This document shows positions 1 through 64,000 of a stretch of DNA of 64,000 nt, one piece after another. The position numbers and the translations under genes were made by a program. Under the pieces are notes generated by a model. The model saw only the letters and a list, made by a program, of their open reading frames with translations. It made no database searches and was not told the DNA's origin. Source of the stretch: Candidatus Falkowbacteria bacterium (lineage in GTDB: Bacteria > Patescibacteriota > Patescibacteriia > Patescibacteriales > UBA12075). The stretch is taken from positions 39,425 to 103,424 of the forward strand of contig DOSJ01000010.1 in assembly GCA_003514005.1 (NCBI GenBank). The letters run 5' to 3'. Each line of letters starts with the position of its first letter. The stretch's first letter is position 1.

Positions 1-191
1 TCTATTCCAAGCTCTTGCAAATTTGGCAACCAAGGGTCAATAAACAAAAGCACAAAATTAAATATACTCCAGATGCCGACAAAGAATGCGTAGGTAATTG
101 ATGAGTGGATTTTTTTTGACAACAAAAATTTGTCAGCAACATATATGCCGGCGTTTATGGAGTAGGAGAGGATGGCGATTAGGATGAACAT
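1..191 (-). CDS. Hypothetical membrane protein, partial (start at 191, runs off the left edge)
   Basis: Manual minus-strand translation from ATG at 191-189 gives MFILIAILSYSINAGIYVADKFLLSKKIHSSITYAFFVGIW..., open to position 1 and hydrophobic. Absent from the track, presumably because it is truncated. Confidence 0.35.
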   Translation of the reverse strand, partial: MFILIAILSYSINAGIYVADKFLLSKKIHSSITYAFFVGIWSIFNFVLLFIDPWLPNLQELGI

Positions 192-291
192 TGAGTTAAA
201 AGTTGTAAAGTAAAAAGTTGTAAAGTAAAAAGTTTTTTAATTTATGAACTTTATACTTTATAACTTTTAACTTTAAACTAAAACATAACTC

Positions 292-1521
292 TTACTTTAT
301 ACTATTCGATCTACAAATCTCCGCATAAAAATCCGCACTTGGTCGCTTCTTGCGCTCAAATGTATCACGGTCAACCGCGAACAAACCGAATTTCGGCGAC
401 CAGCCTTTATCCCATTCAAAATTATCCAATAGCGACCAATAAAAATAACCGCGCACGTCAATGCCTTCTGATATCGCCTTGTGCACGTAATAAAGATGAT
501 CTTTAATAAATTGCATACGCTTTTTATCGCTTTCATCTGCCAGCCCATTTTCCAAAATATAGATCGGCTTTTTATATTTACTTAATTCTTTTAAAACATA
601 AAACAGTCCTTCGGGAAATATTTCCCAACCCATGTCAGTAATATTATCTTTATCTCTTTTTATAAACGGCGGTATCAGGGACAAGTTGATTCTGCGATAA
701 TAATCAACGCCGATAAAATCTATATAATTATTTATTTTATTAAAAAATTTATTTATTCCATAATACGCAACAATCTTTTTAAATAACTGTTCCGGAGCAA
801 ACCACTTTCTTGCTGGCTCAAAATAATTGCTTAAATTTGTGATGCTTACATTTGCATTTGGAAAAAAATTATGAATTTTTTCATAAGCCTTGATATGGGC
901 TTTTATCAAATTATTGGTTGCTTTTTTAAATTTAAAAAAAGAATGTTTATTTGGTGGAAAGTATCCAAGAAAATAACTATAATTAGCAAAAAGCATCGGC
1001 TCATTCAATGTAACCCAAAAATCAATATTTCCGCCCAAATTTTCGATTATCAAATCAACATATTTTAAATAATGTTCCACCGCGCTCTTTTTTGTCCAGC
1101 CACCCTCTCTTGCCAGCCAAACCGGATTTGTCCAATGCCAAAGAGTTACAACGGTTTTTAGGTTCCTTTTTTTTGCTTCTTGCAAGACATCACGGTAATG
1201 ATTGATAGCCTCCACATCCCAAACATCTTTTTTCGGCTGAATCCGCGCCCATTCAATTCCAATGCGAATTGAGTTTGAATTAAGCGAAACCGCCAAATCC
1301 AAGTCTTCCTTATATCTATTATAAGAATCACAAGCCTTCCCACATATATAATCTTTAGGATTCTTTCCTTTTTTTTCTAACTTCTTACTTCTGCCTTCTG
1401 ACTTCTCCCATTCACTCCAATCATTCGTAATTCCGCCCTCGATTTGATATGCGCTTGTGGAAGTTCCCCACAAAAATCCGTCTGGAAATTTAATTTCTTT
1501 TTCAAAATTTTCATTATTCAT
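292..1521 (-). CDS. Glycoside hydrolase family 1 beta-glucosidase
   Basis: 409 aa. GH1 motifs present: FLWGTSTSAYQIEG, TLNEP (acid/base Glu) and YILENG (nucleophile Glu). Confidence 0.85.
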   Translation of the reverse strand: MNNENFEKEIKFPDGFLWGTSTSAYQIEGGITNDWSEWEKSEGRSKKLEKKGKNPKDYICGKACDSYNRYKEDLDLAVSLNSNSIRIGIEWARIQPKKDVWDVEAINHYRDVLQEAKKRNLKTVVTLWHWTNPVWLAREGGWTKKSAVEHYLKYVDLIIENLGGNIDFWVTLNEPMLFANYSYFLGYFPPNKHSFFKFKKATNNLIKAHIKAYEKIHNFFPNANVSITNLSNYFEPARKWFAPEQLFKKIVAYYGINKFFNKINNYIDFIGVDYYRRINLSLIPPFIKRDKDNITDMGWEIFPEGLFYVLKELSKYKKPIYILENGLADESDKKRMQFIKDHLYYVHKAISEGIDVRGYFYWSLLDNFEWDKGWSPKFGLFAVDRDTFERKKRPSADFYAEICRSNSIK

Positions 1522-1765
1522 AAAACTTAATGCTATTTTAAATTATCTTGCCATATTATTATAGCATTTTTTCGATTTTAAATAAAAAAGTGCATACTAA
1601 GTGTAAAAACTGTGCAAAATACTAAGAAATAATTTAAAATAAATTTAATTTTAAAAATTCCCGAAAAATTAAGTAAACATATTTTATAATAATTATATAA
1701 AATATAACTAATATTAAACAATTTTTAATTATTAATTTTTAATTATTAATTAGCACATAATTCTC

Positions 1766-1794
1766 TTGACAATAAATAAAAAAACGTTTAATAT
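1766..1794 (+). promoter_or_regulatory. Sigma70-type promoter upstream of the 16S gene (TTGACA-17 nt-TAATAT)
   Basis: TTGACA at 1766-1771, a 17-nt spacer, then TAATAT at 1789-1794, about 300 nt upstream of the 16S 5' end. The same hexamer pair and spacing recur upstream of infB. Confidence 0.5.
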
Positions 1795-1872
1795 ACAATT
1801 ACGTTTAAATATTGGGTAAAAAGCAATGTTTAACTAACAATTCAAACCTAAATTTAGTTTCGCTTACAGTAT

Positions 1873-1923
1873 AAAACAGATTGTAAGATCTGTTTTTTGG
1901 TTGAATTGCTTGCTACTTAACAA
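1873..1923 (+). promoter_or_regulatory. rrn leader: boxB-like hairpin plus boxA-like antitermination box
   Basis: A 9-bp hairpin (AAAACAGAT/ATCTGTTTT, 1873-1896) is followed by TGCTACTTAACAA at 1911-1923. That differs from the E. coli rrn boxA (TGCTCTTTAACAA) at 2 of 13 positions. Confidence 0.45.
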
Positions 1924-1931
1924 TCTAATTT

Positions 1932-1954
1932 TTGGCGCTAGCAGGCGCCAATTT
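1932..1954 (+). other. 5' half of the 16S precursor processing stem
   Basis: TTGGCGCTAGCAGGCGCCAATTT is complementary over about 15-16 nt to 3811-3832 on the far side of the 16S gene. This is the typical RNase III stem arrangement. Confidence 0.6.
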
Positions 1955-2098
1955 GTTCGTTCTAAAAACGGACACAACCAAATTTGTGAGATTCTAACAT
2001 CTTCAAATATTCCTTTGATATACTTCTCTTTAAAAAAGAAATATGTCGCTTGGCACAACCAAGTAAAAAACTACAGGACAAGTAAACCTGTCAAAAAA

Positions 2099-3580
<1,482 letters not shown>

Positions 3581-3810
3581 CTAGGGAGAATGGCTCTGAG
3601 TTCAAAGTTTGAAAGTTAAAAGTTATATAGTTATTTCGATAATTCTATACTTTGAAACTTTCTACTTTATAACTCCTAGCCGTCGACACTTCTTTCCACT
3701 TTTTAAACAGTGTATGTTTAAAAAGATGAAGTGCTGGAACAGAATTTATTCTGGTTCAGGATTAAAAGTCTTTGCCTCTAAGTGAGTGGCAAAGCAAACC
3801 GGTTGTAAAA

Positions 3811-3832
3811 AAGTTGGCGCCTGCTAGCCCCA
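3811..3832 (+). other. 3' half of the 16S precursor processing stem
   Basis: AAGTTGGCGCCTGCTAGCCCCA. Its reverse complement matches 1932-1954. Confidence 0.6.
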
Positions 3833-3889
3833 AATCATTCCGCGAAAAAGCGGAAACGGTTTTATGGGGCCGTTCTTTGATTTAAAAGC

Positions 3890-3934
3890 AAAAAAGATTG
3901 GTCCTTACTTTGTACGAGCCAATCTTTTTTGTTT
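3890..3934 (+). terminator. Intrinsic terminator downstream of the 16S gene
   Basis: Stem AAAAAAGATTGG / CCAATCTTTTTT with a 17-nt loop, followed by TTTTGTTT. Confidence 0.5.
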
Positions 3935-3963
3935 GGACCACAAATCAACGAATCGATCACAAA

Positions 3964-3992
3964 TTCACAAATATTTATAATTATACTATAAT
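3964..3992 (+). promoter_or_regulatory. Sigma70-type promoter of the tRNA cluster (TTCACA-17 nt-TATAAT)
   Basis: TTCACA at 3964-3969, a 17-nt spacer, then a perfect TATAAT at 3987-3992, about 55 nt upstream of tRNA-Ile. Confidence 0.5.
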
Positions 3993-4048
3993 AATCCCAA
4001 AGCCTTGTACCACGTTGGGGCATGCCCCGCGTAGCCAAAGGCGAAGTG

Positions 4049-4122
<74 letters not shown>

Positions 4123-4128
4123 CAGAAT

Positions 4129-4197
4129 AATTTATGATTTTAGATTTAGGATTTATGAAATATTTATATCATATATCCTAAATCCAAAATCATAAAT
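4129..4197. repeat. AT-rich inverted repeat filling the tRNA-Ile / tRNA-fMet spacer
   Basis: Arms TTTATGATTTTAGATTTAGGAT and ATCCTAAATCCAAAATCATAAA face each other. Confidence 0.6.
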
Positions 4198-4202
4198 ATC
4201 AT

Positions 4203-4275
4203 AGCGGGGTAGAGCAGTTGGCAGCTCGCCAGGCCCATAACCTGGAGGCCGTCGGTTCGAATCCGACCCCCGCAA
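4203..4275 (+). tRNA. Initiator tRNA-Met (anticodon CAT)
   Basis: Aligns arm by arm with E. coli tRNA-fMet (GCGGGG-T-GAGC...GCTC...CATAA...GTCGGTTCGAATCCGAC-CCCCGCAA). Position 1:72 is an unpaired A:A. No encoded CCA. Confidence 0.8.
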
Positions 4276-4281
4276 CAAATT

Positions 4282-4356
4282 CAATTAAAAATTAAGAATT
4301 AAAAATTAAGAATTAATTGCTCGAATTATTAATTCTTAATTTTTAATTCTTAATTG
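4282..4356. repeat. AT-rich inverted repeat filling the tRNA-fMet / tRNA-Phe spacer
   Basis: Arms built from AATTAAAAATTAAGAATT words and their complement, around a central GCTCGAATTATT. Confidence 0.6.
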
Positions 4357-4368
4357 ATAATTGACGGC

Positions 4369-4440
4369 GCCTCGGTAGCTCAGTGGTAGAGCATGCGACT
4401 GAAAATCGCAGTGTCGTCAGTTCAATTCTGACCCGGGGCA
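4369..4440 (+). tRNA. tRNA-Phe (anticodon GAA)
   Basis: Acceptor GCCTCGG/CCGGGGC, D arm GCTCAGTGGTAGAGC, anticodon stem-loop TGCGA-CTGAAAA-TCGCA, T arm GTCAGTTCAATTCTGAC. Confidence 0.9.
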
Positions 4441-4520
4441 CAAGGAGTTTTCGATTGACGATTTTCGATTTACGAATGTTGAAATATCAATAAATCGGAA
4501 ATCGGAAATCGTAAATTACC

Positions 4521-4591
4521 CGGGGTGTCGTATACCGGTAGTACGCATGGTTTGGGACCATGTTGACTGGGTTCAATTCCCAGCACCCCGA
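4521..4591 (+). tRNA. tRNA-Pro (anticodon TGG)
   Basis: Acceptor CGGGGTG/CACCCCG, anticodon stem-loop CATGG-TTTGGGA-CCATG, T arm CTGGGTTCAATTCCCAG. Confidence 0.85.
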
Positions 4592-4599
4592 CAGACAAT

Positions 4600-4730
4600 A
4601 ATTTTCAATTTTAAATTTTAAATTTTTAAACAATTTTAAATGATTTAATTTTCAATGCTTTAAATAAAAAAAATTAATCATTAAAAATTTTCTCATTCAT
4701 TAAAAATTTAAAATTAAAAATTAAAAATTC
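4600..4730. repeat. AT-rich inverted repeat in the tRNA-Pro / tRNA-Gly spacer
   Basis: AATTTTCAATTTTAAATTTTAAATTTTTAA at the left is roughly complementary to TTAAAAATTTAAAATTAAAAATTAAAAATT at the right. Confidence 0.45.
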
Positions 4731-4736
4731 TCCTCT

Positions 4737-4809
4737 GCGGGTATAGTATAGTGGCTTTTTATGCTAGCCTTCCAAGCTGGAGAGACGGGTTCGATTCCCG
4801 TTACCCGCT
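4737..4809 (+). tRNA. tRNA-Gly (anticodon TCC)
   Basis: Acceptor GCGGGTA/TACCCGC, anticodon stem-loop CTAGC-CTTCCAA-GCTGG, T arm ACGGGTTCGATTCCCGT. Confidence 0.85.
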
Positions 4810-4817
4810 CAAATAAC

Positions 4818-4856
4818 AAAATCCACCAAAACGAAGCGACGGTGGATTTTGTTTTT
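4818..4856 (+). terminator. Intrinsic terminator after the tRNA cluster
   Basis: Stem AAAATCCACC / GGTGGATTTT followed by GTTTTT. Confidence 0.7.
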
Positions 4857-4895
4857 CAAAAAATATTATCTGACTAAATTTTCAAATCCAAAAAA

Positions 4896-4924
4896 TTGAC
4901 ATTTTCAATTTAATATTGTAATAT
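4896..4924 (+). promoter_or_regulatory. Sigma70-type promoter upstream of infB (TTGACA-17 nt-TAATAT)
   Basis: TTGACA at 4896-4901 and TAATAT at 4919-4924. Confidence 0.5.
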
Positions 4925-5033
4925 TAAATAAATTTACAGATAAAAATATCTGTTTCTTTATTTTATAAAGTTTTTTAACTTATCCGCAAAATATCGCTTA
5001 TATTCGGCTTTAAATACGCGGCTCAATACATAC

Positions 5034-7016
5034 ATGAATGTAACCGAACTTGCCAGAACATTAAAAGTAACTCCAAACGAGTTGCGGCAGATGATGCCGG
5101 ATCTCGGTTTTGATATTGGCCAAAAGGCAATCAAAATCAATGGGAGCGTAGCCAACAAAATTATTAAAGCCTGGCCATCGCTCAAAAGAAAGCTAGAACA
5201 GAAAAAACAGGAAGAGGAAGCAAAAAATCGTTTACTAAAACAATCTTTACCTGAGGGAGAGAAAAAAACCATTCATGTACCAAATTTTATCAGTGTGCGC
5301 GAATTCGCCAATTTGTCAGAACTGCCTTTAAGCATCATTTTATCCGAATTAATGAAAAACGGCATATTCTCATCTTTGAATGAAAAGATCGATTTTGATA
5401 CGGCTTGGCTCGTCGGCTCTGAACTGGGTTTGGAAATAAAGCGCCAAAAAGAAGAAGCTGACACCAAAGAAGAGGAAGAAGGTAACAAATTAATCCAAGC
5501 CTTGGAAAAAGAAGACACAAAAACTTTAATTGCTCGTCCGCCGGTAATCGTTGTCATGGGGCATGTTGACCATGGCAAAACCAAGCTTTTGGACGCGATC
5601 CGCCAAACCCACGTTGTCGAGGGTGAAGCCGGGGGCATAACACAGCATATCGGCGCCTACCAGGCAAAACGCCAAGGCCAAATCATCACCTTTATCGATA
5701 CTCCGGGACATGAGGCTTTTACTGCTATGCGTAGCCGTGGCGCCCGCATCGCTGATATCGCAATATTGGTTGTCGCGGCTGATGACGGCGTAAAACCGCA
5801 GACCGTTGAGGCTTTCCGCATTATCGAGGCAGCAAAGATCCCGTACGTTGTTGCGATTAACAAAATCGACAAGCCGGACGCGAATATCGACAAAGTGAAA
5901 CAAGAGCTTTCCAATATTTTGAAAATCACTCCGGAAGACTGGGGCGGAAAAACAATCTGCGCCCCGATTTCGGCTTTGAAAAATATCGGCATCGACGACC
6001 TTCTTGATCTTGTGCTACTCTCAGCCAAAACCGAAGCGGAAAATATTATCGCGAACCCAGACGCATCCGCAATCGGTACGATTATTGAATCGCACATCGA
6101 CAAAGGCGCCGGTCCGGTAGCGACTATTCTGGTCCAAAACGGAACCTTGCGCGTCGGCGACAACCTTATTTTAAATAATTATAATATCGGTAAAGTAAAA
6201 AGCCTAAGCGATTATCGCGGACGCAAAATCCAATCCGCTGGACCGGCAACCCCGACCCAGATTTTGGGCCTTAAAAACGCTCCCCAAGTCGGCGATATGC
6301 TGGAAGTCGGAACCGGCGAAAGATCAAAGCTAAAAAAGATCAAAGGCATAGCAAACGCGAGCGGGACACAATCGGCCAATTCAGGCGATGACGATGAAAA
6401 AATCAAAAAACTCAATCTTATAATCAAAAGCGATGTACTCGGCTCCGCGGAAGCGATTGAAGAATCATTAATCAAGATCAACACAAAAAGCGTACACGCA
6501 AAAATAATCTACAAAGGTCTTGGAAACATTTCAGACAGCGACATCAGACGCGCGGAAACCTGCAACGCCCAAATAATCAGCTTTAACGTCAAAACTCCGC
6601 CCAATATCCAAGAGCAGGCAAGAGAAAAAAACGTAGCCATAAAATCATATTCCGTTATTTACGATATCATAAACGATGTCCGCAAAGAAATGGAAGCAAT
6701 CCTTGAGCCGACCATAACGCGCGTTGAGCTGGGCAGGCTGAAAGTCTTGGCTATATTCCGCACCGACAAAGACAAGCAGATAATCGGCGGAAAAGTGATT
6801 GAAGGCATTATTGAAAACGGCGCGAAAATCGAGATTTTCCGCAACAAAGAATATATTGATTCTGGCGAACTTACCCGCTTGCAATCCGGCAAGCAAGACG
6901 TCAAAACCTGCGAGACCGACGAAGAATGCGGCATGGAATACAAAGGCCGTCCCGTTATCCTTGTTGGTGATATCCTGAATTTCTCTAAGGAAGAGAAAAC
7001 GATTAACAAGCTATAG
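5034..7016 (+). CDS. infB: Translation initiation factor IF-2
   Basis: 660 aa. GTPase motifs GHVDHGKT, DTPGH and NKID; IF-2 N-terminal and C-terminal domain pattern; followed by rbfA. Confidence 0.95.
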   Translation: MNVTELARTLKVTPNELRQMMPDLGFDIGQKAIKINGSVANKIIKAWPSLKRKLEQKKQEEEAKNRLLKQSLPEGEKKTIHVPNFISVREFANLSELPLSIILSELMKNGIFSSLNEKIDFDTAWLVGSELGLEIKRQKEEADTKEEEEGNKLIQALEKEDTKTLIARPPVIVVMGHVDHGKTKLLDAIRQTHVVEGEAGGITQHIGAYQAKRQGQIITFIDTPGHEAFTAMRSRGARIADIAILVVAADDGVKPQTVEAFRIIEAAKIPYVVAINKIDKPDANIDKVKQELSNILKITPEDWGGKTICAPISALKNIGIDDLLDLVLLSAKTEAENIIANPDASAIGTIIESHIDKGAGPVATILVQNGTLRVGDNLILNNYNIGKVKSLSDYRGRKIQSAGPATPTQILGLKNAPQVGDMLEVGTGERSKLKKIKGIANASGTQSANSGDDDEKIKKLNLIIKSDVLGSAEAIEESLIKINTKSVHAKIIYKGLGNISDSDIRRAETCNAQIISFNVKTPPNIQEQAREKNVAIKSYSVIYDIINDVRKEMEAILEPTITRVELGRLKVLAIFRTDKDKQIIGGKVIEGIIENGAKIEIFRNKEYIDSGELTRLQSGKQDVKTCETDEECGMEYKGRPVILVGDILNFSKEEKTINKL

Positions 7017-7046
7017 TTATATAAATTTCTTTAAGCATTTTCATCT

Positions 7047-7183
7047 TGTCATTCCCGCGAAGGCGGGAATCTCGGTAATAAAGTAAGTAAACAAGAAGTA
7101 TAAAAAATGTTTTTATAAAAAATTTTACAGAAAAATTATTTTGTTATTTTAACACCAAGATTCCCGCCTTCGCGGGAATGACA
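7047..7183. mobile_element. MITE-like element, copy 1 (TGTCATTCCCGCGAAGGCGGGAATC terminal inverted repeats)
   Basis: Left end TGTCATTCCCGCGAAGGCGGGAATCTCGG, right end CCAAGATTCCCGCCTTCGCGGGAATGACA. 137 bp, lying between infB and rbfA. Confidence 0.75.
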
Positions 7184-7222
7184 AATACTAGATAGCTTTA
7201 ATTAAAACTAAAATTATAATCC

Positions 7223-7570
7223 ATGTCAGAACGTATCCTCCAAATCAACGAACTCTTACGCCAGGAAATTGCCGGGCTGATTTCGCGCGAAATATTTTTG
7301 GAAGATGGCTTAATTACCGTAACCCGCGTAATCTGTTCGCCAAACCTGCACAACGCCAAAGCATTCATATCCGTATTGCCGGCTAACCACGCGGGTAGCG
7401 CACTAAGTTTGCTGAGAAGTAACAATTCATTATTCAATAAAGAACTGCGAAAAAAAATAAAAATGAAATTTATACCGAAAATTTTTTGGGCAATCGACGA
7501 ACAGGAACGCTATGTCATGGAAATCGACAAAGTTTTCGATGAAATAAACAATAATGATTCTCTTGATTAA
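7223..7570 (+). CDS. rbfA: Ribosome-binding factor A
   Basis: 115 aa, RbfA-like sequence, in the conserved position after infB. Confidence 0.8.
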   Translation: MSERILQINELLRQEIAGLISREIFLEDGLITVTRVICSPNLHNAKAFISVLPANHAGSALSLLRSNNSLFNKELRKKIKMKFIPKIFWAIDEQERYVMEIDKVFDEINNNDSLD

Positions 7571-8525
7571 CCATTACATAAAGGCCTTGCACAAAATATT
7601 CAAGGCAAAAAACATCCTTCTAGTGACCCATCGGCGTCCGGATGGCGATGCTTTGGCATCGATCAGCGCGATGATGGAGCTTTGCATTGGCATGGAAAAA
7701 AAATTCTCCGCCTACAGCGCGGATCCGGCGCCTGCCCACTATCATTTCTTGCCGCATGTTGAAAAAATCGTCAATGACAAAAACCAACTGGATTTTTCCA
7801 GTTTTGACCTCATAATCGCACTTGACTGCGGGAGTCTGGATCGGACCACCTTGAGCCAAGAAATTTCCGAACGCAGTGAAGACCAATTCGTAATAGAATT
7901 TGATCATCATCCGCGCGTTGACGAATACTCTGATCTGGAAATACGCTATCTTGAAGCGTCTTCAACCGCGGAAATATTATATTATTTTTTCAAAGGAAAC
8001 AATATCAAGTTCAACAAAAACCTAGCCAACTGCATCCTGACCGGAATACTGACTGATACCGGCAATTTCCTTTACCCTTCGACCACGGATGAAACCATAA
8101 AAATCGCGTCCAAGATGCTTCTGCACGGCGCACGCTTTCCGGTTATTCTTGAACATACTTGGCGCAACAAAAGCATGGGCGGCATGAAAATCTGGGGACA
8201 GGCTATGAGTAATCTGCAGATTAACAAAAAATATAATATCGCTTTTACGGTCCTAACCCGCGAAGATATAAACCGCTATCAAGTCAGCGACGAAGAACTG
8301 GAAGGCGTATCCGGCTTTCTCAGCAACCTAAGCGACGTAAACGCGCTTTTATTCCTAAGAGAAGAAGATAATGGCAGAATCAAAGGATCACTCCGAACCT
8401 CACATCCCAAAATAGACATCTCCCGGCTTGCCACTCATCTCGGCGGCGGCGGACACCCAAAGGCTTCCGGATTCATGTTAAAAGGAAAACTGGAGAAAAC
8501 TAAAACAGGATGGCAAATAAATTAG
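7554..8525 (+). CDS. DHH/DHHA1 phosphoesterase (NrnA-like oligoribonuclease/pAp phosphatase)
   Basis: 323 aa. Motifs HRRPDGDALAS, DCG, DHH (EFDHHP) and the DHHA1 motif GGGGHPKASG. Confidence 0.8.
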   Translation: MILLINHYIKALHKIFKAKNILLVTHRRPDGDALASISAMMELCIGMEKKFSAYSADPAPAHYHFLPHVEKIVNDKNQLDFSSFDLIIALDCGSLDRTTLSQEISERSEDQFVIEFDHHPRVDEYSDLEIRYLEASSTAEILYYFFKGNNIKFNKNLANCILTGILTDTGNFLYPSTTDETIKIASKMLLHGARFPVILEHTWRNKSMGGMKIWGQAMSNLQINKKYNIAFTVLTREDINRYQVSDEELEGVSGFLSNLSDVNALLFLREEDNGRIKGSLRTSHPKIDISRLATHLGGGGHPKASGFMLKGKLEKTKTGWQIN

Positions 8526-8604
8526 GTAATTAGGGCATAGGTACTTAGGGAATGGGTATTAACAAAAATCTATTCCCTAAGCACCTAAGTACCTATGCCC
8601 TATT
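8526..8604. repeat. Palindromic element (TAGGGCATAGGTACTTAGG arms), left of clpP
   Basis: GTAATTAGGGCATAGGTACTTAGGGAAT ... ATTCCCTAAGCACCTAAGTACCTATGCCCTA. The same arms recur at 9241-9353. Confidence 0.7.
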
Positions 8605-8665
8605 TAAATAATTTCATCAATTTTCAACAACTCAAATTGGGTATTGATTATTGAATATTACTACA

Positions 8666-9244
8666 ATGACCCTAATACCAACAGTTATCGAAAAATCCAG
8701 CCATGGCGAACGTGCCTATGATATTTATTCACGCCTTTTGCGCGAACGAATAATATTTTTAGGCGAAGCAGTTGACGACCATGTCGCCAATATCATAATC
8801 GCGCAATTCCTTTTTTTGGATGCCGAAGACAAAAACAAAGATATTAAATTCTACATCAATACTCCGGGCGGCTCCGTTACAGCTGGCATGGCGATTTATG
8901 ATACTATGCAATTCATAAAATCAGATGTTTCCACTATCTGCATCGGCATGGCCGCATCTATGGGCGCGACTTTGCTAGCCGCCGGCGCATCTGGCAAGAG
9001 ATTTGCCTTGCCCAATTCCGAAATAATGATTCATCAGGTAATGGGCGGAGTCGAGGGTCAAGCCAGCGATGTCAAAATCCGCGCTGATCACATCCTGCGC
9101 GTCAAAGACCGTTTAAACAAAATATTTGCTAAACACACAGGGCAAAAAATTACCACCATTGAGAAAGATACCGATCGAGATTATTATATGACACCGGAAG
9201 AAGCGCTGAAGTATGGAATTATTGATAAGATTATTGTTAAATAA
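8666..9244 (+). CDS. clpP: ATP-dependent Clp protease proteolytic subunit
   Basis: The ClpP signature runs throughout ([18 protein letters not shown], catalytic Ser in GMAASMG, MIHQ). The ATG at 8666 (MTLIPTVIE) is preferred over the TTG at 8651 used in the track. Confidence 0.9.
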
Positions 9245-9353
9245 TTTAGGGCATAGGTACTTAGGTACTTAGGGGCTATAAAAAACGTCTTGATTTTTTA
9301 TCAAGACGTTTTTTATTATTCCCAAGTACCTAAGTACCTATGCCCTAATTACC
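9241..9353. repeat. Palindromic element (same arms as 8526-8604) enclosing a bidirectional terminator, right of clpP
   Basis: Arms TAGGGCATAGGTACTTAGGTACTTAGGGG and CCCAAGTACCTAAGTACCTATGCCCTAATTACC. The inner hairpin is AAAAAACGTCTTGAT/ATCAAGACGTTTTTT. The right arm supplies the last codons and stop of the 9338-11560 gene. Confidence 0.7.
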
Positions 9354-11560
9354 TTTTGTGAAATCTCTTCCAAAACAACCCCAGCCCCTTTCTCCCACGA
9401 CCTCTCCGAAAGTAACGCTCGCCCCTTACCAACATTCAATTCCACCTCCTCCGCATGTCTGACTGCAAACTTAAGCTGTCTGGACAAATCCAAATAATCA
9501 TCCGGCTTAAAATACAAAACCGCGTCTTGCCCGATTTCACGCATTACTTCCGTGTCGCTGATAATCGCCGGCACACCCGCGTCCATTGCTTCAAGCAAGG
9601 GCAAAGACGAACCCTCGCGCGCGCTTGGATGCACAAAAATTCCGGCCTCGCCAAACAATTTCCATTTTTCATCATCACTAATATACCCAGGCATAATAAT
9701 TTTTTCACTTAGTTTTATATCAACAACGAGATGTTTTATTTCTTCCGCTCCGTATCCATCACGCCCGGCCAAAACCAATTTCCAATCAGGATAAGAATAA
9801 GAAAATTCATTAAACGCCTCCACTAATATATCAACAGATTTTTTCTTTTCGATTCTTCCAATATATATAATACTTTTATTTTTTAAATATTGATTATTAA
9901 GTATTGAATATTGATTATTTCTAGAGTATCCCATCGGCACGCAAACAATCTTCTCCCCAGCCAACCCATAATGCTTCACAATCTCTTTCTTGGAAAACTC
10001 CGAAACCGTAAAAATCTTTTCGGCTCTTTTAATATTTAATTTCGCGGCCGTGTCTTGCATTATCCTTTCACTAAACGAATAACACTCCGGGTTTGATTTA
10101 AAAATCACATCATGAATAACAGCAAAACTTTTCTGCGGCGCGTTTTTTGGAATATAGTAAGATGGCGTAAAAAAATAATCAACCGGAGAATTTTTTAGCT
10201 CCTTGTTCAGCTTGATACTGGTCCAGCCTCGACCATAAGGGATAATTTTTTGAATAGCAGGTGAAAGCGAGCGAATCGGACGCGGAGTATAAATTCGAAC
10301 GCGCAGATTTTTTTCTTGTGCTTTTAAAACAAGCGCGCGGATCATATTCATGGCATAAATCTCAACTCCTGTCCGAATGTTTTTTCCCGGAAAACGCGGG
10401 TCTTCCCAGCGCGAAGCATCAATTCCGATTATCTTGCGGCTTGGATTATTATCCGCGATTATTTCTCTCATCTTATCAAAAAAACATTGCTCTTGATATT
10501 TTTGCGCGTGCGCTATACATTTTTCTTTCTTGCTCAAGCACCATTCAACAGTCATTTTTTTTATTCCGGCAATTACATCTTCTTTATTCGGATTTGCCGG
10601 AATCAATATTCCCGTCTCCCCTTCAATCGTCGACTCAATCAACCCTCCTTCTTTTACTCCCAAATAAGGCTTACCGGCGGCATTGCTTTCCAGATGCGTC
10701 ATACCAGCATCTTCATCCAAAGGAATATAAATAGTTGCTTGTGCGCGACCGACAAGCAGAGAAAGTTTCTCATCGCTAACCCACCCCAATACTTTAATAT
10801 TTTCACAACCCCCTACTATCTCTTTTACTTGGTTAAACCTTGGTCCACCCGAAGCAATAATTAATTTTTTATCAGGCATTTCTTTGAATGCCTCAGCAAT
10901 AAGTTCAACGCGCTTTGCTTCATCAAGTCTTCCATAGGACAAAAAATAATCACCGGTTTCAATGTATTGGAATTTATCAATCGCGATCGGTGGCCAAACA
11001 ACATAGTTGGCATCGGTTTTGACATGATCCCGTATCCTTTGGCGGATATTTTTTGAGTTGGCAATATTTATATCAAAACGGCAAATCGCCTCAAGATACA
11101 AAAATTTCCAAAATCGCGTAAACAATGCATAGGGCAAGCGTAAATAAAAAGGGTATCCTGCTTTGCTAATCGTGTACATATCAAATATCCGGCGTGGCGT
11201 CGTGTGGGTATAGACCATTTTTAAAGCCTTGAGTTGCGCATAAAAGCCTACCGCTTCGGTCGCGGCCTGCGATGATGCGATTAAAACGTCATATTGTTTT
11301 AACAAACTCCGATTTTTAAAAAACAACCAGCGCAACCAAAAAAACCGCAATCCGCGAGTTGTTACGATATTCTCCGTCAAGCATTTAAGCCTACTCCCAA
11401 GTTTTTCTTGATACTCCGGAAAAGTATGCGCGCTCGCATAAGCGGTAATAAAATCGGCGCCCAAATCAAGCGCCAACATCATCACGGTTCTTTCACCGCC
11501 GCCACAAAACCCAAGATGGTCATGTACGATGGCTATTTTTAAATTGTTTATTTTATTCAT
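9338..11560 (-). CDS. Two-domain glycosyltransferase (tandem GT4-like modules)
   Basis: 740 aa. Two separate GT-B/GT4 E-x7-E regions (EDAGMTHLESNAAGKP and REGSSLPLLEAMDAGVP). Confidence 0.7.
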   Translation of the reverse strand: MNKINNLKIAIVHDHLGFCGGGERTVMMLALDLGADFITAYASAHTFPEYQEKLGSRLKCLTENIVTTRGLRFFWLRWLFFKNRSLLKQYDVLIASSQAATEAVGFYAQLKALKMVYTHTTPRRIFDMYTISKAGYPFYLRLPYALFTRFWKFLYLEAICRFDINIANSKNIRQRIRDHVKTDANYVVWPPIAIDKFQYIETGDYFLSYGRLDEAKRVELIAEAFKEMPDKKLIIASGGPRFNQVKEIVGGCENIKVLGWVSDEKLSLLVGRAQATIYIPLDEDAGMTHLESNAAGKPYLGVKEGGLIESTIEGETGILIPANPNKEDVIAGIKKMTVEWCLSKKEKCIAHAQKYQEQCFFDKMREIIADNNPSRKIIGIDASRWEDPRFPGKNIRTGVEIYAMNMIRALVLKAQEKNLRVRIYTPRPIRSLSPAIQKIIPYGRGWTSIKLNKELKNSPVDYFFTPSYYIPKNAPQKSFAVIHDVIFKSNPECYSFSERIMQDTAAKLNIKRAEKIFTVSEFSKKEIVKHYGLAGEKIVCVPMGYSRNNQYSILNNQYLKNKSIIYIGRIEKKKSVDILVEAFNEFSYSYPDWKLVLAGRDGYGAEEIKHLVVDIKLSEKIIMPGYISDDEKWKLFGEAGIFVHPSAREGSSLPLLEAMDAGVPAIISDTEVMREIGQDAVLYFKPDDYLDLSRQLKFAVRHAEEVELNVGKGRALLSERSWEKGAGVVLEEISQKVIRA

Positions 11561-11591
11561 TTTTTATACTATCTATATATTCCCTATACTT

Positions 11592-11729
11592 TGTCATTCC
11601 CGCGAAAGCGGGAATCTTGGTTTTAAAACAACGAGATACTTCTTTAGTAAAATTGATATAAAAACACCTTATAAATTTATTTGTTTATTTATTTTTTTTA
11701 CCGAGATTCCCGCCTACGCGGGAATGACA
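11592..11729. mobile_element. MITE-like element, copy 2
   Basis: TGTCATTCCCGCGAAAGCGGGAATCTTGG ... CCGAGATTCCCGCCTACGCGGGAATGACA, 138 bp. Track ORF 11529-11741 is a spurious translation of it. Confidence 0.75.
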
Positions 11730-11773
11730 AGATATTTTTAAATAGTTCAATTAAACTTGATGCATTCGTGTTC

Positions 11774-12616
11774 TTATAATCTTTTCTTAAAAATCTCCAA
11801 AGTATTCCAAAAAAGCATAGCAATTGTCATCGGTCCAACGCCACCTGGTACGGGAGTGATAAACGCAACCTTGTCTTCCACATCATCAAAATCAACATCG
11901 CCCAGTACTTTCCCTTTTTCTTTTGTTATGCCAATATCAATCACAACCGCGTCTTTTTTTACCATTTCTTTTTTTATAAAATGCGGACGACCAACAGCTG
12001 ATATCAAAATATCGGCTTTACTGGTTTTACTTTTCAAATTTTTATCATCCGCTTTCATAAGCTCGGTTTTTGCGCCTCGACAATCAAGTACATGTGCCAA
12101 ACTTTTACCAAAAACATCCGAATTCGCAATCAAACAAACTCGTTTATCTTTCAAATCGATTTTAATTTCATTCAGCATTATTAAAACCGCTTTTAAAACC
12201 GGAGGCAAAACTTCTTCATGATTACAGCTGGCTAATAATTTTTTCAAATTTTCCGGATGAAACAGATCAACGTCTTTTTTCGGATCAATCGCTTTGATAA
12301 TCTTATCAGTATCAAAACTATCAGGCAATGGCAATTGCACTAGAATTGCATCAATCAACTCATCATTATTCAAACATTCAATCATCTGGATTATTTCCGA
12401 TTCAGGGGTAGTATCGGTACAGCGATAAATATGCGTATCAATGCCAACCTTCAATGCCTCTTTTTCTTTTAGCGCAACATAAAGCCGAGAATCTTCGCGC
12501 TCCCCTATCAATATTATCGCCAAATTCGGACGCTTGCCTTGAAACGTCAAAATCTCCGCAACAATAGTGTCTTTAATTTTCTCGGCAATTAGTTTACCAT
12601 TTATTAACTCACTCAT
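11774..12616 (-). CDS. folD: Bifunctional methylenetetrahydrofolate dehydrogenase/cyclohydrolase
   Basis: 280 aa, FolD-like throughout (GKLIAEKI, VQLPLP, PGGVGPMT). Confidence 0.9.
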   Translation of the reverse strand: MSELINGKLIAEKIKDTIVAEILTFQGKRPNLAIILIGEREDSRLYVALKEKEALKVGIDTHIYRCTDTTPESEIIQMIECLNNDELIDAILVQLPLPDSFDTDKIIKAIDPKKDVDLFHPENLKKLLASCNHEEVLPPVLKAVLIMLNEIKIDLKDKRVCLIANSDVFGKSLAHVLDCRGAKTELMKADDKNLKSKTSKADILISAVGRPHFIKKEMVKKDAVVIDIGITKEKGKVLGDVDFDDVEDKVAFITPVPGGVGPMTIAMLFWNTLEIFKKRL

Positions 12617-12654
12617 TATTTCAAATATTATAAATATGGTTTTTCAATATACTT

Positions 12655-12842
12655 TGTAGCTTAAGCCGAAAATAAATAATTGATTGTTATTAAATTACTG
12701 CTTGAAGCGGATCATATTACCTACTCGAATGTTTATATGTGTATCTAACTTATATCTAATCCTCAACTTCTGCGCCTTTTCTGAGCTGAGCTTAATTTAA
12801 TAAAAATCAATTATTTATTTTCGGCTGATACGAACTTGAAAT
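12655..12842 (+). repeat. 188-bp palindromic element, copy 1 of 3
   Basis: Near-identical to 51555-51742 and 57661-57848. Terminal inverted repeats of about 34 bp (GCCGAAAATAAATAATTGAT..TTATTAAATTA) flank the conserved core CTGCTTGAAGCGGATCATATTACCTACTCGAATGTTTAT. Confidence 0.8.
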
Positions 12843-12878
12843 TCCAATAAAATAAGTCATAAAAAAAATAAAATATTA

Positions 12879-14123
12879 TTAAACACTCGGAATTGGAAAC
12901 TCCAAGCACATTTCTCGAACTTCTTTTTTGATACTGTCCAGCACCTCGATATTTTCCCGATTCTTGATCGCGCTATCAATCCAAACCGCGATTCTTTTCA
13001 TCTCGGTTTCTTTCATACCGCGCGTCGTAATCGCTGGCGTGCCAAATCGCACACCTGAAGGATTCATAGGCGGGTTCGGATCATTCGGAATAGTTGAGCG
13101 AGAAACGGAAATTCCAATCCGGTCCAAAACATTTTCCGCATCTTTGCCGGAAAGGCCTTTACTCGACATATCAGCGACCAGCAAATGATTATCGGTTCCG
13201 TCTGATATCACATGATAGCCAAGACTCATTAATTCGCCGGCCAAAACGCTGGCATTACTGATTACTTGCTTGGCATATTCTTTGAAACTCGGGTCTAGCG
13301 CTTCTTTAAAGGCAACTGCCTTTGCCGCGGTAATATGATCATGCGGTCCGCCTTGCATTCCGGGAAATACCGCCTTATCAATCTTTTGCGCAAATTCTTC
13401 CTTGCACATTATCATGGCACCGCGTGGCCCGCGCAAAGTCTTGTGCGTAGTCGTGGAAACGACGTCAAAAATCGGGACAGGATTTTCCATCTGCTCGCCC
13501 GCAATAAGCCCCGCGGTATGGGCGATATCCGCAAAAGTAAAGGCGCCAACCTCGTCGGCGATTTCCTTGAATTTTTTCCATTCAATCTCGCGCGAATAAG
13601 CGCTATATCCGGCAACGATCATTTTCGGTTTTTCTTTTTGCGCGATTTTTCTGACCGCGTCCATGTCAATCCTTCCGCTTTCCGCGTCAACCTCATAATG
13701 CGCAAAATCATAGAGCATTCCGGAAAAATTGACTGGATGCCCATGAGATAAATGTCCGCCATGATCAAGCCGCAAGCCAAGCACCTTTTCACCCGGCTTT
13801 AAAAACGCGAAATAAACCGCGGCATTAGCCGGAGACCCTGACAAAGGCTGGACATTCACATGCTCCGCGCCAAATAATAACTTTGCGCGCTCAATCGCGA
13901 TATTTTCAATCTCATCAATGACATGATTCCCGCCATAATATCGCTTACCCGGATAGCCTTCGCTATACTTATTCGTCAAAACGGTTCCCATCGCCTCCAA
14001 AACCGCCTTGGAAACATAATTTTCCGAAGCGATCATCTCCATCTCCTCAATCTGCCGCTTTTCCTCCTTATTAATAATCTTCATTATCTCTTGATCATCT
14101 TTTTTTAAATTTGAATAGTCCAT
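12879..14123 (-). CDS. glyA: Serine hydroxymethyltransferase
   Basis: 414 aa with the PLP-lysine region TTTHKTLRGPRG. Confidence 0.95.
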   Translation of the reverse strand: MDYSNLKKDDQEIMKIINKEEKRQIEEMEMIASENYVSKAVLEAMGTVLTNKYSEGYPGKRYYGGNHVIDEIENIAIERAKLLFGAEHVNVQPLSGSPANAAVYFAFLKPGEKVLGLRLDHGGHLSHGHPVNFSGMLYDFAHYEVDAESGRIDMDAVRKIAQKEKPKMIVAGYSAYSREIEWKKFKEIADEVGAFTFADIAHTAGLIAGEQMENPVPIFDVVSTTTHKTLRGPRGAMIMCKEEFAQKIDKAVFPGMQGGPHDHITAAKAVAFKEALDPSFKEYAKQVISNASVLAGELMSLGYHVISDGTDNHLLVADMSSKGLSGKDAENVLDRIGISVSRSTIPNDPNPPMNPSGVRFGTPAITTRGMKETEMKRIAVWIDSAIKNRENIEVLDSIKKEVREMCLEFPIPSV

Positions 14124-14289
14124 GGGGTTATTTTTTAGTTTTTATAAATTATTTATATAATAATTTTAATTTAATTCCACCATTTTGTCAAAAAAATATT
14201 CTGCTAAAATTGCAGAATATTTTATATAAAATCTATAAATAATTTTTTTTGGTGGGCTGGTTATAAATTGTTTTTAACCAGCCCAATTT

Positions 14290-14472
14290 TTATTTCTTTC
14301 TTTTTTCCAAAATCTCCTCAATTTTATTAAATGCTTTAACACTTTTTTCCCTATGTTGAAACATTTCTTTACCGTAACTCATAGATCCTGCTATGCGCGA
14401 TTCTTCACAATATTCATCATACCACACCTTAATCTCTGGATCTTCTAATAATTCTTTAGCTATTTTTGGCAA
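14290..14472 (-). CDS. Small hypothetical protein (60 aa)
   Basis: TTG start preceded by AAGGGGGA 5 nt upstream. Lies between the Elp3-like gene and glyA on the same strand. Confidence 0.4.
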   Translation of the reverse strand: MPKIAKELLEDPEIKVWYDEYCEESRIAGSMSYGKEMFQHREKSVKAFNKIEEILEKRKK

Positions 14473-14504
14473 TTTTTCCCCCTTTTTTTTGTTATTTCAA
14501 TTAA

Positions 14505-16160
14505 TTATTTTAATTTCTTTTCCATATAAGTTTCATGCAATCGATAGCCTAATTTTCGATAATAACCGCGCACCCCTACCCCTGATATTATTTTTAATAT
14601 ATCATAATTTTCATTTTTTGCAATCTCCTCCGCCTCCCCCAACAATATCTTCCCCAACCCCGCATGCTGAACCTTTTTCTCGCCCCCAACCGAAACCAGC
14701 TCGCCATAAACATGCAGCTCACGAACAATCGCCAACCCCTCATCAACCAATCGCAACCGACAAAATCCCAATAGTTTATCTTCCTTTGAAACTGCTTGAA
14801 TAAAATACTCCTTACCGCCTGAAGCATTATAATTAATAATATTAAATCGAAAATCGAAAATCGAAAATCGAAAATCACCAACTTCCCTACACCGAATACA
14901 CCGACAAACAACCCCCTCATCTTGCATCACCTGCCGCAAATTTGTTATCTTATTCCCAGCAACAATCGATTCACCTGGAATATCCCGAATCAAACGAATA
15001 ATACGAACATATTCCGGCGTTATTTTTTTACACTTAATAATCAACTCACGCAATTGTTTATCTGTATATGGTTTATACTTCCCTTGTTTCCACCAATGAT
15101 AAAGCAAAGAGCCCTTGGTGACAACACAAGGATAAAACTTTATCTGATCCGGCTGAAAACGCTCATCGGTAAAAAGTTGCCGATACATCTTGAAATCACG
15201 CGCCGGCGTTGACCCTGGCAATCCAGGCATTATATGATAAGTAACCTTAAATCCATAATTTTTTAATAAAGCAGTCGCATCCGCGATTTCCTTTACCCCA
15301 TGCCCGCGCTTATTCAGCTTCAAAATCTTATCATCAAGGTGCTGCACCCCAAGCTCCACCCGCGTACACCCAAACGTACGCATCTGTAACAACTCTTCAT
15401 CACAAATATAATCCGGCCGCGTCTCAAGAGTCAAACCAATAATCTGATATTTAGTATTTTCATTCTTCTTCTGTTCTTTTATTAATAAATTTTTTAATTC
15501 TCCTCTTGTCATTCCCGCGAAGGCGGGAATCTTGGTTATAGGCGAAATGGCTTTTTTTTCACCAAGATTCCCGCCTTCGCGGGAATGACAAAATTGGTTT
15601 GCGGCCGCAAAAAGATTCAACACATACCAATACTTATACTTCTCCGGCAAATAAGACCACGTCCCCCCGATAACAATCAACTCAATCTTCGTCGGCTCAT
15701 GCCCATTATTAATCAAAGCCCGCAAACGATCTTGGACTTGAACAAACGGATTATAACCACAACGTATCGCCCGCATCACCGCTGGCTCATTCGAAAGATA
15801 GCTCTGCGGCACGTCTTTTTCAGTTGGGCAATACGCGCATTTTCCCGGGCAAGGATAAGGCTTGGTTAAAACCGCAACCGGCGCGATACCCGACATAGTC
15901 CGCACCGCACGCTTTCGCAAAAGTTTTTTTAATAAGGGGTTCAACCCCTGCGCCAGGGTTTGAACCCCTTTTATAATCTCCGCATTACTAAAAATATCCA
16001 ATCCATACTTCTTGGCTATTTTACGTTTTACAAGCATTAAATCTTTACTGTCAGCAATTTTAGCAGACAACAATTCTTTAATAGCTTCTTCAATTTTTTC
16101 ATTAATATCTTTCATAATACTTTCTAGCACTAGATTAACACTCAGAAAATCATTAGTCAA
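14505..16160 (-). CDS. Elp3-like radical SAM / GNAT acetyltransferase (tRNA U34 modification family)
   Basis: 551 aa. Elp3-type radical-SAM cysteine motif CPGKCAYCP followed by PQSYLSNEPAVMRA, and a C-terminal GNAT region QHAGLGKILLGEAEEIA. The start may instead be the ATG at 16115 (MKDINEK). Confidence 0.75.
   Translation of the reverse strand: MTNDFLSVNLVLESIMKDINEKIEEAIKELLSAKIADSKDLMLVKRKIAKKYGLDIFSNAEIIKGVQTLAQGLNPLLKKLLRKRAVRTMSGIAPVAVLTKPYPCPGKCAYCPTEKDVPQSYLSNEPAVMRAIRCGYNPFVQVQDRLRALINNGHEPTKIELIVIGGTWSYLPEKYKYWYVLNLFAAANQFCHSREGGNLGEKKAISPITKIPAFAGMTRGELKNLLIKEQKKNENTKYQIIGLTLETRPDYICDEELLQMRTFGCTRVELGVQHLDDKILKLNKRGHGVKEIADATALLKNYGFKVTYHIMPGLPGSTPARDFKMYRQLFTDERFQPDQIKFYPCVVTKGSLLYHWWKQGKYKPYTDKQLRELIIKCKKITPEYVRIIRLIRDIPGESIVAGNKITNLRQVMQDEGVVCRCIRCREVGDFRFSIFDFRFNIINYNASGGKEYFIQAVSKEDKLLGFCRLRLVDEGLAIVRELHVYGELVSVGGEKKVQHAGLGKILLGEAEEIAKNENYDILKIISGVGVRGYYRKLGYRLHETYMEKKLK
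14844..14876. repeat. 7-nt tandem array (AAATCGA x4.7) inside the Elp3-like CDS
   Basis: AAATCGA repeats at 14844, 14851, 14858 and 14865, plus a partial unit. It encodes DFRFSIFDFRF. The same array occurs at 23113-23143. Confidence 0.85.
15507..15590. mobile_element. MITE-like element, copy 3 (84 bp, in frame inside the Elp3-like CDS)
   Basis: TGTCATTCCCGCGAAGGCGGGAATCTTGG ... CCAAGATTCCCGCCTTCGCGGGAATGACA. It is 84 bp (28 codons) and is translated as ..CHSREGGNLGEKKAISPITKIPAFAGMTRG.. Confidence 0.8.
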
Positions 16161-16245
16161 TCTTATAAAATTTTCAGAAATATAAAAAATATGCTATAAT
16201 AAAATCAAATAAATGCTTTTTTAAAATTTTATGAAAGGGGGAATT

Positions 16246-16545
16246 ATGGATTTTAATTACTGTTGTTTTGACTACAAAAATCAAGTCGCCTTAATTAAAC
16301 AAAAGTTAAAAATATTTAATGCCATTATTTTTAACACAAACTGCAAAAGCGGCGAATGTCGGATTTATACAAAAGAAAAAGACGTCGAAAGCTTATTTCA
16401 AAAAAACAACGAATCTTTAAAACTCACAAAAACAAACGACAGTGATAATTTCATTATTCTTGACGCATACAATGATATTGCCGGCGATATCCTTGCCTAT
16501 CAGCTCGGTAGCATCACTTTTCACCCTGGATTAAATAAAATCTAA
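16246..16545 (+). CDS. Hypothetical protein (99 aa)
   Basis: The ATG at 16246 is preceded by AAAGGGGGA, so it is preferred over the track start at 16231. No recognisable family. Confidence 0.45.
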   Translation: MDFNYCCFDYKNQVALIKQKLKIFNAIIFNTNCKSGECRIYTKEKDVESLFQKNNESLKLTKTNDSDNFIILDAYNDIAGDILAYQLGSITFHPGLNKI

Positions 16546-16557
16546 ATTTTCAAAAAC

Positions 16558-16590
16558 AAAAAAGGGATCCATGAAAAAGATCCCTTTTAA
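16558..16590 (+). terminator. Hairpin after the 16246-16545 gene
   Basis: AAAGGGATC / GATCCCTTT stem with a 9-nt loop followed by a T-rich tail. Confidence 0.45.
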
Positions 16591-16671
16591 ATTTGATTAA
16601 TTCAAACCGCTTCTGCTATAATAAAACCAACGCTAATAATTATCTCCCGCAAAAATAAGCGGAAAAAAATT

Positions 16672-18099
16672 ATGAAAATCAATCCAAATATCATCCGAGG
16701 CTATGACATCCGCGGATTAGTTAACAAGGATTTAAATGAAGAAATCTTAGAAAATTTCGGCAAAGCTTATGGATCATACATGATACGTCATGGGGAATAT
16801 AAAGCAATAATCGGCCATGATTCCCGTGGTGATAGCGTCGCCTACAAAGATGCTTTTATTCGCGGGCTTATTTCGACCGGCATGGATGTCATTGACATGG
16901 GCTTAATAATGGTTGGCACAAAATATTGGGCACAATATCATTTCAATACCAAGTCCGCGATAATGATAACCGCTTCGCATAACCCAAAGGAATTTAACGG
17001 CATGAAACTCGCAAAAAATTATTCCGAATCAATGATTCTAGAAGATCTAAAATCATTAATCAGACAAATAGAAACCGAAGATTTTGTTGTAGCTAAAACT
17101 GCGGGCTCAATCAAAAAAATCGATATCACTCAAGAATATTTTAATGATATTTTACAAAGAGTCAAAATTGAAAAGAAATTCAAAGTCGTAGTAGATCCAA
17201 GCTGTTCTACTCCGGGCGCAATCGTCCCAAACTTATTGCGCCAAGCCGGTTGTGAAGTAATCGAAAGCAATTGTAATCTTGATCCAAGTTTTCCTCTCGG
17301 CGTTGCTGATCCAACAGAAACAATAGTCGCGGAAAGATTACGCGACAAGGTTCTGGAAACCGGCGCCGACTTAGGTTTTTCTTATGATTCAGACGGAGAT
17401 CGTATCGGTATTGTTGATGAAAAAGGCACGATAATTTGGAATGACGTACTTGTCGCGTTATTAGCACTCGATGTTTTAAATAGCCACCCGCACAGCAAAA
17501 TAATGTTCAATACGCTATGTTCCAAGGTTGTATCCGACACCATCGAAAAATACGGCGGCGAGGCTTTTATGTGGCGAACTGGTCATGGATTCTTAAAGAA
17601 AAAAAACCAAGAAATCGGCGCGCCTTTTATCGGCGAATTATCCGGCCATTTCTTTTTTTCAGCAGATTTTTACAACCACGATGATGGATGCTATGTTACG
17701 CTCCGCTTATTAGAATACTTAAGCCGAACAAACCAGAGCCTAAATCAAGCTATCTCTCAACTACCTCACTATATTTCCAGTCCGGAAATTAAACTTTATT
17801 GCGACGATAGCAAAAAAATTGCTCTTATCGAAAAAATATCACCAATCTTAAAAAATGATTTTAAAGATGCAGAAGTTATCGACGACGAACGCGCCGGTGA
17901 TGGCGTAAGACTAGAAATGAACGATTCGATGTTTATAATCCGCTACTCGCAAAATGGCCCGTATATTACCATTAAATTTGAAGCAAAAACCGAAGAAAAA
18001 TATATTCAACTAAAAAAATATATTAGTAATCTATTGCACACCTTTATAGAAATAGAGTGGGACAACGAAATAAGAGTTAATGTAGAAAGTTTAGAATAA
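16672..18099 (+). CDS. Phosphoglucomutase/phosphomannomutase family protein
   Basis: 475 aa. Active-site Ser loop TASHNP, metal loop DSDGDR and sugar loop GELSGH. Confidence 0.9.
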   Translation: MKINPNIIRGYDIRGLVNKDLNEEILENFGKAYGSYMIRHGEYKAIIGHDSRGDSVAYKDAFIRGLISTGMDVIDMGLIMVGTKYWAQYHFNTKSAIMITASHNPKEFNGMKLAKNYSESMILEDLKSLIRQIETEDFVVAKTAGSIKKIDITQEYFNDILQRVKIEKKFKVVVDPSCSTPGAIVPNLLRQAGCEVIESNCNLDPSFPLGVADPTETIVAERLRDKVLETGADLGFSYDSDGDRIGIVDEKGTIIWNDVLVALLALDVLNSHPHSKIMFNTLCSKVVSDTIEKYGGEAFMWRTGHGFLKKKNQEIGAPFIGELSGHFFFSADFYNHDDGCYVTLRLLEYLSRTNQSLNQAISQLPHYISSPEIKLYCDDSKKIALIEKISPILKNDFKDAEVIDDERAGDGVRLEMNDSMFIIRYSQNGPYITIKFEAKTEEKYIQLKKYISNLLHTFIEIEWDNEIRVNVESLE

Positions 18100-18144
18100 A
18101 TTAATACAAATTATTATATTCCAAAAACTCCAAAAACGCACAAG

Positions 18145-18196
18145 CCTCCACAAACAAGCCCCGCCTTTCGCGAAAGGCGGGGCTTGTTTGTGGAGG
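18145..18196. terminator. Perfect 26-bp-arm GC-rich palindrome (bidirectional terminator between convergent genes)
   Basis: CCTCCACAAACAAGCCCCGCCTTTCG / CGAAAGGCGGGGCTTGTTTGTGGAGG. The core CCCCGCCYTTCGCGAARGGCGGGG recurs at 24991 and 63478. Confidence 0.7.
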
Positions 18197-18224
18197 CGAT
18201 GGTAATATATAAAAAGTTAAAAAC

Positions 18225-20144
18225 TTATACCTTAATCACAACCGGCAAAACCATCGGTCTTCGCTTAGTCCGGCTGAACAAAAACTGTCCAACCTCATTG
18301 CGAATCTTGTTCTTAATAAAATCATCATCAGTTTTTGTAGCAGTACTATTCTCCTTTACCAAAGTTTTTACTTTCATGCGCGTTTTTTCAATCAACTCCC
18401 GATTCTCTTTCATATAAACAAAACCGCGCGAAATTATATCCGGATTGCCGATCGGTTCCCCGGTTTTCGTATCGATTGTCGCAATCACGACAATCATTCC
18501 GTCCTCAGCCATAACTCGGCGATCGCGCAAAACAATATTGGAAACATCGCCCACACCCAAGCCGTCAACCATGACATAATCGGTAACCACTTTTTCTTTG
18601 GTCAATGTCCCGACCACTTGTTCCGGAATATTGGTCCGGACTGCGCCCGGATAATTATGGTGCGGAATCTTCACATGCGCGTTAACGGCGGAAATCTCTA
18701 CGACCTGTCCGTTATCCGGTACAAAAATATTTTCCGACGGAATACCAACCTGCTCAGCAAGCTCCGCGTGCGCGCGCAACATATAATGGCTGCCCTCGAT
18801 TGGAATAAAAAATTTCGGCTTCAAAAGGCGCATCATCAGCTTCAAATCCTCTTGCTTCGCGTGTCCGCCGGCATGCACATCCATCATCTGATAATGAATG
18901 ATATGTGCACCTTGTCTTACTACCTGGTCTTTCAAATTCTGAATCGAACGCTCATTTCCGGGAATAACCGAAGATGAAAAAATAACAGTATCGCCTTTTT
19001 TCAAGCTGATAGTCCGATGCTCGCCAGTTACAACCCTAACTAAAAAAGCATTAGTTTCTCCTTGCGCGCCTGTGCCAAGAATCATAATCTTGTCATCGCT
19101 TAATTTGTTTATATCAGAATCATTTGCCAAAATCCGCGGATTAAAATCCAAATACCCGATCTTGTGCGCAATCTCTACATTATCATTCATACTACGCCCT
19201 TGCAGATAAATCTTGCGATTATGCTTCTTTGCCAAATCAAAAAGCTTTTGTATACGGGAAAGCTGGGAAGCAAAAGTACCGATAATTACCCGACCGGTAA
19301 TATTTTCCAAAATCTTGTCCATCTCGTCGCCGATTGATGATTCAGATACTTGATAGCCTGGGTGCGTAGAATCAGTAGAATCAGAAAGCATCAAAAGCAC
19401 GCCCTTGCCTCCGATCTGCGCAATGCGATTCAAATCCGCCGGCTTGTCATTAACCGGAGAATAATCAATCTTGAAATCGCCGGTATGGATAACCGTGCCA
19501 ATCGGAGTATGGATGATTACGGCAAAAGAATCCGGAACCGAATGATTGACGCGCAAAAATTCAACCTTAAATGATTTCCCCATCTGCACAAGCGATGTTT
19601 CATTAATCTCAAAAATATTCAACTGCGGACAATTGCGATGCTCCTCACAGCGTTTACGTATCAAACCGGCTGTTAATTTTCCGGTAAACATCGGTGGATT
19701 GCCGATTTTGCCAATTATGTGCGGAATGCCGCCGATATGGTCCATATGCCCGTGCGTGATTACCGCACCCTTGATCCAATCAATCTTGTTTTCCAAATAC
19801 GAAATATTCGGAATAATATAATCAATGCCATACATATCCTCTTCCGGGAACATAAGTCCCATGTCAATGATAATGATTTCTTGATTATACTCAATCAAGG
19901 TCATGTTCCGGCCGACTTCTTCCAGTCCGCCCAAAACAATCACGCGCAATTTATCTTTATGAAAAACCTGCGTTGCTTTGATCGTATTTTCCTGACCGTT
20001 TTTTTTCTTATAATTCGGGTCAGAAGAATTATATTTACCAACAGCTGATTTGGCTGTTAAATTTTTTTCATTATCCTCACGCGGTTTCGCTTGTTTTTTA
20101 AAAACGGCCGCTGAAGACGATGATGATTTGTATTTTTTAATCAT
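18225..20144 (-). CDS. rnj: Ribonuclease J
   Basis: 639 aa. Metallo-beta-lactamase motif HGHMDHIGG with beta-CASP organisation, plus an N-terminal extension of about 65 aa rich in Lys and Ser. Confidence 0.9.
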   Translation of the reverse strand: MIKKYKSSSSSAAVFKKQAKPREDNEKNLTAKSAVGKYNSSDPNYKKKNGQENTIKATQVFHKDKLRVIVLGGLEEVGRNMTLIEYNQEIIIIDMGLMFPEEDMYGIDYIIPNISYLENKIDWIKGAVITHGHMDHIGGIPHIIGKIGNPPMFTGKLTAGLIRKRCEEHRNCPQLNIFEINETSLVQMGKSFKVEFLRVNHSVPDSFAVIIHTPIGTVIHTGDFKIDYSPVNDKPADLNRIAQIGGKGVLLMLSDSTDSTHPGYQVSESSIGDEMDKILENITGRVIIGTFASQLSRIQKLFDLAKKHNRKIYLQGRSMNDNVEIAHKIGYLDFNPRILANDSDINKLSDDKIMILGTGAQGETNAFLVRVVTGEHRTISLKKGDTVIFSSSVIPGNERSIQNLKDQVVRQGAHIIHYQMMDVHAGGHAKQEDLKLMMRLLKPKFFIPIEGSHYMLRAHAELAEQVGIPSENIFVPDNGQVVEISAVNAHVKIPHHNYPGAVRTNIPEQVVGTLTKEKVVTDYVMVDGLGVGDVSNIVLRDRRVMAEDGMIVVIATIDTKTGEPIGNPDIISRGFVYMKENRELIEKTRMKVKTLVKENSTATKTDDDFIKNKIRNEVGQFLFSRTKRRPMVLPVVIKV

Positions 20145-20389
20145 TTTTTTGTGTGTCGTTTAATAATGTTTGAGAACTAAAAAGTTTAAAAACCGTACTG
20201 AACGAATTTTTTTAATAATAAATTTTGGCCTATTTTATATATTAGGCCGAAGGTAATATATAAGAAGTAAAAATAAAATTTTTCGTTAACTTCGTGTATT
20301 TTCGTTTTTTTCGTGTTTTCGCCGTAAACAGGGCATAAAAATAACGAAAACATATGAATAAAACGAAGGAATTAAAATTCTTTTACAGC

Positions 20390-22231
20390 CTATCGCCAAG
20401 ACATTTTCTTTTCCGTTTCAATGTACCAATCAAAGATATTTTCAAAACGGTCGCTTGGTACAAGGATATCGCTGACAGCAAATCCTTTTACTTTATTGTT
20501 TTGCGCATATGTATAAAGAGGAGAATACATAAAGATCGCCGGTACTTCTTCGGCAATTATTTTCTGAAACTTCTGATACTCGCCCTGTCTGGTCGCTACA
20601 TCATTCGTCAAACGGGCTTCTTCCAAATATTTATCAACTTCCTTGTTGTTGAAATTAGTGATATTCAAACCCTGCTCTCCGATCTGGGATGAATGCCAAA
20701 ACGGATATGGGTCCGGGTCCGCTCCCAAAACCTGCCCATAAAAAAGCAATTCAAATTCTCTGGGTTTGATTGTTTTTGCTTGAATCTGGTTTGCCGGTAT
20801 CGTTTCCAGCTCAGCCTTGATTCCTAGTTCCTCCCAATAACTTTTAACTTCCTCGATAATACTTTGATTTTCCGAGCGTTCTACTGTTGTCAGTTTTACC
20901 AAAAAATATTCTTTGTTTTTCATGCGCCATTCACCGACTCCCATGCGAAGAATTTTTTCCGCTTCTTTTTTCGTATTAATATCATTTGATTCAATATCAC
21001 CGCTCGCCTTTTCAAACATCTCCTGACTGATTACGGACTTTTTCCAATCAATGCTTTCCAATAATCTTTCCACTTCCGCCTTATTATATTCATATTTTTT
21101 TATATCGGCAAAATATGCAAAACTGTTCGGTAAAATCGGCCCGTCGATTTTATATGCGCCGCCATTCAAAATTTTATTGATTATGGAATTCATATCAATC
21201 GCATGCGCTAATGCCTGGCGCACCACTTTGTCTCCCAAAATCGGATTTTTGTCAGTATTAATAAATATCGCCGTTATCTGCGGCAAATAAAGTTTGAAAA
21301 AATTTGTAGACTTTTGCTTTTCAACATTATTAATCATCTCAGACGGTAAATAACTGATACCGTCAACCTCTCCATTATTAAAAGCATTGATTGAGTCTTC
21401 AAAATTTCCAAAAAATTTAAAATTCAAATTCAAATACGGCAAACTTCCATAATAATTTTCATTAACCGCTAGCTGATATTCCTTGATAGTACCGAGCTTT
21501 TCTTCTTTCGTAAACTGATTATAGCGATAAGGTCCGGAACCGATCGGCTTCAAGTTAATCCCGGCCTGCCCGGCTGACTCCGGCGGAATCAAAGCCCAAG
21601 CATCAGCGGGCATAATACCGAATGTAAGAAGTTCCAAAAAAGCCGCGTACGGGCTGGCCAAAATAAATCGAAAAGAATAGTCATCGATAATTTCAATCGC
21701 CACACCCGAAAAACTTGAACGCAGTGGCGATTTATACGCCGCGTCTTTTATGGCATTAAAAGTAAAATAAACATCATTACTAGTCAAATCACCCCCATTG
21801 TGCCATTTTACATCTTTCCTGATTGACAACGTATATACCTTTTTATCCTCGCTGATTTCATAGGTATCAACCAAGTCTTTTACAAGCTTGCCGCTACTGT
21901 CGTGTCGAAATAAAAATGAAAATATTAAACTGCTAATATCACTATCTACGTCGCTGATACTGGAGTATAAGGGATTAATATATTTTGGCTGTCCAACCAA
22001 GGCCTCGGTATATGTTCCGCTTCGCTTTGGAACGATTTCCAGATGAGTAAAATAAAAATTTCCAACCAGAAATATCGCGCTTAAAACCAATAACGCTAGA
22101 CTTGAATATAATAGCCAAAATTCCTTACGACTCAGATAGTGGTTAATGTATTTCAGCTGGCGCAAACCAGGAATCCTTGCTTTTGATAACGATAAGACTA
22201 GTTTTTTATCCAAATCCGTCTGCGTCTTCAT
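20390..22231 (-). CDS. Peptide/nickel-type (family 5) extracellular solute-binding protein, membrane anchored
   Basis: 613 aa. N-terminal TM helix and an SBP_bac_5-like body. No permease or ATPase genes are adjacent. Confidence 0.65.
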   Translation of the reverse strand: MKTQTDLDKKLVLSLSKARIPGLRQLKYINHYLSRKEFWLLYSSLALLVLSAIFLVGNFYFTHLEIVPKRSGTYTEALVGQPKYINPLYSSISDVDSDISSLIFSFLFRHDSSGKLVKDLVDTYEISEDKKVYTLSIRKDVKWHNGGDLTSNDVYFTFNAIKDAAYKSPLRSSFSGVAIEIIDDYSFRFILASPYAAFLELLTFGIMPADAWALIPPESAGQAGINLKPIGSGPYRYNQFTKEEKLGTIKEYQLAVNENYYGSLPYLNLNFKFFGNFEDSINAFNNGEVDGISYLPSEMINNVEKQKSTNFFKLYLPQITAIFINTDKNPILGDKVVRQALAHAIDMNSIINKILNGGAYKIDGPILPNSFAYFADIKKYEYNKAEVERLLESIDWKKSVISQEMFEKASGDIESNDINTKKEAEKILRMGVGEWRMKNKEYFLVKLTTVERSENQSIIEEVKSYWEELGIKAELETIPANQIQAKTIKPREFELLFYGQVLGADPDPYPFWHSSQIGEQGLNITNFNNKEVDKYLEEARLTNDVATRQGEYQKFQKIIAEEVPAIFMYSPLYTYAQNNKVKGFAVSDILVPSDRFENIFDWYIETEKKMSWR

Positions 22232-22472
22232 CTGTTCCAGATTGGAGTTTTTAGGATTTTTTAGAAAAATGAAATCGGCCTTAAGCTTGCTTATAGCTGA
22301 TAAGCCTAGATTAAAGATTTTTTTAAATACAATATTCAGCTTCGCTTTTACTTTTTGATTAGAGTCCGATATATAGTTAAATTTATTATTTGCTTAGAAG
22401 CCGCGTCAAAGTTATAAGTCTTTGCATAAGCCCTGACAAACAAAAAACAGCCGCATAAAAATTTCATATTGC

Positions 22473-22685
22473 CTATAAAATTATAGCCAACAAAGAAACC
22501 GAGAAGAATAAAACCGATAAAACGATAGTCGCGATGAATAGTTTCTTTTCCAAACCGCGCTTTGTCATATAGACATTGCCACCACCGCCAAAAACATTTG
22601 ACAGCCCGCCGCCGCGATTTTGCATCAGAATAGAAACAATCAAAAGGATTGCGATTATCAGTTGAGATATTTTAATTATCTGCAT
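22473..22685 (-). CDS. secG: Preprotein translocase subunit SecG
   Basis: 70 aa, two TM segments, Gly-rich loop MQNRGGGLSNVFGGGG. Confidence 0.75.
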   Translation of the reverse strand: MQIIKISQLIIAILLIVSILMQNRGGGLSNVFGGGGNVYMTKRGLEKKLFIATIVLSVLFFSVSLLAIIL

Positions 22686-22708
22686 AAGAATTATTGGGAT
22701 AATGGGAG

Positions 22709-23065
22709 TTATTTTTTTGCAACCGCAACTTCTTGAACGATTTTATCCAAAATAACTTTATTATTTACGGCAAAATCAGAAAGGATTTTCCGATCCAATC
22801 CAATATTATTAGCTTTCAAAGCGGCAATGAAACGTGAATAACTAAGACCTTTTTCTCTAACAAAAGCGCCAATCTTAATTTGCCACAAAGCGCGATTAGT
22901 CCGTTTCTTTTTTCTTCGGTCCATAAAAGCATGAGCGCCAGCTTTAACAACCGCTTCTTTCGCTGCTACAAGCAAGTTATTTCTCCCCCACTTGTAGCCT
23001 TTTACTTTGGCCATAAGTCTATTTCGTTTTTTAACATGGTTTACACCTCTTTTTACTCTTGGCAT
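22709..23065 (-). CDS. rplT: 50S ribosomal protein L20
   Basis: 118 aa, starts MPRVKRGVNHVKKR.., follows rpmI and infC. Confidence 0.95.
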   Translation of the reverse strand: MPRVKRGVNHVKKRNRLMAKVKGYKWGRNNLLVAAKEAVVKAGAHAFMDRRKKKRTNRALWQIKIGAFVREKGLSYSRFIAALKANNIGLDRKILSDFAVNNKVILDKIVQEVAVAKK

Positions 23066-23070
23066 TTCAT

Positions 23071-23143
23071 CGAATGTCGAATGTCGAATGTCGAATGTCG
23101 ATTTAAAGTTTTAAATCGAAAATCGAAAATCGAAAATCGAAAA
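23071..23143. repeat. Two facing 7-nt tandem arrays (CGAATGT x4 and AAATCGA x4) filling the rpmI-rplT spacer
   Basis: CGAATGT units at 23071-23098 and AAATCGA units at 23113-23140. The two arrays are partly complementary and form an imperfect hairpin abutting the rplT start codon. Confidence 0.8.
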
Positions 23144-23341
23144 TTAATTATACGGCATTAATTTCTTAATGGTTTTTTTGATTGTTTTGTCAGTATCAAT
23201 ATCGCGGCGCTTATTGCGCTTGGTATTGCCAGTTTCACGAGCATTATAGTGATCCTGCCCGGCTTTTCTCTGCTTAATCTTATTATTTTTGGTAATAACA
23301 AATCTTTTTGCAGTAGCTTTATGAGTCTTTACTTTTGGCAT
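23144..23341 (-). CDS. rpmI: 50S ribosomal protein L35
   Basis: MPKVKTHKATAKRF... starts at the internal ATG at 23341. The 11-codon extension in the track is not L35-like. Confidence 0.9.
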   Translation of the reverse strand: MPKVKTHKATAKRFVITKNNKIKQRKAGQDHYNARETGNTKRNKRRDIDTDKTIKKTIKKLMPYN

Positions 23342-23406
23342 AAAATATAAATTACAGTCTTTAAAATAATACAAAAACCAGGCAAAGTACCTGATTGATA
23401 TAGATA

Positions 23407-23964
23407 TTAATCTTTTTTATTTACCAGTATCATTATAAACCTTCCCCCTTGTTTTGTCAAGTCTTGTTCTCGCATAATATTCAATCCTTCATTTTTCTGC
23501 AATTCCGCCACAAATTCATTGATTATTTCGACGGCTTTTTCCGGATGCTGTTTTTCCCGCCCTTTTAAAACCAAATCGATTTTTACCTTATGTCCCTTGC
23601 TAAAAAACTTTAGCGCCTGATCCGCTCTTAGGGCCAAATCATTTTTACTAATGCGCACCGATAATCGGACGCCTTTTGTATCGATTTTTTTCTGGGCGAT
23701 TTTCTGTTTATGCGCCTTTTTTTCTCTTTCGTATTTTAATTGGCCATAATCAACAATCTTTACAACCGGCGGCTGTCCGGTCGGGTTAACCTCTACCAAA
23801 TCCAGCCCGATTTCTTCCGCCCGTCGCAACGCCTCGGCTATTGTTACAATACCAACGTTTTCACCAACTTCATCAATTAAATACACTTCCGGTACCCGAA
23901 TCTGCTGGTTTGTTCTAAATCTTTTTTCTATTTTAGGTTGCGCCTTGCGCCATGTTCTCCGCAT
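23407..23964 (-). CDS. infC: Translation initiation factor IF-3
   Basis: 185 aa, IF-3 N- and C-domain pattern (IRVPEVYLIDEVGE...), in the infC-rpmI-rplT operon order. Confidence 0.9.
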   Translation of the reverse strand: MRRTWRKAQPKIEKRFRTNQQIRVPEVYLIDEVGENVGIVTIAEALRRAEEIGLDLVEVNPTGQPPVVKIVDYGQLKYEREKKAHKQKIAQKKIDTKGVRLSVRISKNDLALRADQALKFFSKGHKVKIDLVLKGREKQHPEKAVEIINEFVAELQKNEGLNIMREQDLTKQGGRFIMILVNKKD

Positions 23965-24114
23965 CGATATTAATTATTGATATTAAATTAAAACAGCCTG
24001 TTTTTCAAAGACTATATTCTGTATAAGTTATACTAATACATTTGTTAAAAAAAATCAAGCAGAATAGTATTAAAATTATTAATAAAAATATACAGCGATA
24101 GTGTAGAAAGTCTT

Positions 24115-24306
24115 AAATTGAGACTTGAGAAAAGTTTTTTTTCTGTCATTCCCGCGCAGGCGGGAATCTTGGTTAAAAAATCACTTAACATTTTATAATA
24201 ACGTTGGCTAAAAAATCTTTAGCTCAAAAATCAGTTTTTCTTTTTTTTAAACCGAGATTCCCGCCTGCGCGGGAATGACAAGAGTTTTTTTCTCAAGTCT
24301 CAAATT
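24115..24306. mobile_element. MITE-like element, copy 4 (137-bp core 24144-24280 plus outer inverted repeat)
   Basis: The core has the TGTCATTCCCGCGCAGGCGGGAATC ends, and its internal sequence is nearly identical to copy 7 (52930-53065). The outer arms are AAATTGAGACTTGAGAAAA / TTTTCTCAAGTCTCAAATT. Confidence 0.75.
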
Positions 24307-24418
24307 GGTTATTACCGAAGTGAGGACTGTTTGAGCCGCTTCCAAAATAAATAATAAATAAAAAAGGCGAGTTCCCAGCCTACCGGCAGGCACGGCGCAA
24401 CGAGGTAATAACCAATTT
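24303..24418. repeat. Inverted repeat (15-bp arms AAATTGGTTATTACC) around an 86-nt relatively GC-rich centre
   Basis: AAATTGGTTATTACC ... GGTAATAACCAATTT. The centre contains GGCGAGTTCCCAGCCTACCGGCAGGCACGGCGCAACG. Confidence 0.5.
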
Positions 24419-24797
24419 AAACCTTTACGAAACGGACAAAAAAAGAATACATGGCTTTTTTCAAAATAAAAAGGAGCCCAACGGGGCCCCCTTCTTTTTT
24501 ATATAAAAAAATGAATTTATGGGGTCTATATGTTGAGCTCCATCCCTAAGAATTATTTGATACATTTATATGTAATATAAATTTTCTCAGGGCAAATGGA
24601 ACTACTTCCTAACTTTAGTAGTTAATATTCACCGATTGGTAGTAATCCCAAATAATTTTTTTTATATTATATTCAGAACTACTGTTTTTTTTGTTTTTGT
24701 TTTTGCTTTTTTGTAAAGGCCTGTCAGGACTGGCCGATAACCAGTGAATAATATGTTGTTAAATAACATCTACAATTAATATATCATATTTTTAGAC

Positions 24798-24822
24798 TTA
24801 AGTCAACGATATCCTAGACTTA
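24798..24822 (+). promoter_or_regulatory. 25-nt motif copy C0 (TTAAGTCAA-CGA-TATC-CTAGAC-TTA)
   Basis: Aligns with five other copies of the consensus WTAAGTCYA-N3-AAAC-STRGAC-TTA. This is the most degenerate copy. Confidence 0.45.
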
Positions 24823-24874
24823 AATTATTATCTAATATAAGACACGAAAATCTAATTAATAATAGTTATCAACA

Positions 24875-24899
24875 ATAAGTCCAGGTAAACGTGGACTTA
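24875..24899 (+). promoter_or_regulatory. 25-nt motif copy C1 (ATAAGTCCA-GGT-AAAC-GTGGAC-TTA)
   Basis: Perfect 8-nt inverted repeat TAAGTCCA/TGGACTTA with an 8-nt spacer. Confidence 0.6.
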
Positions 24900-24920
24900 A
24901 AGTATTATTTTCAATAATTT

Positions 24921-24950
24921 TTATCCACATTTCCACAGTTTTTATCCACA
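24921..24950 (+). promoter_or_regulatory. Two perfect DnaA boxes (TTATCCACA) plus one degenerate box in direct orientation
   Basis: TTATCCACA at 24921-24929 and 24942-24950, with ATTTCCACA at 24929-24937. Confidence 0.6.
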
Positions 24951-24966
24951 TCATAGTCATATGAAC

Positions 24967-24991
24967 TTAAGTCTAATAAAACGTAGACAAA
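24967..24991 (+). promoter_or_regulatory. 25-nt motif copy C2 (TTAAGTCTA-ATA-AAAC-GTAGAC-AAA)
   Basis: Aligns position for position with the other copies. Confidence 0.55.
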
Positions 24992-25018
24992 ACCCCGCCC
25001 TTCGCGAAGGGCGGGGTT
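24991..25018. terminator. GC-rich hairpin downstream of tRNA-Cys
   Basis: AACCCCGCCCTTCG / CGAAGGGCGGGGTT. On the minus strand it is followed by TTTTGTC. Confidence 0.6.
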
Positions 25019-25025
25019 ATATTTG

Positions 25026-25096
25026 AGGTCTGGAACGGATTTGAACCGATGATGGCAGTTTTGCAAACTGCTGCCTTACCACTTGGCTACCAGACC
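25026..25096 (-). tRNA. tRNA-Cys (anticodon GCA)
   Basis: The minus strand reads GGTCTGGTAGCCAAGTGGTAAGGCAGCAGTTTGCAAAACTGCCATCATCGGTTCAAATCCGTTCCAGACCT. The anticodon loop is TTGCAAA. Confidence 0.85.
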
Positions 25097-25227
25097 AATT
25101 TAAAATACCACTTATTCAATATAACAAAAAAATATTTTAAAAACAAGTCCTATTGACTTTTTCCAATTTTTATGCTATAAATATGACATAAAATAAACAT
25201 ATTGATCTTTAAAAATAAGGGGGTACT

Positions 25228-25710
25228 ATGAAAAAAATATATTGGGTGGTTATTTTTAGCTTAATGCTAACTAGTTGTGCAGTTAAAAAATTTAATGCTG
25301 GGTACGAAGGAGAAAATGGATATAAAAATGAAGGTGGGGTTTCATTTCTTAGTCCTCCAGAAAGTGCAAAAAGTTTAGCAGAGGCCGAGCTTTTGGTTTC
25401 TCAAGCTCAAATAAATAAAGCTATTGCAGAGCAAATAAAAAAAGGATCAAGTCAGGGGGTCGTGCCTAATAATTTTATAGGTGTAATTCACAATATTAAC
25501 GCAAAAAAAACCGCACTTATTATGAATCCGTTTTATGGACAAACACACTTGGTACCGCCTGGGGAGCATGTAATAATCACTGGTCCTACAATTCCGGATA
25601 ATATATTCGTGCTCTATACCGGAAATAATAATTTTGAAACACGTAAAATTTACAAAAAGGTCCATTACTTCAATTCCATAAAAATGGATTTTGGGGCAAA
25701 TGTATATTAA
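25228..25710 (+). CDS. Hypothetical lipoprotein
   Basis: 160 aa. Signal peptide with lipobox LTSC, and an AAGGGGG Shine-Dalgarno sequence upstream. Confidence 0.6.
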   Translation: MKKIYWVVIFSLMLTSCAVKKFNAGYEGENGYKNEGGVSFLSPPESAKSLAEAELLVSQAQINKAIAEQIKKGSSQGVVPNNFIGVIHNINAKKTALIMNPFYGQTHLVPPGEHVIITGPTIPDNIFVLYTGNNNFETRKIYKKVHYFNSIKMDFGANVY

Positions 25711-25775
25711 CTTAATAAACAAAAAAAGGAAGCAACACCATGCTTCCTTTTATATTTACAAAAAATAATATTTTA

Positions 25776-26231
25776 TCAACCTGGCGGCAATGAACCCCCC
25801 GTACCTCCTCCCGCATCTCCCTTACTATCTCCAAACGGCAAAGCCTTGAATACAAATGCGGTTATAGCATAGGCTGATACGATAATAACAAGTCCAATAA
25901 TCGCTTTTTTGATTGTTTCTTTAGCTGTCGTAACCTTTTGCTCTTCTCCTCCAGCCGTCATCCAAATAAAACCGGCATAAATCATTAATATTATAAAAAT
26001 AATAGCGAGTAATCCCAAAAACGCTTTAATTACTATTGAAATAATTTCACCAAGCTCGGCACCGTCGCTGTCGCCAATATTAAATCCTGAGCTTTTAGCA
26101 AATTTCCCCATCAAACTTTCTCCACCGACAACTTCATTCGGATCATTCAACGGTCCTGCCAGAGAAGTGCCTACAAAAAAACTAAAAGAGATAATAATAA
26201 TAGACAAACTTATCAAAATATATTTTCGCAT
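25776..26231 (-). CDS. VirB2/TrbC-like pilin-family small membrane protein, paralogue 8 (Gly-rich C-terminal tail)
   Basis: 151 aa. Signal peptide, then two TM helices around the conserved loop YAGFIWMTAGGEEQKVTTAKETIKKAIIGLVI. The tail is GDSKGDAGGGTGGSLPPG. Confidence 0.7.
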   Translation of the reverse strand: MRKYILISLSIIIISFSFFVGTSLAGPLNDPNEVVGGESLMGKFAKSSGFNIGDSDGAELGEIISIVIKAFLGLLAIIFIILMIYAGFIWMTAGGEEQKVTTAKETIKKAIIGLVIIVSAYAITAFVFKALPFGDSKGDAGGGTGGSLPPG

Positions 26232-26241
26232 CTTTTTAAAA

Positions 26242-26616
26242 TTAATTTAATAACTTAAATAATACAAAATTACTAATCGCATACGAGCCAACGGTTATAA
26301 TTAATCCGATAATCGCGCGTCGAATCGTGCTTAATGCCTTATCTACCTTTGACTGATCGCCCGCCGCAATCATATAATTGTACCCGGCGTAAAGCATCAA
26401 AACTACAAATATTATTCCCAGTATCGAAAAAAATATGCTTACGATTTTACCTGCGTTTGTAACTAAATCGTTTTCGCTTGTAACGCCGGAATAACCGCCC
26501 TTAACCCCAACATCACTTAGCTTGTCTAAAGGTGACTGCGCAAATACAAAATATGGTAAAATTAAAACTACCACAAGACACATTAACACAAAAATATTTT
26601 TGATTTTAGTTTTCAT
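26242..26616 (-). CDS. VirB2/TrbC-like pilin-family small membrane protein, paralogue 7
   Basis: 124 aa, same architecture (YAGYNYMIAAGDQSKVDKALSTIRRAIIGLII). Confidence 0.7.
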   Translation of the reverse strand: MKTKIKNIFVLMCLVVVLILPYFVFAQSPLDKLSDVGVKGGYSGVTSENDLVTNAGKIVSIFFSILGIIFVVLMLYAGYNYMIAAGDQSKVDKALSTIRRAIIGLIITVGSYAISNFVLFKLLN

Positions 26617-26632
26617 TTTTTTATTTTTAGTT

Positions 26633-27079
26633 TTATAAATTTAAATCCGGTTCGCTTTCTTCCCAGCTAGAGTCATTTTTAAACACATCTTTTGTAACAT
26701 TTTGAATGACAAAAAAAGAAATCGCATAAGCCAAAACTATAACAACTACACCAATAACAGCGGCGGTTATCAAGTTTTTTGCTCTTGTCACTTCCTGTTC
26801 ATTATCACGCGCCATCATCCAGATATATCCGCCATAAATCATTAAGATTAAGAATATAACTCCCAAAATTGATAATACAACACTGATTATTTTTGCAATC
26901 ATACTTTCTGCGCTTACACCTGTATCGTAACCACCGGAAACTGCAACTGTATTTGCATTACCAAACGCATCTTTAAGATCTTGTGCATGTGCCACAAAAA
27001 CAAAGCTTAGGCTGCACAATACAATAAATATGTCAACAAATATTTTTTTTTGCTTCAAAAACATATATTTATTACGCAA
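26633..27079 (-). CDS. VirB2/TrbC-like pilin-family small membrane protein, paralogue 6
   Basis: 148 aa (YGGYIWMMARDNEQEVTRAKNLITAAVIGVVV) with an acidic C-terminal tail. Confidence 0.7.
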   Translation of the reverse strand: MRNKYMFLKQKKIFVDIFIVLCSLSFVFVAHAQDLKDAFGNANTVAVSGGYDTGVSAESMIAKIISVVLSILGVIFLILMIYGGYIWMMARDNEQEVTRAKNLITAAVIGVVVIVLAYAISFFVIQNVTKDVFKNDSSWEESEPDLNL

Positions 27080-27080
27080 A

Positions 27081-27467
27081 TCATTTTAATAAATTCTCAC
27101 CTACAAAATTCGTTATCGCATACGCGGCTATTACTATTACAAGTCCGATTAGGGCATTGCGAATAATATCTTTAGCCCTGGTTACCTCTGACTCAACCCC
27201 TCGCGAGTTCATCCAGATAAAACCACCCCAGATAGTAAAGATTAAAAACAAAACGCCGATTATCGATAAAAGAATCTGGATTAAAAGTCCGACCGAGCCC
27301 AAGGCGCCTAGTTTTGATATTTTTGAGCCTAAGTGTCCGGTTCCTTCCGCAGTTTTTTCAAGGCTATTATTAAAAATCGATTTTGCATCTTCGCCCTCTG
27401 CTAACACAAATGAAATATTTATAAATAACAAAAAACAAATTATTCCAATTGTAAATATTCTCTTCAT
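27081..27467 (-). CDS. VirB2/TrbC-like pilin-family small membrane protein, paralogue 5
   Basis: The internal ATG at 27467 (MKRIFTIGIICFLL) gives a signal peptide and removes the overlap with paralogue 4. Loop: WGGFIWMNSRGVESEVTRAKDIIRNALIGLVI. Confidence 0.7.
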   Translation of the reverse strand: MKRIFTIGIICFLLFINISFVLAEGEDAKSIFNNSLEKTAEGTGHLGSKISKLGALGSVGLLIQILLSIIGVLFLIFTIWGGFIWMNSRGVESEVTRAKDIIRNALIGLVIVIAAYAITNFVGENLLK

Positions 27468-27474
27468 AAAAATT

Positions 27475-27876
27475 TTATAACAATTGTTGTCCAATAAATT
27501 GTGTGATCGCATAGGCCGCCAAAACAACCACAAGCCCGATAATCGCGGCCTGAATCAAATCCTTGGCTTTTGTAACCTCGCCTTCATTTCCGCGAGCAAT
27601 CATCCATATAAATCCGCCATATATCATTAGTCCCAAAAACAAAATACCAATCAAAGAAAGACCAACACCGATTACTTTTCCAATCGCGCTGGGTAAGCTT
27701 GCCATGCCACCATCCGGTATTTTCCCATAACCTTTTTTAGCGGCTTCATCAAGCCCAGTAATTGCGCTGGAATCAACCGCCATAGCCATAGGTAAAACAA
27801 AAACAAAAAACAGTAAAATAATAAATAATATTCTTACGATGTTTTTTTTATTCTTTATAATTCCCGTCATGTTCAT
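27475..27876 (-). CDS. VirB2/TrbC-like pilin-family small membrane protein, paralogue 4
   Basis: 133 aa (YGGFIWMIARGNEGEVTKAKDLIQAAIIGLVV). Confidence 0.7.
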   Translation of the reverse strand: MNMTGIIKNKKNIVRILFIILLFFVFVLPMAMAVDSSAITGLDEAAKKGYGKIPDGGMASLPSAIGKVIGVGLSLIGILFLGLMIYGGFIWMIARGNEGEVTKAKDLIQAAIIGLVVVLAAYAITQFIGQQLL

Positions 27877-27937
27877 TAATCGAAAACAGATAATAGCAAA
27901 ATAAGCAAGCTATTATCTGTTAAAATACAAAATGATT

Positions 27938-28339
27938 TTATAAATCGCCATTAATTGCGTCGGCAGACATATTTATTACAAAATTCACGATTGCAAAGGC
28001 GGCAATAATAACTACAAGTCCAATAACTCCGGCGATAATAATACTTTTCGCTTTTCCAACACGATCATCATTCCCGGCAGCCGTCATCCAAACAAAACCT
28101 CCGTACAAAATTATAACTACGGCAATAATTCCTAAAAAGGTAATCAAATATTTAATAATCGTTACTGCCATATCCCGAACATCTTCATCTGCCGCAGCCG
28201 GCAAACCGACATTTTCTGCATACTTTATTCCTAATGACTCATCTAAAGATTGTGCTTGGCTTAAGTTTGCTTGAAAAAATAAAGAAAAAACACACAAAGA
28301 TACAATTGTAGCGACTAAATACTTTTTAAAAGTAAGCAT
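27938..28339 (-). CDS. VirB2/TrbC-like pilin-family small membrane protein, paralogue 3
   Basis: 133 aa (YGGFVWMTAAGNDDRVGKAKSIIIAGVIGLVV). Same subtype as paralogues 1 and 2. Confidence 0.7.
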   Translation of the reverse strand: MLTFKKYLVATIVSLCVFSLFFQANLSQAQSLDESLGIKYAENVGLPAAADEDVRDMAVTIIKYLITFLGIIAVVIILYGGFVWMTAAGNDDRVGKAKSIIIAGVIGLVVIIAAFAIVNFVINMSADAINGDL

Positions 28340-28376
28340 ATTTTTAAATTTTTCTAAATAAGTAGCTGTAATTATT

Positions 28377-28754
28377 TTAAATGTTTCCGCTTATCGCGTC
28401 ATTAGTTATATTAACGATAAATGTAATTATTGCAAATGCCGACAATATAACTACTAGTCCGATTGCGCCGGCAATTATGATTTTTTTTGCGTCTTCAACA
28501 CTATCCTGATTTCCGGCAGCAGTCATCCATTTAAAACCTCCGTATAATATAATCACAACGGCAATAATTCCCAAAAATGTCATAAGATATTTAACGATTT
28601 CAACCATCATCTGTTTTGGGTCTGTTTCTGAAGCTACTTGCAAATCTAAATTTTCAGCATAATCCAGACCAATATCTTGCGCGCTCACCGGAATAATATT
28701 AATTAAATTTAAAAAAATTATTAAAATCGCTAATACGGTTTTAAAGAATGTCAT
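28377..28754 (-). CDS. VirB2/TrbC-like pilin-family small membrane protein, paralogue 2
   Basis: 125 aa, very close to paralogue 1 (SAQDIGLDYAENLDLQ...ITNDAISGNI). Confidence 0.7.
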   Translation of the reverse strand: MTFFKTVLAILIIFLNLINIIPVSAQDIGLDYAENLDLQVASETDPKQMMVEIVKYLMTFLGIIAVVIILYGGFKWMTAAGNQDSVEDAKKIIIAGAIGLVVILSAFAIITFIVNITNDAISGNI

Positions 28755-28870
28755 AAAATTGTATTGTTAATTATTATTTAGTCCACCCTTATGGCAATAT
28801 TTTTTTATTGCCATAAGGGTGGATCCCTAGAATTCTAGAGGGACCCACGATATTTTGCGAATTACAGGTT

Positions 28871-29260
28871 TTAGATGTTTCCGCTCAAAGCATCATTTGT
28901 AATGCCAACAACGAAAGTAACGATTGCGAATGCGCACAAAATAATTATCAAGCCGATAACACCGGCGATAATTAATTTTTTTGCCTCAGCAACCTTGTCT
29001 TCGTTTCCAGCCGCAGTCATCCATTTGAAACCACCCAACAATATTACTACAACAGCGATAATACCCAAAAAAGTCATCAAATACTTGACAATGTCTACAG
29101 CCATTTGCTTAGGATCGGATTCGTTAGCTGCCTGTAAATCAAGGTTATTAGCATAATCCAAACCTATATCTTGCGCTGATACCGGTAATATAGCCATTGT
29201 TGAAAACAAAAAAACCATAACTATCGCCGCAAAAATATTTCGAAATAAATTTTTATTCAT
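28871..29260 (-). CDS. VirB2/TrbC-like pilin-family small membrane protein, paralogue 1 (likely major subunit)
   Basis: 129 aa. It is the only array member inspected that has a strong Shine-Dalgarno sequence (GGGGAGGTGA 6 nt before the ATG), and it is followed by a 16-bp perfect hairpin. Confidence 0.75.
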   Translation of the reverse strand: MNKNLFRNIFAAIVMVFLFSTMAILPVSAQDIGLDYANNLDLQAANESDPKQMAVDIVKYLMTFLGIIAVVVILLGGFKWMTAAGNEDKVAEAKKLIIAGVIGLIIILCAFAIVTFVVGITNDALSGNI

Positions 29261-29416
29261 AATTCACCTCCCCTCATTTTATTTTAAACTAAAAAAATTT
29301 TTTAATTTAAAAAAATTAAGTTATTAACATTAACTATATTTTACCATATTTTCTAGCTATCAGCAATTAGATATGATAATATATAAATACTTCGATATGA
29401 ATCAAGTCAAAAAGAA

Positions 29417-30982
29417 ATGAAATTTACTTATTTAAACACATTAAAAGCGCTATTATTATTTTTTGTTTTTATTTTATTTCTTTATAATTCCTTCAACTAT
29501 CTGGACCCGGATTTTGGGTGGCATTTAAAGGCCGGCGAGGAAATATATCAGGCAAAATGCGTTCCCTGGCAAGAAAATTATAATTATACTTTGGAGGGAA
29601 AAAACTGGGTTGACCATGAATGGCTGTTAAACTTGATTAGCTATCTCATATATACCAAGTTTGGTTATTTTATCCTAAATATTATTTTTGCTTTTATCGC
29701 CTTTTTAGTTTTCTTCTTATTAAATTTTTATCTAATCAAAAAATATATAAGAGATTATCTGCATTTTCTTCTCATTATCTCAATCGAGTTGATTGCCATA
29801 ATCGGTATTCTCCCACACTCCGGGGTGCGCATGCAAGAATTTTCAGTTTTAATGTTTTTAGTTGAACTAATTTTGCTTGACAAGTTTTATGAAACAAGCA
29901 AACAAAAAACTCTGTTCTTTTTACCTTTACTCTTTTTAATCTGGGCAAATTTGCATGGCGGCTTTATGATTGGGCTTTTTGTTTTATGGTTATTTTGGAT
30001 AATAAATATAATCGCCCCAAAAATAATTAATAAATTTAAAATAAATTATTTTGAATATAAAGCAAACACTAATAAAGTCTTGCTCTTGGTTGCCATCCTT
30101 TCATCTTTATCAGTTTTCATTACCCCATATCATTATAAATATTTCAGCTTCATGCTTTCATATACCAATACTTATTATATGAAGCATATTTCCGAATGGC
30201 TGCCTGCTTACTTGCCGCCGATTATTTACAGCCAGCAATTATATTTCATTATTTTTTCGCTTATTATCATTTTTTTATTTTTAAACAAAAAACAATCCAA
30301 AATAAATCTCTGGTATCTGGTTTTGGGCTTTGTGCTTTTTGTTTCCGCCCTTAAATCACGCCGCAATTTCCCGCTTTTTTTTATTGCGTCCATCCCCTTA
30401 ATTACGATTGCCACAAGCAATTTTAATAAAGAAAATTTTAAAGCCTTTTATGCTCTGCTATTTTCAAAATATTTAAAAATGAATCTGGTCTTCGTACTTT
30501 TACTTAGTATGGCTATGTTTTTACTAAGCACAAATTTCACAAACACCCCCTTTCAGAATGAAAAATTCTGTTCTGCTTATCCTTGTGAAGGATTAAAAAG
30601 CATAAAAAATCTTCCGCAAGAAAATTTAAAAATTTTTAATGACTACGGATCCGGCGGATTTCTTGTCTGGAATTGGCCGAATCAAAAGATTTTTATTGAC
30701 GGCAGATTACCAATGCTAATCGTAAACAATCATTCTCTTTTGGAAGAATATTATGATTTTTTTGATAAAGAGCAGATTTCTGATAATATAAAGATGCACG
30801 ATATTAATCTTGTCCAAGGAAAAAAATACAAAACTAATAATTATAACTGGTTTGAAAAAACATTTTTGGGAATGAAAAATAAAAAAGAAAAAATAAATCC
30901 GCTTGAAGAATACCTGCTAAATTCATCTGAATGGAAAAAAATATTCGAGGATGAAAATTTCTTTATTTATTACAAAGCATAA
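29417..30982 (+). CDS. Polytopic membrane protein, GT-C-like glycosyltransferase candidate
   Basis: 521 aa with more than 10 predicted TM helices. It has an acidic first-loop motif (LDPDFGWH) and a C-terminal soluble domain. The function is inferred from this architecture only. Confidence 0.45.
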   Translation: MKFTYLNTLKALLLFFVFILFLYNSFNYLDPDFGWHLKAGEEIYQAKCVPWQENYNYTLEGKNWVDHEWLLNLISYLIYTKFGYFILNIIFAFIAFLVFFLLNFYLIKKYIRDYLHFLLIISIELIAIIGILPHSGVRMQEFSVLMFLVELILLDKFYETSKQKTLFFLPLLFLIWANLHGGFMIGLFVLWLFWIINIIAPKIINKFKINYFEYKANTNKVLLLVAILSSLSVFITPYHYKYFSFMLSYTNTYYMKHISEWLPAYLPPIIYSQQLYFIIFSLIIIFLFLNKKQSKINLWYLVLGFVLFVSALKSRRNFPLFFIASIPLITIATSNFNKENFKAFYALLFSKYLKMNLVFVLLLSMAMFLLSTNFTNTPFQNEKFCSAYPCEGLKSIKNLPQENLKIFNDYGSGGFLVWNWPNQKIFIDGRLPMLIVNNHSLLEEYYDFFDKEQISDNIKMHDINLVQGKKYKTNNYNWFEKTFLGMKNKKEKINPLEEYLLNSSEWKKIFEDENFFIYYKA

Positions 30983-30988
30983 TTAAAC

Positions 30989-31525
30989 ATGGCTCGAAAT
31001 ACGGAAACAATTGATTATACAAATGATTATTACAGGGGCTTTGCCGGCTTTTATTTTCGAAAAATACTGGAAACAATTATTGAGTTTGGAAATTTACGAA
31101 ATGAAAGCGAGATTATTTTAGATTTTGGCTGCGGGATTGGACATTTAAAAAAAACGCTAAACAAAAATAATATAATCAATTATGACATTGAACCGAGCCT
31201 GACTGAAATTTCTGATTATAAAACAATTAAGCCAAAAAAAATTGTTCTTTCCGGCGTACTTGAGCATTTGTATTTAAATGAAATAGAAAATTTGTTAAAA
31301 GAATTTATCAAGATAAATAATAGTGTGGAATTATTAGTTTATCTGCCTACGGAAAATTTTGTTTCAAAAATTGCCATGCTCCTTGCCGGCCAAAAAAACG
31401 CTCATGACGACCATGTGTCAAATTACCGAGAAATAAATAAATTATTGAAAAATCAATTCATATTAAAAAAGCGCAAATATATTTTTGCCCGCATGGCACA
31501 AATCAGCTATTATGCCAGAAGATAA
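30989..31525 (+). CDS. Class I SAM-dependent methyltransferase
   Basis: 178 aa with motif I ILDFGCGIGH. Confidence 0.6.
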   Translation: MARNTETIDYTNDYYRGFAGFYFRKILETIIEFGNLRNESEIILDFGCGIGHLKKTLNKNNIINYDIEPSLTEISDYKTIKPKKIVLSGVLEHLYLNEIENLLKEFIKINNSVELLVYLPTENFVSKIAMLLAGQKNAHDDHVSNYREINKLLKNQFILKKRKYIFARMAQISYYARR

Positions 31526-32255
31526 AATTATTACTAAAAACCTTAGTCCGGATCTTTCCGTAGTTGTTTTGTGCTACCAAACCGGAAAAAACACTGAGAC
31601 TTTTGTCGAAAGCATAATCAAACATTTTTTTTCAAACAATATTACTAATTATGAACTTGTCCTGGTCGGCAATTATCATCCCGGAAAAAAGGACGACACG
31701 CCGGAAGTATTGCGCTTACTCGCGGCTAAATATGCTTTTGTTAAATTTGTTGCAAAACCGAAACAAGGCATGATGGGCTGGGACATGCGGAGCGGATTGG
31801 AAATAGCAAGCGGTAATTTTATCGCGATTATCGACGGCGACGGACAGATGCCTATCGATGATATCGCAAGGGTTTACAAAGAAATAAAAAGTAGTGATTG
31901 CGATTTGGTAAAAACTTTTCGCACAAAGCGCGGCGATGGCGCTTGGCGCAGAATAATATCAATTGTTTATAACGCTATTTTTATATTACTTTTTCCCGGC
32001 GTATTTTATCGCGATATCAATTCAAAACCAAAAATATTCAGTCGCTCCGCTTTAAACAAATTGCATCTTTGTTCAAATGACTGGTTTATTGATGCTGAAA
32101 TAATGATCTTGGCACGACGCCATAAATTAATTATCAAAGAGATTCCTACAAACTTTTTCAAACTTGCTGACCGGGCATCATATGTAAAGTTCTCAGCAAT
32201 TTTTGAATTTATAAAAAATTTAATTATATTCAGGATTAAAGAATTTAAAAAATGA
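31512..32255 (+). CDS. GT2 glycosyltransferase (polyprenol-phosphate sugar synthase-like)
   Basis: GT-A fold pattern VVVLCYQ ... IDGDGQ (DxD). The start is moved to the ATG at 31512 (MPEDKII). Confidence 0.7.
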   Translation: MPEDKIITKNLSPDLSVVVLCYQTGKNTETFVESIIKHFFSNNITNYELVLVGNYHPGKKDDTPEVLRLLAAKYAFVKFVAKPKQGMMGWDMRSGLEIASGNFIAIIDGDGQMPIDDIARVYKEIKSSDCDLVKTFRTKRGDGAWRRIISIVYNAIFILLFPGVFYRDINSKPKIFSRSALNKLHLCSNDWFIDAEIMILARRHKLIIKEIPTNFFKLADRASYVKFSAIFEFIKNLIIFRIKEFKK

Positions 32256-33094
32256 ACATCTTGATTACCGGCGGAAGCGGTAAAATTGGGAAACACTTAA
32301 TTCCGGTATTGCAAAAATCCGGTCGTTTTTGTTATATACTTAGCCGTAAAAATAAAGAAAACGAATTTTTTCGGCAAGGCGATTTATTGGATATTGATTC
32401 TTTAATAAAATCGCTTAACAATATCGACGCAGTAATACATTTGGCGGCAAAAACGCACACTGATAACGCAAGCGAATATTTTCTAATCAACCTGGAAGGA
32501 ACAAAAAATTTAATTCATGCCTGTGAGCAAACAAAAGTAAATAAATTTATATTCATAAGCAGTTATACTGCCTCTCCTGATGGCGGCGCTTATGCCAAAT
32601 CTAAATATCAGACAGAAGAAATAATAAAAAAAACGGATTTGAATTGGATTATATTAAAGCTTTCGGAAGTTTACGGCGCAGGACAGAGCGAAGCGATAGA
32701 TCTTTTGAAAAAAAATGTAAAAAACCATAAAATAATTTTTTACCCAAAACACAAAGGCATCTATCTTCGACCCATATCAGTTAATGATGCTTGTTTTGCA
32801 ATTAATGCCGCGCTAAACTCTGGCTTTGACAAGAAAACATATTTAATCGCCGGACCTAAAAGACTAGATTATCGTGATCTGCTTCTAAAAATTGCCGAGG
32901 GGCAAAGAAAAAAAATATTTCTTTTTCCAATACCTATTTTTTTAATTCGTATCACGACTTTTCTTCTTGCGCCATTTGGATTATCACCAATAAAAAAAGA
33001 CCAACTAGACAGACTGCTGGTACAAAAACCTTTTGACATAAGTGCCGCTGAAAATGATTTAAATTTTCACCCCAAAGATTTTTTGAATTCGTAA
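32252..33094 (+). CDS. NAD-dependent epimerase/dehydratase family protein
   Basis: 280 aa. Rossmann motif ILITGGSGKIG and the SDR YxxxK motif (YAKSK). Confidence 0.7.
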   Translation: MNILITGGSGKIGKHLIPVLQKSGRFCYILSRKNKENEFFRQGDLLDIDSLIKSLNNIDAVIHLAAKTHTDNASEYFLINLEGTKNLIHACEQTKVNKFIFISSYTASPDGGAYAKSKYQTEEIIKKTDLNWIILKLSEVYGAGQSEAIDLLKKNVKNHKIIFYPKHKGIYLRPISVNDACFAINAALNSGFDKKTYLIAGPKRLDYRDLLLKIAEGQRKKIFLFPIPIFLIRITTFLLAPFGLSPIKKDQLDRLLVQKPFDISAAENDLNFHPKDFLNS

Positions 33095-33125
33095 TAAATA
33101 TCGATTCTTCGACATATTTTGTAGT

Positions 33126-33815
33126 TTAGGCCGAAAATAAAACACTCCCCCAATCATCTTCCTGAATATCCGCCAACTCACAACACTCCTCAATCCCAAA
33201 AACCCCAACTGCCGTCCGTTTAAGTTCTGTAAGATATGCCCCGCACCCGAGATTCTGCCCAATATCATGTGCCAAAGACCGGATATATGTTCCCGAAGAA
33301 CACTTAACCCGAATTTTCAATAAAGGATAATTATATTCAAGTAGCTCAAGCTCATATATATTAATCTCAACCGCCTTCCGCTCAATCTCTATCCCTTTCC
33401 GCGCCAACTCATACAACTTTTTCCCACCAACCTTCTTCGCGCTAAACATCGGCGGAGTCTGTTTTTGCTTTCCTGTATATTTAATTAAAACATTTTCAAT
33501 GTCGAATCTATCCATTTCTAACTTCTCACTTCTAACTTCTAACTTTCCTGTTCGATCAAAAGTATCCGTAACCGCCCCCAAATGCAAAACCGCTTCGTAC
33601 TCTTTGTCCAACTTAACATATTGACTAATCAAACGCGTTGCTTCACGACCAATTGCCACAACCAAAACTCCGCTCGCAAACGGATCCAAGGTACCGGCAT
33701 GGCCGATTTTTTTTATTCCGGTTATTTTTCGAAGTTTAGCAATAACACCAAATGATGTTGGACCAACTGGCTTGTTGATTAATAAAAAACCTGATTTTTT
33801 GATAATTGTTTGCAT
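33126..33815 (-). CDS. truB: tRNA pseudouridine(55) synthase
   Basis: 229 aa. Catalytic-Asp motif GHAGTLDP and QTPPMFSA. Contains a 7-nt tandem array at 33514-33548. Confidence 0.9.
   Translation of the reverse strand: MQTIIKKSGFLLINKPVGPTSFGVIAKLRKITGIKKIGHAGTLDPFASGVLVVAIGREATRLISQYVKLDKEYEAVLHLGAVTDTFDRTGKLEVRSEKLEMDRFDIENVLIKYTGKQKQTPPMFSAKKVGGKKLYELARKGIEIERKAVEINIYELELLEYNYPLLKIRVKCSSGTYIRSLAHDIGQNLGCGAYLTELKRTAVGVFGIEECCELADIQEDDWGSVLFSA
33514..33548. repeat. 7-nt tandem array (ACTTCTA x5, imperfect) inside truB
   Basis: ATTTCTA ACTTCTC ACTTCTA ACTTCTA ACTTTCC, encoding GKLEVRSEKLEM. The same word family makes up the intergenic stretch 54421-54456. Confidence 0.75.
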
Positions 33816-33827
33816 ATTTTAAATTAA

Positions 33828-33975
33828 AATGTAAATCTCAAAATGTAAAATGACAATTTAAAGTTTAAAATTAATTATTGCATATTAACATCAATATATA
33901 AATCGATTTTATTTATTGTTAATAATTATTTAATATACATTGTCATTTTACATTTTGAGATTTACATTTTACATT
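33828..33975. repeat. Long AT-rich inverted repeat (about 30-bp arms, about 85-nt centre)
   Basis: AATGTAAATCTCAAAATGTAAAATGACAAT ... ATTGTCATTTTACATTTTGAGATTTACATT. An arm fragment recurs at 61712-61735. Confidence 0.7.
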
Positions 33976-34040
33976 TTATTCGACTTATCAACAATTGACG
34001 AAAAGCAAAATATTTGCTACAATACTATTATGTGACTTAG

Positions 34041-34065
34041 ATAAGTCCACAAAAACCTAGACTAA
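34041..34065 (+). promoter_or_regulatory. 25-nt motif copy A1 (ATAAGTCCA-CAA-AAAC-CTAGAC-TAA)
   Basis: Its first 17 nt match copy B2 at 16 of 17 positions. It ends 19 nt upstream of the 34084 start codon. Confidence 0.55.
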
Positions 34066-34083
34066 AACAAAAATAAAAACAAA

Positions 34084-34425
34084 ATGACAATAAATACTTA
34101 CGTTTCCCCGATTAATGAGACAGCTACAAAATCACAAATCGGTTGGAAATATTACAATAGCATAAAAAAGAAAGCTTTGGAAAGTGAGTTCAGCTTGTCT
34201 GGACTTATACTAAGTATTTCCATTGCTTTTTTTATTGTGCTGATTACTGCTTACAGTTTGTCATTATTGCATACATCTTATAAAAATACCCAGATTCAAA
34301 ATACTATAAACAAAAACATTTATAGCCTGGAAAAATTCCATACAGAATCGGGTGTCTATTATATACAAGAAAATTTAATTGATCTTTCAAAAACCGAAGA
34401 TTCGGCAAATAATTTATTGGCCTAA
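34084..34425 (+). CDS. Hypothetical single-pass membrane protein
   Basis: 113 aa with a central TM helix. No recognisable family. Confidence 0.5.
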   Translation: MTINTYVSPINETATKSQIGWKYYNSIKKKALESEFSLSGLILSISIAFFIVLITAYSLSLLHTSYKNTQIQNTINKNIYSLEKFHTESGVYYIQENLIDLSKTEDSANNLLA

Positions 34426-34770
34426 TTAATTCCCAAGACTAACAATAGCCTTTAGAATTAATTAGGCTTATGCTTAATTGAATATTTAAGTCGGCCAAAA
34501 CAAATTCGGCCGCAATCGCCATATATTTATGGCAAATCGTTCTTTCGAAATCATGGAGCTGCATATTCGCTCCAAAAAACGGACAACATGCAGCTCCTCT
34601 TTTCTCTCTTTCTTACTTTATCGCTTTAGCGACAAAGTGAGCATGGGGATAAAAGCTTCTATTTCCTTAAGCAAGAGATAGAAAAACATTAACACCGCCG
34701 GACTCTTCAAGCGGTGTTTTTGTTGTATAGATAAATTATACTCAAGTATTTAATACAGAAAAGTATTTGC

Positions 34771-34853
34771 TGATATTTTATGTTTATTCGATTTGGGCGA
34801 CTGCACCTTCCATACGCCCCATGAGAAGAAACATAAAATATCAGCAAATACGT
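34771..34853. repeat. Perfect 23-bp-arm inverted repeat with a 37-nt GC-richer loop
   Basis: GTATTTGCTGATATTTTATGTTT ... AAACATAAAATATCAGCAAATAC. The loop holds an inner stem TGGGCG/CGCCCA. Track ORF 34750-34947 is probably spurious. Confidence 0.65.
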
Positions 34854-34923
34854 TGGTTGTATAAAAATTCAAATCCGTAATTTTTAATATTGATAAAAAA
34901 AAGCGTATAATACAAATAAACAT

Positions 34924-35703
34924 ATGAACAAAATAACCAGTAGTCAAAATCCAAAAATCAAAGAAATACTTAAACTAAGAAAAACAAAGCAAAGAAAAAA
35001 AACCGATTTATTTATTATAGAAGGAGCACAAGAGCTTGGCATGGTAATAAAGTCAGGCATTCAAATTTCAAACCTGTTTTATTGCGCGGATTACTTAAAA
35101 GACAAATCATTTTTATCGCAACTCCATTGTGATATTTACGAATTGGATAAAAATACATTCAACAAAATCTCTTTACGCGAAAATCCGGATGGGATATTGG
35201 TGCTTGCCAAGCCAAAAGATATGTTTTTGAACGATATAAAGCTTTCAAAAAATCCATTTCTCTTGATTCTTGAATCAATCGAAAAACCGGGCAATCTTGG
35301 AGCTATTTTTCGTACGGCAGATGCTTGTGGGGTAGATTGTATCATAATATGCGAACCAAAAACCGATATTTACAATCCAAATGTAATTCGCTCAAGCCTT
35401 GGAACAATATTTACCAATAAAATAGTTATCTGTAAAAACTCAGAGATTTTTTCTTGGCTTAAAAAAAATAATATAAAAAGCTTTGCCACCACTCCTAATA
35501 CAGACATACTCTACACCAGGGCGGATTTTAGCGGAGCAATCGCGATAACAATCGGCACAGAACACGAAGGCCTAAGTACGGAATGGCTAAAATCAGCGGA
35601 CTATAAAATAAAAATTCCCATGAAAGGAAAAATAGATTCGTTAAATGCTTCAGTCAGCGCCGCAATCATTCTTTTTGAGGCATCCAGACAAAGAGAGAAA
35701 TAA
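34924..35703 (+). CDS. TrmH/SpoU family RNA 2'-O-methyltransferase
   Basis: 259 aa. SpoU motifs PGNLGAIFRTA, GTEHEGL and SLNASVSAAI. Confidence 0.8.
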   Translation: MNKITSSQNPKIKEILKLRKTKQRKKTDLFIIEGAQELGMVIKSGIQISNLFYCADYLKDKSFLSQLHCDIYELDKNTFNKISLRENPDGILVLAKPKDMFLNDIKLSKNPFLLILESIEKPGNLGAIFRTADACGVDCIIICEPKTDIYNPNVIRSSLGTIFTNKIVICKNSEIFSWLKKNNIKSFATTPNTDILYTRADFSGAIAITIGTEHEGLSTEWLKSADYKIKIPMKGKIDSLNASVSAAIILFEASRQREK

Positions 35704-35808
35704 AATTTATTTGATAAATAGCCTTGTTTTGTGGTATAATTTTTATACCACTTTTTATTTTACCGGTTAATATCTTGATATTATTTATAATAATTTATCA
35801 TCAACCCA

Positions 35809-38619
35809 ATGTTAAAAAATGTGTTTAACCATTTTTTTGTAAAAAGAAAATCCAAGGAAAAACTGCTTAGTAAAATAGTCGCTATTTCTTTTATTTTGTT
35901 TCAAACGGTTTTTTTAATAATACTTTTGGATTCAAAAATTTTTAAAGTTGGGGCGCAAACTGGCGATACAACCATCATTTCAAATCAAACTTTATACACA
36001 ATCGAACCATTCAAAATAAATATACTAAATCCCGAAAACGCATCAACCCAATTCGGTGATTTAAATATTAAAATTAAATTAAACTTTACCAACATTGCTC
36101 ATATAAACGGTAAATTAATCTTTGGCACCAGCACAATATTCCAAAGTTTTAGCCCGGTTTTAAACGACGGTTATTATAATTATGTATTTCCGACATCCAG
36201 CCTTGAAAATGGTTATTATAAAATAGTTATTCATGCGAGATTAACGACAGCGCAAATAGCTGAGCACTCGATTGAATTTTTTTACCGCAAAAAAACAATT
36301 ACCGAAGTTAATTATCCGATTACGGAACAAGCGACGACAACCACTGAGGCCGTTATTTCTGATGATACCGCAAATGATTTTTTAGCCGAATCAGATTTTG
36401 TTTTAGCTGATTTGAGCGAAATAAGCACTTCCTCGATAGAGGAAATTAACAACACTCTAGCTACCACCAATCCAATTCTTGATAGCGCTTCCGATGTGCT
36501 TATTGCAACTACAGTAGATGGCAGGTTTAACACAGCGCAAACACAACAAAACCCAGACACGGATCCATTAATATTATTTTTTAACGGCACTTTTCCGCAA
36601 ACAATCTCAGCGAATAAAATCTTTAATCTGCAAACCAACAAACCGGTTGATGATGTTGATTTTTTTATTTACGGCCAAACAAATAAAAAATTTGATTCAA
36701 ACTTATATAACAGTATTTATAGCTTCACTCTACCGGCAAAGGATTTTTCAAATGGACGATACATGCTAGAAGCTAGGGCAATAATAAATAACGCAATAGC
36801 GGCGACAAACACTGTTGAAATTATTATTGAAAATCCGGCGCCTCAAATCATGGATAAGCCGATCAGCTACTCGGAAACAGCCACAAATCAAAGCGCTACG
36901 TCCTCGAGAATAGCTACGGCCGAAAATCAAACAAACGAAACAAACGAAAACAAGGAAGTTACGGATGAATGCAAAATAATCGGTATAAACGATTATGGCG
37001 ATTGTCTGATTTTTGAAAACCTAGATCCGCAATGCAAACAAAAGGAAATAAAAACACAATATCAATGCGCGCTTTACTTAAATATGGACGCCAGATGCAA
37101 AGAACTGAATCTAAGTGAAAATGAATGCAGGGAGTATCAGAAACTGTCCCGTGATTGCCAAAACGTAGGCATTACGACTACGTTACAATGCCAAAATTTT
37201 ATTTATAATAAAGCATTGTCGCAAACATGCTTACAAAATAACATAACAGACCATGAAAAATGCAATGAATATTTAACGCTTCTTTCATTGCCTTTTGTTT
37301 GCGCGGAAGCGGAAATAAAAACAAAAGAAAAATGCCGGGATTTTTTAAAAACCAAACAATTAGCTACGGAATGCAAAAACGCCGGAATAAATACCGAAGC
37401 GGAGTGCAATGACTACATTGACGAAGTAAAACAAAAAGCTATTTGCGAATCATTGGAAATTTCAGACAAAAATCAATGCCAGTATTATTGGCAAAATAAA
37501 TATTTAAATCAAGACTGTTTAAACATCGGTATAAATAATCAAACTGACTGCAATGCTTTATTATTCAAAAAATCAAGCAGACAAATATGCGAAACAGCGG
37601 GAATAAGCGATGAAAAAAAATGCGCGCAGTTCATATACAACAAATATCAGTCTGAAATAAATTGTGGAGATACGGACAAATGGCAATGTCAAGAAATTAT
37701 TGAAACAAAATTCTTGGGAGAAATAACCGACAAGCAGACAAAGTATAATGAACTGAATGAAAACTTATCTCACTTTATAAACAAAAAAATATCAATTTCC
37801 GAAATACAATCAGAATTAATCATGGCAAAAGGTTTGCTGCCCTTGAACAGCAAAAATACGCATGTAAAAATATTGCGTCTTGAAAATAAGATACTGCTTG
37901 AAAACAGTAATTTAATCCAAACCTCCCCACTGGCGCTTATTATCGATAATGACGGCGATGGCCTGCCGGATGATACGGAAAAAAGAATAGGCACTGACCC
38001 GAATATTCCAGACAGCGATAATGACGGTTATTCAGACGGCGATGAGGTAAAAAATAATTTTAACCCTTTGGGAACAAGGGGGCTTTCCAAAACTCTTACC
38101 CCGCTTGATCTTGCATTGATAAACGGAGTACTGCTAGAACAGCCTAAAACTGCGGGAATTGTTTCTTCTGATTTTTCCATAAGCAAATTTACCAATTCAG
38201 ACGAAGAAAATTCCTACAAAATATCCGGTACGGCCGAGGCGAATTCTACGATCGCTCTTTATATTTACTCTGACATGCCTCTCCTGGTTACCGCCCGCAC
38301 CGATGAATATGGAAATTGGGAATATGTTTTAAAAGAATCCTTAATTGAAGGCGAACATGAAATCTACGCCGTTTTGAATGACAATACCGGACGCATCACT
38401 AAAAAAAGCAACCCGATTAATTTTTTTATCAAAGAAGCAAAGGCGGTTTCACTCCAAGATTTTGTTTCCGGCGCACCCAAAAACGCGCCAACCAAAACCG
38501 AAAGCATGTTAAGTCTTTATATTGTAATATCCCTCACAATCGCTTTTGCCGGAATACTTTTATTCATCGTCTTTATCATAATGCGTAAAAACAAAAAAGA
38601 TTTAAATGATGAAATATAG
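35809..38619 (+). CDS. Large surface protein: N-terminal anchor, beta-rich domains, 11 Cys-pair repeats, TSP3-like Ca-binding repeats, Ig-like domain, C-terminal TM anchor
   Basis: 936 aa. Cys repeats span aa 388-627. DNDGDGLPDDTEKRIGTDPNIPDSDNDGYSDGDE lies at aa 712-745. The C-terminal helix LSLYIVISLTIAFAGILLFIVFII is followed by a basic tail. Confidence 0.75.
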   Translation: MLKNVFNHFFVKRKSKEKLLSKIVAISFILFQTVFLIILLDSKIFKVGAQTGDTTIISNQTLYTIEPFKINILNPENASTQFGDLNIKIKLNFTNIAHINGKLIFGTSTIFQSFSPVLNDGYYNYVFPTSSLENGYYKIVIHARLTTAQIAEHSIEFFYRKKTITEVNYPITEQATTTTEAVISDDTANDFLAESDFVLADLSEISTSSIEEINNTLATTNPILDSASDVLIATTVDGRFNTAQTQQNPDTDPLILFFNGTFPQTISANKIFNLQTNKPVDDVDFFIYGQTNKKFDSNLYNSIYSFTLPAKDFSNGRYMLEARAIINNAIAATNTVEIIIENPAPQIMDKPISYSETATNQSATSSRIATAENQTNETNENKEVTDECKIIGINDYGDCLIFENLDPQCKQKEIKTQYQCALYLNMDARCKELNLSENECREYQKLSRDCQNVGITTTLQCQNFIYNKALSQTCLQNNITDHEKCNEYLTLLSLPFVCAEAEIKTKEKCRDFLKTKQLATECKNAGINTEAECNDYIDEVKQKAICESLEISDKNQCQYYWQNKYLNQDCLNIGINNQTDCNALLFKKSSRQICETAGISDEKKCAQFIYNKYQSEINCGDTDKWQCQEIIETKFLGEITDKQTKYNELNENLSHFINKKISISEIQSELIMAKGLLPLNSKNTHVKILRLENKILLENSNLIQTSPLALIIDNDGDGLPDDTEKRIGTDPNIPDSDNDGYSDGDEVKNNFNPLGTRGLSKTLTPLDLALINGVLLEQPKTAGIVSSDFSISKFTNSDEENSYKISGTAEANSTIALYIYSDMPLLVTARTDEYGNWEYVLKESLIEGEHEIYAVLNDNTGRITKKSNPINFFIKEAKAVSLQDFVSGAPKNAPTKTESMLSLYIVISLTIAFAGILLFIVFIIMRKNKKDLNDEI

Positions 38620-38677
38620 ACTGCCATAAAACTACAATGAGACCTGAGAAATACTTTTTTAAAAAATATTTTTCACC

Positions 38678-38749
38678 TGTCATTCCCGCGAAGGCGGGAA
38701 TCCAGATTCGATTGATAAACCCTGGATTCCCGCCTTCGCGGGAATGACA
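38678..38749. mobile_element. MITE-like element, copy 5 (short, 72 bp)
   Basis: TGTCATTCCCGCGAAGGCGGGAATCCAG ... CTGGATTCCCGCCTTCGCGGGAATGACA. An outer inverted repeat TGAGACCTGAGAAA / TTTCTCAAGTTTCA flanks it. Track ORF 38576-38776 is spurious. Confidence 0.75.
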
Positions 38750-38810
38750 AAAAAAGGAGTTTTTCTCAAGTTTCAATTTATTATTTTATAATAGTTTTGT
38801 AAAAACCAAA

Positions 38811-40190
38811 ATGGACATAAGAAAATTTTTGTTAAAAAACCGAATGGCGGCGCAGATTGCGTATGGTATCGTTTTGATTGTCTTGATTCCGCTCTTGATC
38901 ACCTTTAATACGGTTTTTATTATCAATAAATACAATCAAAGTCTGGATATTACCTTGCAAAGACAAGCGCTTTCTATTGGCAGAACAATTTCTACCTTAA
39001 TGGAAAACGATCTGCCTTGGGCGGAATTCGTTCAGATTAAAATCGATACCTTGCTAAAAAATAATATTACTTTGCAAGCAATCGACGTTCTTGCGCCCGA
39101 AGGCGATGGTTTTAAAATTATCGCCGCCAGCGACAATGAGAGAATCGGAAAAAAAAGCGATTACTATTTTTATAAGCTGGCTTGGATGCAGCCAAATAAT
39201 GACGGCTTGGCTACCGATTCCCCGGACGAAGATGGTGGCGGACAATTTCAAACCGAACCGGATAGCGGGCGGTATTGGATGGTTGCCATGCCAATGAATG
39301 GAAACGACGGCAAGAAAGCGGCTTTGCTGAGCGTAAAAATTTCGTCCAAAATCGTTGATGATCTAACAAACTACAATCGCAATATTTCAATCTATATTCT
39401 AATCGGAACTGTCATGATTGTTATTATGTTTCTTTTGGTCGCTGTTCGCCTTTGGGACTATGCTTTGCTTTACAAAAAAATAAAAGAAGTCGACAAAATG
39501 AAAGATGAGTTTATTTCTATCGCTTCTCACGAATTACGAACGCCGGTTACCGGAATTCGCGGTTTTGCCTCTATGATTATCGACGGCACTATGGGCAAGG
39601 TCAGCGACAAAGTGCTGGCAAGCGTAAAGATGATCCATCAGGCATCGGAGCGCTTGGGCACGCTGGTCGAAGACCTTTTGAATGTCAGCCGCATTGAACA
39701 GAATCGCATGACAATCGCTTTGGAATCGATTGATGCCGGTCATGTCATAAACGAAATCATATCCGAATTAAAAGTACAGGCCGATGCAAAAAAATTATAT
39801 CTGGAATTCAAGCCGAATACGCTTACGCTTCCGATTATTACCGTTGACCCGGCGCGGTTCAAGGAAATAATGATTAATTTAATCGGTAACGCGATCAAAT
39901 ATACGGAAAACGGCGGCGTTGAAATATTGACAAGAGAAAAAATCAAATCAAATACTTTGGAAATCATAATCAAAGACACAGGGATTGGCATGGCTTCGAC
40001 TGATCGGGAAAGATTGTTTGAAAAATTCTATCGCATCCAAAACGACAAGACGAAAAATATCAGCGGAACCGGACTGGGACTTTGGATCACAAAAAGATTA
40101 GTCGAACTTATGAACGGAAAAATAATTATCGACTCCATGGAAGGCGTAGGCACGCAGATTACGCTTTCATTTTCTATTACCAAAGGATAA
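38811..40190 (+). CDS. Sensor histidine kinase (orphan)
   Basis: 459 aa. Two TM helices flank an extracytoplasmic domain of about 150 aa. H box SHELRTP, N box NLIGNAIKYT, G boxes DTGIGM and GTGLGL. No response regulator in the window. Confidence 0.85.
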   Translation: MDIRKFLLKNRMAAQIAYGIVLIVLIPLLITFNTVFIINKYNQSLDITLQRQALSIGRTISTLMENDLPWAEFVQIKIDTLLKNNITLQAIDVLAPEGDGFKIIAASDNERIGKKSDYYFYKLAWMQPNNDGLATDSPDEDGGGQFQTEPDSGRYWMVAMPMNGNDGKKAALLSVKISSKIVDDLTNYNRNISIYILIGTVMIVIMFLLVAVRLWDYALLYKKIKEVDKMKDEFISIASHELRTPVTGIRGFASMIIDGTMGKVSDKVLASVKMIHQASERLGTLVEDLLNVSRIEQNRMTIALESIDAGHVINEIISELKVQADAKKLYLEFKPNTLTLPIITVDPARFKEIMINLIGNAIKYTENGGVEILTREKIKSNTLEIIIKDTGIGMASTDRERLFEKFYRIQNDKTKNISGTGLGLWITKRLVELMNGKIIIDSMEGVGTQITLSFSITKG

Positions 40191-40240
40191 AGGCTTTATT
40201 ACAAAAAGGTAAATATAAATTTTATATAATCTTCAATACT

Positions 40241-43015
40241 ATGCCATATTTCAAATTTAAAAATATTAGCTTGTTTTTTTTCGCGCTTTTAACACTACCT
40301 GTTTTTTTCTTCTGTCTGTCCAATAATCCGGTTCAGGCTCAAGTTGAGGAGGAAGAATGCGCTGAGGCTAGTTTTTCAATTATCGCGCGCTCGAGTACAG
40401 GTGATTTCATTCCTAGTATTACGGTTGAAGTTTTTGAACAGATTACGGATGCCGATAACCGGCCAAAACCGGGAACGAAAATCGCATCCGGAAAAACTAG
40501 CGCGATTACGGGAATTTTTTCCTATACCTTGAAAAAACCAAGCGGAAAACAATATGCGATAAAAATGAATGCCACGGACAAAGACGCAACAGCTTTTTGG
40601 TTTTACGACAGCCTGACTTTGAATTGCGGAGAAAGCAAAGAAGTAACAAAATCACTGAGCGCGCTCGAAATAGTTATTAGAGATGCTTTAGGAGTATTAA
40701 AAACTAATGAACAATTTTCAATTTACGCGCAAAAATATGATGCGGATAACAAGCCACTCAAAGAAAAGCTTTCGCTGATCGCCAGCTTGAACACGGGGGA
40801 AGGCGGAAAAAGCACAATATATGTTCCTGCCAGCTCAAACTTTATTAACGGCTCGGGGGCAGCTTATTATATTTTTGAAAAAATCAACGCCAACGGAGGC
40901 TCTTACAGCCAATATGACATACATGCCAGCGAAGGCAATACGACAAAAATTGATTATAAACTAAGCCGTTTAAAATTGGAAATGCAGGATATAAACGGCG
41001 TGTCTTTTCCGGCAAATTCAAAAATCGAGATTTTCAGCCAAGTCAAAAACGAAGACAATGTTTCGGTTCTTAGTACAAAAATAAAAGACGTCTACACAGA
41101 CGACTTAGGCATGGTTAATTTTGAATACCCGGCCGGCATTTACGCGCTTCGCCTTTTGGGTTCAAGCGGAGTATATACATATTTTTGGGATATCGAAATC
41201 AGGGATCAAACGCAAACTACCTACCAACTAAAAACAAACGAAGAATGGCTACCAAGCGGAGGCGCATGCGAAGCATCTTCAAACTTTACTTTATTTACGC
41301 GGGACTTGGATTACCGGCTGATCGCGGGTTTAAATTTTAATATTTACGAGCAAGGCGTCAATGCCGATGGCAAACCCTATGCTCTTGGCAAATTAAGTGG
41401 CGGCACGATTAATGAATCCGGCCAAAGCACGATTATCATAAATCCGGACCCAAGAAAGAAATATGCCTTGCAGATTTATGAAAAGAATGAAAAAGTCGGA
41501 GATTTTTGGTTTTTTGATCAGATCCAATTTGCCTGCGGACAAAATATGGAAGTTACAAAACAACTTCCTGCCCTAAATATTATTCTGCGCGACAGCAAAG
41601 GTGAATTGTTAAGAAACCAATTATTCTCTTTATATACGGAAAAATTCGATGCGGACGAAAAACCGATAAAAGAAAAAAAAGATTTAGTCTCGGATAAATT
41701 CGATTCCGGTGAAAGCGGAAAAATCACGGTTTACCTGGCCGCCAACCATCCATACCTAAAAGAAAAACGCGGCTCTTATGTAATAACACTTACAAACAAA
41801 GACAAAATAACATTTACTGAATACGGTATAAACATCAGCCCTTCGCAAAATCTTGAACTGGATTATAGCTTAAGCGGTCTGGCAATCACATACAAAAACG
41901 CAGAGGGAAAAATTAACTCTGAAAAAACAGTTGACATATATGAACAAGTGCAAAATGCCGAACGCCAAAATATTCTAGGAAAAAAAATAAAATCACTCAA
42001 AACCGACGCGTACGGTATAGCTTCCCTTGAATATCCGACCGGCAGTTTCGCCGCTGTTGTAACCGACAGCTTACAACAAAAAAATATTTTTTGGAATCTA
42101 TTGATAAAAAACCGCCAAATGTCAAAGACGGAATTAAATGAAAACAAAATCAGAATTAACATCAAAGATGGAACAGGTAAAAAAATAAGCAAAAAAATGA
42201 CAATCAGTGTCTATACTTTAAAAAAAACTCAGGACGCTTACACAATCGACAAAAAACTGAAATCACTCAGCAGCGAAGCGGACGGAACTCTAGACGCTTC
42301 TTTGGCTCCCGGCGCTTATCTGTTTTCTGTCAGCGACCAAAAGATCGAATATGGCAAAGCCATATATGCCGAAAACGGCAAAGCGCAAACTCTTGAAATA
42401 AAAATGAGCTCTGCGGAAAAAATCCTTAGCGGCCAAAAATTCAAGCTTGGCTCCGCAGACTCTTTATCGCTGGCAGAAAAAATGAAAGGCCGCCTGCTTT
42501 TGCAGGTTGAAAATAATGGCGAAACATGGTATGTAGATCCAAATACGCTCAAAAGATTCTATGTCAAAGACGGTCCGACCGCTTATGAAACTCTGCGTAA
42601 ATTCGGACTAGGTATTACTAATGCTGATTTAAACAAAATACCCGTCGGACTTGACGCCCGTTTTGAAGAATGGGATTATGACGGCGACCTAGTACCGGAC
42701 AAAATGGAAGAAGCGCTAGGCACCGATATGTATGAATATGACACGGATAACGACGGCTATAATGACGGAGAAGAACTAATAAACGGCTATAATACGCTTG
42801 GCGCCGGAAAACATAATCTTGACAATAATCTTGCCAAACGTTTAGGCGGAAAAATTTTATTGCAAACCGAATCAAGGGGAGAGGCTTGGTATATTAACCC
42901 AAGCGATAATCGCCGTTATTACATGAAAGACGGCGAATCCGCTTACGAAATAATGCGCTTCTTATCACTCGGAATTACAAACGCAAATTTGGAAAAAATC
43001 GAAGAAGGGAAATAG
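40241..43015 (+). CDS. Large secreted protein: two ~300-aa repeated super-modules of beta-sandwich domains, two ~51-aa C-terminal modules separated by TSP3-like Ca-binding repeats
   Basis: The start is moved to the ATG at 40241 (MPYFKFKNISLFFFALLTLPVFFFCLSNNPVQAQ is a signal peptide). The track start at 40082 overlaps the kinase gene. Confidence 0.75.
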   Translation: MPYFKFKNISLFFFALLTLPVFFFCLSNNPVQAQVEEEECAEASFSIIARSSTGDFIPSITVEVFEQITDADNRPKPGTKIASGKTSAITGIFSYTLKKPSGKQYAIKMNATDKDATAFWFYDSLTLNCGESKEVTKSLSALEIVIRDALGVLKTNEQFSIYAQKYDADNKPLKEKLSLIASLNTGEGGKSTIYVPASSNFINGSGAAYYIFEKINANGGSYSQYDIHASEGNTTKIDYKLSRLKLEMQDINGVSFPANSKIEIFSQVKNEDNVSVLSTKIKDVYTDDLGMVNFEYPAGIYALRLLGSSGVYTYFWDIEIRDQTQTTYQLKTNEEWLPSGGACEASSNFTLFTRDLDYRLIAGLNFNIYEQGVNADGKPYALGKLSGGTINESGQSTIIINPDPRKKYALQIYEKNEKVGDFWFFDQIQFACGQNMEVTKQLPALNIILRDSKGELLRNQLFSLYTEKFDADEKPIKEKKDLVSDKFDSGESGKITVYLAANHPYLKEKRGSYVITLTNKDKITFTEYGINISPSQNLELDYSLSGLAITYKNAEGKINSEKTVDIYEQVQNAERQNILGKKIKSLKTDAYGIASLEYPTGSFAAVVTDSLQQKNIFWNLLIKNRQMSKTELNENKIRINIKDGTGKKISKKMTISVYTLKKTQDAYTIDKKLKSLSSEADGTLDASLAPGAYLFSVSDQKIEYGKAIYAENGKAQTLEIKMSSAEKILSGQKFKLGSADSLSLAEKMKGRLLLQVENNGETWYVDPNTLKRFYVKDGPTAYETLRKFGLGITNADLNKIPVGLDARFEEWDYDGDLVPDKMEEALGTDMYEYDTDNDGYNDGEELINGYNTLGAGKHNLDNNLAKRLGGKILLQTESRGEAWYINPSDNRRYYMKDGESAYEIMRFLSLGITNANLEKIEEGK

Positions 43016-43016
43016 T

Positions 43017-46000
43017 TTAGATATTTTTATAATATTTTTCCGGTCCCATGGTTTTTAAAAGTATCATTTGCAATTGTTCGTGATTAATTTCTCCATTTAA
43101 AGTAAACAAGTCCTCAATCCGCGTCTTGCTTTCGCCATTTGCCAAGATGTGGCTGGAAAATAATTGACCCATCGAAGAAACCATACAGCCTTCAGGCGCC
43201 AAATTAATGCAAAGGTCATATCCTTCCTTGGCTTTTATACTTATCTCACCAAGATAAGCCGGCAATTCTCCTTGCGGCTTGGCCGTTGCCAATACTGCTC
43301 GCGATTCTCCTAAAATACTTTTCATGTCATACGGCAAACGTAAGCTAGCTGCTTTATATAATGGCTTGGCTAAAACGCGCCTAATTCCTTTTTCCAAAAA
43401 ACGAAGCTTGGCAATTTGCACTTTTTCAATCAATCTTTTGCTGATTTTCGGTTCATAATTGTTTTTCTCTCTCATTTCAGTCATCCGATAATTCAAAATC
43501 AGTTCTAAGTAAAGCCATAACGGAGAATATTCGGCCTGAAACGAAGAAAACCCGATCGCGTCCACCAAACCATAAAAAACATCTTCAACTTGCGCCGCTT
43601 TGATATATGCTTCGCCGTCCAAAAAAATCTTGGTACGGCCTTTTTTGTTTTTGGCTTGAGTCGTCTGCCAGCGTTTGGAAAAATCTGACAAGACTTGGCG
43701 CAAACCATTATTGTTATAAAGCCCAAACGCGAAAAATTTATAAACTGCTCCGACAAAAAGCGAGATGCGGCTGATTTTTTCTGAAATGCGCAAGGCATTT
43801 GTTGTTGGTTTTGTTCTGTCTTCCAATACTTGATTAATCTTTTTTTTCAAGTCTAAATACTCCTGATAAAATAATTTAAACTGTTTATAATCAGCGCAGT
43901 CTGCACCGAATTTTAAGAACAGAAAATGCAGTACGCCTTGCAAAACCAAACCTTGGAATGACTGAACCAAAACCCACTCCGGAACGCCGATATTATAGTT
44001 CTCTTTTTCATGGCCGGCCAAAAGCTTAATCTGATAATCAAGCGACCGGTCAAAATTCGCTCCACAGGCTGAACATTCATGTTTCTTGTTCAAAAGAAAT
44101 TTGTGCATTTCAAAATACTGTCCTTGCCGACAGGGACCTGTGCCTTTGTTATCAAATACCAAAATCCGGCTTTTGTCTTTCACAAGCGGATCATTCGCTT
44201 TTTTTCTTTTGACAAAATCTTCTTCTGCCAAAAAAATATCGGCAAATACCGCGGCCAAAGGCGCGCAAACCGAATCGCCGGCATATTTGCGGCCCAAGCG
44301 CACTTTTTGCTCCAAATCATATTCGCCGTCAAGAAAATTATCAATCACGCTTATGCCGGCGCCGCGAAAAACGCTCGTGAGCATCCGATTATCTTGCAAT
44401 GTCGGAAAATAGATGACATCGGTTTCAGGATTCAATTTTTGCGCGTCATAATCATCGATTATTTTTATTTCAAAATTATTTCCCGAAAAAGTTTGGTGCA
44501 ACTTTTTTTCCAGCTGATTGATATAAGTATTCACCCGATTTTCCAAATGAGCCAGCTCCTTGATCATCGCGTCCGACTGGATGAACAGACTGGGGATTTT
44601 TTTTGTGATCTCGGCGATAAGCGGTGAAATGACAGCATCCGGTCCGCAACGGAAAGTCGATACCTGCACCAATGATATCAAACGACTGTCTTTAATCTGT
44701 TCAAATTTTCGAACTATATTTTGCAAGCGCTCATGTTTTAATATTTCCGAAAGCCGGTTGTTGGCAATCACGTTTATCTTGCTTACCAAGTCATGCGGAT
44801 TGCGCCAATAAATGTGGGCAAAATCCGCATCCAATTTTGCCTCAAAAGCATAAGCCGGAATCGCGATGGATCTTTTGTCTTTTATCAGCTTGCCGATATG
44901 ACTGTCATAAATTCCCGGATTAAGGATGTATTCTCTTCCGCAGACGATGGTTATACTGCGCTTTTCCTTCCAACAAAGCTCCAGCGCAAGAGCGGTAATA
45001 TCGGCTACGCTGTCTTTGATTTTTTGATTCTGTCCGTTTGCAAACGCGACTGCTTCGGCTATTCTTTTTTCAGAAGCCTTTATATTGTAAAATCGAAATA
45101 CTTTTTGCAATTTCCGTTTTAGCTGGTTAGCCAGATATTCTGGATCATAGCTCTTTATGCTTAAATCAAAAAGATGGATATTGCTTTGCGGATAACGGGC
45201 CTTGGCAAACCTTTCCGCAACCGCGATTCCGCCCTGGTTAGTGGTGCAAGTCCGGCCCAGACTTTTGCCTTCTGTCGGTAAAAAATCAATCTGCGGAGCA
45301 AGGATAATGCCATGTTCTTCTCCGGCCAAACGGATGAACTGCCCGACCGCGCCGATCAAAGGCGCGCAAACATCGATATCAAACAAGCCTTGAGCGCTGA
45401 GTATGTCTTGCTCCCGCACATTGTCAACGCAAACCGGAATGTCAAGATTTTCAAAAATCTGTGATAAAAAATAAGCCTGCTCCGATACCGCGAAACTGCG
45501 GGGAATAACCAAGCGTTTTTTGTCCATGCTCTTAGGCATCTGCTGATCAATAAATTTCCAGATATCGCCGTACACATCGCTTATTCCGCTTTCGGTCTTG
45601 TCCCCATAAGCAAGTTCGTTTACGCTTGAACAGCCGCCCAGCAATACCGTAAGCTTGTTATCCGAGTTTTGCGACGTAAGCAAAGTGCGCGCACAGCAAG
45701 CATTCTTGTCGCCACAAGCTACGCCATAGCAGTTAATTATCTTTTTTTCAAATTGCAAATCCAAAAAATCATCCAAGTCACAAACGTTTTCCACGATCTC
45801 TTTTTTGGCAATAGACTCGATCAATCCGATACAGGCCCTATGTCCCGGAAACGGCGGCACCAAAGAAAACATTTCTCCGTCATCCAAAAGCCGACGGGTC
45901 GCGGCCAAGGGCAACGGATCAGAAAGCATTGTCTGTCCGTGCAAAAGCACAACCGCGTTTTTGGGAAAATCGATCTGGTTCCAAAGCGTGCGCGCCATAT

Positions 46001-47669
46001 TCTCGATGATTGCGTAATTACATGATGCCAAAATCTCGTCCTGCGGATAGCCCATTGCTTGCATCTTCTTAGCATTTTCCATTAAAAAAACCGCACAAGT
46101 CGCGTTTATCTCATACGCCTTTGGCGCGTTAAAAGATCGCAAACAAGCCTCGCCGATGCTTTCAATGCCGAACAAAGCCTTGAGCGTATCCATCAAACTG
46201 CCGGTTCCGGCCGAACATTTGATATTCATCGCGTTATCAAATAGCTCCTCTTTTTCCAGAGAAATAGTCGATACTTTCGTGTCTTCGCCGCCGATATCAA
46301 CCAAAACGCAAAACTTGCGGTTTATTTCAGGAAAGCGGCTTTGCAAATCATTAATATGTTTTTTCGCATAAGCGATTGAACCGTGCGCGTGCGCATAATT
46401 TTCTACCAAAACAAAAATATTTATTCCTGATTTCTGATAAATCTTTTGCAATATACTCTGTACCTGATATCGGCCACTGCCGGTAATCCCTATGTTCTGG
46501 ATATTAAGGCTTTTTACCCCTTTCTTTTTAATATCCAAAAAAATCTGCTTTACAGTCTCAATCGTATCGCCATGATTGTCATAAGACCCTTTAAAAATAA
46601 TTCTTCCGTCGATCGCGTCCGCAATCAATATTTTTGCCATTGTCGAGCCAATATCTAGTCCGATGTTTATCGGCATTGTTTCCAATTCATGGCCGATAAC
46701 CTCGGCTATTTCCGAGTCTGGCAGTCTTTTATAATAGCCTTTCTCAATAAAATCGGTTTTCAAACTTTGAAAACCGGGATATTCCAAAAACTTTTCCGCT
46801 TTGCTTAAGCGCCGGTCTTCTTGCTTACGAAAATTTTCCCAGCCGATTTCATTTACCAGACTCGAAACACCTCGCAAAAGCATATCCTGTTCATTATCAT
46901 AAATAATTTCTTTTACTCCGGCTTGCAAAAGAAAATCTTTTGCGCAATCGCGTAAAAATTGCCAAGCAAAAACACGTCCACAAAGATGCACGATCTCAAT
47001 ATTTTCCGGCATCCGGCGGCAAACCTTCATTGCTTCGGATTTTAGCGTTATCGCCAAAGCATATGCCAAGGGCACGCCCTGATTCTTATCGGAAATAGTA
47101 GCCGAGGAACTAAATACTCCGCATCTGTCTGCTCGAACCTGAACATGGCTTCTTTTTTCCTTGCCTTGTTCACCCAAATATTCACAAAGTATTTCATCTA
47201 CTTCTTCATACTGAATATCCAGCTTCTGCAAAATTCGGCTGATATTAATTCCGCTTCCGGCGCCACAACGCGGATTCGCAAGCAAAAGATCGTCTATAAG
47301 CTCCCCCTTCTGATCAACGGCAACCAGCATATAACCGGATGCGGACAAATCAATAATTCCCAAAGACTTGCAATCATGCGCCCTTGCTTCTTTCATCAGA
47401 TGCTTCGCCTCCGCCCACAGGGCGGCGGAACTTAAAATTATTTCTCCATGTCCCAAAGTTTCCCTGACAATATTTGCCAGCTTACCACTAATATATATGT
47501 CATTATTTTTATTTTTCAAAACATCCAAAATCTGAAACTGCAAAAACAGCTTTTCAATCCGGTCATTATTCGGAATAAGCAAATCCCGCTTCTCCACCCC
47601 ATCCCAAATGCGCACATGAATATTCGCAATTCCAGCATCGATTATTATTTGTAATTTTTTTTCTAACAT
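43017..47669 (-). CDS. Giant fused activase/dehydratase-like protein (two HgdC/BcrAD-BadFG-type ATPase domains plus a ~900-aa CoA-enzyme-activase-associated region)
   Basis: The second ATPase domain has DIGSTMAK, VDIGGEDTK, KCSAGTG and TCAVF. The first has IIIDAG, IIDLSASG, RCGAGSG and RCGVFSS. The start is moved to the ATG at 47669 because codons 1-35 of the track ORF derive from repeat sequence. Confidence 0.7.
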   Translation of the reverse strand: MLEKKLQIIIDAGIANIHVRIWDGVEKRDLLIPNNDRIEKLFLQFQILDVLKNKNNDIYISGKLANIVRETLGHGEIILSSAALWAEAKHLMKEARAHDCKSLGIIDLSASGYMLVAVDQKGELIDDLLLANPRCGAGSGINISRILQKLDIQYEEVDEILCEYLGEQGKEKRSHVQVRADRCGVFSSSATISDKNQGVPLAYALAITLKSEAMKVCRRMPENIEIVHLCGRVFAWQFLRDCAKDFLLQAGVKEIIYDNEQDMLLRGVSSLVNEIGWENFRKQEDRRLSKAEKFLEYPGFQSLKTDFIEKGYYKRLPDSEIAEVIGHELETMPINIGLDIGSTMAKILIADAIDGRIIFKGSYDNHGDTIETVKQIFLDIKKKGVKSLNIQNIGITGSGRYQVQSILQKIYQKSGINIFVLVENYAHAHGSIAYAKKHINDLQSRFPEINRKFCVLVDIGGEDTKVSTISLEKEELFDNAMNIKCSAGTGSLMDTLKALFGIESIGEACLRSFNAPKAYEINATCAVFLMENAKKMQAMGYPQDEILASCNYAIIENMARTLWNQIDFPKNAVVLLHGQTMLSDPLPLAATRRLLDDGEMFSLVPPFPGHRACIGLIESIAKKEIVENVCDLDDFLDLQFEKKIINCYGVACGDKNACCARTLLTSQNSDNKLTVLLGGCSSVNELAYGDKTESGISDVYGDIWKFIDQQMPKSMDKKRLVIPRSFAVSEQAYFLSQIFENLDIPVCVDNVREQDILSAQGLFDIDVCAPLIGAVGQFIRLAGEEHGIILAPQIDFLPTEGKSLGRTCTTNQGGIAVAERFAKARYPQSNIHLFDLSIKSYDPEYLANQLKRKLQKVFRFYNIKASEKRIAEAVAFANGQNQKIKDSVADITALALELCWKEKRSITIVCGREYILNPGIYDSHIGKLIKDKRSIAIPAYAFEAKLDADFAHIYWRNPHDLVSKINVIANNRLSEILKHERLQNIVRKFEQIKDSRLISLVQVSTFRCGPDAVISPLIAEITKKIPSLFIQSDAMIKELAHLENRVNTYINQLEKKLHQTFSGNNFEIKIIDDYDAQKLNPETDVIYFPTLQDNRMLTSVFRGAGISVIDNFLDGEYDLEQKVRLGRKYAGDSVCAPLAAVFADIFLAEEDFVKRKKANDPLVKDKSRILVFDNKGTGPCRQGQYFEMHKFLLNKKHECSACGANFDRSLDYQIKLLAGHEKENYNIGVPEWVLVQSFQGLVLQGVLHFLFLKFGADCADYKQFKLFYQEYLDLKKKINQVLEDRTKPTTNALRISEKISRISLFVGAVYKFFAFGLYNNNGLRQVLSDFSKRWQTTQAKNKKGRTKIFLDGEAYIKAAQVEDVFYGLVDAIGFSSFQAEYSPLWLYLELILNYRMTEMREKNNYEPKISKRLIEKVQIAKLRFLEKGIRRVLAKPLYKAASLRLPYDMKSILGESRAVLATAKPQGELPAYLGEISIKAKEGYDLCINLAPEGCMVSSMGQLFSSHILANGESKTRIEDLFTLNGEINHEQLQMILLKTMGPEKYYKNI

Positions 47670-47768
47670 TAACTCATTTATATTAAAATATATTTTGTGA
47701 CTTAGGCCAAAAATGAATGGTTCTTTCGGCAATTCTGTGGACAAATTTTTAAACACTTTTCCTCTACT

Positions 47769-47799
47769 TGTCATTCCCGCGTAGGCGGGAATCTTGGTT
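47769..47799. mobile_element. Solo terminal repeat of the MITE-like family (copy 6, half element)
   Basis: TGTCATTCCCGCGTAGGCGGGAATCTTGGTT has no partner end nearby. A fragment of the 188-bp element end (GACTTAGGCCAAAAAT) lies next to it at 47700-47716. Confidence 0.65.
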
Positions 47800-47893
47800 T
47801 AACAATAACAAAATATTTTATCCATAAAATTATCTCAAAAACTAAATATAACTTTATTAATTGTTCTTTGTCAGTTTACCGAACAAACCCGTT

Positions 47894-49120
47894 TTAATTC
47901 ATTTCCAAAACAACTATTTCACGCCACACCCTTTGACTTTCGCGGCCGTAAATTATTGTTTTGCGAAATGAAAGATTTAACGCTTTTTCGTTTTGCAAAG
48001 ATATTGGCAAAGGATTGATTAATTTGAAGCCGGTTAAATCAACATTCAAAAATTGCATCTTTTGCTTTTGCTTAAAAATCGGAAAAATAATCACAACCCG
48101 TCCCTTTGCTTTTAATATCTGTTTAAACTGCCCCAAAGCTTCTTTGTAAAGACATTCTAATTCTTTTTTTACCGCGTAAATATCAGTCAATCCGCGTTGC
48201 GGACCAAGATAAGGTTCGGTCGCAATCATATCGATTGATTTTTTTTCCAAAAACGCGCCAAGACGCCTTACATCAAGCTGTCTGACTTCAGGCTCTTTTT
48301 TAAAAATATCTTTTGTGTCTCCAAAACGCCGAACAATCCAACCGATATTTTTTTTCGTATCCAAAACCGCTCGCTCTGATAAATCACTGCCAAACACATT
48401 GGCAAAGCCCATCAGCATCGCCTCGGTCAAAATCGTACCCGAACCACAGAAAGGATCATAAATCTTTTTTTCCAGCTTATTGCCAAAATCAGCGCTTACC
48501 AGATTAATCATAATCTGCGCCAATTTCGGCGGCAACATCCCGGAATGATCGTCCCGCGCCGGCCGTCCGTAATCACGCGCGGAAAGTTCTTTAAACGGCT
48601 GAACCGCTTTTGTGTGCCCCAGATAAAAACCATTTTCCGTTTCAATAATTATCAATTCAAAGCCTTTTGTTAGCAGTCTGTTCTGTTCGACAATCACGCT
48701 AGACAAAACATTTTCCTTTCCGCTTACCCAGCGACAATTTCCGTCACGCTCTTTAATTAAACTTTTTATATCCATACCCAAATGCTTAATGTTGATTTTT
48801 TTCCGTCCATAATAAGAAACGCCAAAACAAATCTTTTCCGTTTTCCCTAGGATTAATTCTTCTAAAAAAGGCAGACATTCTTTAATATTTATATTTTTTA
48901 TTTTGCGCTCAAAAAGTTCGCCGATTTTGATAACTCCGCCCATTTTGCCAATCGCCTTTTCTTCGGCAAATGATAAAGCATCTTCAAATAATAAAATCTT
49001 CCCGCCAATTAAGCGATAGTTTTCTTTCATACCAAAAACAGCCGCAATTTCCGCAACCGACAAAGCTATATTACTTCCTAGTTCAAAAAAATAAGTCATA
49101 CAATATGTTTGATTGTTCAA
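47894..49120 (-). CDS. SAM-dependent RNA methyltransferase (UPF0020/Trm11-RlmL-like N-methylase)
   Basis: 408 aa. Motif I DPFCGSGTIL and a motif IV-like ATEPYLG (the NPPY-class position). Confidence 0.55.
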   Translation of the reverse strand: MNNQTYCMTYFFELGSNIALSVAEIAAVFGMKENYRLIGGKILLFEDALSFAEEKAIGKMGGVIKIGELFERKIKNINIKECLPFLEELILGKTEKICFGVSYYGRKKINIKHLGMDIKSLIKERDGNCRWVSGKENVLSSVIVEQNRLLTKGFELIIIETENGFYLGHTKAVQPFKELSARDYGRPARDDHSGMLPPKLAQIMINLVSADFGNKLEKKIYDPFCGSGTILTEAMLMGFANVFGSDLSERAVLDTKKNIGWIVRRFGDTKDIFKKEPEVRQLDVRRLGAFLEKKSIDMIATEPYLGPQRGLTDIYAVKKELECLYKEALGQFKQILKAKGRVVIIFPIFKQKQKMQFLNVDLTGFKLINPLPISLQNEKALNLSFRKTIIYGRESQRVWREIVVLEMN

Positions 49121-49158
49121 AAATAATTATGGGTAATCTTATTAACGCTGAAAATATA

Positions 49159-49316
49159 GTTTAATTTTTAATTAGAAGTTTTTAATTTTTAATGACTTTT
49201 TATTTATCAAATTTTTATTTACTCGAATTAAAACAGCTAGTTCTTATTGTTATAGTAATTTGAAATTTGAAAAATAAAAATTGAATAAAAATTAAAAACT
49301 TCTAATTAAAAATTAA
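49159..49316. repeat. Long AT-rich inverted repeat (about 34-bp arms, about 90-nt centre)
   Basis: GTTTAATTTTTAATTAGAAGTTTTTAATTTTTA ... TAAAAATTAAAAACTTCTAATTAAAAATTAAAC. Confidence 0.7.
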
Positions 49317-49645
49317 ACCGTACTACAAAGAAATACTGCATCTACCTAAAATATTTTCTCAAAAAACAAAATAATTAAAATAACCACCCAAGACTATTCT
49401 ATAACATAACATAAAAACAATAGATATTGCAATTATTTTTTTCTTGTGCTAGGATACAGTCAGTTAATAAAAATATAAAAACAAACCTTTTCCACATCCA
49501 AATATTTGGATAGTTTGCGCCTTTTGGGACAAACTAAAGGTATTCTCAACTAATCCCAATGAAAACGAGAGTATCTTGGGGTTTTTTATTTAATATTCGA
49601 CAAAAAATGGCATAATTATCGCCCTTTTAGCTCGAAAAAATCAAT

Positions 49646-50134
49646 ATGGCAAAAAACAAATCAGGAAAAATGCCTCATTATGAACTTTTATTTATTGTAT
49701 CAAATAAATTTTCCGAAGATGAGGTAAAAGACGTAGTCAAAGACGTGCACAAAATAATTACAGACAACGAAGGAAAAATAACCTACACCGAAGAATGGGG
49801 CAAGAAAAAGTTGTCTTACCCGATAAAGGGTTTCCAATTCGGCTATTATTCATTGGCAGAATTTGACTCAAGCGGCGAAAAAGTAAACAAGATCAATAAC
49901 GAACTCCGCCTTTCCACAGAAGTGCTAAGACACCTTATCGTTGCCAAAGTATCCAGAACCGCGGAAGAAATCCAAGCGGAAAAAAAGCAGGCTGAGAAAA
50001 AAATCATAGCCAAAGCCAAAGCCGAAACCGAAGTCGTAGAGAAAAAAGAAATCGAAAAACCGAAAAAAGCGATTGATTTAAAGGACTTGGACGAAAAATT
50101 AGACAGAATCCTGGAAACCGACGATCTGCTCTAA
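49646..50134 (+). CDS. rpsF: 30S ribosomal protein S6 (with Lys/Glu-rich C-terminal extension)
   Basis: 162 aa, MPHYELLFIV..., in the rpsF-ssb-rpsR gene order. Confidence 0.9.
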   Translation: MAKNKSGKMPHYELLFIVSNKFSEDEVKDVVKDVHKIITDNEGKITYTEEWGKKKLSYPIKGFQFGYYSLAEFDSSGEKVNKINNELRLSTEVLRHLIVAKVSRTAEEIQAEKKQAEKKIIAKAKAETEVVEKKEIEKPKKAIDLKDLDEKLDRILETDDLL

Positions 50135-50199
50135 TAAAATTTATTTAATAAAATAATCGTGCTGTTCAATTTCTCCCTAATTAACAGCAGAAAAAATTT

Positions 50200-50679
50200 A
50201 TGAATCTCAACAAAGTCATGATTATTGGAAATTTGACTCGCGACCCGGAACTGAAAACAACCCCCAACGGTACGCCCGTCGCAACCGTAGGCGTTGCCAC
50301 TAACCAAGTTTGGAACGACCAAAACGGCCAAAAACAAGAGCGCGTAGAGTTTCACAACATAGTAGTCTGGAGAAAATTAGCCGAAATCTGCGGACAGTAC
50401 CTAAGAAAAGGCTCAAAAGTATATTTTGAAGGACGTTTGCAGACCAGAGATTGGGTCGGTCAAGACGGAATCAAACGCTATCGCACCGAGATAATCGCCG
50501 ACAACATGATTATGCTTGATCGCGCTGGCGGCGCGCAAAGCCAAGGTGGCTATTCCGCAAATGCCGTGCCTTTGCCAAGCGAACCAATGATGCATGAACA
50601 AAGCATTGATATAAATGATCCTTATGGCAATCAAAGCCCTCAGGAAGAAGAAATTAAAATAGAAAATATCCCTTTTTAA
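50200..50679 (+). CDS. ssb: Single-stranded DNA-binding protein
   Basis: 159 aa. OB fold MNLNKVMIIGNLTRDPELK and an acidic C-terminal tip ending IPF. Confidence 0.9.
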   Translation: MNLNKVMIIGNLTRDPELKTTPNGTPVATVGVATNQVWNDQNGQKQERVEFHNIVVWRKLAEICGQYLRKGSKVYFEGRLQTRDWVGQDGIKRYRTEIIADNMIMLDRAGGAQSQGGYSANAVPLPSEPMMHEQSIDINDPYGNQSPQEEEIKIENIPF

Positions 50680-50688
50680 TAAAAAATT

Positions 50689-50907
50689 ATGAATAACCAA
50701 ACCCAAACCGAAAAAACCTGCTATTTTTGTGAAAATGGCATCAAAGATGTTGATTACAAAGACATCCGCACTTTGCGCCAGTTCATCAATACTTACAAAA
50801 AAATCTTTCCCCGCAAAAAAAGCGGAGTTTGCTCCAAACACCAGCGCAAACTGGCGAACGCGATCAAAAATGCCAGAATCATTTCTTTGTTACCCTATAT
50901 CAGATAA
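50689..50907 (+). CDS. rpsR: 30S ribosomal protein S18
   Basis: 72 aa with YKDIRTLRQFI and the typical S18 core. Confidence 0.9.
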   Translation: MNNQTQTEKTCYFCENGIKDVDYKDIRTLRQFINTYKKIFPRKKSGVCSKHQRKLANAIKNARIISLLPYIR

Positions 50908-50922
50908 TTAATAAATCCAATT

Positions 50923-51480
50923 ATGCTAAGTCTAAATGAAATCAAAGTAGGCAAGGTTATTGATGTAAACAATGAACCTTTCCTAGTAACCCGCACCGAT
51001 CATCATAAAATGGGAAGAGGTGGTGCCGTCTTGAAAGTTAAGTTGAAAAATTTGATCAACGGCAATATGCTTGATAAAACTTTTCAAGGCAACGACAAGA
51101 CAAACGAAGCTAACACGGAAAAAAGAAAAGCTAACTTCATGTATTTTGACGAAGATAATGCCAACTTCATGGACAATGAAAGCTATGAACAATTTTCTAT
51201 ATCCTTGGAAGCGATCGGAGAAAAGAAAAAATATTTAAAAGAAGGCACAGATGTTGACGTGTTGTATTATGACAACAATCCTGTCGCTATCGATTTGCCG
51301 ATTAAAATGAGTTTTAAAGTAGTTTCCGCTCCACCCGGAGTAAAGGGCAATAGTGCCGGAAACGTTACAAAACAAGTAGAACTCGAAACTGGCTTGCTAA
51401 TTAACGCCCCGATGTTCATAAACGAAGGCGACATCATCAAGATAAATACCGACTCCGGAGAATATTCAGAAAGAGCTTAA
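50923..51480 (+). CDS. efp: Elongation factor P (Arg32 type)
   Basis: 185 aa. The loop-tip sequence is KMGRGGAVLKVKLKNL, with Arg (AGA at 51016-51018) where Lys34-type EF-Ps carry Lys. Confidence 0.9.
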   Translation: MLSLNEIKVGKVIDVNNEPFLVTRTDHHKMGRGGAVLKVKLKNLINGNMLDKTFQGNDKTNEANTEKRKANFMYFDEDNANFMDNESYEQFSISLEAIGEKKKYLKEGTDVDVLYYDNNPVAIDLPIKMSFKVVSAPPGVKGNSAGNVTKQVELETGLLINAPMFINEGDIIKINTDSGEYSERA

Positions 51481-51554
51481 CTATTTTTTCTCAAACAAAA
51501 AAACATCGGCCTATCTTGGGCTGATGTTTTTTGTTTTGATTTTTTAACGTATTC

Positions 51555-51742
51555 TGTAACTTAGGCCGAAAATAAATAATTGATTTTTATTAAATTACTG
51601 CTTGAAGCGGATCATATTACCTACTCGAATGTTTATGTGTGTATCTAACTAATATCTCACCCTCTACTTCTGCGCTTTTTCTGAGCTGAGCTTAATTTAA
51701 TAAAAATCAATTATTTATTTTCGGCCGATACGGATGTGAAAT
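51555..51742 (+). repeat. 188-bp palindromic element, copy 2 of 3
   Basis: See 12655-12842. Lies between the convergent genes efp and recA. Confidence 0.8.
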
Positions 51743-51773
51743 AACCGCAAAATATTTTGATGAGCCTTTGCTT

Positions 51774-52823
51774 TTATTGTTCTTCCACTTCACGCGCTTT
51801 TACTTCTGACATAATTTTTTTTCGGATTTCTTTCATGAGTTTTTTATCAGCCCGCAAAAAGCGTTTCGCATTTTCACGGCCAACGCCCAGTTTGATATCG
51901 CCAAAAGAATATGAATTGCCGGACTTGCCGATCGTACCCATAACCACCCCCGTGTCCAATAGATCGCCGGATATGGAAATACCTTCGTTATACATAATAT
52001 CAAATTCACATGTCTTGAACGGAGCGGCGACTTTGTTTTTTACTATTTTGGTTTTTACGCGATTGCCAATAATCTTGTCTCCCTGTTTAATCTGCGCGCT
52101 GCGGCGCACTTCGATGCGAACCGAGCTATAAAACTTTAGAGCTGTACCGCCGGTAGTCGTTTCCGGATTGCCAAAAAATACACCGATCTTCAAACGGATC
52201 TGGTTAATGAAAATAATAACAGTTTTTGTCTTTGAAACAACGCCCGTAAGTTTGCGCAAGGCTTGGCTCATGAGCCGCGCCTGCAAACCCATGTGTTGAT
52301 CCCCCATTTCACCTTCGATTTCTTTTCTCGGAACCAAGGCCGCGACCGAATCAACAACAATAACATCAACCGCGTTTGAACGGACAAGCGTTTCCACAAT
52401 CTCCAAAGCCTGTTCGCCGGTATCTGGCTGAGATATCAGCATCTCTTTGATATTAACGCCGATTTTCTGCGCATAATCCGGATCAAGAGCGTGCTCCGCA
52501 TCCACAAAAGCCGCAATACCGCCCAATTTTTGCACCTCGGCGACGATATGCTGTGCCAAAGTGGTTTTTCCCGATGCTTCCGGACCAAAAATCTCGATAA
52601 CGCGTCCGCGCGGCACGCCGCCGATACCCAGCGCCAAGTCAAGCGACAAACATCCAGTCGGAATCGCGTCTACATTGGTTTTTTGCGCTTCGCCGAATTT
52701 CATAATAGAGCCTTCACCAAATTTTTCTTTTATCTGCGCCATCGCGTTCATAGCGGCCGCCATTTTCTCATCGGTTTCTTTTTTGTTATCATTTTTTACT
52801 GTTTTGCCTTCTTCATTTGCCAT
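51774..52823 (-). CDS. recA: Recombinase A
   Basis: 349 aa. Walker [10 protein letters not shown] and the RecA signature ALKFYSSVR. Confidence 0.95.
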
Positions 52824-52929
52824 ATTTTTATTTGCTTATTCTGCGCGTTTTTCACAACACACATTATAAGTTATTTAAATTGTTTATAAAAAATTGTAAT
52901 TTAAAATTTAACAAAAAACATTTTTATCT

Positions 52930-53065
52930 TGTCATTCCCGCGTAGGCGGGAATCTTGATTAAAAAATTACTTAATATTTTTTAATACTGTTGGCTAAAAA
53001 ATCTCTAACTTAAAAATTAGTTTTTCTTTTTTTAAACCGAGATTCCCGCCTACGCGGGAATGACA
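52930..53065. mobile_element. MITE-like element, copy 7
   Basis: TGTCATTCCCGCGTAGGCGGGAATCTTG ... CCGAGATTCCCGCCTACGCGGGAATGACA. Its internal sequence is about 85-90% identical by eye to copy 4. Confidence 0.75.
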
Positions 53066-53190
53066 TGGGGTTATTCTCGAATCTCAATTTATAATCTTAT
53101 CAACTATAATAATATAATATTTACAAAAAAAACGCAAACATTTAACACTTTATTTGACTTGTTCGCTTTTTGTTTGCCTAATCTAAGTGA

Positions 53191-53856
53191 TTAATTTACC
53201 AAAATATTTCTAATAACTACGCTTTTCTTGCTATATTTTTTTTGTGATTGAATTACAATCACGTTAAGCCCGACTTTTAAATCCAAAGAATAGTCTATAT
53301 CCCCTTCTCCGCTTATCAATATTTCCTTGCCATTAATATTAACGATTGAATTTTTTTCAGTCTGTCCGCTAATATTGATTTTTCGCTCATTCGTACTGAT
53401 GTCTTTTTCCGGTGAAAAAATTTCAAGCTCCGGAGCTGACACCAGATTGTTGATATAAAAACCGATATAGGTTACGCAAATCGTAATTAAAGCAAGGATA
53501 ATAAAATTTTTTAACAATTTTGGCAGGCTTAAAAAATATCTGGCTTTTGTGACTTTTTGTACAAACAGCCTATTATTTTTTTTAATGATTTGCCCCTCAT
53601 TTTCAGTCTTGTACTGAGAAATAATTTCAGCAACATCAAGACCCAAAAAGTCGGCATAAGTCCGCAAATAATTTTGCGCATAAACACCGGCGGGCAGCTT
53701 TTTAAGCTGCCCGTTTTCCAAAGCTTCTAAATATTTAATATTGATTTTAAGCTGTCTTGCCGCAGAATCAAGTTCAATCCGCTTATCATTCCGCGCTTGT
53801 TTCAATTTCCGCCCCACTGTCTCGCTGTTAATCGATATTTTACTGCTTGTGAACAT
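53191..53856 (-). CDS. Helix-turn-helix membrane protein (RodZ-like)
   Basis: 221 aa. N-terminal Xre-type HTH (VGRKLKQARNDKRIELDSAARQLKINIKYLEALE), a central TM helix and a C-terminal beta-rich domain. Confidence 0.6.
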   Translation of the reverse strand: MFTSSKISINSETVGRKLKQARNDKRIELDSAARQLKINIKYLEALENGQLKKLPAGVYAQNYLRTYADFLGLDVAEIISQYKTENEGQIIKKNNRLFVQKVTKARYFLSLPKLLKNFIILALITICVTYIGFYINNLVSAPELEIFSPEKDISTNERKINISGQTEKNSIVNINGKEILISGEGDIDYSLDLKVGLNVIVIQSQKKYSKKSVVIRNILVN

Positions 53857-53958
53857 AAAGGCTATAAATATATTATATCATTAATTTCGTGTCTTTATTT
53901 AAAATACAAACATGAAATTAACGATAAAATACAAAATAAAAGATAATATGACAATTTA

Positions 53959-54411
53959 TTATTGAAACCATGAGGAATTAAAAATATTTTTTGTCGCTTC
54001 AATGCCCATGGCCTTGGCTGTAAAATTGATTATCGTATAGCTGGCAAAAACCACCAGTAAACCGATAACCGCTCCAATTATTGTATTTTTTCCTCGTTCA
54101 ACCAATGATTTGTTCCCGGCAGAAACCAGAAACATAACTCCGCCAGCCACAAATGCCAAAAGCGCCAAAGCGCCGACAATACCTAAAATAATTTTCGATA
54201 TCCTAACCAAAAGTTCTAAAACATCATTAACTTGATAATTACCACAATATTTTTTACACGCATCATCACTGCATGTTGAACAGTCTCCAGTGAAAGTATT
54301 CGCATCCAAAACGGTAGTCGGCGTCGGATCTGCACTTACAAAAACTGGTAAAAAACAAAACAAAAAAAACAACACGATAATTATACTATTAAATATTTTT
54401 TTTATTCTCAT
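53959..54411 (-). CDS. VirB2/TrbC-like pilin-family small membrane protein, paralogue 9 (Cys-rich N-terminal region)
   Basis: 150 aa. Same two-helix core (AGGVMFLVSAGNKSLVERGKNTIIGAVIGLLV), preceded by GDCSTCSDDACKKYCGNY. Confidence 0.65.
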   Translation of the reverse strand: MRIKKIFNSIIIVLFFLFCFLPVFVSADPTPTTVLDANTFTGDCSTCSDDACKKYCGNYQVNDVLELLVRISKIILGIVGALALLAFVAGGVMFLVSAGNKSLVERGKNTIIGAVIGLLVVFASYTIINFTAKAMGIEATKNIFNSSWFQ

Positions 54412-54459
54412 ATATTCTTCTTACTTCTAACTTTTAACTTCTTACTTCTTACTTAATTT

Positions 54460-55911
54460 TCATTTAACCGTCTGCTGAATCTTTTGCGCGGCCAGATTTA
54501 CTGCTTCAGCTATCGGTTTTTGTCCGGAAACCACGCTGTCAATCATGTCTTTTATAATCATTTCCATAGCATTGGCATCGTGTCCGCGATACCAGCTTTT
54601 TGCCGTTAACAGCTGTTTGGCAAACATGCCCAGCTCCGGATCTTCACTTTGTTCCGGGATTAACGAACGCAAAGCTGTTGTCTTTTTTGTTTTGTCTAAA
54701 TATTTTTTTGCTTGCTTTTCTTCAGCCGCAAAACGGATAAAATCCCAGGCCGTATTTAGCTTTTGTTTGGCATAGTCATTGCCTTTTTGTAAATTCTCAG
54801 CATTAGTTAATATCTTACTGGACACGGTTTCTACCCAATAGTTGGCAAAATTAATGCTATATGCGCTATCTTCAATTTGCGGCATTCCCGCAAGCGCAAA
54901 GTTTAGCTTTGGCGCACGCGCCTTGATTTCCGGCAACATATAAGAATATCCGAACATAATCGCCAATTTATTATTTATAAACATGTCCAGCGATTTTTCC
55001 AACGTATTGTTCCAGCTGTAAACTTCTTTGGAAGGATTGGTAAAGTCCGTATAAAAACGCAAAGCATCCTGCCCGGGAAAATAATTCTTTTGCGTTGATG
55101 AGTTTGGCGCCTTATAAAACGTTACTTGATTCTTGTCCATCATTTCCGCCCCGCTCTGCATCATGAGTAATGCCAAGATATCGGAATACCTTTCAATATT
55201 ATCACTGCCGCCCAAGGCAACGCCGGACTGGATGATTTCACCTTTATTATTTTGCTTGGTAAGCTTTTTTACGTTCTGCTGAAATTCCCGATTCCAAAAA
55301 GCCGGAGCCGCAACTATGCCAGCATTGTTAAACAAATCTTTATTGTAATACATCGTCAACGTATCAACCGACAGAGGCAAAGCAAAAACCTGTTCTTTCG
55401 GTTGTTTTGTACTTTCATCAATAGTTGAGATAACTACGTCATCATAAACGGCATCAATAAAATCCGTTTTAACCTTGTTTGAGTTAACAACCGGTGAAGG
55501 GCGCAGTTCCCAGGTAACTTCTTTTTTTATACTCCCGCTGACAATCGGATAGGCCATGGTGATTTTTTCCGGCATCGCCGTGATCAATCCCTTTTCTTGA
55601 TACTTCCGCGTCCAGGAATTATGTATCGAAAAAATATCCGGGCCGCGGTCAGTTGCAAACGCTTCAATCAAAGCTTGCTCATATTCATCATATCTTAGCT
55701 TGCGATAGTTAATCTTTACAAAAGGATGCGCGGCAGTATAAGCGGCGATTATATCGGCAAAATCATCCGGACCATCCCAAACGCGCCAATAATTCAAGGT
55801 TACCGGCTGTATATATCGTTTTGTGGTATTATCCACACGATTCAATCCGCAACCAGTGATTGAAAAAAGAATTATGAATAAAACACAGAATGAAATAATC
55901 TTTTTTGCCAT
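54460..55911 (-). CDS. Sugar-type (family 1) extracellular solute-binding lipoprotein
   Basis: 483 aa. Lipobox ITGC and an SBP_bac_1-like body. No transporter partners are adjacent. Confidence 0.65.
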   Translation of the reverse strand: MAKKIISFCVLFIILFSITGCGLNRVDNTTKRYIQPVTLNYWRVWDGPDDFADIIAAYTAAHPFVKINYRKLRYDEYEQALIEAFATDRGPDIFSIHNSWTRKYQEKGLITAMPEKITMAYPIVSGSIKKEVTWELRPSPVVNSNKVKTDFIDAVYDDVVISTIDESTKQPKEQVFALPLSVDTLTMYYNKDLFNNAGIVAAPAFWNREFQQNVKKLTKQNNKGEIIQSGVALGGSDNIERYSDILALLMMQSGAEMMDKNQVTFYKAPNSSTQKNYFPGQDALRFYTDFTNPSKEVYSWNNTLEKSLDMFINNKLAIMFGYSYMLPEIKARAPKLNFALAGMPQIEDSAYSINFANYWVETVSSKILTNAENLQKGNDYAKQKLNTAWDFIRFAAEEKQAKKYLDKTKKTTALRSLIPEQSEDPELGMFAKQLLTAKSWYRGHDANAMEMIIKDMIDSVVSGQKPIAEAVNLAAQKIQQTVK

Positions 55912-56011
55912 AAATTTTTTATAAATTTGCCTAACGTGCAGTGCGCATATCTTTATATATTATAACACAAATAACTAAAATATAAAAAAATATAAAAAAT
56001 TTCTACTCTAG

Positions 56012-57532
56012 CTACATAATTTTCGGCCGATATTGCAGAGCCTCGGCAATGTGATGTGATTTTATTGCTTCTTCTTGTCCAAGATCGGCGATGGTTCTTG
56101 CTAGTTTTAAAATGCGAAAATATGCCCGAGCCGAAAGATGCATCTGATCAACCGCGTTTTTCAAAAGCTGTTTGGATATGCTGTCAACTTGGCAGAATGT
56201 TTTTACAGCCTCGGATGTCATCTCGGAATTGGCTGTAAAGCTAGAATTTTTAAATCTTTCACGCTGAACCTTACGCGCCTCTTCCACCCGCTCTTTAATA
56301 ACTGCCGACTTTTCACCATTAGCATCAGCAGAAAGCTTGTCAAACTTTACGCGCGGAACATCGATATGAATATCGATCCGATCTATAATCGGACCGGAAA
56401 TTTTTTTTGAATAATTTACAATCTGCGTCTGCGAGCAAATACATGTACGCTCATTGTCACCGTTGTATCCGCAGGGGCATGGGTTCATAGCCGCAATCAG
56501 AATAAATTTTGCCGGAAAACTCAAATTGCCGGCGGCGCGACTGACATGGATAATGCCATCCTCCAGTGGCTGGCGCAGATTCTCCAATACCTGCCGCGGA
56601 AATTCGGCAAACTCGTCCAAAAAAAGAACGCCGCGATGTGCTAATGATATTTCACCCGGCCGCGGCCAAGCGCCTCCACCGACAAGCGCCACACCGGACG
56701 CGGTATGATGCGGAGAACGAAAAGGCCGACTGGTAATCAAGGATTTGCTATTGGAAAGCTCGCCCGCAACGCTATATATTTTTGTAATCTCAAGCGCTTC
56801 GGCTAAATCCAGATTTGGCAGAATAGAGGGCATTGTCCGTGCAATTAATGTTTTGCCTGATCCGGGCGTTCCGCTCATCATCATATTATGAGCGCCAGCC
56901 GCGGCGATTTCCATGGCGCGCTTCACATGTTCTTGTCCGCGGATATGCGCCATATCAAACATAATTTCCACATTCTGAAAATCAAAATCACTTTCTTCCA
57001 TTTCTGAAATTAACTCCTTATCATTAATATGCCTAACAAGCTCTTTGATATTTTCCACCGGATAAACAGCGAGTTCTTTTACAAGCTTTGCCTCGCGCGC
57101 GTTTTCTTTGGGAACAAATACCGCACTCATGCCCGATTCCTTGGCTTTGATAGCGATCGGCAAAATGCCTTGAATCGGACGCAGATTGCCATTTAAGGCC
57201 AGCTCGCCGACGAACATTGTCTTTTCAATATCCAAGACCGGACTAATATGCCCTTGCATCAAAAGAATACTGATCGCAATCGGCAAATCATAGCTTGGAC
57301 CGTATTTGCGCAAATCTGCCGGCGCCAAATTTATAACCACTTTGTGTTTGGGAAAAGAATAGCCTGAATTCTTTATTGCCGTACGCACGCGTTCCCGCGA
57401 TTCGGAAACCGCCGCGTCCGGCAAACCGACAACAGCAAAAGACCCCAGCTGTCCACTACTGGTGTCTGACTCTACCTCCACGATTTCAGCATTCAAGCCG
57501 ATAACCGCCGCCGAAAGTACTTTTGACGACAT
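56012..57532 (-). CDS. Mg-chelatase-like AAA+ ATPase YifB/ComM family
   Basis: 506 aa. N-terminal Lon-like domain, Walker A GTPGSGKT, and the zinc-ribbon-like motif CPCGYNGD..CIC. Confidence 0.85.
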   Translation of the reverse strand: MSSKVLSAAVIGLNAEIVEVESDTSSGQLGSFAVVGLPDAAVSESRERVRTAIKNSGYSFPKHKVVINLAPADLRKYGPSYDLPIAISILLMQGHISPVLDIEKTMFVGELALNGNLRPIQGILPIAIKAKESGMSAVFVPKENAREAKLVKELAVYPVENIKELVRHINDKELISEMEESDFDFQNVEIMFDMAHIRGQEHVKRAMEIAAAGAHNMMMSGTPGSGKTLIARTMPSILPNLDLAEALEITKIYSVAGELSNSKSLITSRPFRSPHHTASGVALVGGGAWPRPGEISLAHRGVLFLDEFAEFPRQVLENLRQPLEDGIIHVSRAAGNLSFPAKFILIAAMNPCPCGYNGDNERTCICSQTQIVNYSKKISGPIIDRIDIHIDVPRVKFDKLSADANGEKSAVIKERVEEARKVQRERFKNSSFTANSEMTSEAVKTFCQVDSISKQLLKNAVDQMHLSARAYFRILKLARTIADLGQEEAIKSHHIAEALQYRPKIM

Positions 57533-57660
57533 AAATTTTATTGTAATTATTTAATGAGTATATTTAATATATTATATTGTACACCAAAACTAAGTATTTT
57601 AAAAATAGTTGACTATAAATTACAAGAATAAATTTTAATTTTTAATTCTAAAACATATTT

Positions 57661-57848
57661 TTTAACTTAGGCCAAAAATAAATAATTGATTTTTATTAAA
57701 TTACTGCTTGAAGCGGATCATATTACCTACTCGAATGTTTATGTATGAATCTAACTATAATCCAATCCTCTGCTTATGCGCTTTTTCTGAGCTGAGCTTA
57801 ATTTAATGAAAATCAATTATTTATTTTTGGCCGATACGGATGTAAAAT
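57661..57848 (+). repeat. 188-bp palindromic element, copy 3 of 3
   Basis: See 12655-12842. Confidence 0.8.
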
Positions 57849-57952
57849 GTCCACAAGATATGTAAAAAATCATTTTGTATAGTGAATTCTTAATCAAAAA
57901 ACTCCCCCTGGGTACGAAGGAGTTTTTTGAAAGAAGGGGTTATGTGAAAATA

Positions 57953-59353
57953 CTAGCTTAATTTGTGATCATCCTTGTCCTTTTCGTTCTGCTCGCGTCT
58001 TTCTTTGATCAATTCGCGGTTGACCCAAAAAATCCAAGCAATAACCATAAACAAGAAAACAATAAATATCACCAAGTTCATTTTAAGCTTACCTTGTTGT
58101 TCTTTGCTTTCATTAACCAAGCCCTTTTCCTGAGACGATGTTCCATTACCATCTGTATTTAAAATATCTTTAATATCCTGATTAGCTTCTTCGCTTGTAG
58201 TCTTATCCTCTTTTGCATCAGCATCAGCATCAACAACATCATCAGCCTTTTTCTCTTCGGTCTCTTTTACTGCTTCGGGTTTGTCGGTTTTTTTCACTTC
58301 TTCTCCCTGTGTCTGTTCTGTTTCCTTTTTAACATCCTGCTCCTCGCCTTTTACGGCCAGGTCAGAAGCAACCCGTCCGACATTAAAATAAAAAATATTT
58401 GACCAAACACTTTCCTTTCCGCGCGCATCAACCGCTGTTGCGTAAATCATGTGTCTGCCTTCTGTAAGCGGTAAAAACGGTTTGTAATTAAAGTGGGCTG
58501 TTCCGGAAATATGAGCGCCAACCAAAAATTCTCCATTCAACTTTTTATCAACAAACACTCTGATTTTAGAATTATTTTTTGCCACGCCGGCAATAAACGG
58601 CTGGTTAGCATTAGTATTGCCATTAACAACTGTTGCTAATATAGTCGGCGCCGGATTTGGATTTTCTATGCGAAAATGTAGAACATTAGACGCGCCACTA
58701 ATCCTTCCGCTCGCGTCCTCTGTCTTTGCCCAAGCAGTATGCCATCCCGGCTCCAAATTCAAGAAAGGAACATATTTAAAATTCGCTGTTCCGGATTCAT
58801 GCTGTAAATAATCGGTCTTGCCATTGTACTTGCCGTCAATAAAAAGATGCACAAAAGTATTATTAACTGTAAGACCGGTAATAAATGGCTTAACTTTTCC
58901 GGTGATAGTTTTTTCATCCGGCTGGATCAAAGTTGGTGCCGGAAGAGAATTGATTGAAAAATGATATTCGTTGGAAACATTTGAAAGTCGAAGTGAAGTT
59001 TTGTCTTTCGCTATTACCGTAACGCTATGAGTCCCCTCTTTCAAATCTTGCTTGATTTGATAATAAAAATTATCAGTACCGGTTTGCTCGCGATTAATCT
59101 CTGCGTTCCCCTCATAAACTCCGTTCAAATATACCATTACCTCAGAATTTTCCGGACTAAGCCCAAGCACCAAAGGCTGGTTGGCATCCTCTGAGCCATC
59201 TTGATCAACACCGGTAATAAGCGGATCTCTGGTTGTTTCAATCGCAAAAACGCCGCTTAAACCAATATTAAAAAAAACAATTAACAACAAAGAACAAAAA
59301 AACCGTTTTTGATATTTTTTCATATTTCCCTTCTGTTTTCCTCCAAAAAACAT
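57953..59353 (-). CDS. Surface protein with three ~90-aa Ig-like repeats, an acidic/Lys-rich linker and a C-terminal TM anchor
   Basis: 466 aa. Signal peptide, then repeats ending HFSI / HFRI / YFNV, then the helix MNLVIFIVFLFMVIAWIFWV near the C-terminus. Confidence 0.65.
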   Translation of the reverse strand: MFFGGKQKGNMKKYQKRFFCSLLLIVFFNIGLSGVFAIETTRDPLITGVDQDGSEDANQPLVLGLSPENSEVMVYLNGVYEGNAEINREQTGTDNFYYQIKQDLKEGTHSVTVIAKDKTSLRLSNVSNEYHFSINSLPAPTLIQPDEKTITGKVKPFITGLTVNNTFVHLFIDGKYNGKTDYLQHESGTANFKYVPFLNLEPGWHTAWAKTEDASGRISGASNVLHFRIENPNPAPTILATVVNGNTNANQPFIAGVAKNNSKIRVFVDKKLNGEFLVGAHISGTAHFNYKPFLPLTEGRHMIYATAVDARGKESVWSNIFYFNVGRVASDLAVKGEEQDVKKETEQTQGEEVKKTDKPEAVKETEEKKADDVVDADADAKEDKTTSEEANQDIKDILNTDGNGTSSQEKGLVNESKEQQGKLKMNLVIFIVFLFMVIAWIFWVNRELIKERREQNEKDKDDHKLS

Positions 59354-59542
59354 TTATTATTAGTTTCTATTTTTTAAATTTTTAATAAAAAAGTGATAAC
59401 ATTAAAATAACATTATCACCTTATACTATTGCCCTGCCTTAAGTCAAGTTCATATTCCGTTCATAAACTGTGTCTAAACCCATAATATTTGTGGAAAACA
59501 CAGTGGAAAAGCAATGAATAACTATTTAATACTATTTATTTT

Positions 59543-59902
59543 TCATACTATATCTTTATAATGTTTAATATAAGCGACTTTTTTAATTTTATCTATATCC
59601 ACAGCAATCAAATCAAGGCGAATATTTTCATGAAAAATATTATTTTTGCTAAGATAACAGCAAACCGCACGGTTCAAATTACCGGTCTTTTTTGAATTAA
59701 CCGCTTCATCTGCCGTACCATAACGATCACTTGTCCGAGTCTTTACTTCGATAAAAACAATTTTTTCTTTAAAATTAGCAATAATATCAATTTCCAAATG
59801 ACTAAAACGATAATTTCGCTCAATAACCACATAACCATGCCTGCACAAATAATTACAAGCCAGATCCTCGCCATAATCCCCAATAATTTTATTTTTATAC
59901 AT
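59543..59902 (-). CDS. YraN family (UPF0102) endonuclease-like protein
   Basis: 119 aa. GEDLACNYLCRHGYVVIERNYR..EIDIIA...FIEVKTR. Confidence 0.75.
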   Translation of the reverse strand: MYKNKIIGDYGEDLACNYLCRHGYVVIERNYRFSHLEIDIIANFKEKIVFIEVKTRTSDRYGTADEAVNSKKTGNLNRAVCCYLSKNNIFHENIRLDLIAVDIDKIKKVAYIKHYKDIV

Positions 59903-60108
59903 GTGGTTGTGATATTAAAAGTTTCCTTTTCTATGTGTATTACTAGTTTTTTTATATACCTGATTCTATGAACAAACACGAAAAAAACGAAAAAATACGA
60001 AAAAAACGAAAATAATGAATTATATTATATAAAAAAAGCTCAACTATTTTTTGTTAAGCTTTTCGGTATGTTTAATAACTAACTCATCTTTCGTGTTATT
60101 CTAAAAAA

Positions 60109-60495
60109 TTAAGGTATGTATTTTTTAAATTCATCTTCCTTTATCCTTTGTTCTTTAATCTTGGGTATTTCTTTAACTATTCTCAAAATAAAACCTAGCC
60201 AAATTGCCATGCCGATCCACCACAGTAAAAACCAAAATCGCATTGATAAGAAAGGCAACAATTCATAGGCAAAAAAGAACAAAATCAATCCGATAATAAA
60301 ATTACTGATACTAAAAAAATATAATTTTTGCCAGATCCGATTATAAAGATTTCGTTTTTTGTTTTTTAACAAAACAAAAAAGACCGTAGCCGCAAACAAA
60401 ACAACCAACAATCCGATAATTGAAATCATAGCGCCACGCGTCAAAATACCCGGCTGCATATTAAACCACATTTTTAATGTAAAAAGATTACCCAT
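60109..60495 (-). CDS. Hypothetical membrane protein (4 TM)
   Basis: 128 aa and hydrophobic. No recognisable family. Confidence 0.5.
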   Translation of the reverse strand: MGNLFTLKMWFNMQPGILTRGAMISIIGLLVVLFAATVFFVLLKNKKRNLYNRIWQKLYFFSISNFIIGLILFFFAYELLPFLSMRFWFLLWWIGMAIWLGFILRIVKEIPKIKEQRIKEDEFKKYIP

Positions 60496-60516
60496 AATTT
60501 TTCAAACAAACTTACG

Positions 60517-60688
60517 AGACATTCTAAAATATATTTAATTATTTTTTAAAATTACTCGCCTTTACGTTATTACTACTAGCTTTCATATTAAAGTAATGAA
60601 TAAAATGTCTTATCTTGTATAGCCATTTAAATTTTAAAAGTTTAAAGGCTTAATTTTAAAAAATAATTAAATATATTTCAGAATGTCA
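60517..60688. repeat. Long AT-rich inverted repeat (about 36-bp arms, about 97-nt centre), architecture like the 188-bp family
   Basis: CATTCTAAAATATATTTAATTATTTTTTAAAATTA ... TAATTTTAAAAAATAATTAAATATATTTCAGAATG, with one mismatch between the arms. Confidence 0.7.
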
Positions 60689-60801
60689 ATACTGCGTAAG
60701 GTTGAATATTATTTTTCAACTTATACTACCAATACTAATGGCTTGCGTAAAAAAATGCAAGTCATTTTAAATAATTCATATTTTACATTGTGCCCGTACC
60801 T

Positions 60802-61356
60802 CTACATCTTGGTAAATAGCAAGCCATAATGATAAGGACCAGCTAAAAACTCTTCATCAAATTTAAAACCCAAGTTTTTCGCGCCATTGATTATCAATTC
60901 CTTTTTCACGCGCTCTTCCGCCGGTGGCCCAAATGGAATATTTAGGTTTTGCCAATCAACCACAATCAAACTGCCGTCCCGCTTTAGCATGCGCGCCGCC
61001 TCCCGAATAATTTCCAATCGCTTGTGCGATAAAAACAGCGTATTAATCAAAAAGGTAATGTCCAAGCAGGATGATTCTATTTTCGTGGCATTAAAAACCT
61101 CGAGATTACTCCATACCGTCGTTACATTAGCCGCTCTTTCAATTTTTACACGACGCGCAATCGACTCCAATGCAATCTTTAAAATATCCACTGCATAAAC
61201 CCTTCCATGTTTGCCGACCGCCTTGGATAATGGAAAAACAAAATGCCCGGAAGTACCGCAACCCAAATCAGCCACAACCTTATTCGGACCAACCCCCGCT
61301 TTTTTCAAAATATAGTCCACATCCAACAAAATATTTCCACCATTGATATTAACCAT
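60802..61356 (-). CDS. Class I SAM-dependent methyltransferase
   Basis: 184 aa with motif I VADLGCGTSGH. Confidence 0.65.
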   Translation of the reverse strand: MVNINGGNILLDVDYILKKAGVGPNKVVADLGCGTSGHFVFPLSKAVGKHGRVYAVDILKIALESIARRVKIERAANVTTVWSNLEVFNATKIESSCLDITFLINTLFLSHKRLEIIREAARMLKRDGSLIVVDWQNLNIPFGPPAEERVKKELIINGAKNLGFKFDEEFLAGPYHYGLLFTKM

Positions 61357-61460
61357 AATAATAATTTTAATTTTAAATTTAATTATCTATATTATAATTT
61401 ATTTTGGACATATTAACAAGCAACAAAGCTTCTTCCGAAAATTTTCAGATAAAATCTTTT

Positions 61461-61611
61461 TGTCATTCCCGACACTCCTTGCCCCCGGCAGGGAATAGAT
61501 ATTAAATGATCGGGAATCCAGGGATAATAGATTCAAATATCTTAACAAGTTAGCCTAATTTAAAACATTAAGTGCTTTTCCTACTGGATTCCCGCCTTCG
61601 CGGGAATGACA
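61461..61611. mobile_element. MITE-like element, copy 8 (degenerate left end)
   Basis: TGTCATTCCCGACACTCC... at the left and TGGATTCCCGCCTTCGCGGGAATGACA at the right. Confidence 0.6.
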
Positions 61612-61667
61612 AGAGGAGAACAGTGTTTAATATTTACCCGCAAAAATGTCGGAAAACAATAAAAAAA

Positions 61668-61695
61668 CAAAAACTTTGTTATAACAAAGTTTTTG
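61668..61695. terminator. Perfect palindromic hairpin downstream of trxB
   Basis: CAAAAACTTTGTTAT / ATAACAAAGTTTTTG. Confidence 0.6.
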
Positions 61696-61749
61696 TACTT
61701 CAAATATCATTTTGCATTTTGAGATTTACATTTTAATTTAACCACAATA

Positions 61750-62712
61750 CTACTGACTCTTCTCAACTAAACTGCGATCATAAACCATCTGCTCGCCTTT
61801 GCCCTGTTTTAACTGCAGATACTGATACGCGGCCAAAGCCGCGACAGTCGCGTCCCCCATCGCAATCGTTATCTGTTTAAAGTTTCCGGCAGTAACATCC
61901 CCGGCCGCAAACATCCCCGGTGTCTTGGTTGTACGGCGCGGACCCGCTATTATTTGTTTTGTCTCGTCACGCTCCACTAAATCCGCGACTAAATCAGTAT
62001 GCGCGATTCTTCCGATTTCCACAAAAACACCATCAACCAAAATTTCTTTTTCAACATTATTTTGCTTATCCAATATTTTAATTTTTTCTACTTTGTCCTT
62101 ACCGCTAATTTCCAATATTTCCGAATTTAAAACCAGTTCTATGTTCTCCTTGTTTTTAACTTCATTAATCAATGCTTCAAAAGCCTTAAACTCTTCCCGC
62201 CGATGCACAAGATAAACCTTTTTTGCAATCTTTGACATAATTTCCGCTGCATCCAAGGCTGCATTTCCACCGCCGGCAACAGCCACGATTTTATCGCGAT
62301 AAAAAGGCCCGTCGCAATTTGCGCAATACGATACGCCCTTGCCGCCAAATTCGCTTTCGCCAGGAATACCAAGCCGCCGTGGAATCAAGCCCATAGCAAT
62401 AATCACTGTTTTTGTCTCAAATTTCTCTTTTTCCGTATACAGAACGAAGGAGTCGTCTGCTAAATGCTCAATTTTTTTAACCTCGCTAATTTTGATTTCC
62501 ACACCCAATCCGCTTACCTGCTCTTGCATTTTTGAAATCAATTCATAACTATCGATTTTTTTAAACCCCGGATAATTTTCAATTTCCGAAGCCAAGGCCA
62601 CTTGCCCACCCGGCTCTTTAGCAATTACCAAAGTTTTCATTTCCCGACGCGCGGCATAAATTGCAGCCGTAAAACCTGCCGGCCCGGCGCCGATTATTAT
62701 AGTATCATACAT
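61750..62712 (-). CDS. trxB: Thioredoxin-disulfide reductase
   Basis: 320 aa. FAD motif IIGAGPAG, redox CxxC motif CANC, NADPH motif GGGNAA. Confidence 0.9.
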   Translation of the reverse strand: MYDTIIIGAGPAGFTAAIYAARREMKTLVIAKEPGGQVALASEIENYPGFKKIDSYELISKMQEQVSGLGVEIKISEVKKIEHLADDSFVLYTEKEKFETKTVIIAMGLIPRRLGIPGESEFGGKGVSYCANCDGPFYRDKIVAVAGGGNAALDAAEIMSKIAKKVYLVHRREEFKAFEALINEVKNKENIELVLNSEILEISGKDKVEKIKILDKQNNVEKEILVDGVFVEIGRIAHTDLVADLVERDETKQIIAGPRRTTKTPGMFAAGDVTAGNFKQITIAMGDATVAALAAYQYLQLKQGKGEQMVYDRSLVEKSQ

Positions 62713-62838
62713 ATTTTTTAAATATTATTTTATAAACAAAGTATCACCATCTAAGCACAGCACATCTCAACATTATCAACACTTATCCCCGATTTATACA
62801 CACAAACTTTAAATTTAATATTAGCCATTTGGACACAT

Positions 62839-62863
62839 TCTGTCCACGTTTCTGTGGACTTAT
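62839..62863 (-). promoter_or_regulatory. 25-nt motif copy B2 (ATAAGTCCA-CAG-AAAC-GTGGAC-AGA)
   Basis: Read on the minus strand; about 130 nt upstream of the trxB start. Confidence 0.6.
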
Positions 62864-62884
62864 CCCCTAGTGCACTATTTTATT

Positions 62885-62909
62885 TAAGTCCACGTTTTTT
62901 TAGACTTAT
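62885..62909 (-). promoter_or_regulatory. 25-nt motif copy B1 (ATAAGTCTA-AAA-AAAC-GTGGAC-TTA)
   Basis: Read on the minus strand; 46 nt upstream of copy B2. Confidence 0.6.
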
Positions 62910-63082
62910 CTTTAGTATCGTTAAATAAAATTAATTTTCTCAGTTTAAAAAATTACTTCCACATAGAACTTTTTTTCTTACTATATCTTACGTCCTTGTT
63001 ATTTATTATAAAGGATTTGAAATAAAAAGACAATCAGTATGTTTTATAAAATTATTTTACTCACTTTACACACACCATATAG

Positions 63083-63176
63083 CAGGGATTTATAAGATTT
63101 ATATGATTTTTTTCTTTTGGGAATAGGTAAAATAAAAATCTAAAAAAGAACCATATAAATCTTATAAATCCCTGCA
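63083..63176. repeat. Inverted repeat with about 26-bp arms
   Basis: GCAGGGATTTATAAGATTTATATGATT ... AACCATATAAATCTTATAAATCCCTGC. Confidence 0.65.
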
Positions 63177-63311
63177 AAAACAAACAGTAATATTCAGTAG
63201 ACGGGAAATTTATTATTTGTTGTGTAGTTAGAGTTAACAAAATGAGAAATATTATTATATTATAAAAATGATTCGAGTCTTTCTTGTGATCTAAAAATCT
63301 CCAAAAGGGGA

Positions 63312-63333
63312 TTCTTCATTTGTATGGACTATA
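63312..63333 (-). pseudogene. Duplicated 3' fragment of tRNA-Ala (T-loop to acceptor end)
   Basis: TATGGACTATAGGGGACTCGAA versus TGTGGACCATAAGGGACTCGAA at the 3' end of the intact gene (19 of 22 identical). It has no matching 5' half. Confidence 0.5.
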
Positions 63334-63513
63334 GGGGACTCGAATGGCCAAGACCAATTTCCATCAATCCAATTAATTTTGCTTGTCGTCATTATTTTTT
63401 CTTTCTACATGACTTTACCACAAGTCCAGTATAATCAGTATGGCTTGAATCATCCTTATAATCAACTTATAAAATTACCCCGTCTTTCGCGAAAGGCGGG
63501 GTAATTTTATATG

Positions 63514-63587
63514 TGGACCATAAGGGACTCGAACCCTTGACCTCTTGCATGCCATGCAAGCACTCTAGCCAACTGAGCTAATGGCCC
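63514..63587 (-). tRNA. tRNA-Ala (anticodon GGC)
   Basis: The minus strand reads GGGCCATTAGCTCAGTTGGCTAGAGTGCTTGCATGGCATGCAAGAGGTCAAGGGTTCGAGTCCCTTATGGTCCA. The G3:U70 identity pair is present. Confidence 0.85.
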
Positions 63588-63980
63588 ATTTATTAAACAA
63601 TTATATAGCTTTAAAAATTATTTTCTGTTTTTTTTACTTCCTTGTCTTTATAGTTTATTCGCTGATTTACGCGGATGTAAACGCGGATTGACGCAGAAAA
63701 TGTATTTAATAACTAATTTTTAATTATTAGTTCTTTGTGGAACTGTTTTGAATATTTTTTTGTGGGTGGGGCGATAGTTAATAATCTCTAATGACGTGCT
63801 TTAAATAATTACCTAAATAGGGGACAGACTATATTTAATTATTCTCATCAGTAATAATCTGACTTAATTCAGCTAATATTAGGCTTAAATATAAATTTTA
63901 TATTTATATTCTACAAATACATTCAATATTAGCTAAAAATACATCTTATATTTAATATAAGCCACTATTTTCAATAACTG

Positions 63981-64000
63981 TGCCCTCGAGAGGAATTGAA
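63981..64000 (-). tRNA. 3' end of a tRNA gene truncated by the window edge
   Basis: The minus strand reads TTCAATTCCTCTCGAGGGCA: T-loop, 3' T-stem, acceptor 3' strand and discriminator. The anticodon is not visible. Confidence 0.4.

What the first reader, a model, noticed from the sequence alone, without database searches (positions are those of the whole stretch)
7047..7183. MITE-like family with ATTCCCGC-N4-GCGGGAAT-containing terminal inverted repeats: seven full copies and one solo end in 64 kb
Copies lie at 7047-7183, 11592-11729, 15507-15590, 24144-24280, 38678-38749, 52930-53065 and 61461-61611. There is also a solo end at 47769-47799.

All share TGTCATTCCCGCG-NNN-GCGGGAATC at one end and its complement at the other. 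Each terminal repeat is itself a small palindrome. Sizes fall into classes of 72, 84 and about 137 bp.

Copies 4 and 7 share nearly the same internal sequence, which points to recent transposition or gene conversion. Copies 4 and 5 have an additional outer inverted repeat (TTGAGACYTGAGAAA).

Elements sit between co-oriented genes of apparent operons (infB|rbfA), in divergent and convergent spacers, and inside one CDS. No transposase is present in the window. The ATTCCC-N8-GGGAAT core resembles the Neisseria dRS3 repeat pattern, which may be coincidental.
Basis: seen in the sequence. Interest (0 to 1): 0.55.

Follow-up and report, generated by a model that had tools for sequence, protein, structure and literature searches.

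The report
Ssn-type hairpin repeat doublets, Falkowbacteria
This candidate-phylum bacterium (Falkowbacteria) carries paired copies of almost the same 28-base DNA hairpin that the small single-strand nuclease Ssn cuts in Neisseria, and a matching nuclease gene lies elsewhere in its genome, so this is a new host for a system described in 2025, not a new kind of element.

Summary
ATTCCCGC-N4-GCGGGAAT occurs 14 times in the window against 0.01 expected.

The likeness to Neisseria dRS3 is not coincidental. All 14 hairpins match the published degenerate Ssn-related motif (SRM). They differ from the Neisseria NTS 28-mer at only 1-2 positions, and they keep the bases shown to matter for SsnA binding and cleavage.

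The window comes from Candidatus Falkowbacteria GW2011_GWC2_38_22 (CPR, Rifle aquifer). It holds no transposase and no ssn gene. A 99-aa single-domain GIY-YIG (Ssn-type) gene lies on another contig binned to the same genome and is flanked by the same hairpin. The same hairpin flanks ssn genes in Ignavibacteria-type contigs and in another ssn-carrying contig.

Across 228 fetched loci, convergent hairpin pairs are either 68-179 bp doublets or 300-700 bp units, and 8 of the 10 longer units hold ssn. No RAYT (REP-associated tyrosine transposase) was seen.

Evidence for spread as units:
- a three-copy subfamily with 83-87% internal identity;
- an in-frame 84-bp copy in a variable loop of Elp3;
- an empty orthologous spacer in a relative.

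There are no target-site duplications, so "MITE" is only an analogy. This is a new member of a known kind.

The parts
7047..7183 (.). 137-bp doublet between infB (5034-7016, +) and rbfA (7223-7570, +). SRM arms at 7047-7074 (+) and 7156-7183 (-).
   Evidence: Folds as one long hairpin: -42.2 kcal/mol, z = -11.6.
11592..11729 (.). 138-bp doublet between a GT4 glycosyltransferase gene (9338-11560, -) and folD (11774-12616, -). It is the only doublet whose two arms differ in loop sequence (GAAA versus GTAG).
15507..15590 (.). 84-bp doublet inserted in frame in the Elp3 gene. It encodes 28 residues (CHSREGGNLGEKKAISPITKIPAFAGMT) in a variable loop.
   Evidence: alignment A1, columns 199-232; only 2 of 6 frames are open. 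In one search, query residues 190-227 stay unaligned against 7 residues of PDB 5l7j.
14505..16160 (-). Host CDS: Elp3-type radical SAM/GNAT tRNA-modification enzyme that carries the 84-bp copy.
   Evidence: Pfam hits Radical_SAM, Radical_SAM_C and GNAT. Homologues are 61-72% identical and lack the repeat-encoded peptide.
24144..24280 (.). 137-bp doublet between infC (23407-23964, -) and a tRNA gene (25026-25096, -). It belongs to the young subfamily with 52930 and L178.
24118..24303 (.). Outer perfect 15-nt inverted repeat TTGAGACTTGAGAAA (24118-24132 and 24289-24303) that encloses the 24144 doublet.
38678..38749 (.). 72-bp doublet of the CCAG type, whose arms are 1 mismatch from the Neisseria NTS. 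It lies between a 936-aa surface protein gene (35809-38619, +) and a histidine kinase gene (38811-40190, +).
   Evidence: The orthologous spacer in relative L235 is about 60 bp and holds no hairpin.
38637..38776 (.). Outer inverted repeat (38637-38651 and 38762-38776; 2 and 1 mismatches) that encloses the 38678 doublet.
47769..47890 (.). Decayed doublet. The left SRM arm (47769-47796, +) is intact, the interior is 75% identical to the 11592 copy, and the right arm is degenerate. The hairpin's ATGACA supplies the apparent start codon of ORF 43017-47774.
   Evidence: (family D6). Another gene call starts this protein 35 residues later.
52930..53065 (.). 136-bp doublet between recA (51774-52823, -) and an HTH_25 gene (53191-53856, -). 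It is 124/137 identical to 24144. A one-sided trace of the outer repeat lies at 53073-53087.
61461..61611 (.). 151-bp doublet between a methyltransferase gene (60802-61356, -) and trxB (61750-62712, -). The right arm (61584-61611, -) is canonical. The loop of the left arm is replaced by about 39 nt that form their own small hairpin.

Best explanation
**What it is.** The elements are inverted doublets of an Ssn-related motif (SRM/NTS-type) hairpin. The hairpin reads TGTCATTCCCGCG-NAN-GCGGGAATC and is the ssDNA recognition site of the small GIY-YIG nuclease Ssn.

**Where the partner is.** The genome (Candidatus Falkowbacteria GW2011_GWC2_38_22) encodes one Ssn-type gene on another contig. That gene is bracketed by the same hairpin in the same convergent arrangement. 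The 72-151 bp doublets are gene-less satellites of that hairpin-ssn-hairpin unit. They are comparable to REPINs or Neisseria NIMEs, and they multiply as whole units.

**Shown here.**
- The motif matches the published SRM search sequence.
- The determinant bases are conserved.
- The cognate gene carries the same flanks.
- Convergent hairpin pairs are either short doublets or longer units that mostly hold ssn.
- A young subfamily of doublets exists.
- A relative has empty orthologous sites.

**Inferred.**
- When the DNA is single-stranded (replication, uptake or repair), Ssn binds each small hairpin and nicks a few nucleotides 5' of it. In a doublet that places the nick just outside the element on each strand.
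- This nicking, or recombination started by it, both spreads the doublets and keeps the arms uniform.
- As in Neisseria, the sites may restrict incoming ssDNA.
For: **Motif identity.**
- All 14 arms match the published SRM regular expression. They differ from the NTS 28-mer at 1-2 positions (motif definitions).
- The C immediately 3' of the palindrome (critical for SsnA binding) and the GTC immediately 5' (critical for cleavage) are invariant in all 14 arms.

**The partner gene.**
- P0121 is a 99-aa single-domain GIY-YIG protein (PF01541, E = 5e-16).
- It lies between three tandem '+' hairpins and one '-' hairpin.

**Same genome.**
- The window's RecA is KKQ54270.1 and the Ssn is KKQ54008.1. 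In the TPA assemblies the pattern repeats: HBI97055 (Elp3) and HBI97063 (IF-2) against HBI97112 (Ssn), and HBT27489 and HBT27481 against HBT27192.
- Both contigs occur in JGI sample 3300001041.

**Link between hairpin and ssn elsewhere.**
- The identical hairpin flanks ssn homologues in two Ignavibacteria MAG loci (L127, L151), a matching metagenome contig (L158) and another ssn-carrying contig (L223).
- In L227 and L224 the ssn flanks are variant hairpins with compensatory stem changes.
- Among 228 loci, 65 convergent pairs fall into 55 short doublets (distinct ones 68-179 bp) and 10 of 300-700 bp; 8 of the 10 contain an Ssn ORF.

**Constraint and spread.**
- Outside the loop there are no substitutions in any of the 14 arms. 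Most interiors are at the shuffle baseline of 0.63 identity.
- Five of six doublets have identical loops in both arms.
- One subfamily (24144, 52930, L178) is 83-87% identical internally.
- Doublet length is lineage-specific: 135-138 bp in low-GC contigs with T4SS-pilin homologues (CPR-type), about 105 bp and about 71-75 bp elsewhere.
- The Elp3 loop and the spacer between the surface-protein and histidine-kinase genes are empty in relative L235.
Against: - No biochemistry exists for this Ssn.
- The same-genome claim rests on accession blocks and binning, not on a closed genome.
- Nobody has shown that any Ssn mobilises DNA. Chenal et al. show cleavage and an effect on transformation, not transposition.
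- Bertels and Rainey attribute doublets of the same core sequence in Neisseria to a RAYT transposase. Only about 120 kb of this genome was screened for one.
- Doublets and the ssn unit share nothing beyond the terminal 38 nt or less, so descent by internal deletion is not shown.
- As ssDNA a doublet prefers one long stem (-31 to -46 kcal/mol). That stem would mask the small hairpins that Ssn is reported to need.
- No insertion polymorphism was seen among the assemblies of this population that were returned.
Confidence: 0.7

Rival explanations
1. The elements are REPINs mobilised by a RAYT (REP-associated tyrosine, HUH/Y1, transposase). This is what Bertels and Rainey propose for doublets of the same core sequence in Neisseria. 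Under this reading, Ssn merely shares the recognition site.
For: The architecture is exactly that of a REPIN: two inverted hairpins, a short spacer, and master lengths specific to each lineage. The Neisseria REPIN master sequence ATTCCCGCGCAGGCGGGAATC is identical to the core of the 24144 arms.
Against: No Y1_Tnp family appears in the Pfam results for window ORFs. None appears in the precomputed Pfam lists for about 57 kb of further sequence from this genome. Of ten hairpin-bracketed units of 300-700 bp in 228 loci, eight hold Ssn and none holds a RAYT. The whole genome was not searched.
Confidence: 0.12
2. The elements are classical MITEs, that is, deletion derivatives of a DDE-transposase insertion sequence, moved in trans by that transposase.
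For: The elements are short, have terminal inverted repeats, occur in many copies, and sit in a window with no transposase.
Against: No target-site duplications flank any copy. The flanks instead extend the inverted symmetry (YT|TGTCA...TGACA|AR). No IS with these ends turned up in any fetched locus. Each end is itself a hairpin conserved across phyla, which is not a property of DDE IS ends.
Confidence: 0.03
3. The elements are primarily host-function structures: transcription terminators or attenuators, mRNA-stabilising stem-loops, or protein-binding sites between operon genes. Under this reading they are kept for that role and do not spread as selfish DNA.
For: All seven intergenic copies lie between co-oriented genes, 30-180 nt from the neighbouring gene ends. 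Transcripts would contain very stable stems. Single arms score as weak terminator-like sites.
Against: Co-oriented placement is not enriched: 29 of 36 spacers of at least 100 bp are co-oriented, so seven of seven has P of about 0.22. One copy sits inside a CDS. The same 28-mer recurs in unrelated phyla and brackets ssn genes. Orthologous spacers in a relative lack it. Secondary use by the host is not excluded.
Confidence: 0.08

Closest known systems
NTS / Ssn-related motif (SRM) repeats with the Ssn GIY-YIG ssDNA nuclease (Chenal et al. 2025, Nat Commun, PMC11893778)
   Same: The hairpin core is the same, as are the oriented flanks GTC...C. The window arms match the published SRM search motif. 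A single-domain GIY-YIG gene of about 94-99 aa is bracketed by the motif. The system occurs in symbiont-like, reduced genomes.
   Different: The host is a CPR (Falkowbacteria) bacterium. The first base is T rather than C, and the 3' flank is mostly CTYG rather than CYRG, so only 3 of 14 arms pass the strict NTS criterion of at most one mismatch. Here the repeats are almost all organised as tight inverted doublets of fixed length. Activity of this Ssn has not been tested.
Neisseria dRS3 repeats and NIMEs (Neisseria intergenic mosaic elements; dRS3-flanked 50-150 bp RS segments)
   Same: All 14 arms have the exact ATTCCC-N8-GGGAAT core, and short variable segments are bracketed by inverted copies (from my own knowledge of Parkhill et al. 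2000; core definition).
   Different: The phylum differs and the interior sequences are unrelated. No link to Nf-phage integration or to Piv/IS110-type recombinases was seen here.
REPIN-RAYT systems (Bertels and Rainey)
   Same: Both are inverted doublets of a REP-like hairpin that behave as replicating sequence populations, with a single-copy partner gene itself flanked by the repeat.
   Different: The partner found here is a GIY-YIG nuclease, not an HUH/Y1 transposase. No RAYT was seen in the sequence available.
Rickettsia palindromic elements (RPE; Ogata et al. 2000, Science), cited from my own knowledge
   Same: Both are palindromic repeats that can sit in frame inside protein-coding genes, adding a tolerated surface peptide in a reduced, host-dependent bacterium.
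   Different: RPE sequences were not compared here. Only one of eight copies in this window is intragenic.
IS200/IS605 family (ssDNA hairpin-recognising HUH transposases)
   Same: Both have ends that are ssDNA hairpins rather than simple inverted repeats. Both lack target-site duplications. Cleavage occurs at a short distance from the hairpin on one strand.
   Different: The catalytic protein family differs (GIY-YIG against HUH). Transposition has never been shown for Ssn units.

Membership tests
SRM/NTS-Ssn system (Chenal et al. 2025) | The repeat matches the degenerate SRM search sequence HGTCWYN(0-2)YYVSBRHN(0-5)WNVSBRGN(0-2)RNCYNB. | tested here: met
   All 14 arms match, 7 on each strand.
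SRM/NTS-Ssn system (Chenal et al. 2025) | Strict Neisseria NTS: CGTCATTCCCGCGMAVGCGGGAATCYRG with at most one mismatch. | tested here: not met
   Only 3 of 14 arms (38678, 38722, 61584) have 1 mismatch; seven more match with 2 and four exceed 2. The repeats are therefore SRM, not strict NTS.
SRM/NTS-Ssn system (Chenal et al. 2025) | A semi-palindrome that folds into a hairpin as ssDNA, with oriented non-palindromic flanks. The C after the palindrome matters for binding and the 3 nt before it matter for cleavage. | tested here: met
   The arm has an 8-bp stem and a 4-nt loop (-8.9 kcal/mol, z = -4.3). GTC upstream and C downstream are invariant in all 14 arms.
SRM/NTS-Ssn system (Chenal et al. 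2025) | The genome encodes a short (150 aa or less) single-domain GIY-YIG protein whose gene is flanked on both sides by the motif. | tested here: met
   P0121 is 99 aa and hits only PF01541. Hairpins lie at L229 9822, 9881 and 9940 (+) and at 10316 (-), around the gene at 10001-10300. Assignment to the same genome rests on accession blocks and a shared sample.
SRM/NTS-Ssn system (Chenal et al. 2025) | The protein belongs to CDD family cd10448, or hits N. meningitidis SsnA by BLASTP at E < 1e-10. | not testable with these tools
   Neither CDD nor the Nm SsnA sequence was available. P0121 keeps two tyrosines 11 residues apart (Y10, Y21) and a glutamate (E69), like the Y6/Y17/E64 residues mutated. 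It has 1070 homologues at E <= 1e-10 that sources name GIY-YIG nuclease family proteins.
SRM/NTS-Ssn system (Chenal et al. 2025) | The protein binds and cleaves the motif as ssDNA only, on one strand only. | not testable with these tools
   This needs purified protein and oligonucleotides.
Neisseria dRS3 | The 20-bp repeat ATTCCC-N8-GGGAAT is present in many copies. | tested here: met
   There are 14 exact matches against 0.29 expected at up to one mismatch. The host is not Neisseria, so this is a shared sequence, not membership of the Neisseria repeat population.
REPIN-RAYT | Two REP hairpins lie in inverted orientation, separated by a short spacer, and form a sequence population. | tested here: met
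   There are six clean doublets in the window. Length classes and one young subfamily are visible.
REPIN-RAYT | A cognate RAYT (HUH/Y1 transposase, PF01797) gene is flanked by the same REP. | tested here: inconclusive
   None was found among window ORFs, in about 57 kb of further sequence from the same genome, or among hairpin-bracketed units in 228 loci. The rest of the roughly 1 Mb genome was not searched.
MITE (derived from a DDE insertion sequence) | Target-site duplications flank the terminal inverted repeats. | tested here: not met
   No direct repeats are present at any copy. The flanks continue the inverted symmetry instead.
MITE (derived from a DDE insertion sequence) | A parent autonomous IS has the same terminal inverted repeats. 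| tested here: not met
   The gene repeatedly found between such ends is ssn; two other bracketed units hold small ORFs with no Pfam match.
Rickettsia palindromic elements (RPE) | Sequence similarity to the RPE-1 to RPE-8 consensus sequences. | not tested
   No RPE sequences were at hand. Only the behaviour (in-frame insertion inside a gene) is shared.

The most novel reading that the evidence does not exclude
The hairpin-ssn-hairpin unit is an autonomous mobile element of a kind not yet recognised: a GIY-YIG, ssDNA-hairpin-guided 'insertion sequence'. The doublets are its non-autonomous derivatives. A roughly 1-Mb CPR genome that has ssn and recently duplicated doublets but no RAYT would then show that Ssn, not a tyrosine transposase, disperses dRS3/NTS-type repeats. 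That would settle the conflict between the two published accounts of the same Neisseria repeat.
Probability: 0.25. Interest if true: 0.75.

Novelty: new member of a known kind. Interest (0 to 1): 0.4.

Why it matters
**Wider range.** The finding adds a host-dependent CPR (Falkowbacteria) bacterium with a small genome to the hosts of the Ssn/SRM repeat-nuclease system. A 25-nt recognition hairpin is nearly identical in Patescibacteria, Ignavibacteria and Neisseriaceae. That implies strong protein-imposed constraint, horizontal spread of the nuclease-site pair, or both.

**A test case.** The same repeat has two unconnected explanations in the literature: RAYT-driven REPINs, and Ssn targets that limit transformation. 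No paper in the searched library links GIY-YIG with REPINs. A minimal genome in which only one of the two partner genes may exist is a natural test between them.

**Practical use.** Many CPR bacteria are thought to depend on DNA uptake (background knowledge, not tested here), so an ssDNA nuclease with sites sprinkled through housekeeping operons could shape their recombination. The doublets also explain spurious ORF starts and repeat-encoded peptides (HSREGGN..., IPAFAGMT) in annotations of CPR genomes.

Tried and rejected
1. **An ssn gene or transposase in the window.** Pfam scans of ORFs of 50 aa or more found none (the pilin array 26242-29260 and the membrane-protein gene 29417-30982 were not scanned). 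tblastn with an Ssn query found nothing in the window or in the 17.5 kb beyond its ends.
2. **Doublets as internal-deletion derivatives of the ssn unit.** Similarity stops at the terminal 25-38 nt, so this is not shown.
3. **Target-site duplications.** None are present.
4. **Bias towards operon-internal spacers.** Seven of seven copies are in co-oriented spacers, but 29 of 36 large spacers are co-oriented (P about 0.22). There is no evidence of bias.
5. **Empty sites within the population.** Every assembly returned is 100% identical across the repeat sites it covers. The only variation is 3 versus 1 tandem 59-bp hairpin units beside ssn in one assembly. That could be an assembly collapse.
6. 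**Finding the source genome in the genome collection.** It is not there. The scan instead returned the same 30-mer in Ignavibacteria, Devosia, Eikenella, Kingella, Moraxellaceae, Vibrio ezurae, Rickettsiales and Coxiellaceae.
7. **Rfam.** No family covers the elements at gathering threshold.
8. **Terminator role.** Only weak consensus matches were found for single arms.
9. **Supplementary tables of Chenal et al.** I wanted to see whether CPR genomes were already listed, but the tables are not held.
10. **Three other ssn homologues (P0122, P0144, P0187) as candidates for this genome.** They belong to other assemblies. The right gene was found through the metagenome pattern scan.
11. **The outer repeat TTGAGACTTGAGAAA as a pre-existing terminator that the doublet entered.** The related species lacks both the doublet and the outer repeat at the orthologous spacer. 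Spacing between the outer repeat and the hairpin varies from 8 to 26 nt. The question is unresolved.

Full report
**Observation.** The motif ATTCCCGC-N4-GCGGGAAT occurs 14 times in the 64-kb window, against 0.01 expected from shuffles. The looser dRS3 definition ATTCCC-N8-GGGAAT returns the same 14 sites. The other two are single arms, at 47769 and at 61584-61611. Every arm reads TGTCATTCCCGCG-NAN-GCGGGAATC. As DNA it folds into an 8-bp stem with a 4-nt loop (-8.9 kcal/mol, z = -4.3). Whole doublets fold into one long stem (-31 to -46 kcal/mol, z = -7.6 to -13.3).

- The 151-bp copy at 61461 has a canonical right arm. In its left arm the loop is replaced by about 39 nt that form their own small hairpin.
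- The 'solo end' is a decayed doublet. Its interior is 75% identical to the 11592 copy and its right arm is degenerate.
- All seven intergenic copies lie between co-oriented genes: infB|rbfA, GT4|folD, infC|tRNA, surface protein|histidine kinase, 1585-aa protein|methyltransferase, recA|HTH_25 and methyltransferase|trxB. I found none in divergent or convergent spacers. The placement is not a bias, because 29 of 36 large spacers are co-oriented.

**Organism.** Gene content and names given by the sources place the window in Candidatus Falkowbacteria (Patescibacteria/CPR) from the Rifle aquifer.
- The window holds many T4SS-pilin paralogues and a bacterial Elp3. A 16S rRNA gene is followed by five tRNA genes, with no 23S gene in the window.
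- The window's RecA is KKQ54270.1 of 'Candidatus Falkowbacteria bacterium GW2011_GWC2_38_22'.
- The same sequence occurs at 100% identity in the NCBI, ENA and JGI assemblies that were returned.

**What the repeat is.**
- Chenal et al. (2025, PMC11893778) showed that about half of Neisseria dRS3 copies are a longer oriented 28-mer, the NTS (CGTCATTCCCGCGMAVGCGGGAATCYRG).
- The 94-aa GIY-YIG nuclease SsnA binds and cuts the NTS as ssDNA only. Related 'Ssn-related motifs' (SRM) flank ssn homologues across phyla.
- All 14 window arms match their degenerate SRM search sequence. They differ from the NTS at one or two positions.
- The C just 3' of the palindrome is most critical for binding, and the three bases just 5' matter for cleavage. 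Both are invariant here.

**Partner gene.** The window and the 17.5 kb beyond its ends contain no ssn gene and no transposase. A metagenome scan with the arm plus its inner flank returned a contig on which a 99-aa ORF lies between the same hairpins.
- The protein (P0121) has only a GIY-YIG domain.
- Its accessions fall in the same blocks as the window's proteins in three assemblies: KKQ54008 against KKQ54270; HBI97112 against HBI97055 and HBI97063; HBT27192 against HBT27489 and HBT27481.
- Its contig and the window's contig both occur in JGI sample 3300001041.
- The layout is three tandem '+' hairpins with a 59-bp period, then ssn, then one '-' hairpin. One assembly has a single unit instead of three.
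- The ssn ORF is 23% G+C. It sits between genes of 47% G+C.

**Generality.** The exact hairpin also brackets ssn homologues in two Ignavibacteria MAG loci and a matching metagenome contig (L127, L151, L158), and in another ssn-carrying contig (L223). In two other ssn loci (L227, L224) the flanks are variant hairpins with compensatory stem changes, for example ATTCCTGC-GGAG-GCAGGAAT. The 30-mer with its inner flank occurs in Ignavibacteria, Devosia, Eikenella, Kingella, Moraxellaceae, Vibrio ezurae, Rickettsiales and Coxiellaceae. Over all 228 loci fetched, convergent hairpin pairs fall into 55 short doublets (distinct ones 68-179 bp) and 10 of 300-700 bp. Eight of the ten contain an Ssn ORF, and none contains a RAYT. 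Doublet length is lineage-specific: 135-138 bp in low-GC contigs with T4SS-pilin homologues (CPR-type), about 105 bp in a 50-60% G+C group, and about 71-75 bp elsewhere.

**Evidence that doublets behave as replicating, constrained units.**
1. Outside the loop, the arms carry no substitutions in any of the 14 copies. Most interiors sit at the shuffle baseline (0.63 ± 0.03 identity).
2. In five of six doublets the two arms share the same loop variant.
3. Copies 24144 and 52930, and a third copy on another contig (L178), are 83-87% identical internally.
4. The 84-bp copy sits in frame in Elp3 and encodes 28 residues in a loop that varies in length among homologues. The Dehalococcoides Elp3 structure has 7 residues where the window protein has 38. 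Only two of the element's six frames are open.
5. A related species (Elp3 about 71% identical) has no SRM hairpin in 21.6 kb. Its Elp3 loop is empty, and its spacer between the surface-protein and histidine-kinase genes is about 60 bp against 191 bp here.

There are no target-site duplications. The flanks extend the inverted symmetry instead: T at position -1 in 12 of 15 arms (P about 1e-4) and a pyrimidine at -2 in all 15.

**Mechanism.** The identity of the repeat and of its partner gene is shown. The mode of action is inferred from the Neisseria work. Ssn would bind each small hairpin when the DNA is single-stranded and nick a few nucleotides 5' of it. In a doublet one cuttable site faces outward on each strand, so the nicks would fall just outside the element on both strands. 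That geometry suits excision, copying or recombination. Whether such nicking spreads the doublets is unknown.

Two points count against a simple reading.
- As ssDNA a doublet strongly prefers one long stem, which resembles the dsDNA that SsnA does not cut.
- Bertels and Rainey treat doublets of the same core sequence in Neisseria as REPINs moved by a RAYT transposase. I saw no RAYT, but I screened only about 120 kb of this genome.

**Comparison and verdict.** This is a member of the SRM/Ssn repeat-nuclease kind in a new host lineage. Its doublet organisation resembles REPINs and Neisseria NIMEs, and one copy behaves like an in-frame Rickettsia palindromic element. Only 3 of 14 arms pass the one-mismatch NTS criterion, so it is not strict Neisseria NTS. 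It also fails the MITE definition because it lacks target-site duplications. Novelty: new member of a known kind. Interest is moderate, for three reasons: the near-identity of the hairpin across phyla, the intragenic copy, and the chance that a minimal genome could show which enzyme spreads these repeats.

Noticed in passing
window 12627-12855, 51527-51755 and 57633-57861; a partial copy at 47664-47718; a further copy at L154 19324-19546: A second, unrelated MITE-like family. The units are about 165-229 bp and 86-94% identical, with near-perfect terminal inverted repeats of about 34 nt (GGCCGAAAATAAATAATTGATTTTTATTAAATTA). As RNA a unit folds to -61.6 kcal/mol (z = -7.3). Rfam gives only sub-threshold matches to plant microRNA precursors, which is what a long hairpin produces. 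The partial copy lies next to the decayed SRM doublet.
   Followed up: partly
window 24118-24132/24289-24303, 38637-38651/38762-38776 and 53073-53087; also L195 246-260 and L178 5661-5675: The outer inverted repeat TTGAGACTTGAGAAA encloses or adjoins five SRM doublets of different subfamilies, at a variable distance of 8-26 nt. No unoccupied copy of this palindrome was found in the sequence available. It is also absent from the orthologous spacer of a relative. Whether it is a preferred target or part of a longer composite element is unresolved.
   Followed up: partly
L229 9817-9971 against L233: The hairpin beside ssn is a 59-bp tandem array of three units in most assemblies and a single unit in GCA_003508365.1, a 118-bp difference. 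This could be true copy-number variation or an assembly collapse.
   Followed up: partly
window 14832-14875 and 23101-23158: A (TCGAAAA)n heptamer microsatellite of about four units occurs twice. One copy lies inside Elp3, where it encodes a second variable loop (FDFRFSIFDFRF). The other lies in the spacer between the L35 and L20 genes.
   Followed up: no
window 2099-4809: A 16S rRNA gene is followed by five tRNA genes, with no 23S or 5S gene in the window. The NCBI assembly DNEU01000002.1 lacks 191 bp (window 4100-4290) within the tRNA array, either through assembly collapse or as a strain difference.
   Followed up: no
window 25776-29260 and 53959-54411: An array of about seven paralogous small T4SS-pilin-type membrane protein genes (Pfam PF18895 on the two that were scanned; repeat families D1 and D3 link the rest), plus one more near recA. 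The ssn unit elsewhere in the genome also lies between large genes that contain pilin domains.
   Followed up: no
window 23965-25025: A stretch of about 1 kb between infC and a tRNA gene has no ORF of 50 aa or more and no Rfam match. It contains the 24144 doublet.
   Followed up: no
window 34747-34866; copy at L154 16807-16925: A 120-bp sequence is repeated at 97% identity between the window and a site about 5 kb beyond its start. It overlaps a doubtful 65-aa ORF.
   Followed up: no
window 47772-47774 and 11529-11741, 38576-38776, 61572-61736: The repeat creates spurious ORF starts and ORFs. The ATGACA at each arm end can serve as a start codon; it extends the 1585-aa ORF by 35 residues compared with another gene call. 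Small ORFs across doublets encode HSRE(S/G)GN... and IPA(F/Y)AGMT peptides.
   Followed up: partly

What the first reader, a model, noticed from the sequence alone, without database searches (positions are those of the whole stretch)
12655..12842. 188-bp palindromic element in three same-orientation copies with conserved ends and core but a variable ~45-nt centre
Copies at 12655-12842, 51555-51742 and 57661-57848 are all exactly 188 bp and all lie in the same orientation on the plus strand.

Each has terminal inverted repeats of about 34 bp (GGCCGAAAATAAATAATTGATTTTTATTAAATTA). The left core, CTGCTTGAAGCGGATCATATTACCTACTCGAATGTTTAT, is almost invariant. So is the right core, CTGCGCTTTTTCTGAGCTGAGC. 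About 14 substitutions are packed into the ~45 nt between them.

No ORF is conserved in either strand. The substitutions are not adenine-specific, so this is not a DGR template/variable pair.

Fragments of the element end (TTAGGCCGAAAATAAA) also occur at 33123-33140, where they encode the last codons and stop of truB, and at 47700-47716. The element at 60517-60688 has the same architecture (about 36-bp AT-rich arms ending ..AAATTA|CT and GC|TTAATTT.., about 97-nt centre) but a different sequence.

A conserved scaffold with a hypervariable window could be a MITE under relaxed constraint. It could also be a structured or guide-like non-coding RNA family.
Basis: seen in the sequence. Interest (0 to 1): 0.6.

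Follow-up and report, generated by a model that had tools for sequence, protein, structure and literature searches.

The report
Foldback insertion repeat in a Falkowbacteria genome
A roughly 215-bp non-coding, hairpin-forming repeat has been inserted many times between housekeeping genes in one groundwater Falkowbacteria (CPR) lineage; it behaves like a small non-autonomous mobile element, not a guide RNA, so it is well preserved but fairly ordinary.

Summary
Three same-strand copies share perfect 34-bp inverted arms, an invariant 39-nt left core, a near-invariant 22-nt right core and a variable centre. None of this is expected by chance.

The true unit is longer, about 213-218 bp, with a weak outer 11-bp inverted repeat. 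The genome is Candidatus Falkowbacteria GW2011_GWC2_38_22. In about 115 kb of it I found five full copies, one internal-deletion derivative, two left-end remnants and two copies of a diverged sister family (60518-60687).

The copies are insertions. The recA-efp spacer is 294 bp here but 60 bp in the closest sister species. In a 93%-identical recA relative, homology stops exactly at the element's outer end. No homologue exists in 80 related genomes, viral contigs, phages, plasmids or Rfam.

The centre and outer flanks differ by about 25% between copies, and the arms and cores by 1-5%. The only covariation is in the arms. The 95-nt interior folds no better than shuffled sequence, and the variable centres match nothing else.

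All ten family members (f1 and f2, including remnants) lie on the C-rich strand, antisense to co-directional neighbours.

Best reading: a lineage-specific MITE/REPIN-like foldback element. The guide-RNA idea is not supported.

The parts
12646..12863 (+). Copy c1, full homology unit, between the folD start (12616) and the glyA stop (12879), both on the - strand. Arms 12664-12697 and 12793-12826; variable centre about 12737-12770.
51546..51758 (+). Copy c2, full unit, between the efp terminator (51498-51532) and the recA stop (51774). The right boundary 51758|51759 is fixed by comparison with the recA-93% relative L110.
51564..51597 (+). c2 left 34-bp arm. It pairs perfectly with 51693-51726.
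51598..51636 (+). c2 left core, 39 nt. One substitution in 5 copies (1% pairwise divergence). Contains TATTACCTACTCG, partly shared with family f2 (TATTACTACTAGC).
51637..51670 (+). c2 variable centre, 34 nt. 19 of 34 columns vary among 5 copies (25% pairwise). G-poor on the + strand, predicted unpaired.
51671..51692 (+). c2 right core, 22 nt (TGCGCTTTTTCTGAGCTGAGCT). 2.7% pairwise divergence.
51693..51726 (+). c2 right 34-bp arm.
57652..57869 (+). Copy c3, between the yifB start (57532) and the terminator of the Big_13 protein gene (57904-57922), both genes on the - strand. Arms 57670-57703 and 57799-57832. Carries the compensated G:C to A:T change at arm position 5.
33110..33141 (+). Left-end remnant: outer flank plus the first 13 nt of the arm. 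It supplies the last four codons and the stop codon of truB (33126-33815, - strand).
47684..47718 (+). Left-end remnant: outer flank plus the first 10-19 nt of the arm. It lies at or just upstream of the 5' end of the BcrAD_BadFG-family gene (43017-47774 or 47669, - strand).
60518..60687 (+). Sister family f2: 37-40-bp arms, 90-nt interior, same orientation. A second f2 copy at L117 3009-3181 shows the same pattern of conserved arms and stem-proximal cores with a variable centre, plus a compensated substitution and a compensated 1-nt indel in the arms.

Best explanation
This is a lineage-specific family of non-autonomous foldback insertion elements, of the MITE/REPIN kind, in Candidatus Falkowbacteria GW2011_GWC2_38_22.

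Anatomy. The unit is about 215 bp: a weak outer 11-bp inverted repeat (consensus ACATATTTTGT...ACAAAATATGT), then a 163-bp module. The module has two perfect 34-bp AT-rich arms enclosing a 95-nt asymmetric interior.

Shown:
- The units were inserted into short intergenic spacers just past gene ends or terminators.
- They are absent from the nearest relatives.
- They leave deletion derivatives and one-ended remnants.
- They encode nothing.
- They always lie in one orientation relative to strand composition and neighbouring genes.
- The arms and the stem-proximal 39-nt and 22-nt cores change about 9-fold more slowly than the apical centre and the outer flanks.
- Changes in the arms tend to be matched on the other arm.

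Inferred:
- The element is moved in trans by an enzyme encoded elsewhere in the genome.
- The active form is a single strand folded into the long hairpin, as in REPIN/RAYT or IS200/IS605-type transposition. That would account for the strand rule and for the need for pairing.
- The arms and the stem-loop junction cores are the recognition surface.
- The 34-45-nt apical centre is an unconstrained loop that simply drifts. It is not a guide or a diversified cassette.

Once inserted, the perfect hairpin is read through in the antisense form with the neighbouring genes. It may then secondarily affect mRNA processing or stability, as Correia and ERIC elements do. That step is not shown.
For: Insertion:
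- The recA-efp spacer is 294 bp here. It is 60 bp in L109 (RecA 96%), 139 bp in L107 and L111, and mostly 60-120 bp in 80 relatives.
- In L110 (recA DNA 93% identical), homology downstream of recA ends exactly at the element's outer end.
- The f2 site is 35 bp in L107 against 306 bp here.

Lineage restriction:
- No hit with a genome contigs 31-mer.
- No hit in three viral scans.
- The one true hit in the metagenome scan (L007) is a second contig of the same organism.
- No hit by BLAST or covariance model in 1.3 Mb from 80 related genomes.
- No hit in phages or plasmids.
- Sister-species loci hold no long inverted repeats at all.

Decay products:
- An internal deletion between AAAAT microhomologies at L007 3070-3160.
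- Left-end remnants at 33110 and 47684.

Rate heterogeneity:
- 1.6% substitutions per site from the consensus in arms and cores, against 14.1% in the centre and outer flanks (Fisher p=4e-16).
- The same pattern holds in family f2.

Hairpin maintenance:
- Two compensated pairs in f1.
- A compensated substitution and a compensated indel in f2.
- f1 and f2 arms differ, yet each is self-complementary.

Not an RNA gene:
- No Rfam match.
- The interior folds no better than shuffles.
- No conserved ORF.

Orientation:
- All 10 members (5 full f1, 1 deleted, 2 remnants, 2 f2) have the '+ form' on the C-rich strand.
- On the second contig the orientation flips together with GC skew and gene direction.
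- All eight members that lie between co-directional genes are antisense to them.

Precedent:
- REPINs combine conserved ends, a less conserved spacer, a long hairpin with compensatory changes, and singlet remnants (PMC3116915).
- Bacterial MITEs are non-coding AT-rich units under 200 bp that form long stem-loops. YPAL has internal inverted repeats (PMC2229807).
Against: - No mobilising enzyme was found. There are no transposase, integrase or RT domains in the window or its extensions.
- The one IS seen in this genome (L117 4182-5280, DDE transposase) has unrelated 19-bp ends, TAGGACTTACGCGTTTGCC.
- Target-site duplications are not clear. Only c3 shows a candidate, TAAAA, in AT-rich context.
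- The outermost ends should matter most to a cut-and-paste transposase, yet they are as diverged as the free centre (24-26%), while the internal module is conserved. This fits selection on resident copies at least as well as selection for mobility.
- Each arm alone has no REP-like sub-hairpin.
- No presence/absence polymorphism was seen among the roughly 20 near-identical assemblies of this population.
- Only five full copies were available, so covariation statistics are weak (17/500 shuffles).
Confidence: 0.6

Rival explanations
1. Exapted resident elements. The copies arrived by insertion but are now kept by selection in place, as cis-acting hairpins in read-through transcripts. They could be RNase III or stability determinants, insulators between adjacent genes, or protein-binding DNA. 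That would explain why the internal module is conserved while the transposon-like outer ends decay.
For: - Outer flanks and centre are about 25% diverged, while arms and cores are 1-5% diverged in every copy.
- recA synonymous-scale divergence to the nearest lineage that lacks c2 is of the same order, 7% over all sites with 99% protein identity. The copies could therefore be old enough to have drifted in place.
- Orientation is fixed relative to flanking genes in 8 of 8 co-directional contexts.
- Positions lie just past stop codons and terminators.
- A relative (L113) has an unrelated 190-nt hairpin in the same glyA-folD spacer.
- Correia and ERIC elements have such roles (PMC2649163; PMC2229807).
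Against: - A hairpin-only role does not explain the invariant, unstructured 39-nt core.
- Remnants and a deletion derivative show that copies are lost without obvious penalty.
- Sister species manage without any such elements.
- The same pattern could come from diverged source elements that are selected for mobility.
- No expression data are available.
Confidence: 0.2
2. A family of small non-coding RNA genes. A long closing stem presents a conserved scaffold and a variable, G-poor single-stranded loop (CACCCUCU, AUCCUCA) that pairs with targets such as Shine-Dalgarno regions.
For: - On the + strand the variable stretch is predicted to be unpaired, and it is C/U-rich and resembles an anti-Shine-Dalgarno sequence.
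- One-sided changes in a predicted inner helix keep U-G/U-A pairing on the + strand.
- A TAnnnT hexamer in the left outer flank is kept in all eight left ends.
- Scaffold conservation is strong.
Against: - No Rfam family matches.
- There are no compensatory changes outside the arms.
- The interior folds no better than shuffles on either strand (z from -0.8 to +1.3).
- No promoter or terminator reaches the scan thresholds.
- The variable centres have no complementary sites in about 110 kb of the genome.
- The family is absent from 80 related genomes and from sister species.
- The single wobble-type changes point to opposite strands in f1 and f2.
- A perfect 34-bp duplex is unusual for a stable bacterial sRNA.
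Confidence: 0.08
3. A mobile promoter cassette. The conserved left core carries an outward-facing promoter on the gene-sense (-) strand (TACACA-18-TAATAT) that drives the downstream gene, which would explain the fixed orientation.
For: - The left core is the most conserved segment, and part of it (TATTAC(C)TACT) is shared between f1 and f2.
- In 8 of 8 co-directional contexts a gene lies downstream of the - form.
- Correia elements create promoters (PMC2649163).
Against: - The candidate hexamers match only 8 of 12 consensus positions and were not reported by the scan.
- The putative -35 lies in the variable centre.
- c2 has no downstream gene in that direction, because efp converges.
- The model does not explain why both arms and the right core are conserved.
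Confidence: 0.05
4. Targeted hypermutation of the centre, by a DGR or a similar system.
For: Substitutions cluster strongly in one 34-45-nt window.
Against: - The spectrum is mixed and dominated by transitions, not adenine-specific.
- The centre is no more diverged than the element's own outer flanks.
- No reverse transcriptase is present in about 115 kb.
- No template/variable pair relationship exists.
Confidence: 0.01

Closest known systems
REPINs (REP doublets forming hairpins) mobilised by RAYT Y1 transposases (Bertels & Rainey 2011, PMC3116915)
   Same: Non-coding and extragenic. A long hairpin made of two conserved inverted ends around a less conserved spacer. Compensatory changes across the hairpin. 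One-ended remnants. Confined to a lineage. Presumed single-strand intermediate.
   Different: - REPIN ends are REP sequences that are themselves small palindromes. The f1 arms are not.
- REPINs are about 90-110 bp and pair along nearly their whole length. f1 has a 95-nt unpaired, asymmetric interior with two invariant cores.
- No RAYT could be looked for in the whole genome.
- A separate, truly REPIN-like family does exist in this window (GTCATTCCCGCGAAGGCGGGAATC doublets).
Bacterial MITEs with conserved cores: Correia/CREE (Neisseria), ERIC, and YPAL/RU-2 (PMC2229807; PMC2649163)
   Same: AT-rich non-coding intergenic units of 100-200 bp. Inverted repeats around a conserved core. Long stem-loops when transcribed. 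Filled and empty sites between relatives. Fusion of element ends to gene ends (here the truB stop). YPAL likewise has internal rather than terminal inverted repeats.
   Different: - No clear TA ends or target-site duplication.
- The arms are longer (34 bp, perfect).
- Strict single orientation relative to strand and genes.
- The host is a roughly 1-Mb CPR genome.
- No IHF, RNase III or promoter activity has been tested. A WATCAANNNNTTR match in the arm is only a lead.
IS200/IS605-derived palindrome-associated elements (single-strand 'peel and paste' transposition; PMC5027513, PMC6006769)
   Same: Dependence on hairpins, and a strong orientation bias relative to replication strand.
   Different: Those elements have separate subterminal hairpins at each end and no long end-to-end inverted repeat. 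No TnpA, TnpB or guide tetranucleotide was identified here.
Rickettsia palindromic elements (RPE)
   Same: Palindromic repeats that spread in a small reduced genome and can end up inside coding sequence.
   Different: RPEs insert in-frame within genes and are translated. f1 is intergenic apart from one remnant that donates four codons and a stop.

Membership tests
MITE (non-autonomous inverted-repeat element) | Small (<~300 bp), non-coding, multi-copy | tested here: met
   Unit of about 215 bp. Five full copies plus derivatives in about 115 kb. No conserved ORF.
MITE (non-autonomous inverted-repeat element) | Terminal inverted repeats | tested here: inconclusive
   The perfect 34-bp repeats are subterminal. 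The outer 11-bp repeat exists only in the consensus and is degraded in individual copies.
MITE (non-autonomous inverted-repeat element) | Target-site duplication | tested here: inconclusive
   Only c3 shows a plausible 5-bp direct repeat (TAAAA). The AT-rich flanks and about 12% drift per copy prevent a call.
MITE (non-autonomous inverted-repeat element) | Filled versus empty sites between relatives | tested here: met
   The recA-efp spacer is 294 bp against 60 bp (L109). Homology breaks at the element end in L110. The f2 site is 306 bp against 35 bp.
MITE (non-autonomous inverted-repeat element) | Autonomous partner IS with matching ends | tested here: not met
   The only IS seen (L117 4182-5280, DDE) has unrelated ends. 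The rest of the genome could not be examined, so this holds for about 115 kb only.
REPIN/RAYT | Each end is a REP, a short palindrome, in inverted doublet | tested here: not met
   Each arm alone folds no better than shuffles (z +0.5 and +0.3).
REPIN/RAYT | Whole unit forms a hairpin with compensatory changes | tested here: met
   z of -7.7 and -8.8 for the unit. Compensated pairs in f1 and f2.
REPIN/RAYT | Single-copy RAYT (Y1/HUH) gene flanked by the repeats | not testable with these tools
None was found in the about 115 kb examined.
Structured non-coding RNA family | Covariation supporting a conserved fold beyond a closing stem | tested here: not met
   The only two-sided changes are at arm positions 1 and 5. 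None occur in the interior. Interior z-scores range from -0.8 to +1.3.
Structured non-coding RNA family | Conservation across related species, or a match to a curated family | tested here: not met
   No Rfam hit. No covariance model hit in 80 related genomes or in sister species.
Structured non-coding RNA family | Discrete transcript with its own promoter and terminator | not testable with these tools
   Consensus scans found nothing conserved. No RNA-seq is available.
Diversity-generating retroelement | Adenine-specific template/variable pair plus reverse transcriptase | tested here: not met
   Mixed substitution spectrum. No RT domain in any annotated gene of the loci examined.
IS200/IS605-type single-strand element | Orientation bias with respect to replication strand | tested here: met
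   10 of 10 members have the same form on the C-rich strand, including a flip within one contig. This is confounded with gene direction.
IS200/IS605-type single-strand element | Distinct subterminal hairpins at the left and right ends, with TnpA/TnpB | tested here: not met
   There is one end-to-end hairpin only. No TnpA or TnpB was found.

The most novel reading that the evidence does not exclude
The f1/f2 elements are not mere junk insertions. They would be orientation-locked functional modules of a CPR bacterium: a perfect 34-40-bp stem frames a conserved unstructured scaffold of about 60 nt plus a freely varying loop of 35-45 nt. Acting as RNA or as single-stranded DNA during replication, each copy would present a different C/U-rich, anti-Shine-Dalgarno-like sequence. 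That would make them a dispersed set of trans-acting regulators or decoys spread by transposition.
Probability: 0.1. Interest if true: 0.6.

Novelty: new member of a known kind. Interest (0 to 1): 0.3.

Why it matters
CPR/Patescibacteria genomes are about 1 Mb and are usually thought to be poor in mobile DNA. This Falkowbacteria lineage carries at least five hairpin-repeat families, about one element per 3-5 kb, while its nearest sister species show none in the loci examined. That makes it a convenient natural case for studying three things:
- how foldback repeats invade a minimal genome;
- why the arms of such repeats stay complementary;
- why such repeats obey a strand rule.

For the specific finding the main value is negative. 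The 'conserved scaffold with hypervariable window' is an apical loop drifting at the neutral rate, not a guide or a diversification system.

Tried and rejected
Searches that found nothing:
- Rfam at gathering thresholds and at E<=10.
- Exact-pattern scans of genome contigs (31-mer) and viral contigs (three patterns).
- An 18-mer scan of metagenome contigs gave 18 loci, of which 17 were chance hits.
- BLAST and a covariance model (R1) against 80 RecA-anchored loci of related genomes, 1.3 Mb in total.
- Phage and plasmid collections.

Hypotheses tested and dropped:
- Guide or target: the variable centres were compared with about 110 kb of the same genome. No match beyond 13-15 nt at chance level.
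- Small peptide: only arm-derived TTG ORFs appear, and the 6-codon MIRFKQ mini-ORF has no counterpart in f2/f2b.
- The short L007 hairpin as an ancestral empty target. It is better explained as a deletion between AAAAT repeats of a full element.
- The outer flanks as a pre-existing target motif. The L110 comparison puts the homology break outside them, and no empty right-flank motif exists in the window.
- The DDE IS on the second contig as the partner. Its ends are unrelated.
- attC, dif, 6S, Y RNA, retron and ribozyme resemblances were considered from memory only. None had any support from Rfam or from the anatomy.

Test that could not be done:
- Looking for an orthologous copy in a moderately diverged relative, to measure in-place conservation. 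The only close relatives found either lack the element (L109, L107, L110, L111) or have rearranged or different spacers (L112, L113).

Full report
**1. The observation**

- The 34-mer GGCCGAAAATAAATAATTGATTTTTATTAAATTA occurs six times with at most 2 mismatches. These are three inverted pairs separated by 95 nt, against 0 in 100 shuffles.
- The 39-nt left core is identical in all three copies.
- Each unit folds into one long hairpin (z = -7.7 and -8.8 for the two strands).
- The '188 bp' frame is arbitrary. The arms bound 163 bp, and copy-to-copy homology runs about 18 nt further left and about 30 nt further right.
- That gives units of about 213-218 bp (12646-12863, 51546-51758, 57652-57869). 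Their consensus ends form a weak 11-bp inverted repeat, ACATATTTTGT / ACAAAATATGT.

**2. The organism and further copies**

Flanking proteins are identical to those of Candidatus Falkowbacteria bacterium GW2011_GWC2_38_22, a Rifle-aquifer CPR bacterium. The same contig recurs in ENA, JGI, NCBI and Logan assemblies, so the repeats are not assembly artefacts.

Additional members found:
- A fifth full copy (c5) lies about 8 kb left of the window, in the same orientation (L101 19318-19546).
- An 18-mer scan of metagenome contigs gave one true hit, L007. Its proteins are exact matches to this organism, so it is a second contig of the same genome.
- L007 holds a full copy (7396-7616) and a short derivative (3070-3160). 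In the derivative, the sequence between two AAAAT microhomologies has been deleted, but both outer flanks are kept.
- Two left-end remnants lie in the window: 33110-33141 and 47684-47718.
- The first remnant supplies the last four codons and the stop of truB.
- No right-end remnants exist in the window.

The element at 60518-60687 (f2) is a distant relative.
- Global alignment z is about 5, driven by the arms.
- The covariance model hits it at E=0.01 on the + strand only.
- A second f2 copy lies on the other contig (L117 3009-3181).

**3. The copies are insertions**

- recA and efp converge in most relatives, with spacers of about 60-120 bp.
- That spacer is 60 bp in the closest sister species (L109, RecA 96%), 139 bp in L107 and L111, and 294 bp here.
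- In L110, recA DNA is 93% identical and the protein 99%. The 14 nt after the stop codon still align, and homology ends exactly at the outer end of c2 (51758|51759). This shows the outer flanks belong to the inserted unit.
- The f2 site is 35 bp in L107 against 306 bp here.
- Sister-species loci contain no long inverted repeats at all.
- No homologue was found by BLAST or by the covariance model in 1.3 Mb from 80 related genomes.
- None was found in viral contigs, in phage or plasmid collections, or in Rfam.

**4. Pattern of change**

Mean pairwise divergence among the five full copies:

| Segment | Divergence |
|---|---|
| Outer flanks | 24-26% |
| Arms | 3.5-4.7% |
| Left core | 1% |
| Centre (34 nt) | 25% |
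| Right core | 2.7% |

- Measured from the consensus, the constrained segments carry 1.6% substitutions per site and the free ones 14.1% (Fisher p = 4e-16).
- The spectrum is mixed and transition-rich, not A-specific.
- So the centre is not hypervariable. It drifts at the same rate as the element's own outer flanks.
- The two f2 copies show the same layout: 12 of 13 interior differences fall in the middle 55 nt or so, and none in the last 27 nt.

The arms change in a concerted way.
- In f1, arm positions 1 and 5 each show one G:C to A:T double change. There is also one U-G change and two plain mismatches.
- In f2 there is a compensated C:G to T:A change and a compensated 1-nt indel.
- f1 and f2 arms differ at about a third of positions, yet each is self-complementary.
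- With five sequences the formal covariation test is only suggestive (17/500 shuffles).

**5. No sign of an RNA gene**

- There is no covariation outside the arms on either strand.
- The 95-nt interior folds no better than shuffled sequence, as RNA (z from -0.8 to +1.3) or as DNA (z +1.0 and +1.4).
- No promoter or terminator reaches the scan thresholds within the units.
- No ORF is conserved.
- The variable centres have no complementary or identical sites in about 110 kb of the same genome.
- The single wobble-type changes favour the + strand in f1 and the - strand in f2, so there is no consistent strand signal.

**6. Orientation rule**

- GC skew is negative across the whole window and positive across L007.
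- All ten members place the same form on the C-rich strand: five full f1, the deleted copy, two remnants and two f2.
- On the second contig, f2b (+) and the f1 copies (-) lie on opposite strands, and skew and gene direction flip between them.
- All eight members that lie between co-directional genes are antisense to those genes. c2 and one remnant lie between convergent genes.
- The two-sided chance of 10 out of 10 is about 0.002.
- Replication strand and gene direction are confounded in the data available.

**7. Mechanism**

Taken together, the evidence fits a non-autonomous foldback insertion element:
- proven insertions, lineage restriction, decay products and no coding capacity;
- a requirement for pairing between long arms;
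- conserved stem-proximal cores with a free apical loop;
- a strict strand rule.

I infer, but have not shown, that the element is mobilised as a folded single strand.
- REPINs show the same combination of conserved inverted ends, a looser spacer, compensatory changes and one-ended remnants (PMC3116915).
- IS200/IS605-type single-strand transposition is linked to the replication fork (PMC5027513).
- Several IS families show a family-specific orientation bias relative to replication (PMC3971601).

It is not a REPIN in the strict sense.
- The arms are not themselves palindromic.
- The interior is long and unpaired.

No partner enzyme was found in about 115 kb. The one IS seen (DDE, L117 4182-5280) has unrelated ends.

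Template-switch 'correction' of quasi-palindromes is established knowledge, not tested here. It could produce matched arm changes without selection.

**8. The main unresolved point**

The outermost ends are as diverged as the free centre, while the internal module is nearly invariant.
- For a cut-and-paste element one would expect the reverse.
- This is the best argument that resident copies are under selection in place. They could act as cis hairpins in read-through transcripts, as Correia and ERIC elements do (PMC2649163, PMC2229807), or as a protein-binding site.
- Alternatively, the copies may descend from long-diverged source elements.
- I could not find an orthologous copy in a moderately diverged relative to decide between these.

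**9. Verdict**

- The element is a new, lineage-restricted member of the known class of bacterial palindromic intergenic repeats.
- It is notable mainly for sitting in a CPR genome that is unusually rich in such repeats.

Noticed in passing
window 7048-7182, 11593-11728, 15508-15589, 24145-24279, 38679-38748, 52931-53064; singlets at 47770-47793 and 61587-61610: A REP-like 24-mer, GTCATTCCCGCGAAGGCGGGAATC, occurs 14 times against 0 expected. It contains its own palindrome, ATTCCCGC-N4-GCGGGAAT. Twelve of the 14 form six head-to-head inverted doublets and two are singlets. This is the REPIN architecture, and it suggests a RAYT-type enzyme may exist in this CPR genome.
   Followed up: partly
L101 20468-20611; L007 2411-2552 and 9987-10129; L117 20335-20487: Another hairpin family (f4). 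The 65-nt centres are 85-89% identical between copies. The roughly 40-bp arms are only 64-72% identical between copies, yet 95-100% self-complementary within each copy. This is very strong concerted change of the two arms.
   Followed up: partly
window 34757-34857; L101 16819-16913; L007 11453-11547: A third hairpin family: 30-33-bp arms (ATCGTATTTGCTGATATTTTAT...) around a 35-nt GC-rich loop.
   Followed up: no
L113 397-587 (Logan SRR22388083; FolD 78% relative): The glyA-folD spacer of a related species is itself a roughly 190-nt hairpin (z = -8.5). It is unrelated in sequence to c1, which occupies the same spacer here. It contains AATTATTTATTTTAGG, close to the f1 arm AATTATTTATTTTCGG.
   Followed up: partly
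L117 4182-5280: An IS of about 1.1 kb with perfect 19-bp ends (TAGGACTTACGCGTTTGCC) that encodes a 324-aa DDE transposase (DDE_5/DDE_Tnp_1). It sits where GC skew changes sign on the second contig of this genome.
   Followed up: partly
window 33126-33815 (-): truB ends inside an element remnant, and its TruB_C_2 domain matches only positions 1-41 of 66. An element-associated event may therefore have truncated or replaced the 3' end of the gene.
   Followed up: no
window 2099-4810: The 16S rRNA gene is followed by five tRNA genes (Ile, Met, Phe, Pro, Gly) and then infB, with no 23S. The tRNA spacers hold AT-rich inverted repeats at 4130-4197, 4281-4364 and 4598-4731.
   Followed up: no
window 25776-29260 (-): A tandem array of eight T4SS_pilin-domain paralogues of 124-151 aa.
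   Followed up: no
window 51712-51724 and the equivalent position in every arm: The f1 arm contains AATCAATTATTTA, which fits the IHF consensus WATCAANNNNTTR as I recall it from memory. It is not conserved in f2 and was not tested.
   Followed up: no
L114/L116 versus L115, after position about 16080: Different assemblies of the second contig continue into different genes after the TIM gene: a TPR protein in one and gyrA in the other. This suggests a repeat-mediated assembly join or a real rearrangement.
   Followed up: no

Follow-up and report, generated by a model that had tools for sequence, protein, structure and literature searches.

The window analyzed here, a 64-kb stretch of DNA from a tiny groundwater bacterium, carries at 14505–16160 on the minus strand a 551-aa open reading frame (ORF) for full-length Elp3, the tRNA U34 modification enzyme composed of radical-SAM and GNAT domains. 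The ORF matched TIGR01211 with 538 bits (cutoff 350) over model positions 3–522 of 522, as well as the Pfam families Radical_SAM, Radical_SAM_C, GNAT and ELP3_N, and all family-invariant residues were present. At 15507–15590 on the minus strand, the gene contains an 84-bp element, TGTCATTCCCGCGAAGGCGGGAATC...GATTCCCGCCTTCGCGGGAATGACA, which the ORF crosses without a stop codon (..NQF CHSREGGNLGEKKAISPITKIPAFAGMT RGE..) and which encodes Elp3 residues 191–218. A preliminary description of this DNA had reported such an in-frame, stop-free repeat copy, and both the sequence and the ORF translation confirmed it. Its statement that conserved Elp3 sequence flanks the element on either side was likewise borne out, by the TIGR01211 match and by alignment to the Dehalococcoides Elp3 (5l7j), in which query residues 83–189 and 228–550 correspond to residues 2–108 and 116–458, respectively.

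The element is an inverted dimer of REP units of the CGTC-1/NTS type, with two 25-nt arms that are perfect inverted copies of each other. Arm 1 (15507–15531, plus strand) consists of a TGTC tag, the stem ATTCCCGC, a GAAG loop, the stem GCGGGAAT and a final C; arm 2 (15566–15590, minus strand) is its perfect reverse complement and has the GAAG loop again, making the element a homodimer. Each arm is a hairpin by itself, with the tag, an 8-bp stem (ATTCCCGC/GCGGGAAT), a 4-nt loop and a short tail. The 34-nt spacer between the arms (15532–15565) was found in the Elp3 copy alone, and its ends, TTGGT and ACCAAG, continue the inverted repeat, bringing the stem to 33 bp. The corresponding RNA is predicted to fold into a perfect hairpin over these 33 bp (−64.5 kcal/mol; z = −12), a stem of sufficient length to be cut by RNase III or to obstruct translation. 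Two of the six frames through the element are open, and the Elp3 gene uses one of those two. Rfam models at gathering thresholds matched only rRNA and tRNAs in the 64-kb window and gave no match at any repeat copy.

The linker occupied by the element

The element is located in the radical-SAM domain, in the linker leading from helix α2 to the next helix/strand β3. Analysis of this linker in about 200 CPR orthologues (120 protein homologues of ≤71% identity and 82 orthologue loci with DNA) revealed lengths of 9–49 residues and no family-wide sequence conservation; in some clades, a clade-specific version of 16 or 30 residues is conserved. The Dehalococcoides Elp3 has about 7 residues at the linker, compared with 38 in the query. 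Directly abutting the conserved ANQF and RGELKNLL at its two ends, the element makes up the whole linker of the query, and about 2 residues would remain without it. Tandem arrays of non-triplet, 7-nt (heptanucleotide) units were also concentrated in Elp3 linkers; no frameshifted (OFF) orthologue was found at these heptamer arrays among 82, two apparent failures being motif variants.

An AlphaFold model (mean pLDDT 72.7) placed a strand at residues 158–163, a helix at 173–188, a coil at 189–218, a helix at 219–233 and a strand at 239–247, and the pLDDT of the coil fell below 50 at residues 193–210, between the well-predicted helices. In (β/α) barrels, the α-to-β connections face away from the cluster/SAM site, and from this general topology the loop is predicted to lie on the barrel face away from the Fe-S/SAM site; as a low-confidence coil, it is also predicted to be solvent-exposed. 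The alignment with CPR and Dehalococcoides homologues that the preliminary description had proposed mapped the element to a variable linker, which the model shows as a predicted coil between radical-SAM helices. The same description had regarded the element as a 28-residue insertion. The element does encode 28 residues, but this is not a net gain of 28, since element-free orthologues carry 9–49 unrelated residues at this position; an equivalent segment is thus found in orthologues that lack any repeat, yet the segment in the query is still a repeat copy.

Copies within the window and in other genomes

The 25-mer with up to three mismatches occurred 14 times in the 64-kb window and not once in 100 dinucleotide-preserving shuffles. 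The copies comprised seven inverted dimers, one of which has an interrupted second arm, and one singleton, and all 14 units begin with the TGTC tag. The Elp3 copy is the only intragenic one, and the remaining copies lie between ORFs: dimers at 7047–7183 (137 bp; loops GAAG/GAAG), 24144–24280 (137 bp; GCAG/GCAG) and 52930–53065 (136 bp; GTAG/GTAG), a heterodimer at 11592–11729 (138 bp; GAAA/GTAG), a short dimer at 38678–38749 (72 bp; tail CCAG), and a dimer at 61461–61611, in which about 40 nt are inserted in the loop of the second arm. The singleton (47769–47793, plus strand) overlaps the annotated start of a 1585-aa ORF. The loop of a unit is GAAG, GAAA, GTAG or GCAG, and five of the six intact dimers were homodimers with matching loops on both arms, while the loops varied between dimers. 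The units at 38678/38749 and 61611 have a CCA tail; in the remaining units, those of the Elp3 copy included, the tail is CTT or CTC. The arms were conserved; the spacers, which measured 22, 34 and about 86–88 nt in the six intact dimers, were mutually dissimilar, apart from those of the 24144 and 52930 copies, which are related. A search for target-site duplications at seven copies revealed no consistent direct repeat, with a T-rich 9-mer at the 24144 copy alone. The label of miniature inverted-repeat element (MITE), under which the repeat had been introduced, was dropped because of the unrelated spacers and the lack of a consistent target-site duplication, and was replaced by that of an inverted dimer of REP hairpins.

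In species-representative genomes, at least 119 stretches contained the exact 25-mer, against a chance expectation that we estimate at about 0.001; these stretches span more than 15 phyla, CPR among them. The hosts include isolates of Massilia, Polaromonas, Flavobacterium and Desulfosarcina, Rickettsia and Tisiphia endosymbionts, and many CPR groups. Several of the 137 exact units in the loci compared lie in frame in recognizable proteins. A Rickettsia endosymbiont carries a full dimer in frame in an IleRS-like class-I tRNA synthetase (CHSREGGNP...LDSRLRGND), and exact units were also in frame in a P-type ATPase from a Magasanikiibacteriota MAG (CPR) and in MurD and TruB genes. In-frame copies in other genes, which the preliminary description had suggested looking for in genomes of the same lineage, thus exist in other genomes, and the phenomenon is general, with CPR already included.

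The units also resemble the Neisseria Transformation Sequence (NTS), CGTCATTCCCGCGMAVGCGGGAATCYRG, which contains dRS3 and which the GIY-YIG nuclease SsnA binds and cuts only as single-stranded DNA and in one orientation (PMC11893778). NTS-related motifs, for which one mismatch to the consensus was allowed, flank the genes of the single-domain GIY-YIG protein Ssn (cd10448) in many bacteria, in an NTS-ssn-NTS arrangement (PMC11893778). The window units differ from this consensus by one or two mismatches (26–27 of 28 positions), with two in the Elp3 arms (T in place of the first C, and T in place of R) and one each in the 38678, 38749 and 61611 units. In one of the loci compared, a 97-aa GIY-YIG ORF, a homologue of Ssn, is flanked by the unit (L033), relatives of this homologue adjoin the 25-mer in 7 loci, and two CPR loci contain small GIY-YIG ORFs 1–2 kb from the 25-mer. 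A motif regex and tblastn with three probes detected no Ssn/GIY-YIG gene in the 64-kb window.

Recurrent insertion, tolerance and alternative explanations

Comparison of the orthologues revealed that the query is not alone in having a tagged repeat at this site. Three syntenic orthologues (L001, L002, L003) carried a degenerate TGTCAT...ATGACA dimer within two codons of the position of the query's element; these dimers belong to a different stem family and are translated as VIL...RMT. Tagged dimers were present in the Elp3 linker in 4 of 78 unbiased orthologue loci (L128, L132, L135, L142), and tagged repeats were seen in this linker in about 10 other orthologues. One orthologue (L204) had a single unit identical to the 25-mer of the window, read in another frame (LSFPRRRESR), three codons past ANDF; with a divergence of about 35% between the two Elp3 genes, a perfect 25-mer common to both cannot have survived as a neutral relic. 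Two orthologues (L145, L169) had tagged dimers in a loop of the GNAT domain, and the linker is therefore not the sole site. In a neighbor-joining tree of Elp3 orthologues built without the linker, the bearers were scattered, each with element-free relatives at 85–92% identity. A single clade-specific insertion as the source of the tagged elements was rejected on account of this scatter. The DNA of filled and empty linkers in close orthologue pairs was not alignable and gave no insertion boundaries; for the Elp3 of the window, the relatives available for comparison were at most 80% identical and provided no true empty site.

The arms of the orthologous elements had decayed to various degrees. 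In the query, 33 of 33 arm positions were paired, compared with at most 21 in other orthologues and about 10–14 in control segments, and in older orthologue copies the arms retained as few as 11–19 matches of 22 and the peptides were not conserved. We conclude that the tagged repeats in the orthologues represent about ten independent insertions, and that the Elp3 copy of the window is a young one, because its arm pairing is far more perfect than in the other orthologues.

Taken as a whole, these data are best explained by a tolerated and translated insertion of a CGTC-1 REP inverted dimer in a permissive Elp3 loop, with an enzyme that is most likely functional; we give this reading a probability of about 0.7. 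A short stop-free copy from a dispersed, non-autonomous repeat family, with 14 units in 64 kb, would have landed in or replaced the hypervariable linker, its length being a multiple of three. The ribosome would pass through the element, producing a 28-residue disordered loop. Elp3, presumed to be made and active, would stay functional, since the linker tolerates almost any sequence of 9–49 residues. That the loop is tolerated and translated is suggested by the intactness of the gene, by its open frame and by the fact that comparable inserts have long survived in orthologues. The units themselves may spread by a single-strand hairpin mechanism that involves a GIY-YIG nuclease of the Ssn type, whose gene would lie in another part of the genome.

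One question that this explanation has to face is whether the Elp3 linker is merely permissive. The unbiased CPR loci, 690 kb in total, contained six tagged dimers at a moderate threshold, of which three were in Elp3; Elp3 accounts for about 18% of this DNA, and the excess goes beyond what tolerance alone predicts. The linker might be actively targeted, through AT-rich heptamer arrays or local hairpins, or the insert might be selected for a function, with the hairpin or loop regulating Elp3 (through RNase III or translation) or marking the gene for Ssn-dependent recombination control. Besides the enrichment of tagged dimers and of heptamer arrays in the linker, this alternative can draw on the insertion of at least two tagged families, about ten times independently, at the same few codons among about 200 orthologues, on the very strong predicted mRNA hairpin, and on the same-locus pattern reported for RPE-4/6/7 (PMC3767692). 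Close relatives, however, do without the element and have unrelated linkers, older copies decay freely, the GNAT loop has received insertions too, and no target motif could be defined. Moreover, retention in a length-constrained linker can account for the enrichment of old, degenerate copies, and we favor such a retention bias as the explanation: once an element had replaced the linker it would serve as the spacer and be shielded from deletion, so that old copies would persist in Elp3, while intergenic copies would be lost in streamlined genomes. We therefore regard targeting or selection for function as unlikely. A bolder version, in which both variable CPR Elp3 linkers are hypermutable or targeted sites that repeatedly draw or generate REP hairpins and 7-nt arrays, seems to us more doubtful again. 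If it were true, lineages could remodel a tRNA wobble-modification enzyme, or switch it on and off by slippage of ±1 unit, possibly in connection with Ssn-type single-strand DNA nucleases.

The preliminary description had left a choice between tolerance of the insertion by the enzyme and silent inactivation of the gene. The intact ORF, the natural linker length and the long-lived inserts of the orthologues point to tolerance. A recent insertion could in principle have crippled expression or activity, through the RNA hairpin or the foreign loop, before any decay became visible, and the perfect arms of a seemingly young copy, together with a predicted hairpin of such stability, would be compatible with such impairment. 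Against this, every family-invariant residue is present in the uninterrupted ORF, the linker length is inside the natural range, and a length that is a multiple of 3 with one of only two open frames in use is what would be expected after selection. Furthermore, orthologues retained in-frame elements while the arms diverged and the rest of the gene stayed conserved. Functional impairment is thus improbable.

Even less probable is one ancient insertion in the ancestor of the CPR Elp3 genes, which would have diverged in most lineages and been refreshed in the window by gene conversion from other copies in the genome. The position of the tagged elements, all within a few codons, in the same frame and ending in ATGACA (M-T), could be read in this way, and the authors of the R. 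japonica study favor a common origin for an analogous pattern (PMC3767692). The scatter of the bearers, whose 85–92% identical relatives lack any trace of the element, argues against it, as do the exact 25-mers in the two divergent genes mentioned above and the existence of at least two different stem families; in addition, six-nucleotide tags are too short for driving conversion. Finally, an assembly artefact, in which reads were joined or collapsed at the repeat to give an unreal 84-bp in-frame form, might be suspected because the contig was taken from a single metagenome assembly and further copies of the arms exist in the genome. Such an artefact is very hard to reconcile with flanks that together make up one Elp3 gene, half on either side, with conserved synteny (PGM/PMM and SHMT neighbors as in orthologues), a unique 34-nt spacer that was therefore not borrowed from another copy, identical arms shorter than a read, and analogous in-frame elements in many independent assemblies.

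Relation to known palindromic repeats

The window elements share with bacterial MITEs (Correia/NEMIS, RUP, Nezha) their short, non-coding and multi-copy nature, terminal inverted repeats and long RNA hairpins. They differ in lacking both a consistent target-site duplication and a conserved interior, and in that each arm is an autonomous hairpin that is also seen singly. With the REPIN/RAYT system they have in common that tagged hairpins form inverted doublets, of which singletons are the remnants, and that the proposed driver is a small cognate enzyme acting on single-stranded DNA and encoded between repeats. The tag, in contrast, is TGTC/CGTC instead of GTAG, and the candidate associated enzyme is a GIY-YIG nuclease instead of an HUH tyrosine transposase.

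A close match is the CGTC-tagged REP superfamily defined by Di Nocera, De Gregorio and Rocco in 2013 (PMC3733652), in which the arms fit the CGTC-1 family on the basis of their sequence. CGTC-1 units have 8-bp stems beginning with AT, 4-nt loops and a short tail (consensus CCA); variants of the CGTC tag are TGTC and CCTC, of which TGTC is frequent in CGTC-1, and the units mainly form inverted dimers, predominantly homodimers, with 20–100-bp spacers (PMC3733652). Intragenic CGTC dimers that encode 20–30 aa occur, no dedicated transposase and no link to RAYT genes have been found for CGTC repeats, and CGTC-1 is equated with Neisseria dRS3 and R. conorii RPE-6 (PMC3733652). The window units share the TGTC tag, the 8-bp stem starting with AT, the 4-nt loop and, in two copies, the CCA tail, as well as the dispersion of units mostly as inverted homodimers with an occasional intragenic dimer encoding 20–30 residues. 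They differ by the CTT/CTC tail of most copies, compared with CCA, and by their CPR/Patescibacteria host, which is outside the five phyla listed in PMC3733652. The stem and tag sequence are likewise shared with NTS/dRS3, whereas the window units start with T instead of C and mostly have a TTG/TCG tail, the window has no ssn gene, and Neisseria NTS units are seldom intragenic (2%).

The resemblance to Rickettsia palindromic elements noted in the preliminary description held. RPE-4, -6 and -7 are also palindromic repeats in frame in conserved genes and are translated through; they share the ATGAC motif, a similar size (84–90 bp in the cases given) and solvent-exposed sites, which are here predicted, and distinct groups occur at one locus among orthologues (PMC3767692). 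Whether this single-locus pattern of RPE-4/6/7 reflects a hot spot or a common origin is debated, and the R. japonica authors prefer the latter (PMC3767692). The RPE families are defined within Rickettsia, and the link to the window copies runs through the equation of CGTC-1 with RPE-6 and through the exact unit in the endosymbiont. The likeness is probably one of kinship, since the arms fit CGTC-1, which is equated with RPE-6 and Neisseria dRS3 (PMC3733652), and since a Rickettsia endosymbiont has the identical 25-mer in frame within its IleRS-like gene.

In-frame palindromic repeats of the REP/RPE type are thus already known, for example from Rickettsia, and the Elp3 element is not a new kind of system. 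In the literature searched, no paper connected CPR to REP, MITE or palindromic elements. New here are the CPR host lineage, the Elp3 gene, the link to NTS/Ssn and the documented repeated use of one linker. The orthologues provide a natural map of insertion tolerance in Elp3, which can help in engineering the enzyme and in interpreting its structures, and a fossil series of repeated single-site insertions with which REP families in uncultivated bacteria could be dated or compared. Compared with earlier systems, protein-coding palindromic repeats, mainly known from Rickettsia and a few Proteobacteria, are extended to the ultra-small CPR/Patescibacteria and to Elp3, and are tied to the recently characterized NTS/Ssn system.

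Heptanucleotide arrays in Elp3 genes

Within the Elp3 ORF, the window contains a perfect tandem array, (GATTTTC)x4.7, at 14844-14876, which is translated as GDFRFSIFDFRFN and lies in the stretch that links the CxCIRCRE motif to the GNAT domain. The rpmI-rplT spacer contains two heptamer arrays, GATTTTC x4.6 (23070-23101) and (TCGAATG)x4.6 (23113-23144); the GATTTTC heptamer is common to the Elp3 gene and this spacer. If the Elp3 array gained or lost a single unit, the result would be a frameshift.

Counting of perfect arrays with at least 3 copies and periods of 4 to 12 in 82 Elp3 genes (orthologue loci L124-L203 and the syntenic loci L001-L003) revealed a period of 7 in 22 cases, of 4 in 6 and of 8 in 1, and no array of any other period in this range. 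Most of the period-7 arrays (20 of the 22) were located in two variable linkers. In the 809 kb analyzed, Elp3 genes held about 23 of the 31 heptamer arrays, compared with about 16% of the DNA. The unit sequence varied by lineage among the Elp3 genes, and both linkers of the orthologue at L140 carried an identical unit. No frameshift at the heptamer arrays was seen in any of the 82 orthologues. A period of 7 is non-triplet, yet these arrays sit in coding linkers.

Single and interrupted REP copies and other features of the window

A solitary REP unit (47769-47793) overlaps the annotated start of a 1585-aa ORF (43017-47774, minus strand), whose annotated ATG comes from the terminal ATGACA of the unit. 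A GTG preceded by AGAGGA is located 12 nt downstream and makes a likelier start; a AAGAGGAG-like, Shine-Dalgarno-like sequence follows several REP copies. In the dimer at 61461-61611 the second arm is broken, with about 40 nt (ATCATTTAATATCTATTCCCTGCCGGGGGCAAGGAGTGT) inserted into its hairpin loop. The window also contains a complete 16S rRNA gene (2099-3580) followed by a six-gene tRNA cluster (4049-4809), with no adjoining 23S gene within the window.

Sharing of the 25-mer and in-frame copies in tRNA-handling enzymes

The exact 25-mer TGTCATTCCCGCGAAGGCGGGAATC was common to genomes, those of cultured isolates among them, from more than 15 phyla (loci L005-L123). Sharing of one exact 25-mer at this breadth implies that either the repeat and its enzyme have often moved between phyla, or a conserved binding protein strongly constrains the sequence.

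TGTC-tagged inverted dimers were also found in frame in two further Elp3 orthologues, at about 1391-1473 (L145) and about 1374-1521 (L169) of the gene, both in a third variable region, a GNAT-domain loop that lies between CRLRL and RELHVYG. tRNA-handling enzymes were repeated hosts of in-frame copies of the unit, namely TruB (L012, 1252-2295, minus strand), an IleRS-like protein (L024, 859-4269, minus strand) and the window Elp3. Such repeated hosting may simply come from these being large conserved proteins with permissive loops. The recurrence in tRNA-handling enzymes resembles that in literature reports, which concern TruB, tRNA synthetases and QueA.

Follow-up and report, generated by a model that had tools for sequence, protein, structure and literature searches.

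A conserved pair of DnaA-type boxes in the probable control region of a candidate structured RNA gene beside tRNA-Cys in a Falkowbacteria genome

In E. coli, DnaA regulates transcription by way of paired boxes that lie close together, with genes of nucleotide synthesis and RNA metabolism among its targets; mapping of this regulon by ChIP-seq has placed the preferred box pairs 2–3 bp apart (PMC11317965). Clusters of DnaA boxes are also found in non-coding DNA away from oriC, as in datA and DARS and in the clusters of B. subtilis (PMC10950094, PMC4585315), and datA is located beside the glyV-X-Y tRNA operon, with read-through transcription from the tRNA genes controlling the datA complex (PMC10950094). 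In bacterial oriC, consensus boxes occupy a long intergenic region close to AT-rich DNA (PMC4285127), and in Caulobacter the base-pairing sRNA CcnA (~180 nt) is encoded at Cori under the control of CtrA (PMC8959179). Iteron-type origins of plasmids and phages present one or two DnaA boxes beside several repeats of ~20–24 bp. For the CPR/Patescibacteria, gene regulation and cell-cycle control are to our knowledge almost unexplored, and we know of few lineage-specific RNAs.

The locus analysed here lies between infC and a tRNA-Cys gene in a 64,000-nucleotide stretch of DNA (the window), the nearest named relatives of which are Candidatus Falkowbacteria/Parcubacteria. A first-pass annotation had described the 1.06 kb between these genes as gene-free and had offered two readings of a DnaA-box cluster found there: a replication origin, or a DnaA-regulated or DnaA-titrating locus. 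It is correct that the interval contains no ORF of at least 60 aa (the longest has 51 aa), but it is not gene-free: it holds a candidate RNA gene, a control region, a repeat element and the terminator of tRNA-Cys. As to the two readings, skew, the position of the locus and the distance to any dnaA gene speak against an origin, whereas the conserved boxes and promoter speak for a DnaA-regulated or -titrating locus. Based on the sequence comparisons below, we put at roughly 0.55 the probability that the box pair is part of a ~220-bp control region lying upstream of a stand-alone, strongly structured ncRNA gene linked to tRNA-Cys, with no origin at this site. The novelty of the locus is the RNA together with its operator-plus-box architecture, not the occurrence of DnaA boxes outside an origin.

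A module of ~550 bp is collinear in three further Falkowbacteria-like genomes, referred to as L019 (Falkowbacteria RIFOXYD12_FULL_34_57), L137 (extended into L298) and L306. The features of the locus in the window are as follows (positions from the predicted transcription start site, TSS, where given):

23407–23964, minus strand: infC
24115–24306: REP/MITE-like inverted repeat outside the module, with 37-nt arms that are 95% complementary
24465–24771, minus strand: candidate structured ncRNA gene of ~307 nt, with helix P1 enclosing hairpin Pa, a linker and hairpin Pb, then hairpin Pd and the terminator
24465–24501, minus strand: G+C hairpin plus U-run at the end of the RNA, terminator-like in both directions; GAAGGGGCCCGTTTGGGCCCCTTTTTTT kept in L019, L298 and L306
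24778–24806, minus strand: predicted sigma-70-type promoter, TTGACT-17 bp-TGaTATATT (extended -10), firing leftwards
24799–24822: palindrome A1, the half-site TTGACTTA of which holds the -35 hexamer
24866–24874, plus strand: 8/9 box TTATCAACA touching palindrome A2
24876–24899: palindrome A2 (TAAGTCCACGTTTACCTGGACTTA on the minus strand), a perfect TAAGTC-N12-GACTTA with outer half-sites invariant in three genomes
24921–24929, plus strand: proximal perfect DnaA box TTATCCACA, at about -150 to -158 from the predicted TSS
24929–24937, plus strand: 7/9 box ATTTCCACA between the two perfect boxes
24942–24950, plus strand: distal perfect DnaA box TTATCCACA, at about -171 to -179 from the predicted TSS
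24968–24991: palindrome A3 (TTTGTCTACGTTTTATTAGACTTA on the minus strand), kept in L019, L137/L298 and L306
24993–25018, minus strand: hairpin terminator of tRNA-Cys, which sets the tRNA apart from the control region
25025–25096, minus strand: tRNA-Cys (GCA), co-oriented with and directly upstream of the module

Read along the minus strand of the window, the module begins with tRNA-Cys and its terminator (a linkage present in 3/4 genomes: the window, L298 and L306), followed by the palindrome or palindromes and the two boxes in the same orientation, 21 bp apart. Then come a palindrome, a diverged spacer of ~55–65 bp and a palindrome whose TTGACTTA half-site serves as the -35, and the module ends with the TTGACT-17-TGnTATATT promoter, a predicted transcribed region of 310–375 nt and the G+C hairpin with its U-run. 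Boxes, palindromes and promoter thus form conserved islands amid diverged spacer DNA. The promoter scores 10/12 consensus matches plus the TG, its block ATCGTTGACTTAA...TATGRTATATT is near-identical in the four genomes, and the promoter pattern occurs once in the window.

In an nhmmer search over 68 infC loci the module was found only in L019, where a stretch of ~600 bp is collinear with 24440–25000, the box cluster being absent upstream of infC in the other 67 of these related loci. In the relatives the DNA upstream of infC usually holds the genes for tmRNA, tRNA-Leu and tRNA-Gly, and the two closest relatives have protein genes at this position and no cluster. The promoter pattern was also run against metagenomes; among the matches listed, which were mostly due to chance, the real ones were L137 and L082, the latter identical to L019. 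Starting from the neighbouring dksA gene, L137 could be extended into L298, and L306 and L302 (the latter partial) were reached in the same way. The orientation of the module relative to infC is inverted in L019 when compared with the window, and elsewhere the module lies beside dksA, the order tRNA-Cys, module, dksA-lspA-tsaE being stable in several genomes. Conservation of the boxes had been named as a check on the annotation: the pair is kept in all four genomes that carry the module, and it is missing upstream of infC in nearly all of the related loci. The REP/MITE-like repeat is multi-copy in the relatives L020 and L021. The region is also present in DNEU01000002.1, from a Rifle-aquifer CPR bacterium, and in JGI 3300001242; three independent assemblies of this organism are identical over the region and hence carry no information on population variation.

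Re-reading of the letters bore out the description of the cluster: the perfect boxes at 24921 and 24942 share one orientation and are 21 bp apart, and the 7/9 box at 24929 lies between them. Scored against an E. coli-type consensus, which may not be the DnaA specificity of this CPR lineage, the cluster comprises two perfect boxes, one 8/9 and one 7/9 box within 85 bp, which is at the low end for oriC. The annotation had estimated less than one box per 64 kb by chance; dinucleotide shuffles of the window give 0.63 perfect boxes expected against 3 observed; the third perfect box, at 55829, is isolated and lies within a solute-binding-protein gene. When one mismatch is allowed, 24 boxes are seen across the window against 16.9 expected. 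This count is unremarkable, so that the signal lies in the local pair and not in a general enrichment, and it is very unlikely that a pair of perfect boxes 21 bp apart arose by chance.

Comparison of the four genomes carries the argument further. DnaA-type boxes lie ~150 and 171 bp upstream of the conserved promoter in all of them, and the start-to-start spacing of 21 bp is kept throughout (n=4). The distal box is matched by AGTGGATAA in L019 and by TGGGGATAA in L137, with 7/9 columns invariant, and its counterpart in L306 is GTGGGGATAA; the proximal box corresponds to TGTGTATAA in L019 and to AGTGGATAA in both L137 and L306. All of the relatives' boxes are 8/9 matches and none is perfect. Invariant columns amount to 78% in each box against 8% across the 12 nt between them, with 29–41% in the neighbouring spacers and 67% in the block formed by A1 and the promoter. 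The intervening 7/9 box ATTTCCACA is not conserved in the alignment with L019, L137 and L306; L306 has a TGTGTATAA between palindromes A2 and A1. Judged by this alignment, the two boxes are phylogenetic footprints, with the invariance that would be expected of binding sites. Their distance from the promoter (-150 and -171) is unusual for simple activation or repression.

The palindromes appear to be a second type of site. Three copies of what had been annotated as a 25-nt motif are indeed present, but they are really 24-nt palindromes of the form TAAGTC-N12-GACTTA. The likening of their half-sites to GTCCACA-type DnaA boxes does not hold up: the resemblance is superficial since the core is TAAGTC/GACTTA, with no TCCAC core, and the position that would match the essential box position 6 varies (C/T/A). 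We therefore rejected inverted DnaA boxes as the main reading of these palindromes: TAAGTC/GACTTA is invariant whereas the 'CAC' is variable, which points to sites of a separate dimeric factor. TAAGTCYA occurs 12 times in the window against 2.3 expected. Perfect TAAGTC-N12-GACTTA sites are A1, A2 and B2 (at a second cluster, below) in the window and four each in L137/L298 and L306. A rough estimate, made without a tool, puts the chance expectation for DNA of this base composition at ~0.01 perfect sites in 81 kb. The TAAGTC-N12-GACTTA sites are all located in promoter regions. By inspection, neither the sequence nor the copy pattern fits a parS, dif or res site.

Downstream of the promoter, the predicted RNA gene has its own promoter and intrinsic terminator, both conserved. 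The minus-strand RNA folds with a z-score of -6.05 against shuffled sequences, compared with -2.39 for the antisense, and the homologues in L137 and L019 reach -7.10 and -8.24. Independent minimum-energy folds of the four sequences converge on one common architecture: a long-range helix P1 of 12–15 bp encloses the small hairpin Pa, a linker and the hairpin Pb (14–18 bp), and this enclosed part is followed by the long hairpin Pd and the terminator. The A-rich unpaired linker AAAAACAAAAACAAAAAAAA is almost invariant, with a single C-to-U change in L298. As MAFFT misaligned P1, the helices compared were those of the separate MFE folds of the genomes, which were anchored to set the registers between them. 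Changes on both sides with pairing kept were found in 9/12 aligned pairs of P1, 4/5 of Pa and 10/14 of Pb, counts that derive from only four module sequences, two of them fairly close, and that leave covariation statistics thin. The G-U pairs in P1, Pa and Pb are consistent with the minus strand being sense. Rfam 15 gave no match at the gathering threshold and none that was credible at E<=10 or E<=1, and ARAGORN found no tmRNA at the locus; a divergent tmRNA was rejected on these negatives and because the RNA lacks tRNA-like ends. A small protein gene in the 3' part of the RNA was also discarded, the frame of the short ORFs being broken by a 1-nt indel between genomes in an alignment that was read by eye. 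On the strength of these predicted folds, the locus is a good candidate for encoding a new structured ncRNA.

Boxes and palindromes are found together at two further sites in the window:

62773–62908: second cluster, upstream of trxB, with TTATCAACA at 62773, TTATCCCCG at 62784 and TTATACACA at 62794
62839–62862 and 62885–62908: palindromes B1 and B2 of this cluster, 125–195 bp upstream of trxB
33985–34065, plus strand: third site, with TTATCAACA touching the -35 of a TTGACG-17-TACAAT promoter
34042–34065: palindrome C1, just past the -10 of the same promoter and ahead of an ORF at 34084–34425

At trxB the outer boxes are again 21 bp apart, and the three boxes have the same orientation relative to the downstream gene. 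The presence of two such clusters 38 kb apart argues for regulation over a unique replication element, and the recurrence of the box-plus-palindrome code at trxB and at one further gene suggests a small regulon. Beyond the window, the phage contig L262, which also carries iterons, has two copies of the palindrome, one of them directly next to a perfect TTATCCACA and to a -35/-10 that precedes the terminase operon.

Taken as a whole, these sequence features make DnaA-responsive control of the RNA promoter, together with a palindrome-binding factor, the most likely role of the region. DnaA would sit on the two phased boxes (about -150 and -171); a dimeric factor would bind the TAAGTC-N12-GACTTA palindromes as 3–4 operators, one of which would occlude the -35; and both would jointly tune transcription of the RNA from its strong promoter to replication or to DnaA status. 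Known DnaA-regulated promoters resemble this arrangement in that an oriented, close group of 9-mers lies upstream of a promoter and is kept at orthologous promoters, and the putative targets, trxB and an RNA gene, match the theme of nucleotide synthesis and RNA metabolism. TrxB feeds ribonucleotide reduction. By analogy, DnaA control of trxB and the RNA gene would fit the themes of the E. coli regulon (PMC11317965). Unlike the E. coli promoters, however, the pair here is spaced by 21 bp from start to start and lies 150–180 bp upstream, the boxes are interleaved with three to four 24-bp palindromes, and the target is a large structured ncRNA candidate. With CcnA the locus shares the combination of an ncRNA gene and promoter sites for a master regulator of replication or the cell cycle (sites that are predicted in our case), but it differs in the length of the RNA (310–375 nt), which is unrelated in sequence, in its location away from the origin and in the DnaA type of the sites.

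More tentatively, the operator-plus-box code at the RNA gene, trxB, another gene and the phage terminase promoter might mark a regulon of DnaA and a second factor, coupling replication to the RNA and to redox and nucleotide supply in an ultra-small CPR cell, with phages tapping into it; we see this as a possibility on the doubtful side. If confirmed, the locus would add a new family of structured RNAs whose promoter and terminator are clear. It would also yield the first candidate members of a DnaA regulon in the CPR radiation, and a well-defined 24-bp operator of a putative global regulator apparently common to a phage.

One alternative, which we consider unlikely, is that the TTATCCAC-like elements are read by a protein other than DnaA, perhaps the palindrome binder itself or a partner of it, and that the match to E. 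coli is a coincidence. The elements always occur with TAAGTC-N12-GACTTA palindromes and are sometimes fused to them (GACTTATCC in B1, TTATCCACAACTTAAGTCC in the phage L262); the conserved core in the relatives, G(T/G)G(G/T)ATAA, is looser than a strict DnaA box, and DnaA of CPR bacteria may have a specificity of its own. However, TTATCCACA is the DnaA box in most phyla (PMC4285127 and established knowledge) and most of the variants fit TTATNCACA with 0–1 mismatch. Furthermore, the boxes keep CAC, whereas the half-sites keep TAAGTC with CAC variable: this difference in conservation points to two different readers.

The main rival, although we rate it slightly lower still, is a site that titrates DnaA or modulates its activity in the manner of datA, DARS and the B. 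subtilis clusters, the promoter and RNA then being incidental or modulating occupancy through transcription. Such a site is attractive in view of datA, which likewise follows directly after tRNA genes and is governed by transcription that reads through from them (PMC10950094): the boxes here are located directly downstream of a co-oriented tRNA gene in 3/4 genomes, they form a non-coding cluster away from oriC with two perfect phased boxes and weaker ones beside them, and they are far from the promoter. Against this, there are only 2–4 boxes, far fewer than in these known sites, no IHF-type site was noticed at the locus, and the boxes are tightly coupled to a conserved promoter. The similar box trios at the trxB promoter and the box at the -35 near 33985 look regulatory, and the imperfect boxes of the relatives would be poor for titration.

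We assign a very low probability to the module having come from a phage or other mobile element, as its remnant or cargo, for instance a phage-type regulatory region or a satellite origin beside a tRNA gene. The adjoining tRNA gene, neighbour genes that differ among genomes (with an rve transposase next to the module in L302), the REP/MITE-like repeats alongside and the palindrome with its perfect box ahead of the terminase operon on the iteron-bearing phage contig would all suit such a history. Yet the window shows neither an integrase or rep gene nor att-like direct repeats on either side of the module, the gene order from tRNA-Cys to tsaE is stable in several genomes, and scans of viral contigs with patterns of the RNA returned no real copy of it. 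Iteron-type origins likewise offer a partial parallel in setting one or two DnaA boxes beside several repeats, but the repeats here are palindromic and not direct, no rep gene is adjacent (the neighbours being infC and tRNA-Cys), and the palindrome is found at three separate promoters in 64 kb.

Least probable of all, and rejected on present evidence, is a chromosomal oriC in a non-canonical position, with the boxes nucleating unwinding of the AT-rich DNA at 24650–24720: a box cluster in extended non-coding DNA, ~200 bp from a very AT-rich stretch, does resemble oriC, and the module lies near a point of gene divergence in L019 and L298, but the skew, the gene content and the varying surroundings of the module speak against it. 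The one strongly AT-rich stretch is the almost invariant, unpaired linker of the candidate structured RNA, which has a conserved promoter before it and a conserved terminator behind it. No run of 3'-GAT-5' DnaA-trio elements was seen by eye beside the boxes, nor any arrangement of trios with an unwinding element (DUE). A similar cluster is present 38 kb away, L019 carries the module in the opposite orientation with respect to infC, and its neighbours differ in other genomes. The annotation's remark that no dnaA or dnaN is nearby proved accurate and can be extended, as none is found within 81 kb, linkage to these genes being usual for oriC but not obligatory; Bac_DnaA was absent from Pfam scans of 30 larger ORFs of the window and from the gene tables of the ~17-kb flanks, and tblastn with E. 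coli DnaA gave nothing in the whole window.

Skew had been named as a check on the proposed origin, and at 24.9 kb it went against it: cumulative GC skew shows no switch there but falls monotonically through the site, with GC skew negative across the whole window. In an 81-kb reconstruction, orientation-corrected skew per gene is -0.119 to the left (23 genes) and -0.116 to the right (34 genes, up to 62.7 kb), and this equality places both flanks of 24.9 kb in one replichore. In L019 and L298, too, the residual skew around the homologous module has a sign pattern that is wrong for an origin, with no sign change of the origin type. The locus also warns against calling origins from DnaA boxes alone; skew in this window points instead to about 63–64 kb, where the minimum of cumulative skew coincides with a divergence of gene strands and only seven genes lie beyond.

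As a candidate for the replication origin, the ORF-free region beyond trxB is better placed, though unproven, than the DnaA-box pair at 24921/24942, for which the first-pass annotation had suggested such a role. Both the divergence of gene strands and the minimum of the cumulative GC skew map to this region. It carries two palindromes and three DnaA-type boxes, each of them imperfect, as well as tRNA-Ala and another tRNA that is truncated by the window end. The features concerned, together with those discussed below, are as follows:

62713-64000, continuing to about 64429 on contig k141_575689 (L213): ORF-free 1.7-kb region from trxB to the next gene
63075-63175: hairpin with 24-bp arms inside this region
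24115-24306: REP/MITE-like inverted repeat with core GTCATTCCCGCGCAGGCGGGAATC and 37-nt arms that are 95% complementary
24288-24432: weaker second hairpin following the REP/MITE-like repeat
55829-55837: third perfect TTATCCACA of the window, solitary, within an SBP_bac_1 gene (54460-55911)
L262:4238-5458: 1.2-kb gap ahead of the terminase and portal genes of phage contig IMGVR_UViG_3300013099_001106

The terminators following tRNA-Ala (CCCCGTCTTTCGCGAAAGGCGGGG, 63478-63505) and tRNA-Cys (CCCCGCCCTTCGCGAAGGGCGGGG, 24993-25018) are near-identical. Adjoining tRNA-Cys is a tandem array of eight paralogous genes for small T4SS-pilin-like proteins (PF18895; 25776-29260), with an additional paralogue found 25 kb away (53959-54411). 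One assembly (L003) ends just past tRNA-Cys.

A box and a palindrome also occur together at 33985-34065, where TTATCAACA directly adjoins the -35 element of a TTGACG-17-TACAAT promoter and the palindrome TAAGTCCACAAAAACCTAGACTAA lies immediately past its -10 element; a Pfam search with the 113-aa ORF downstream gave no match. The solitary box in the SBP_bac_1 gene is probably a chance match. Beyond the window, a palindrome of the kind seen in the window occurs twice in the gap on the phage contig, along with TTATGTAACGAG iterons and two perfect DnaA boxes, and this contig may represent a phage that infects these bacteria and shares their regulatory code.

The core of the REP/MITE-like repeat was found several times in two relatives (L020 and L021). 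Among the infC loci of relatives (L004-L071), many contigs stop at a distance of 100-900 bp upstream of the gene. The order of genes in this stretch differs, with tmRNA, tRNA-Leu and tRNA-Gly present in most and protein genes instead in the closest relatives: it looks like a hotspot of rearrangement or assembly breaks. In one relative (L302:1-2114), an rve-family transposase and small ORFs separate the RNA gene from dksA; the end of this contig falls within the RNA gene.
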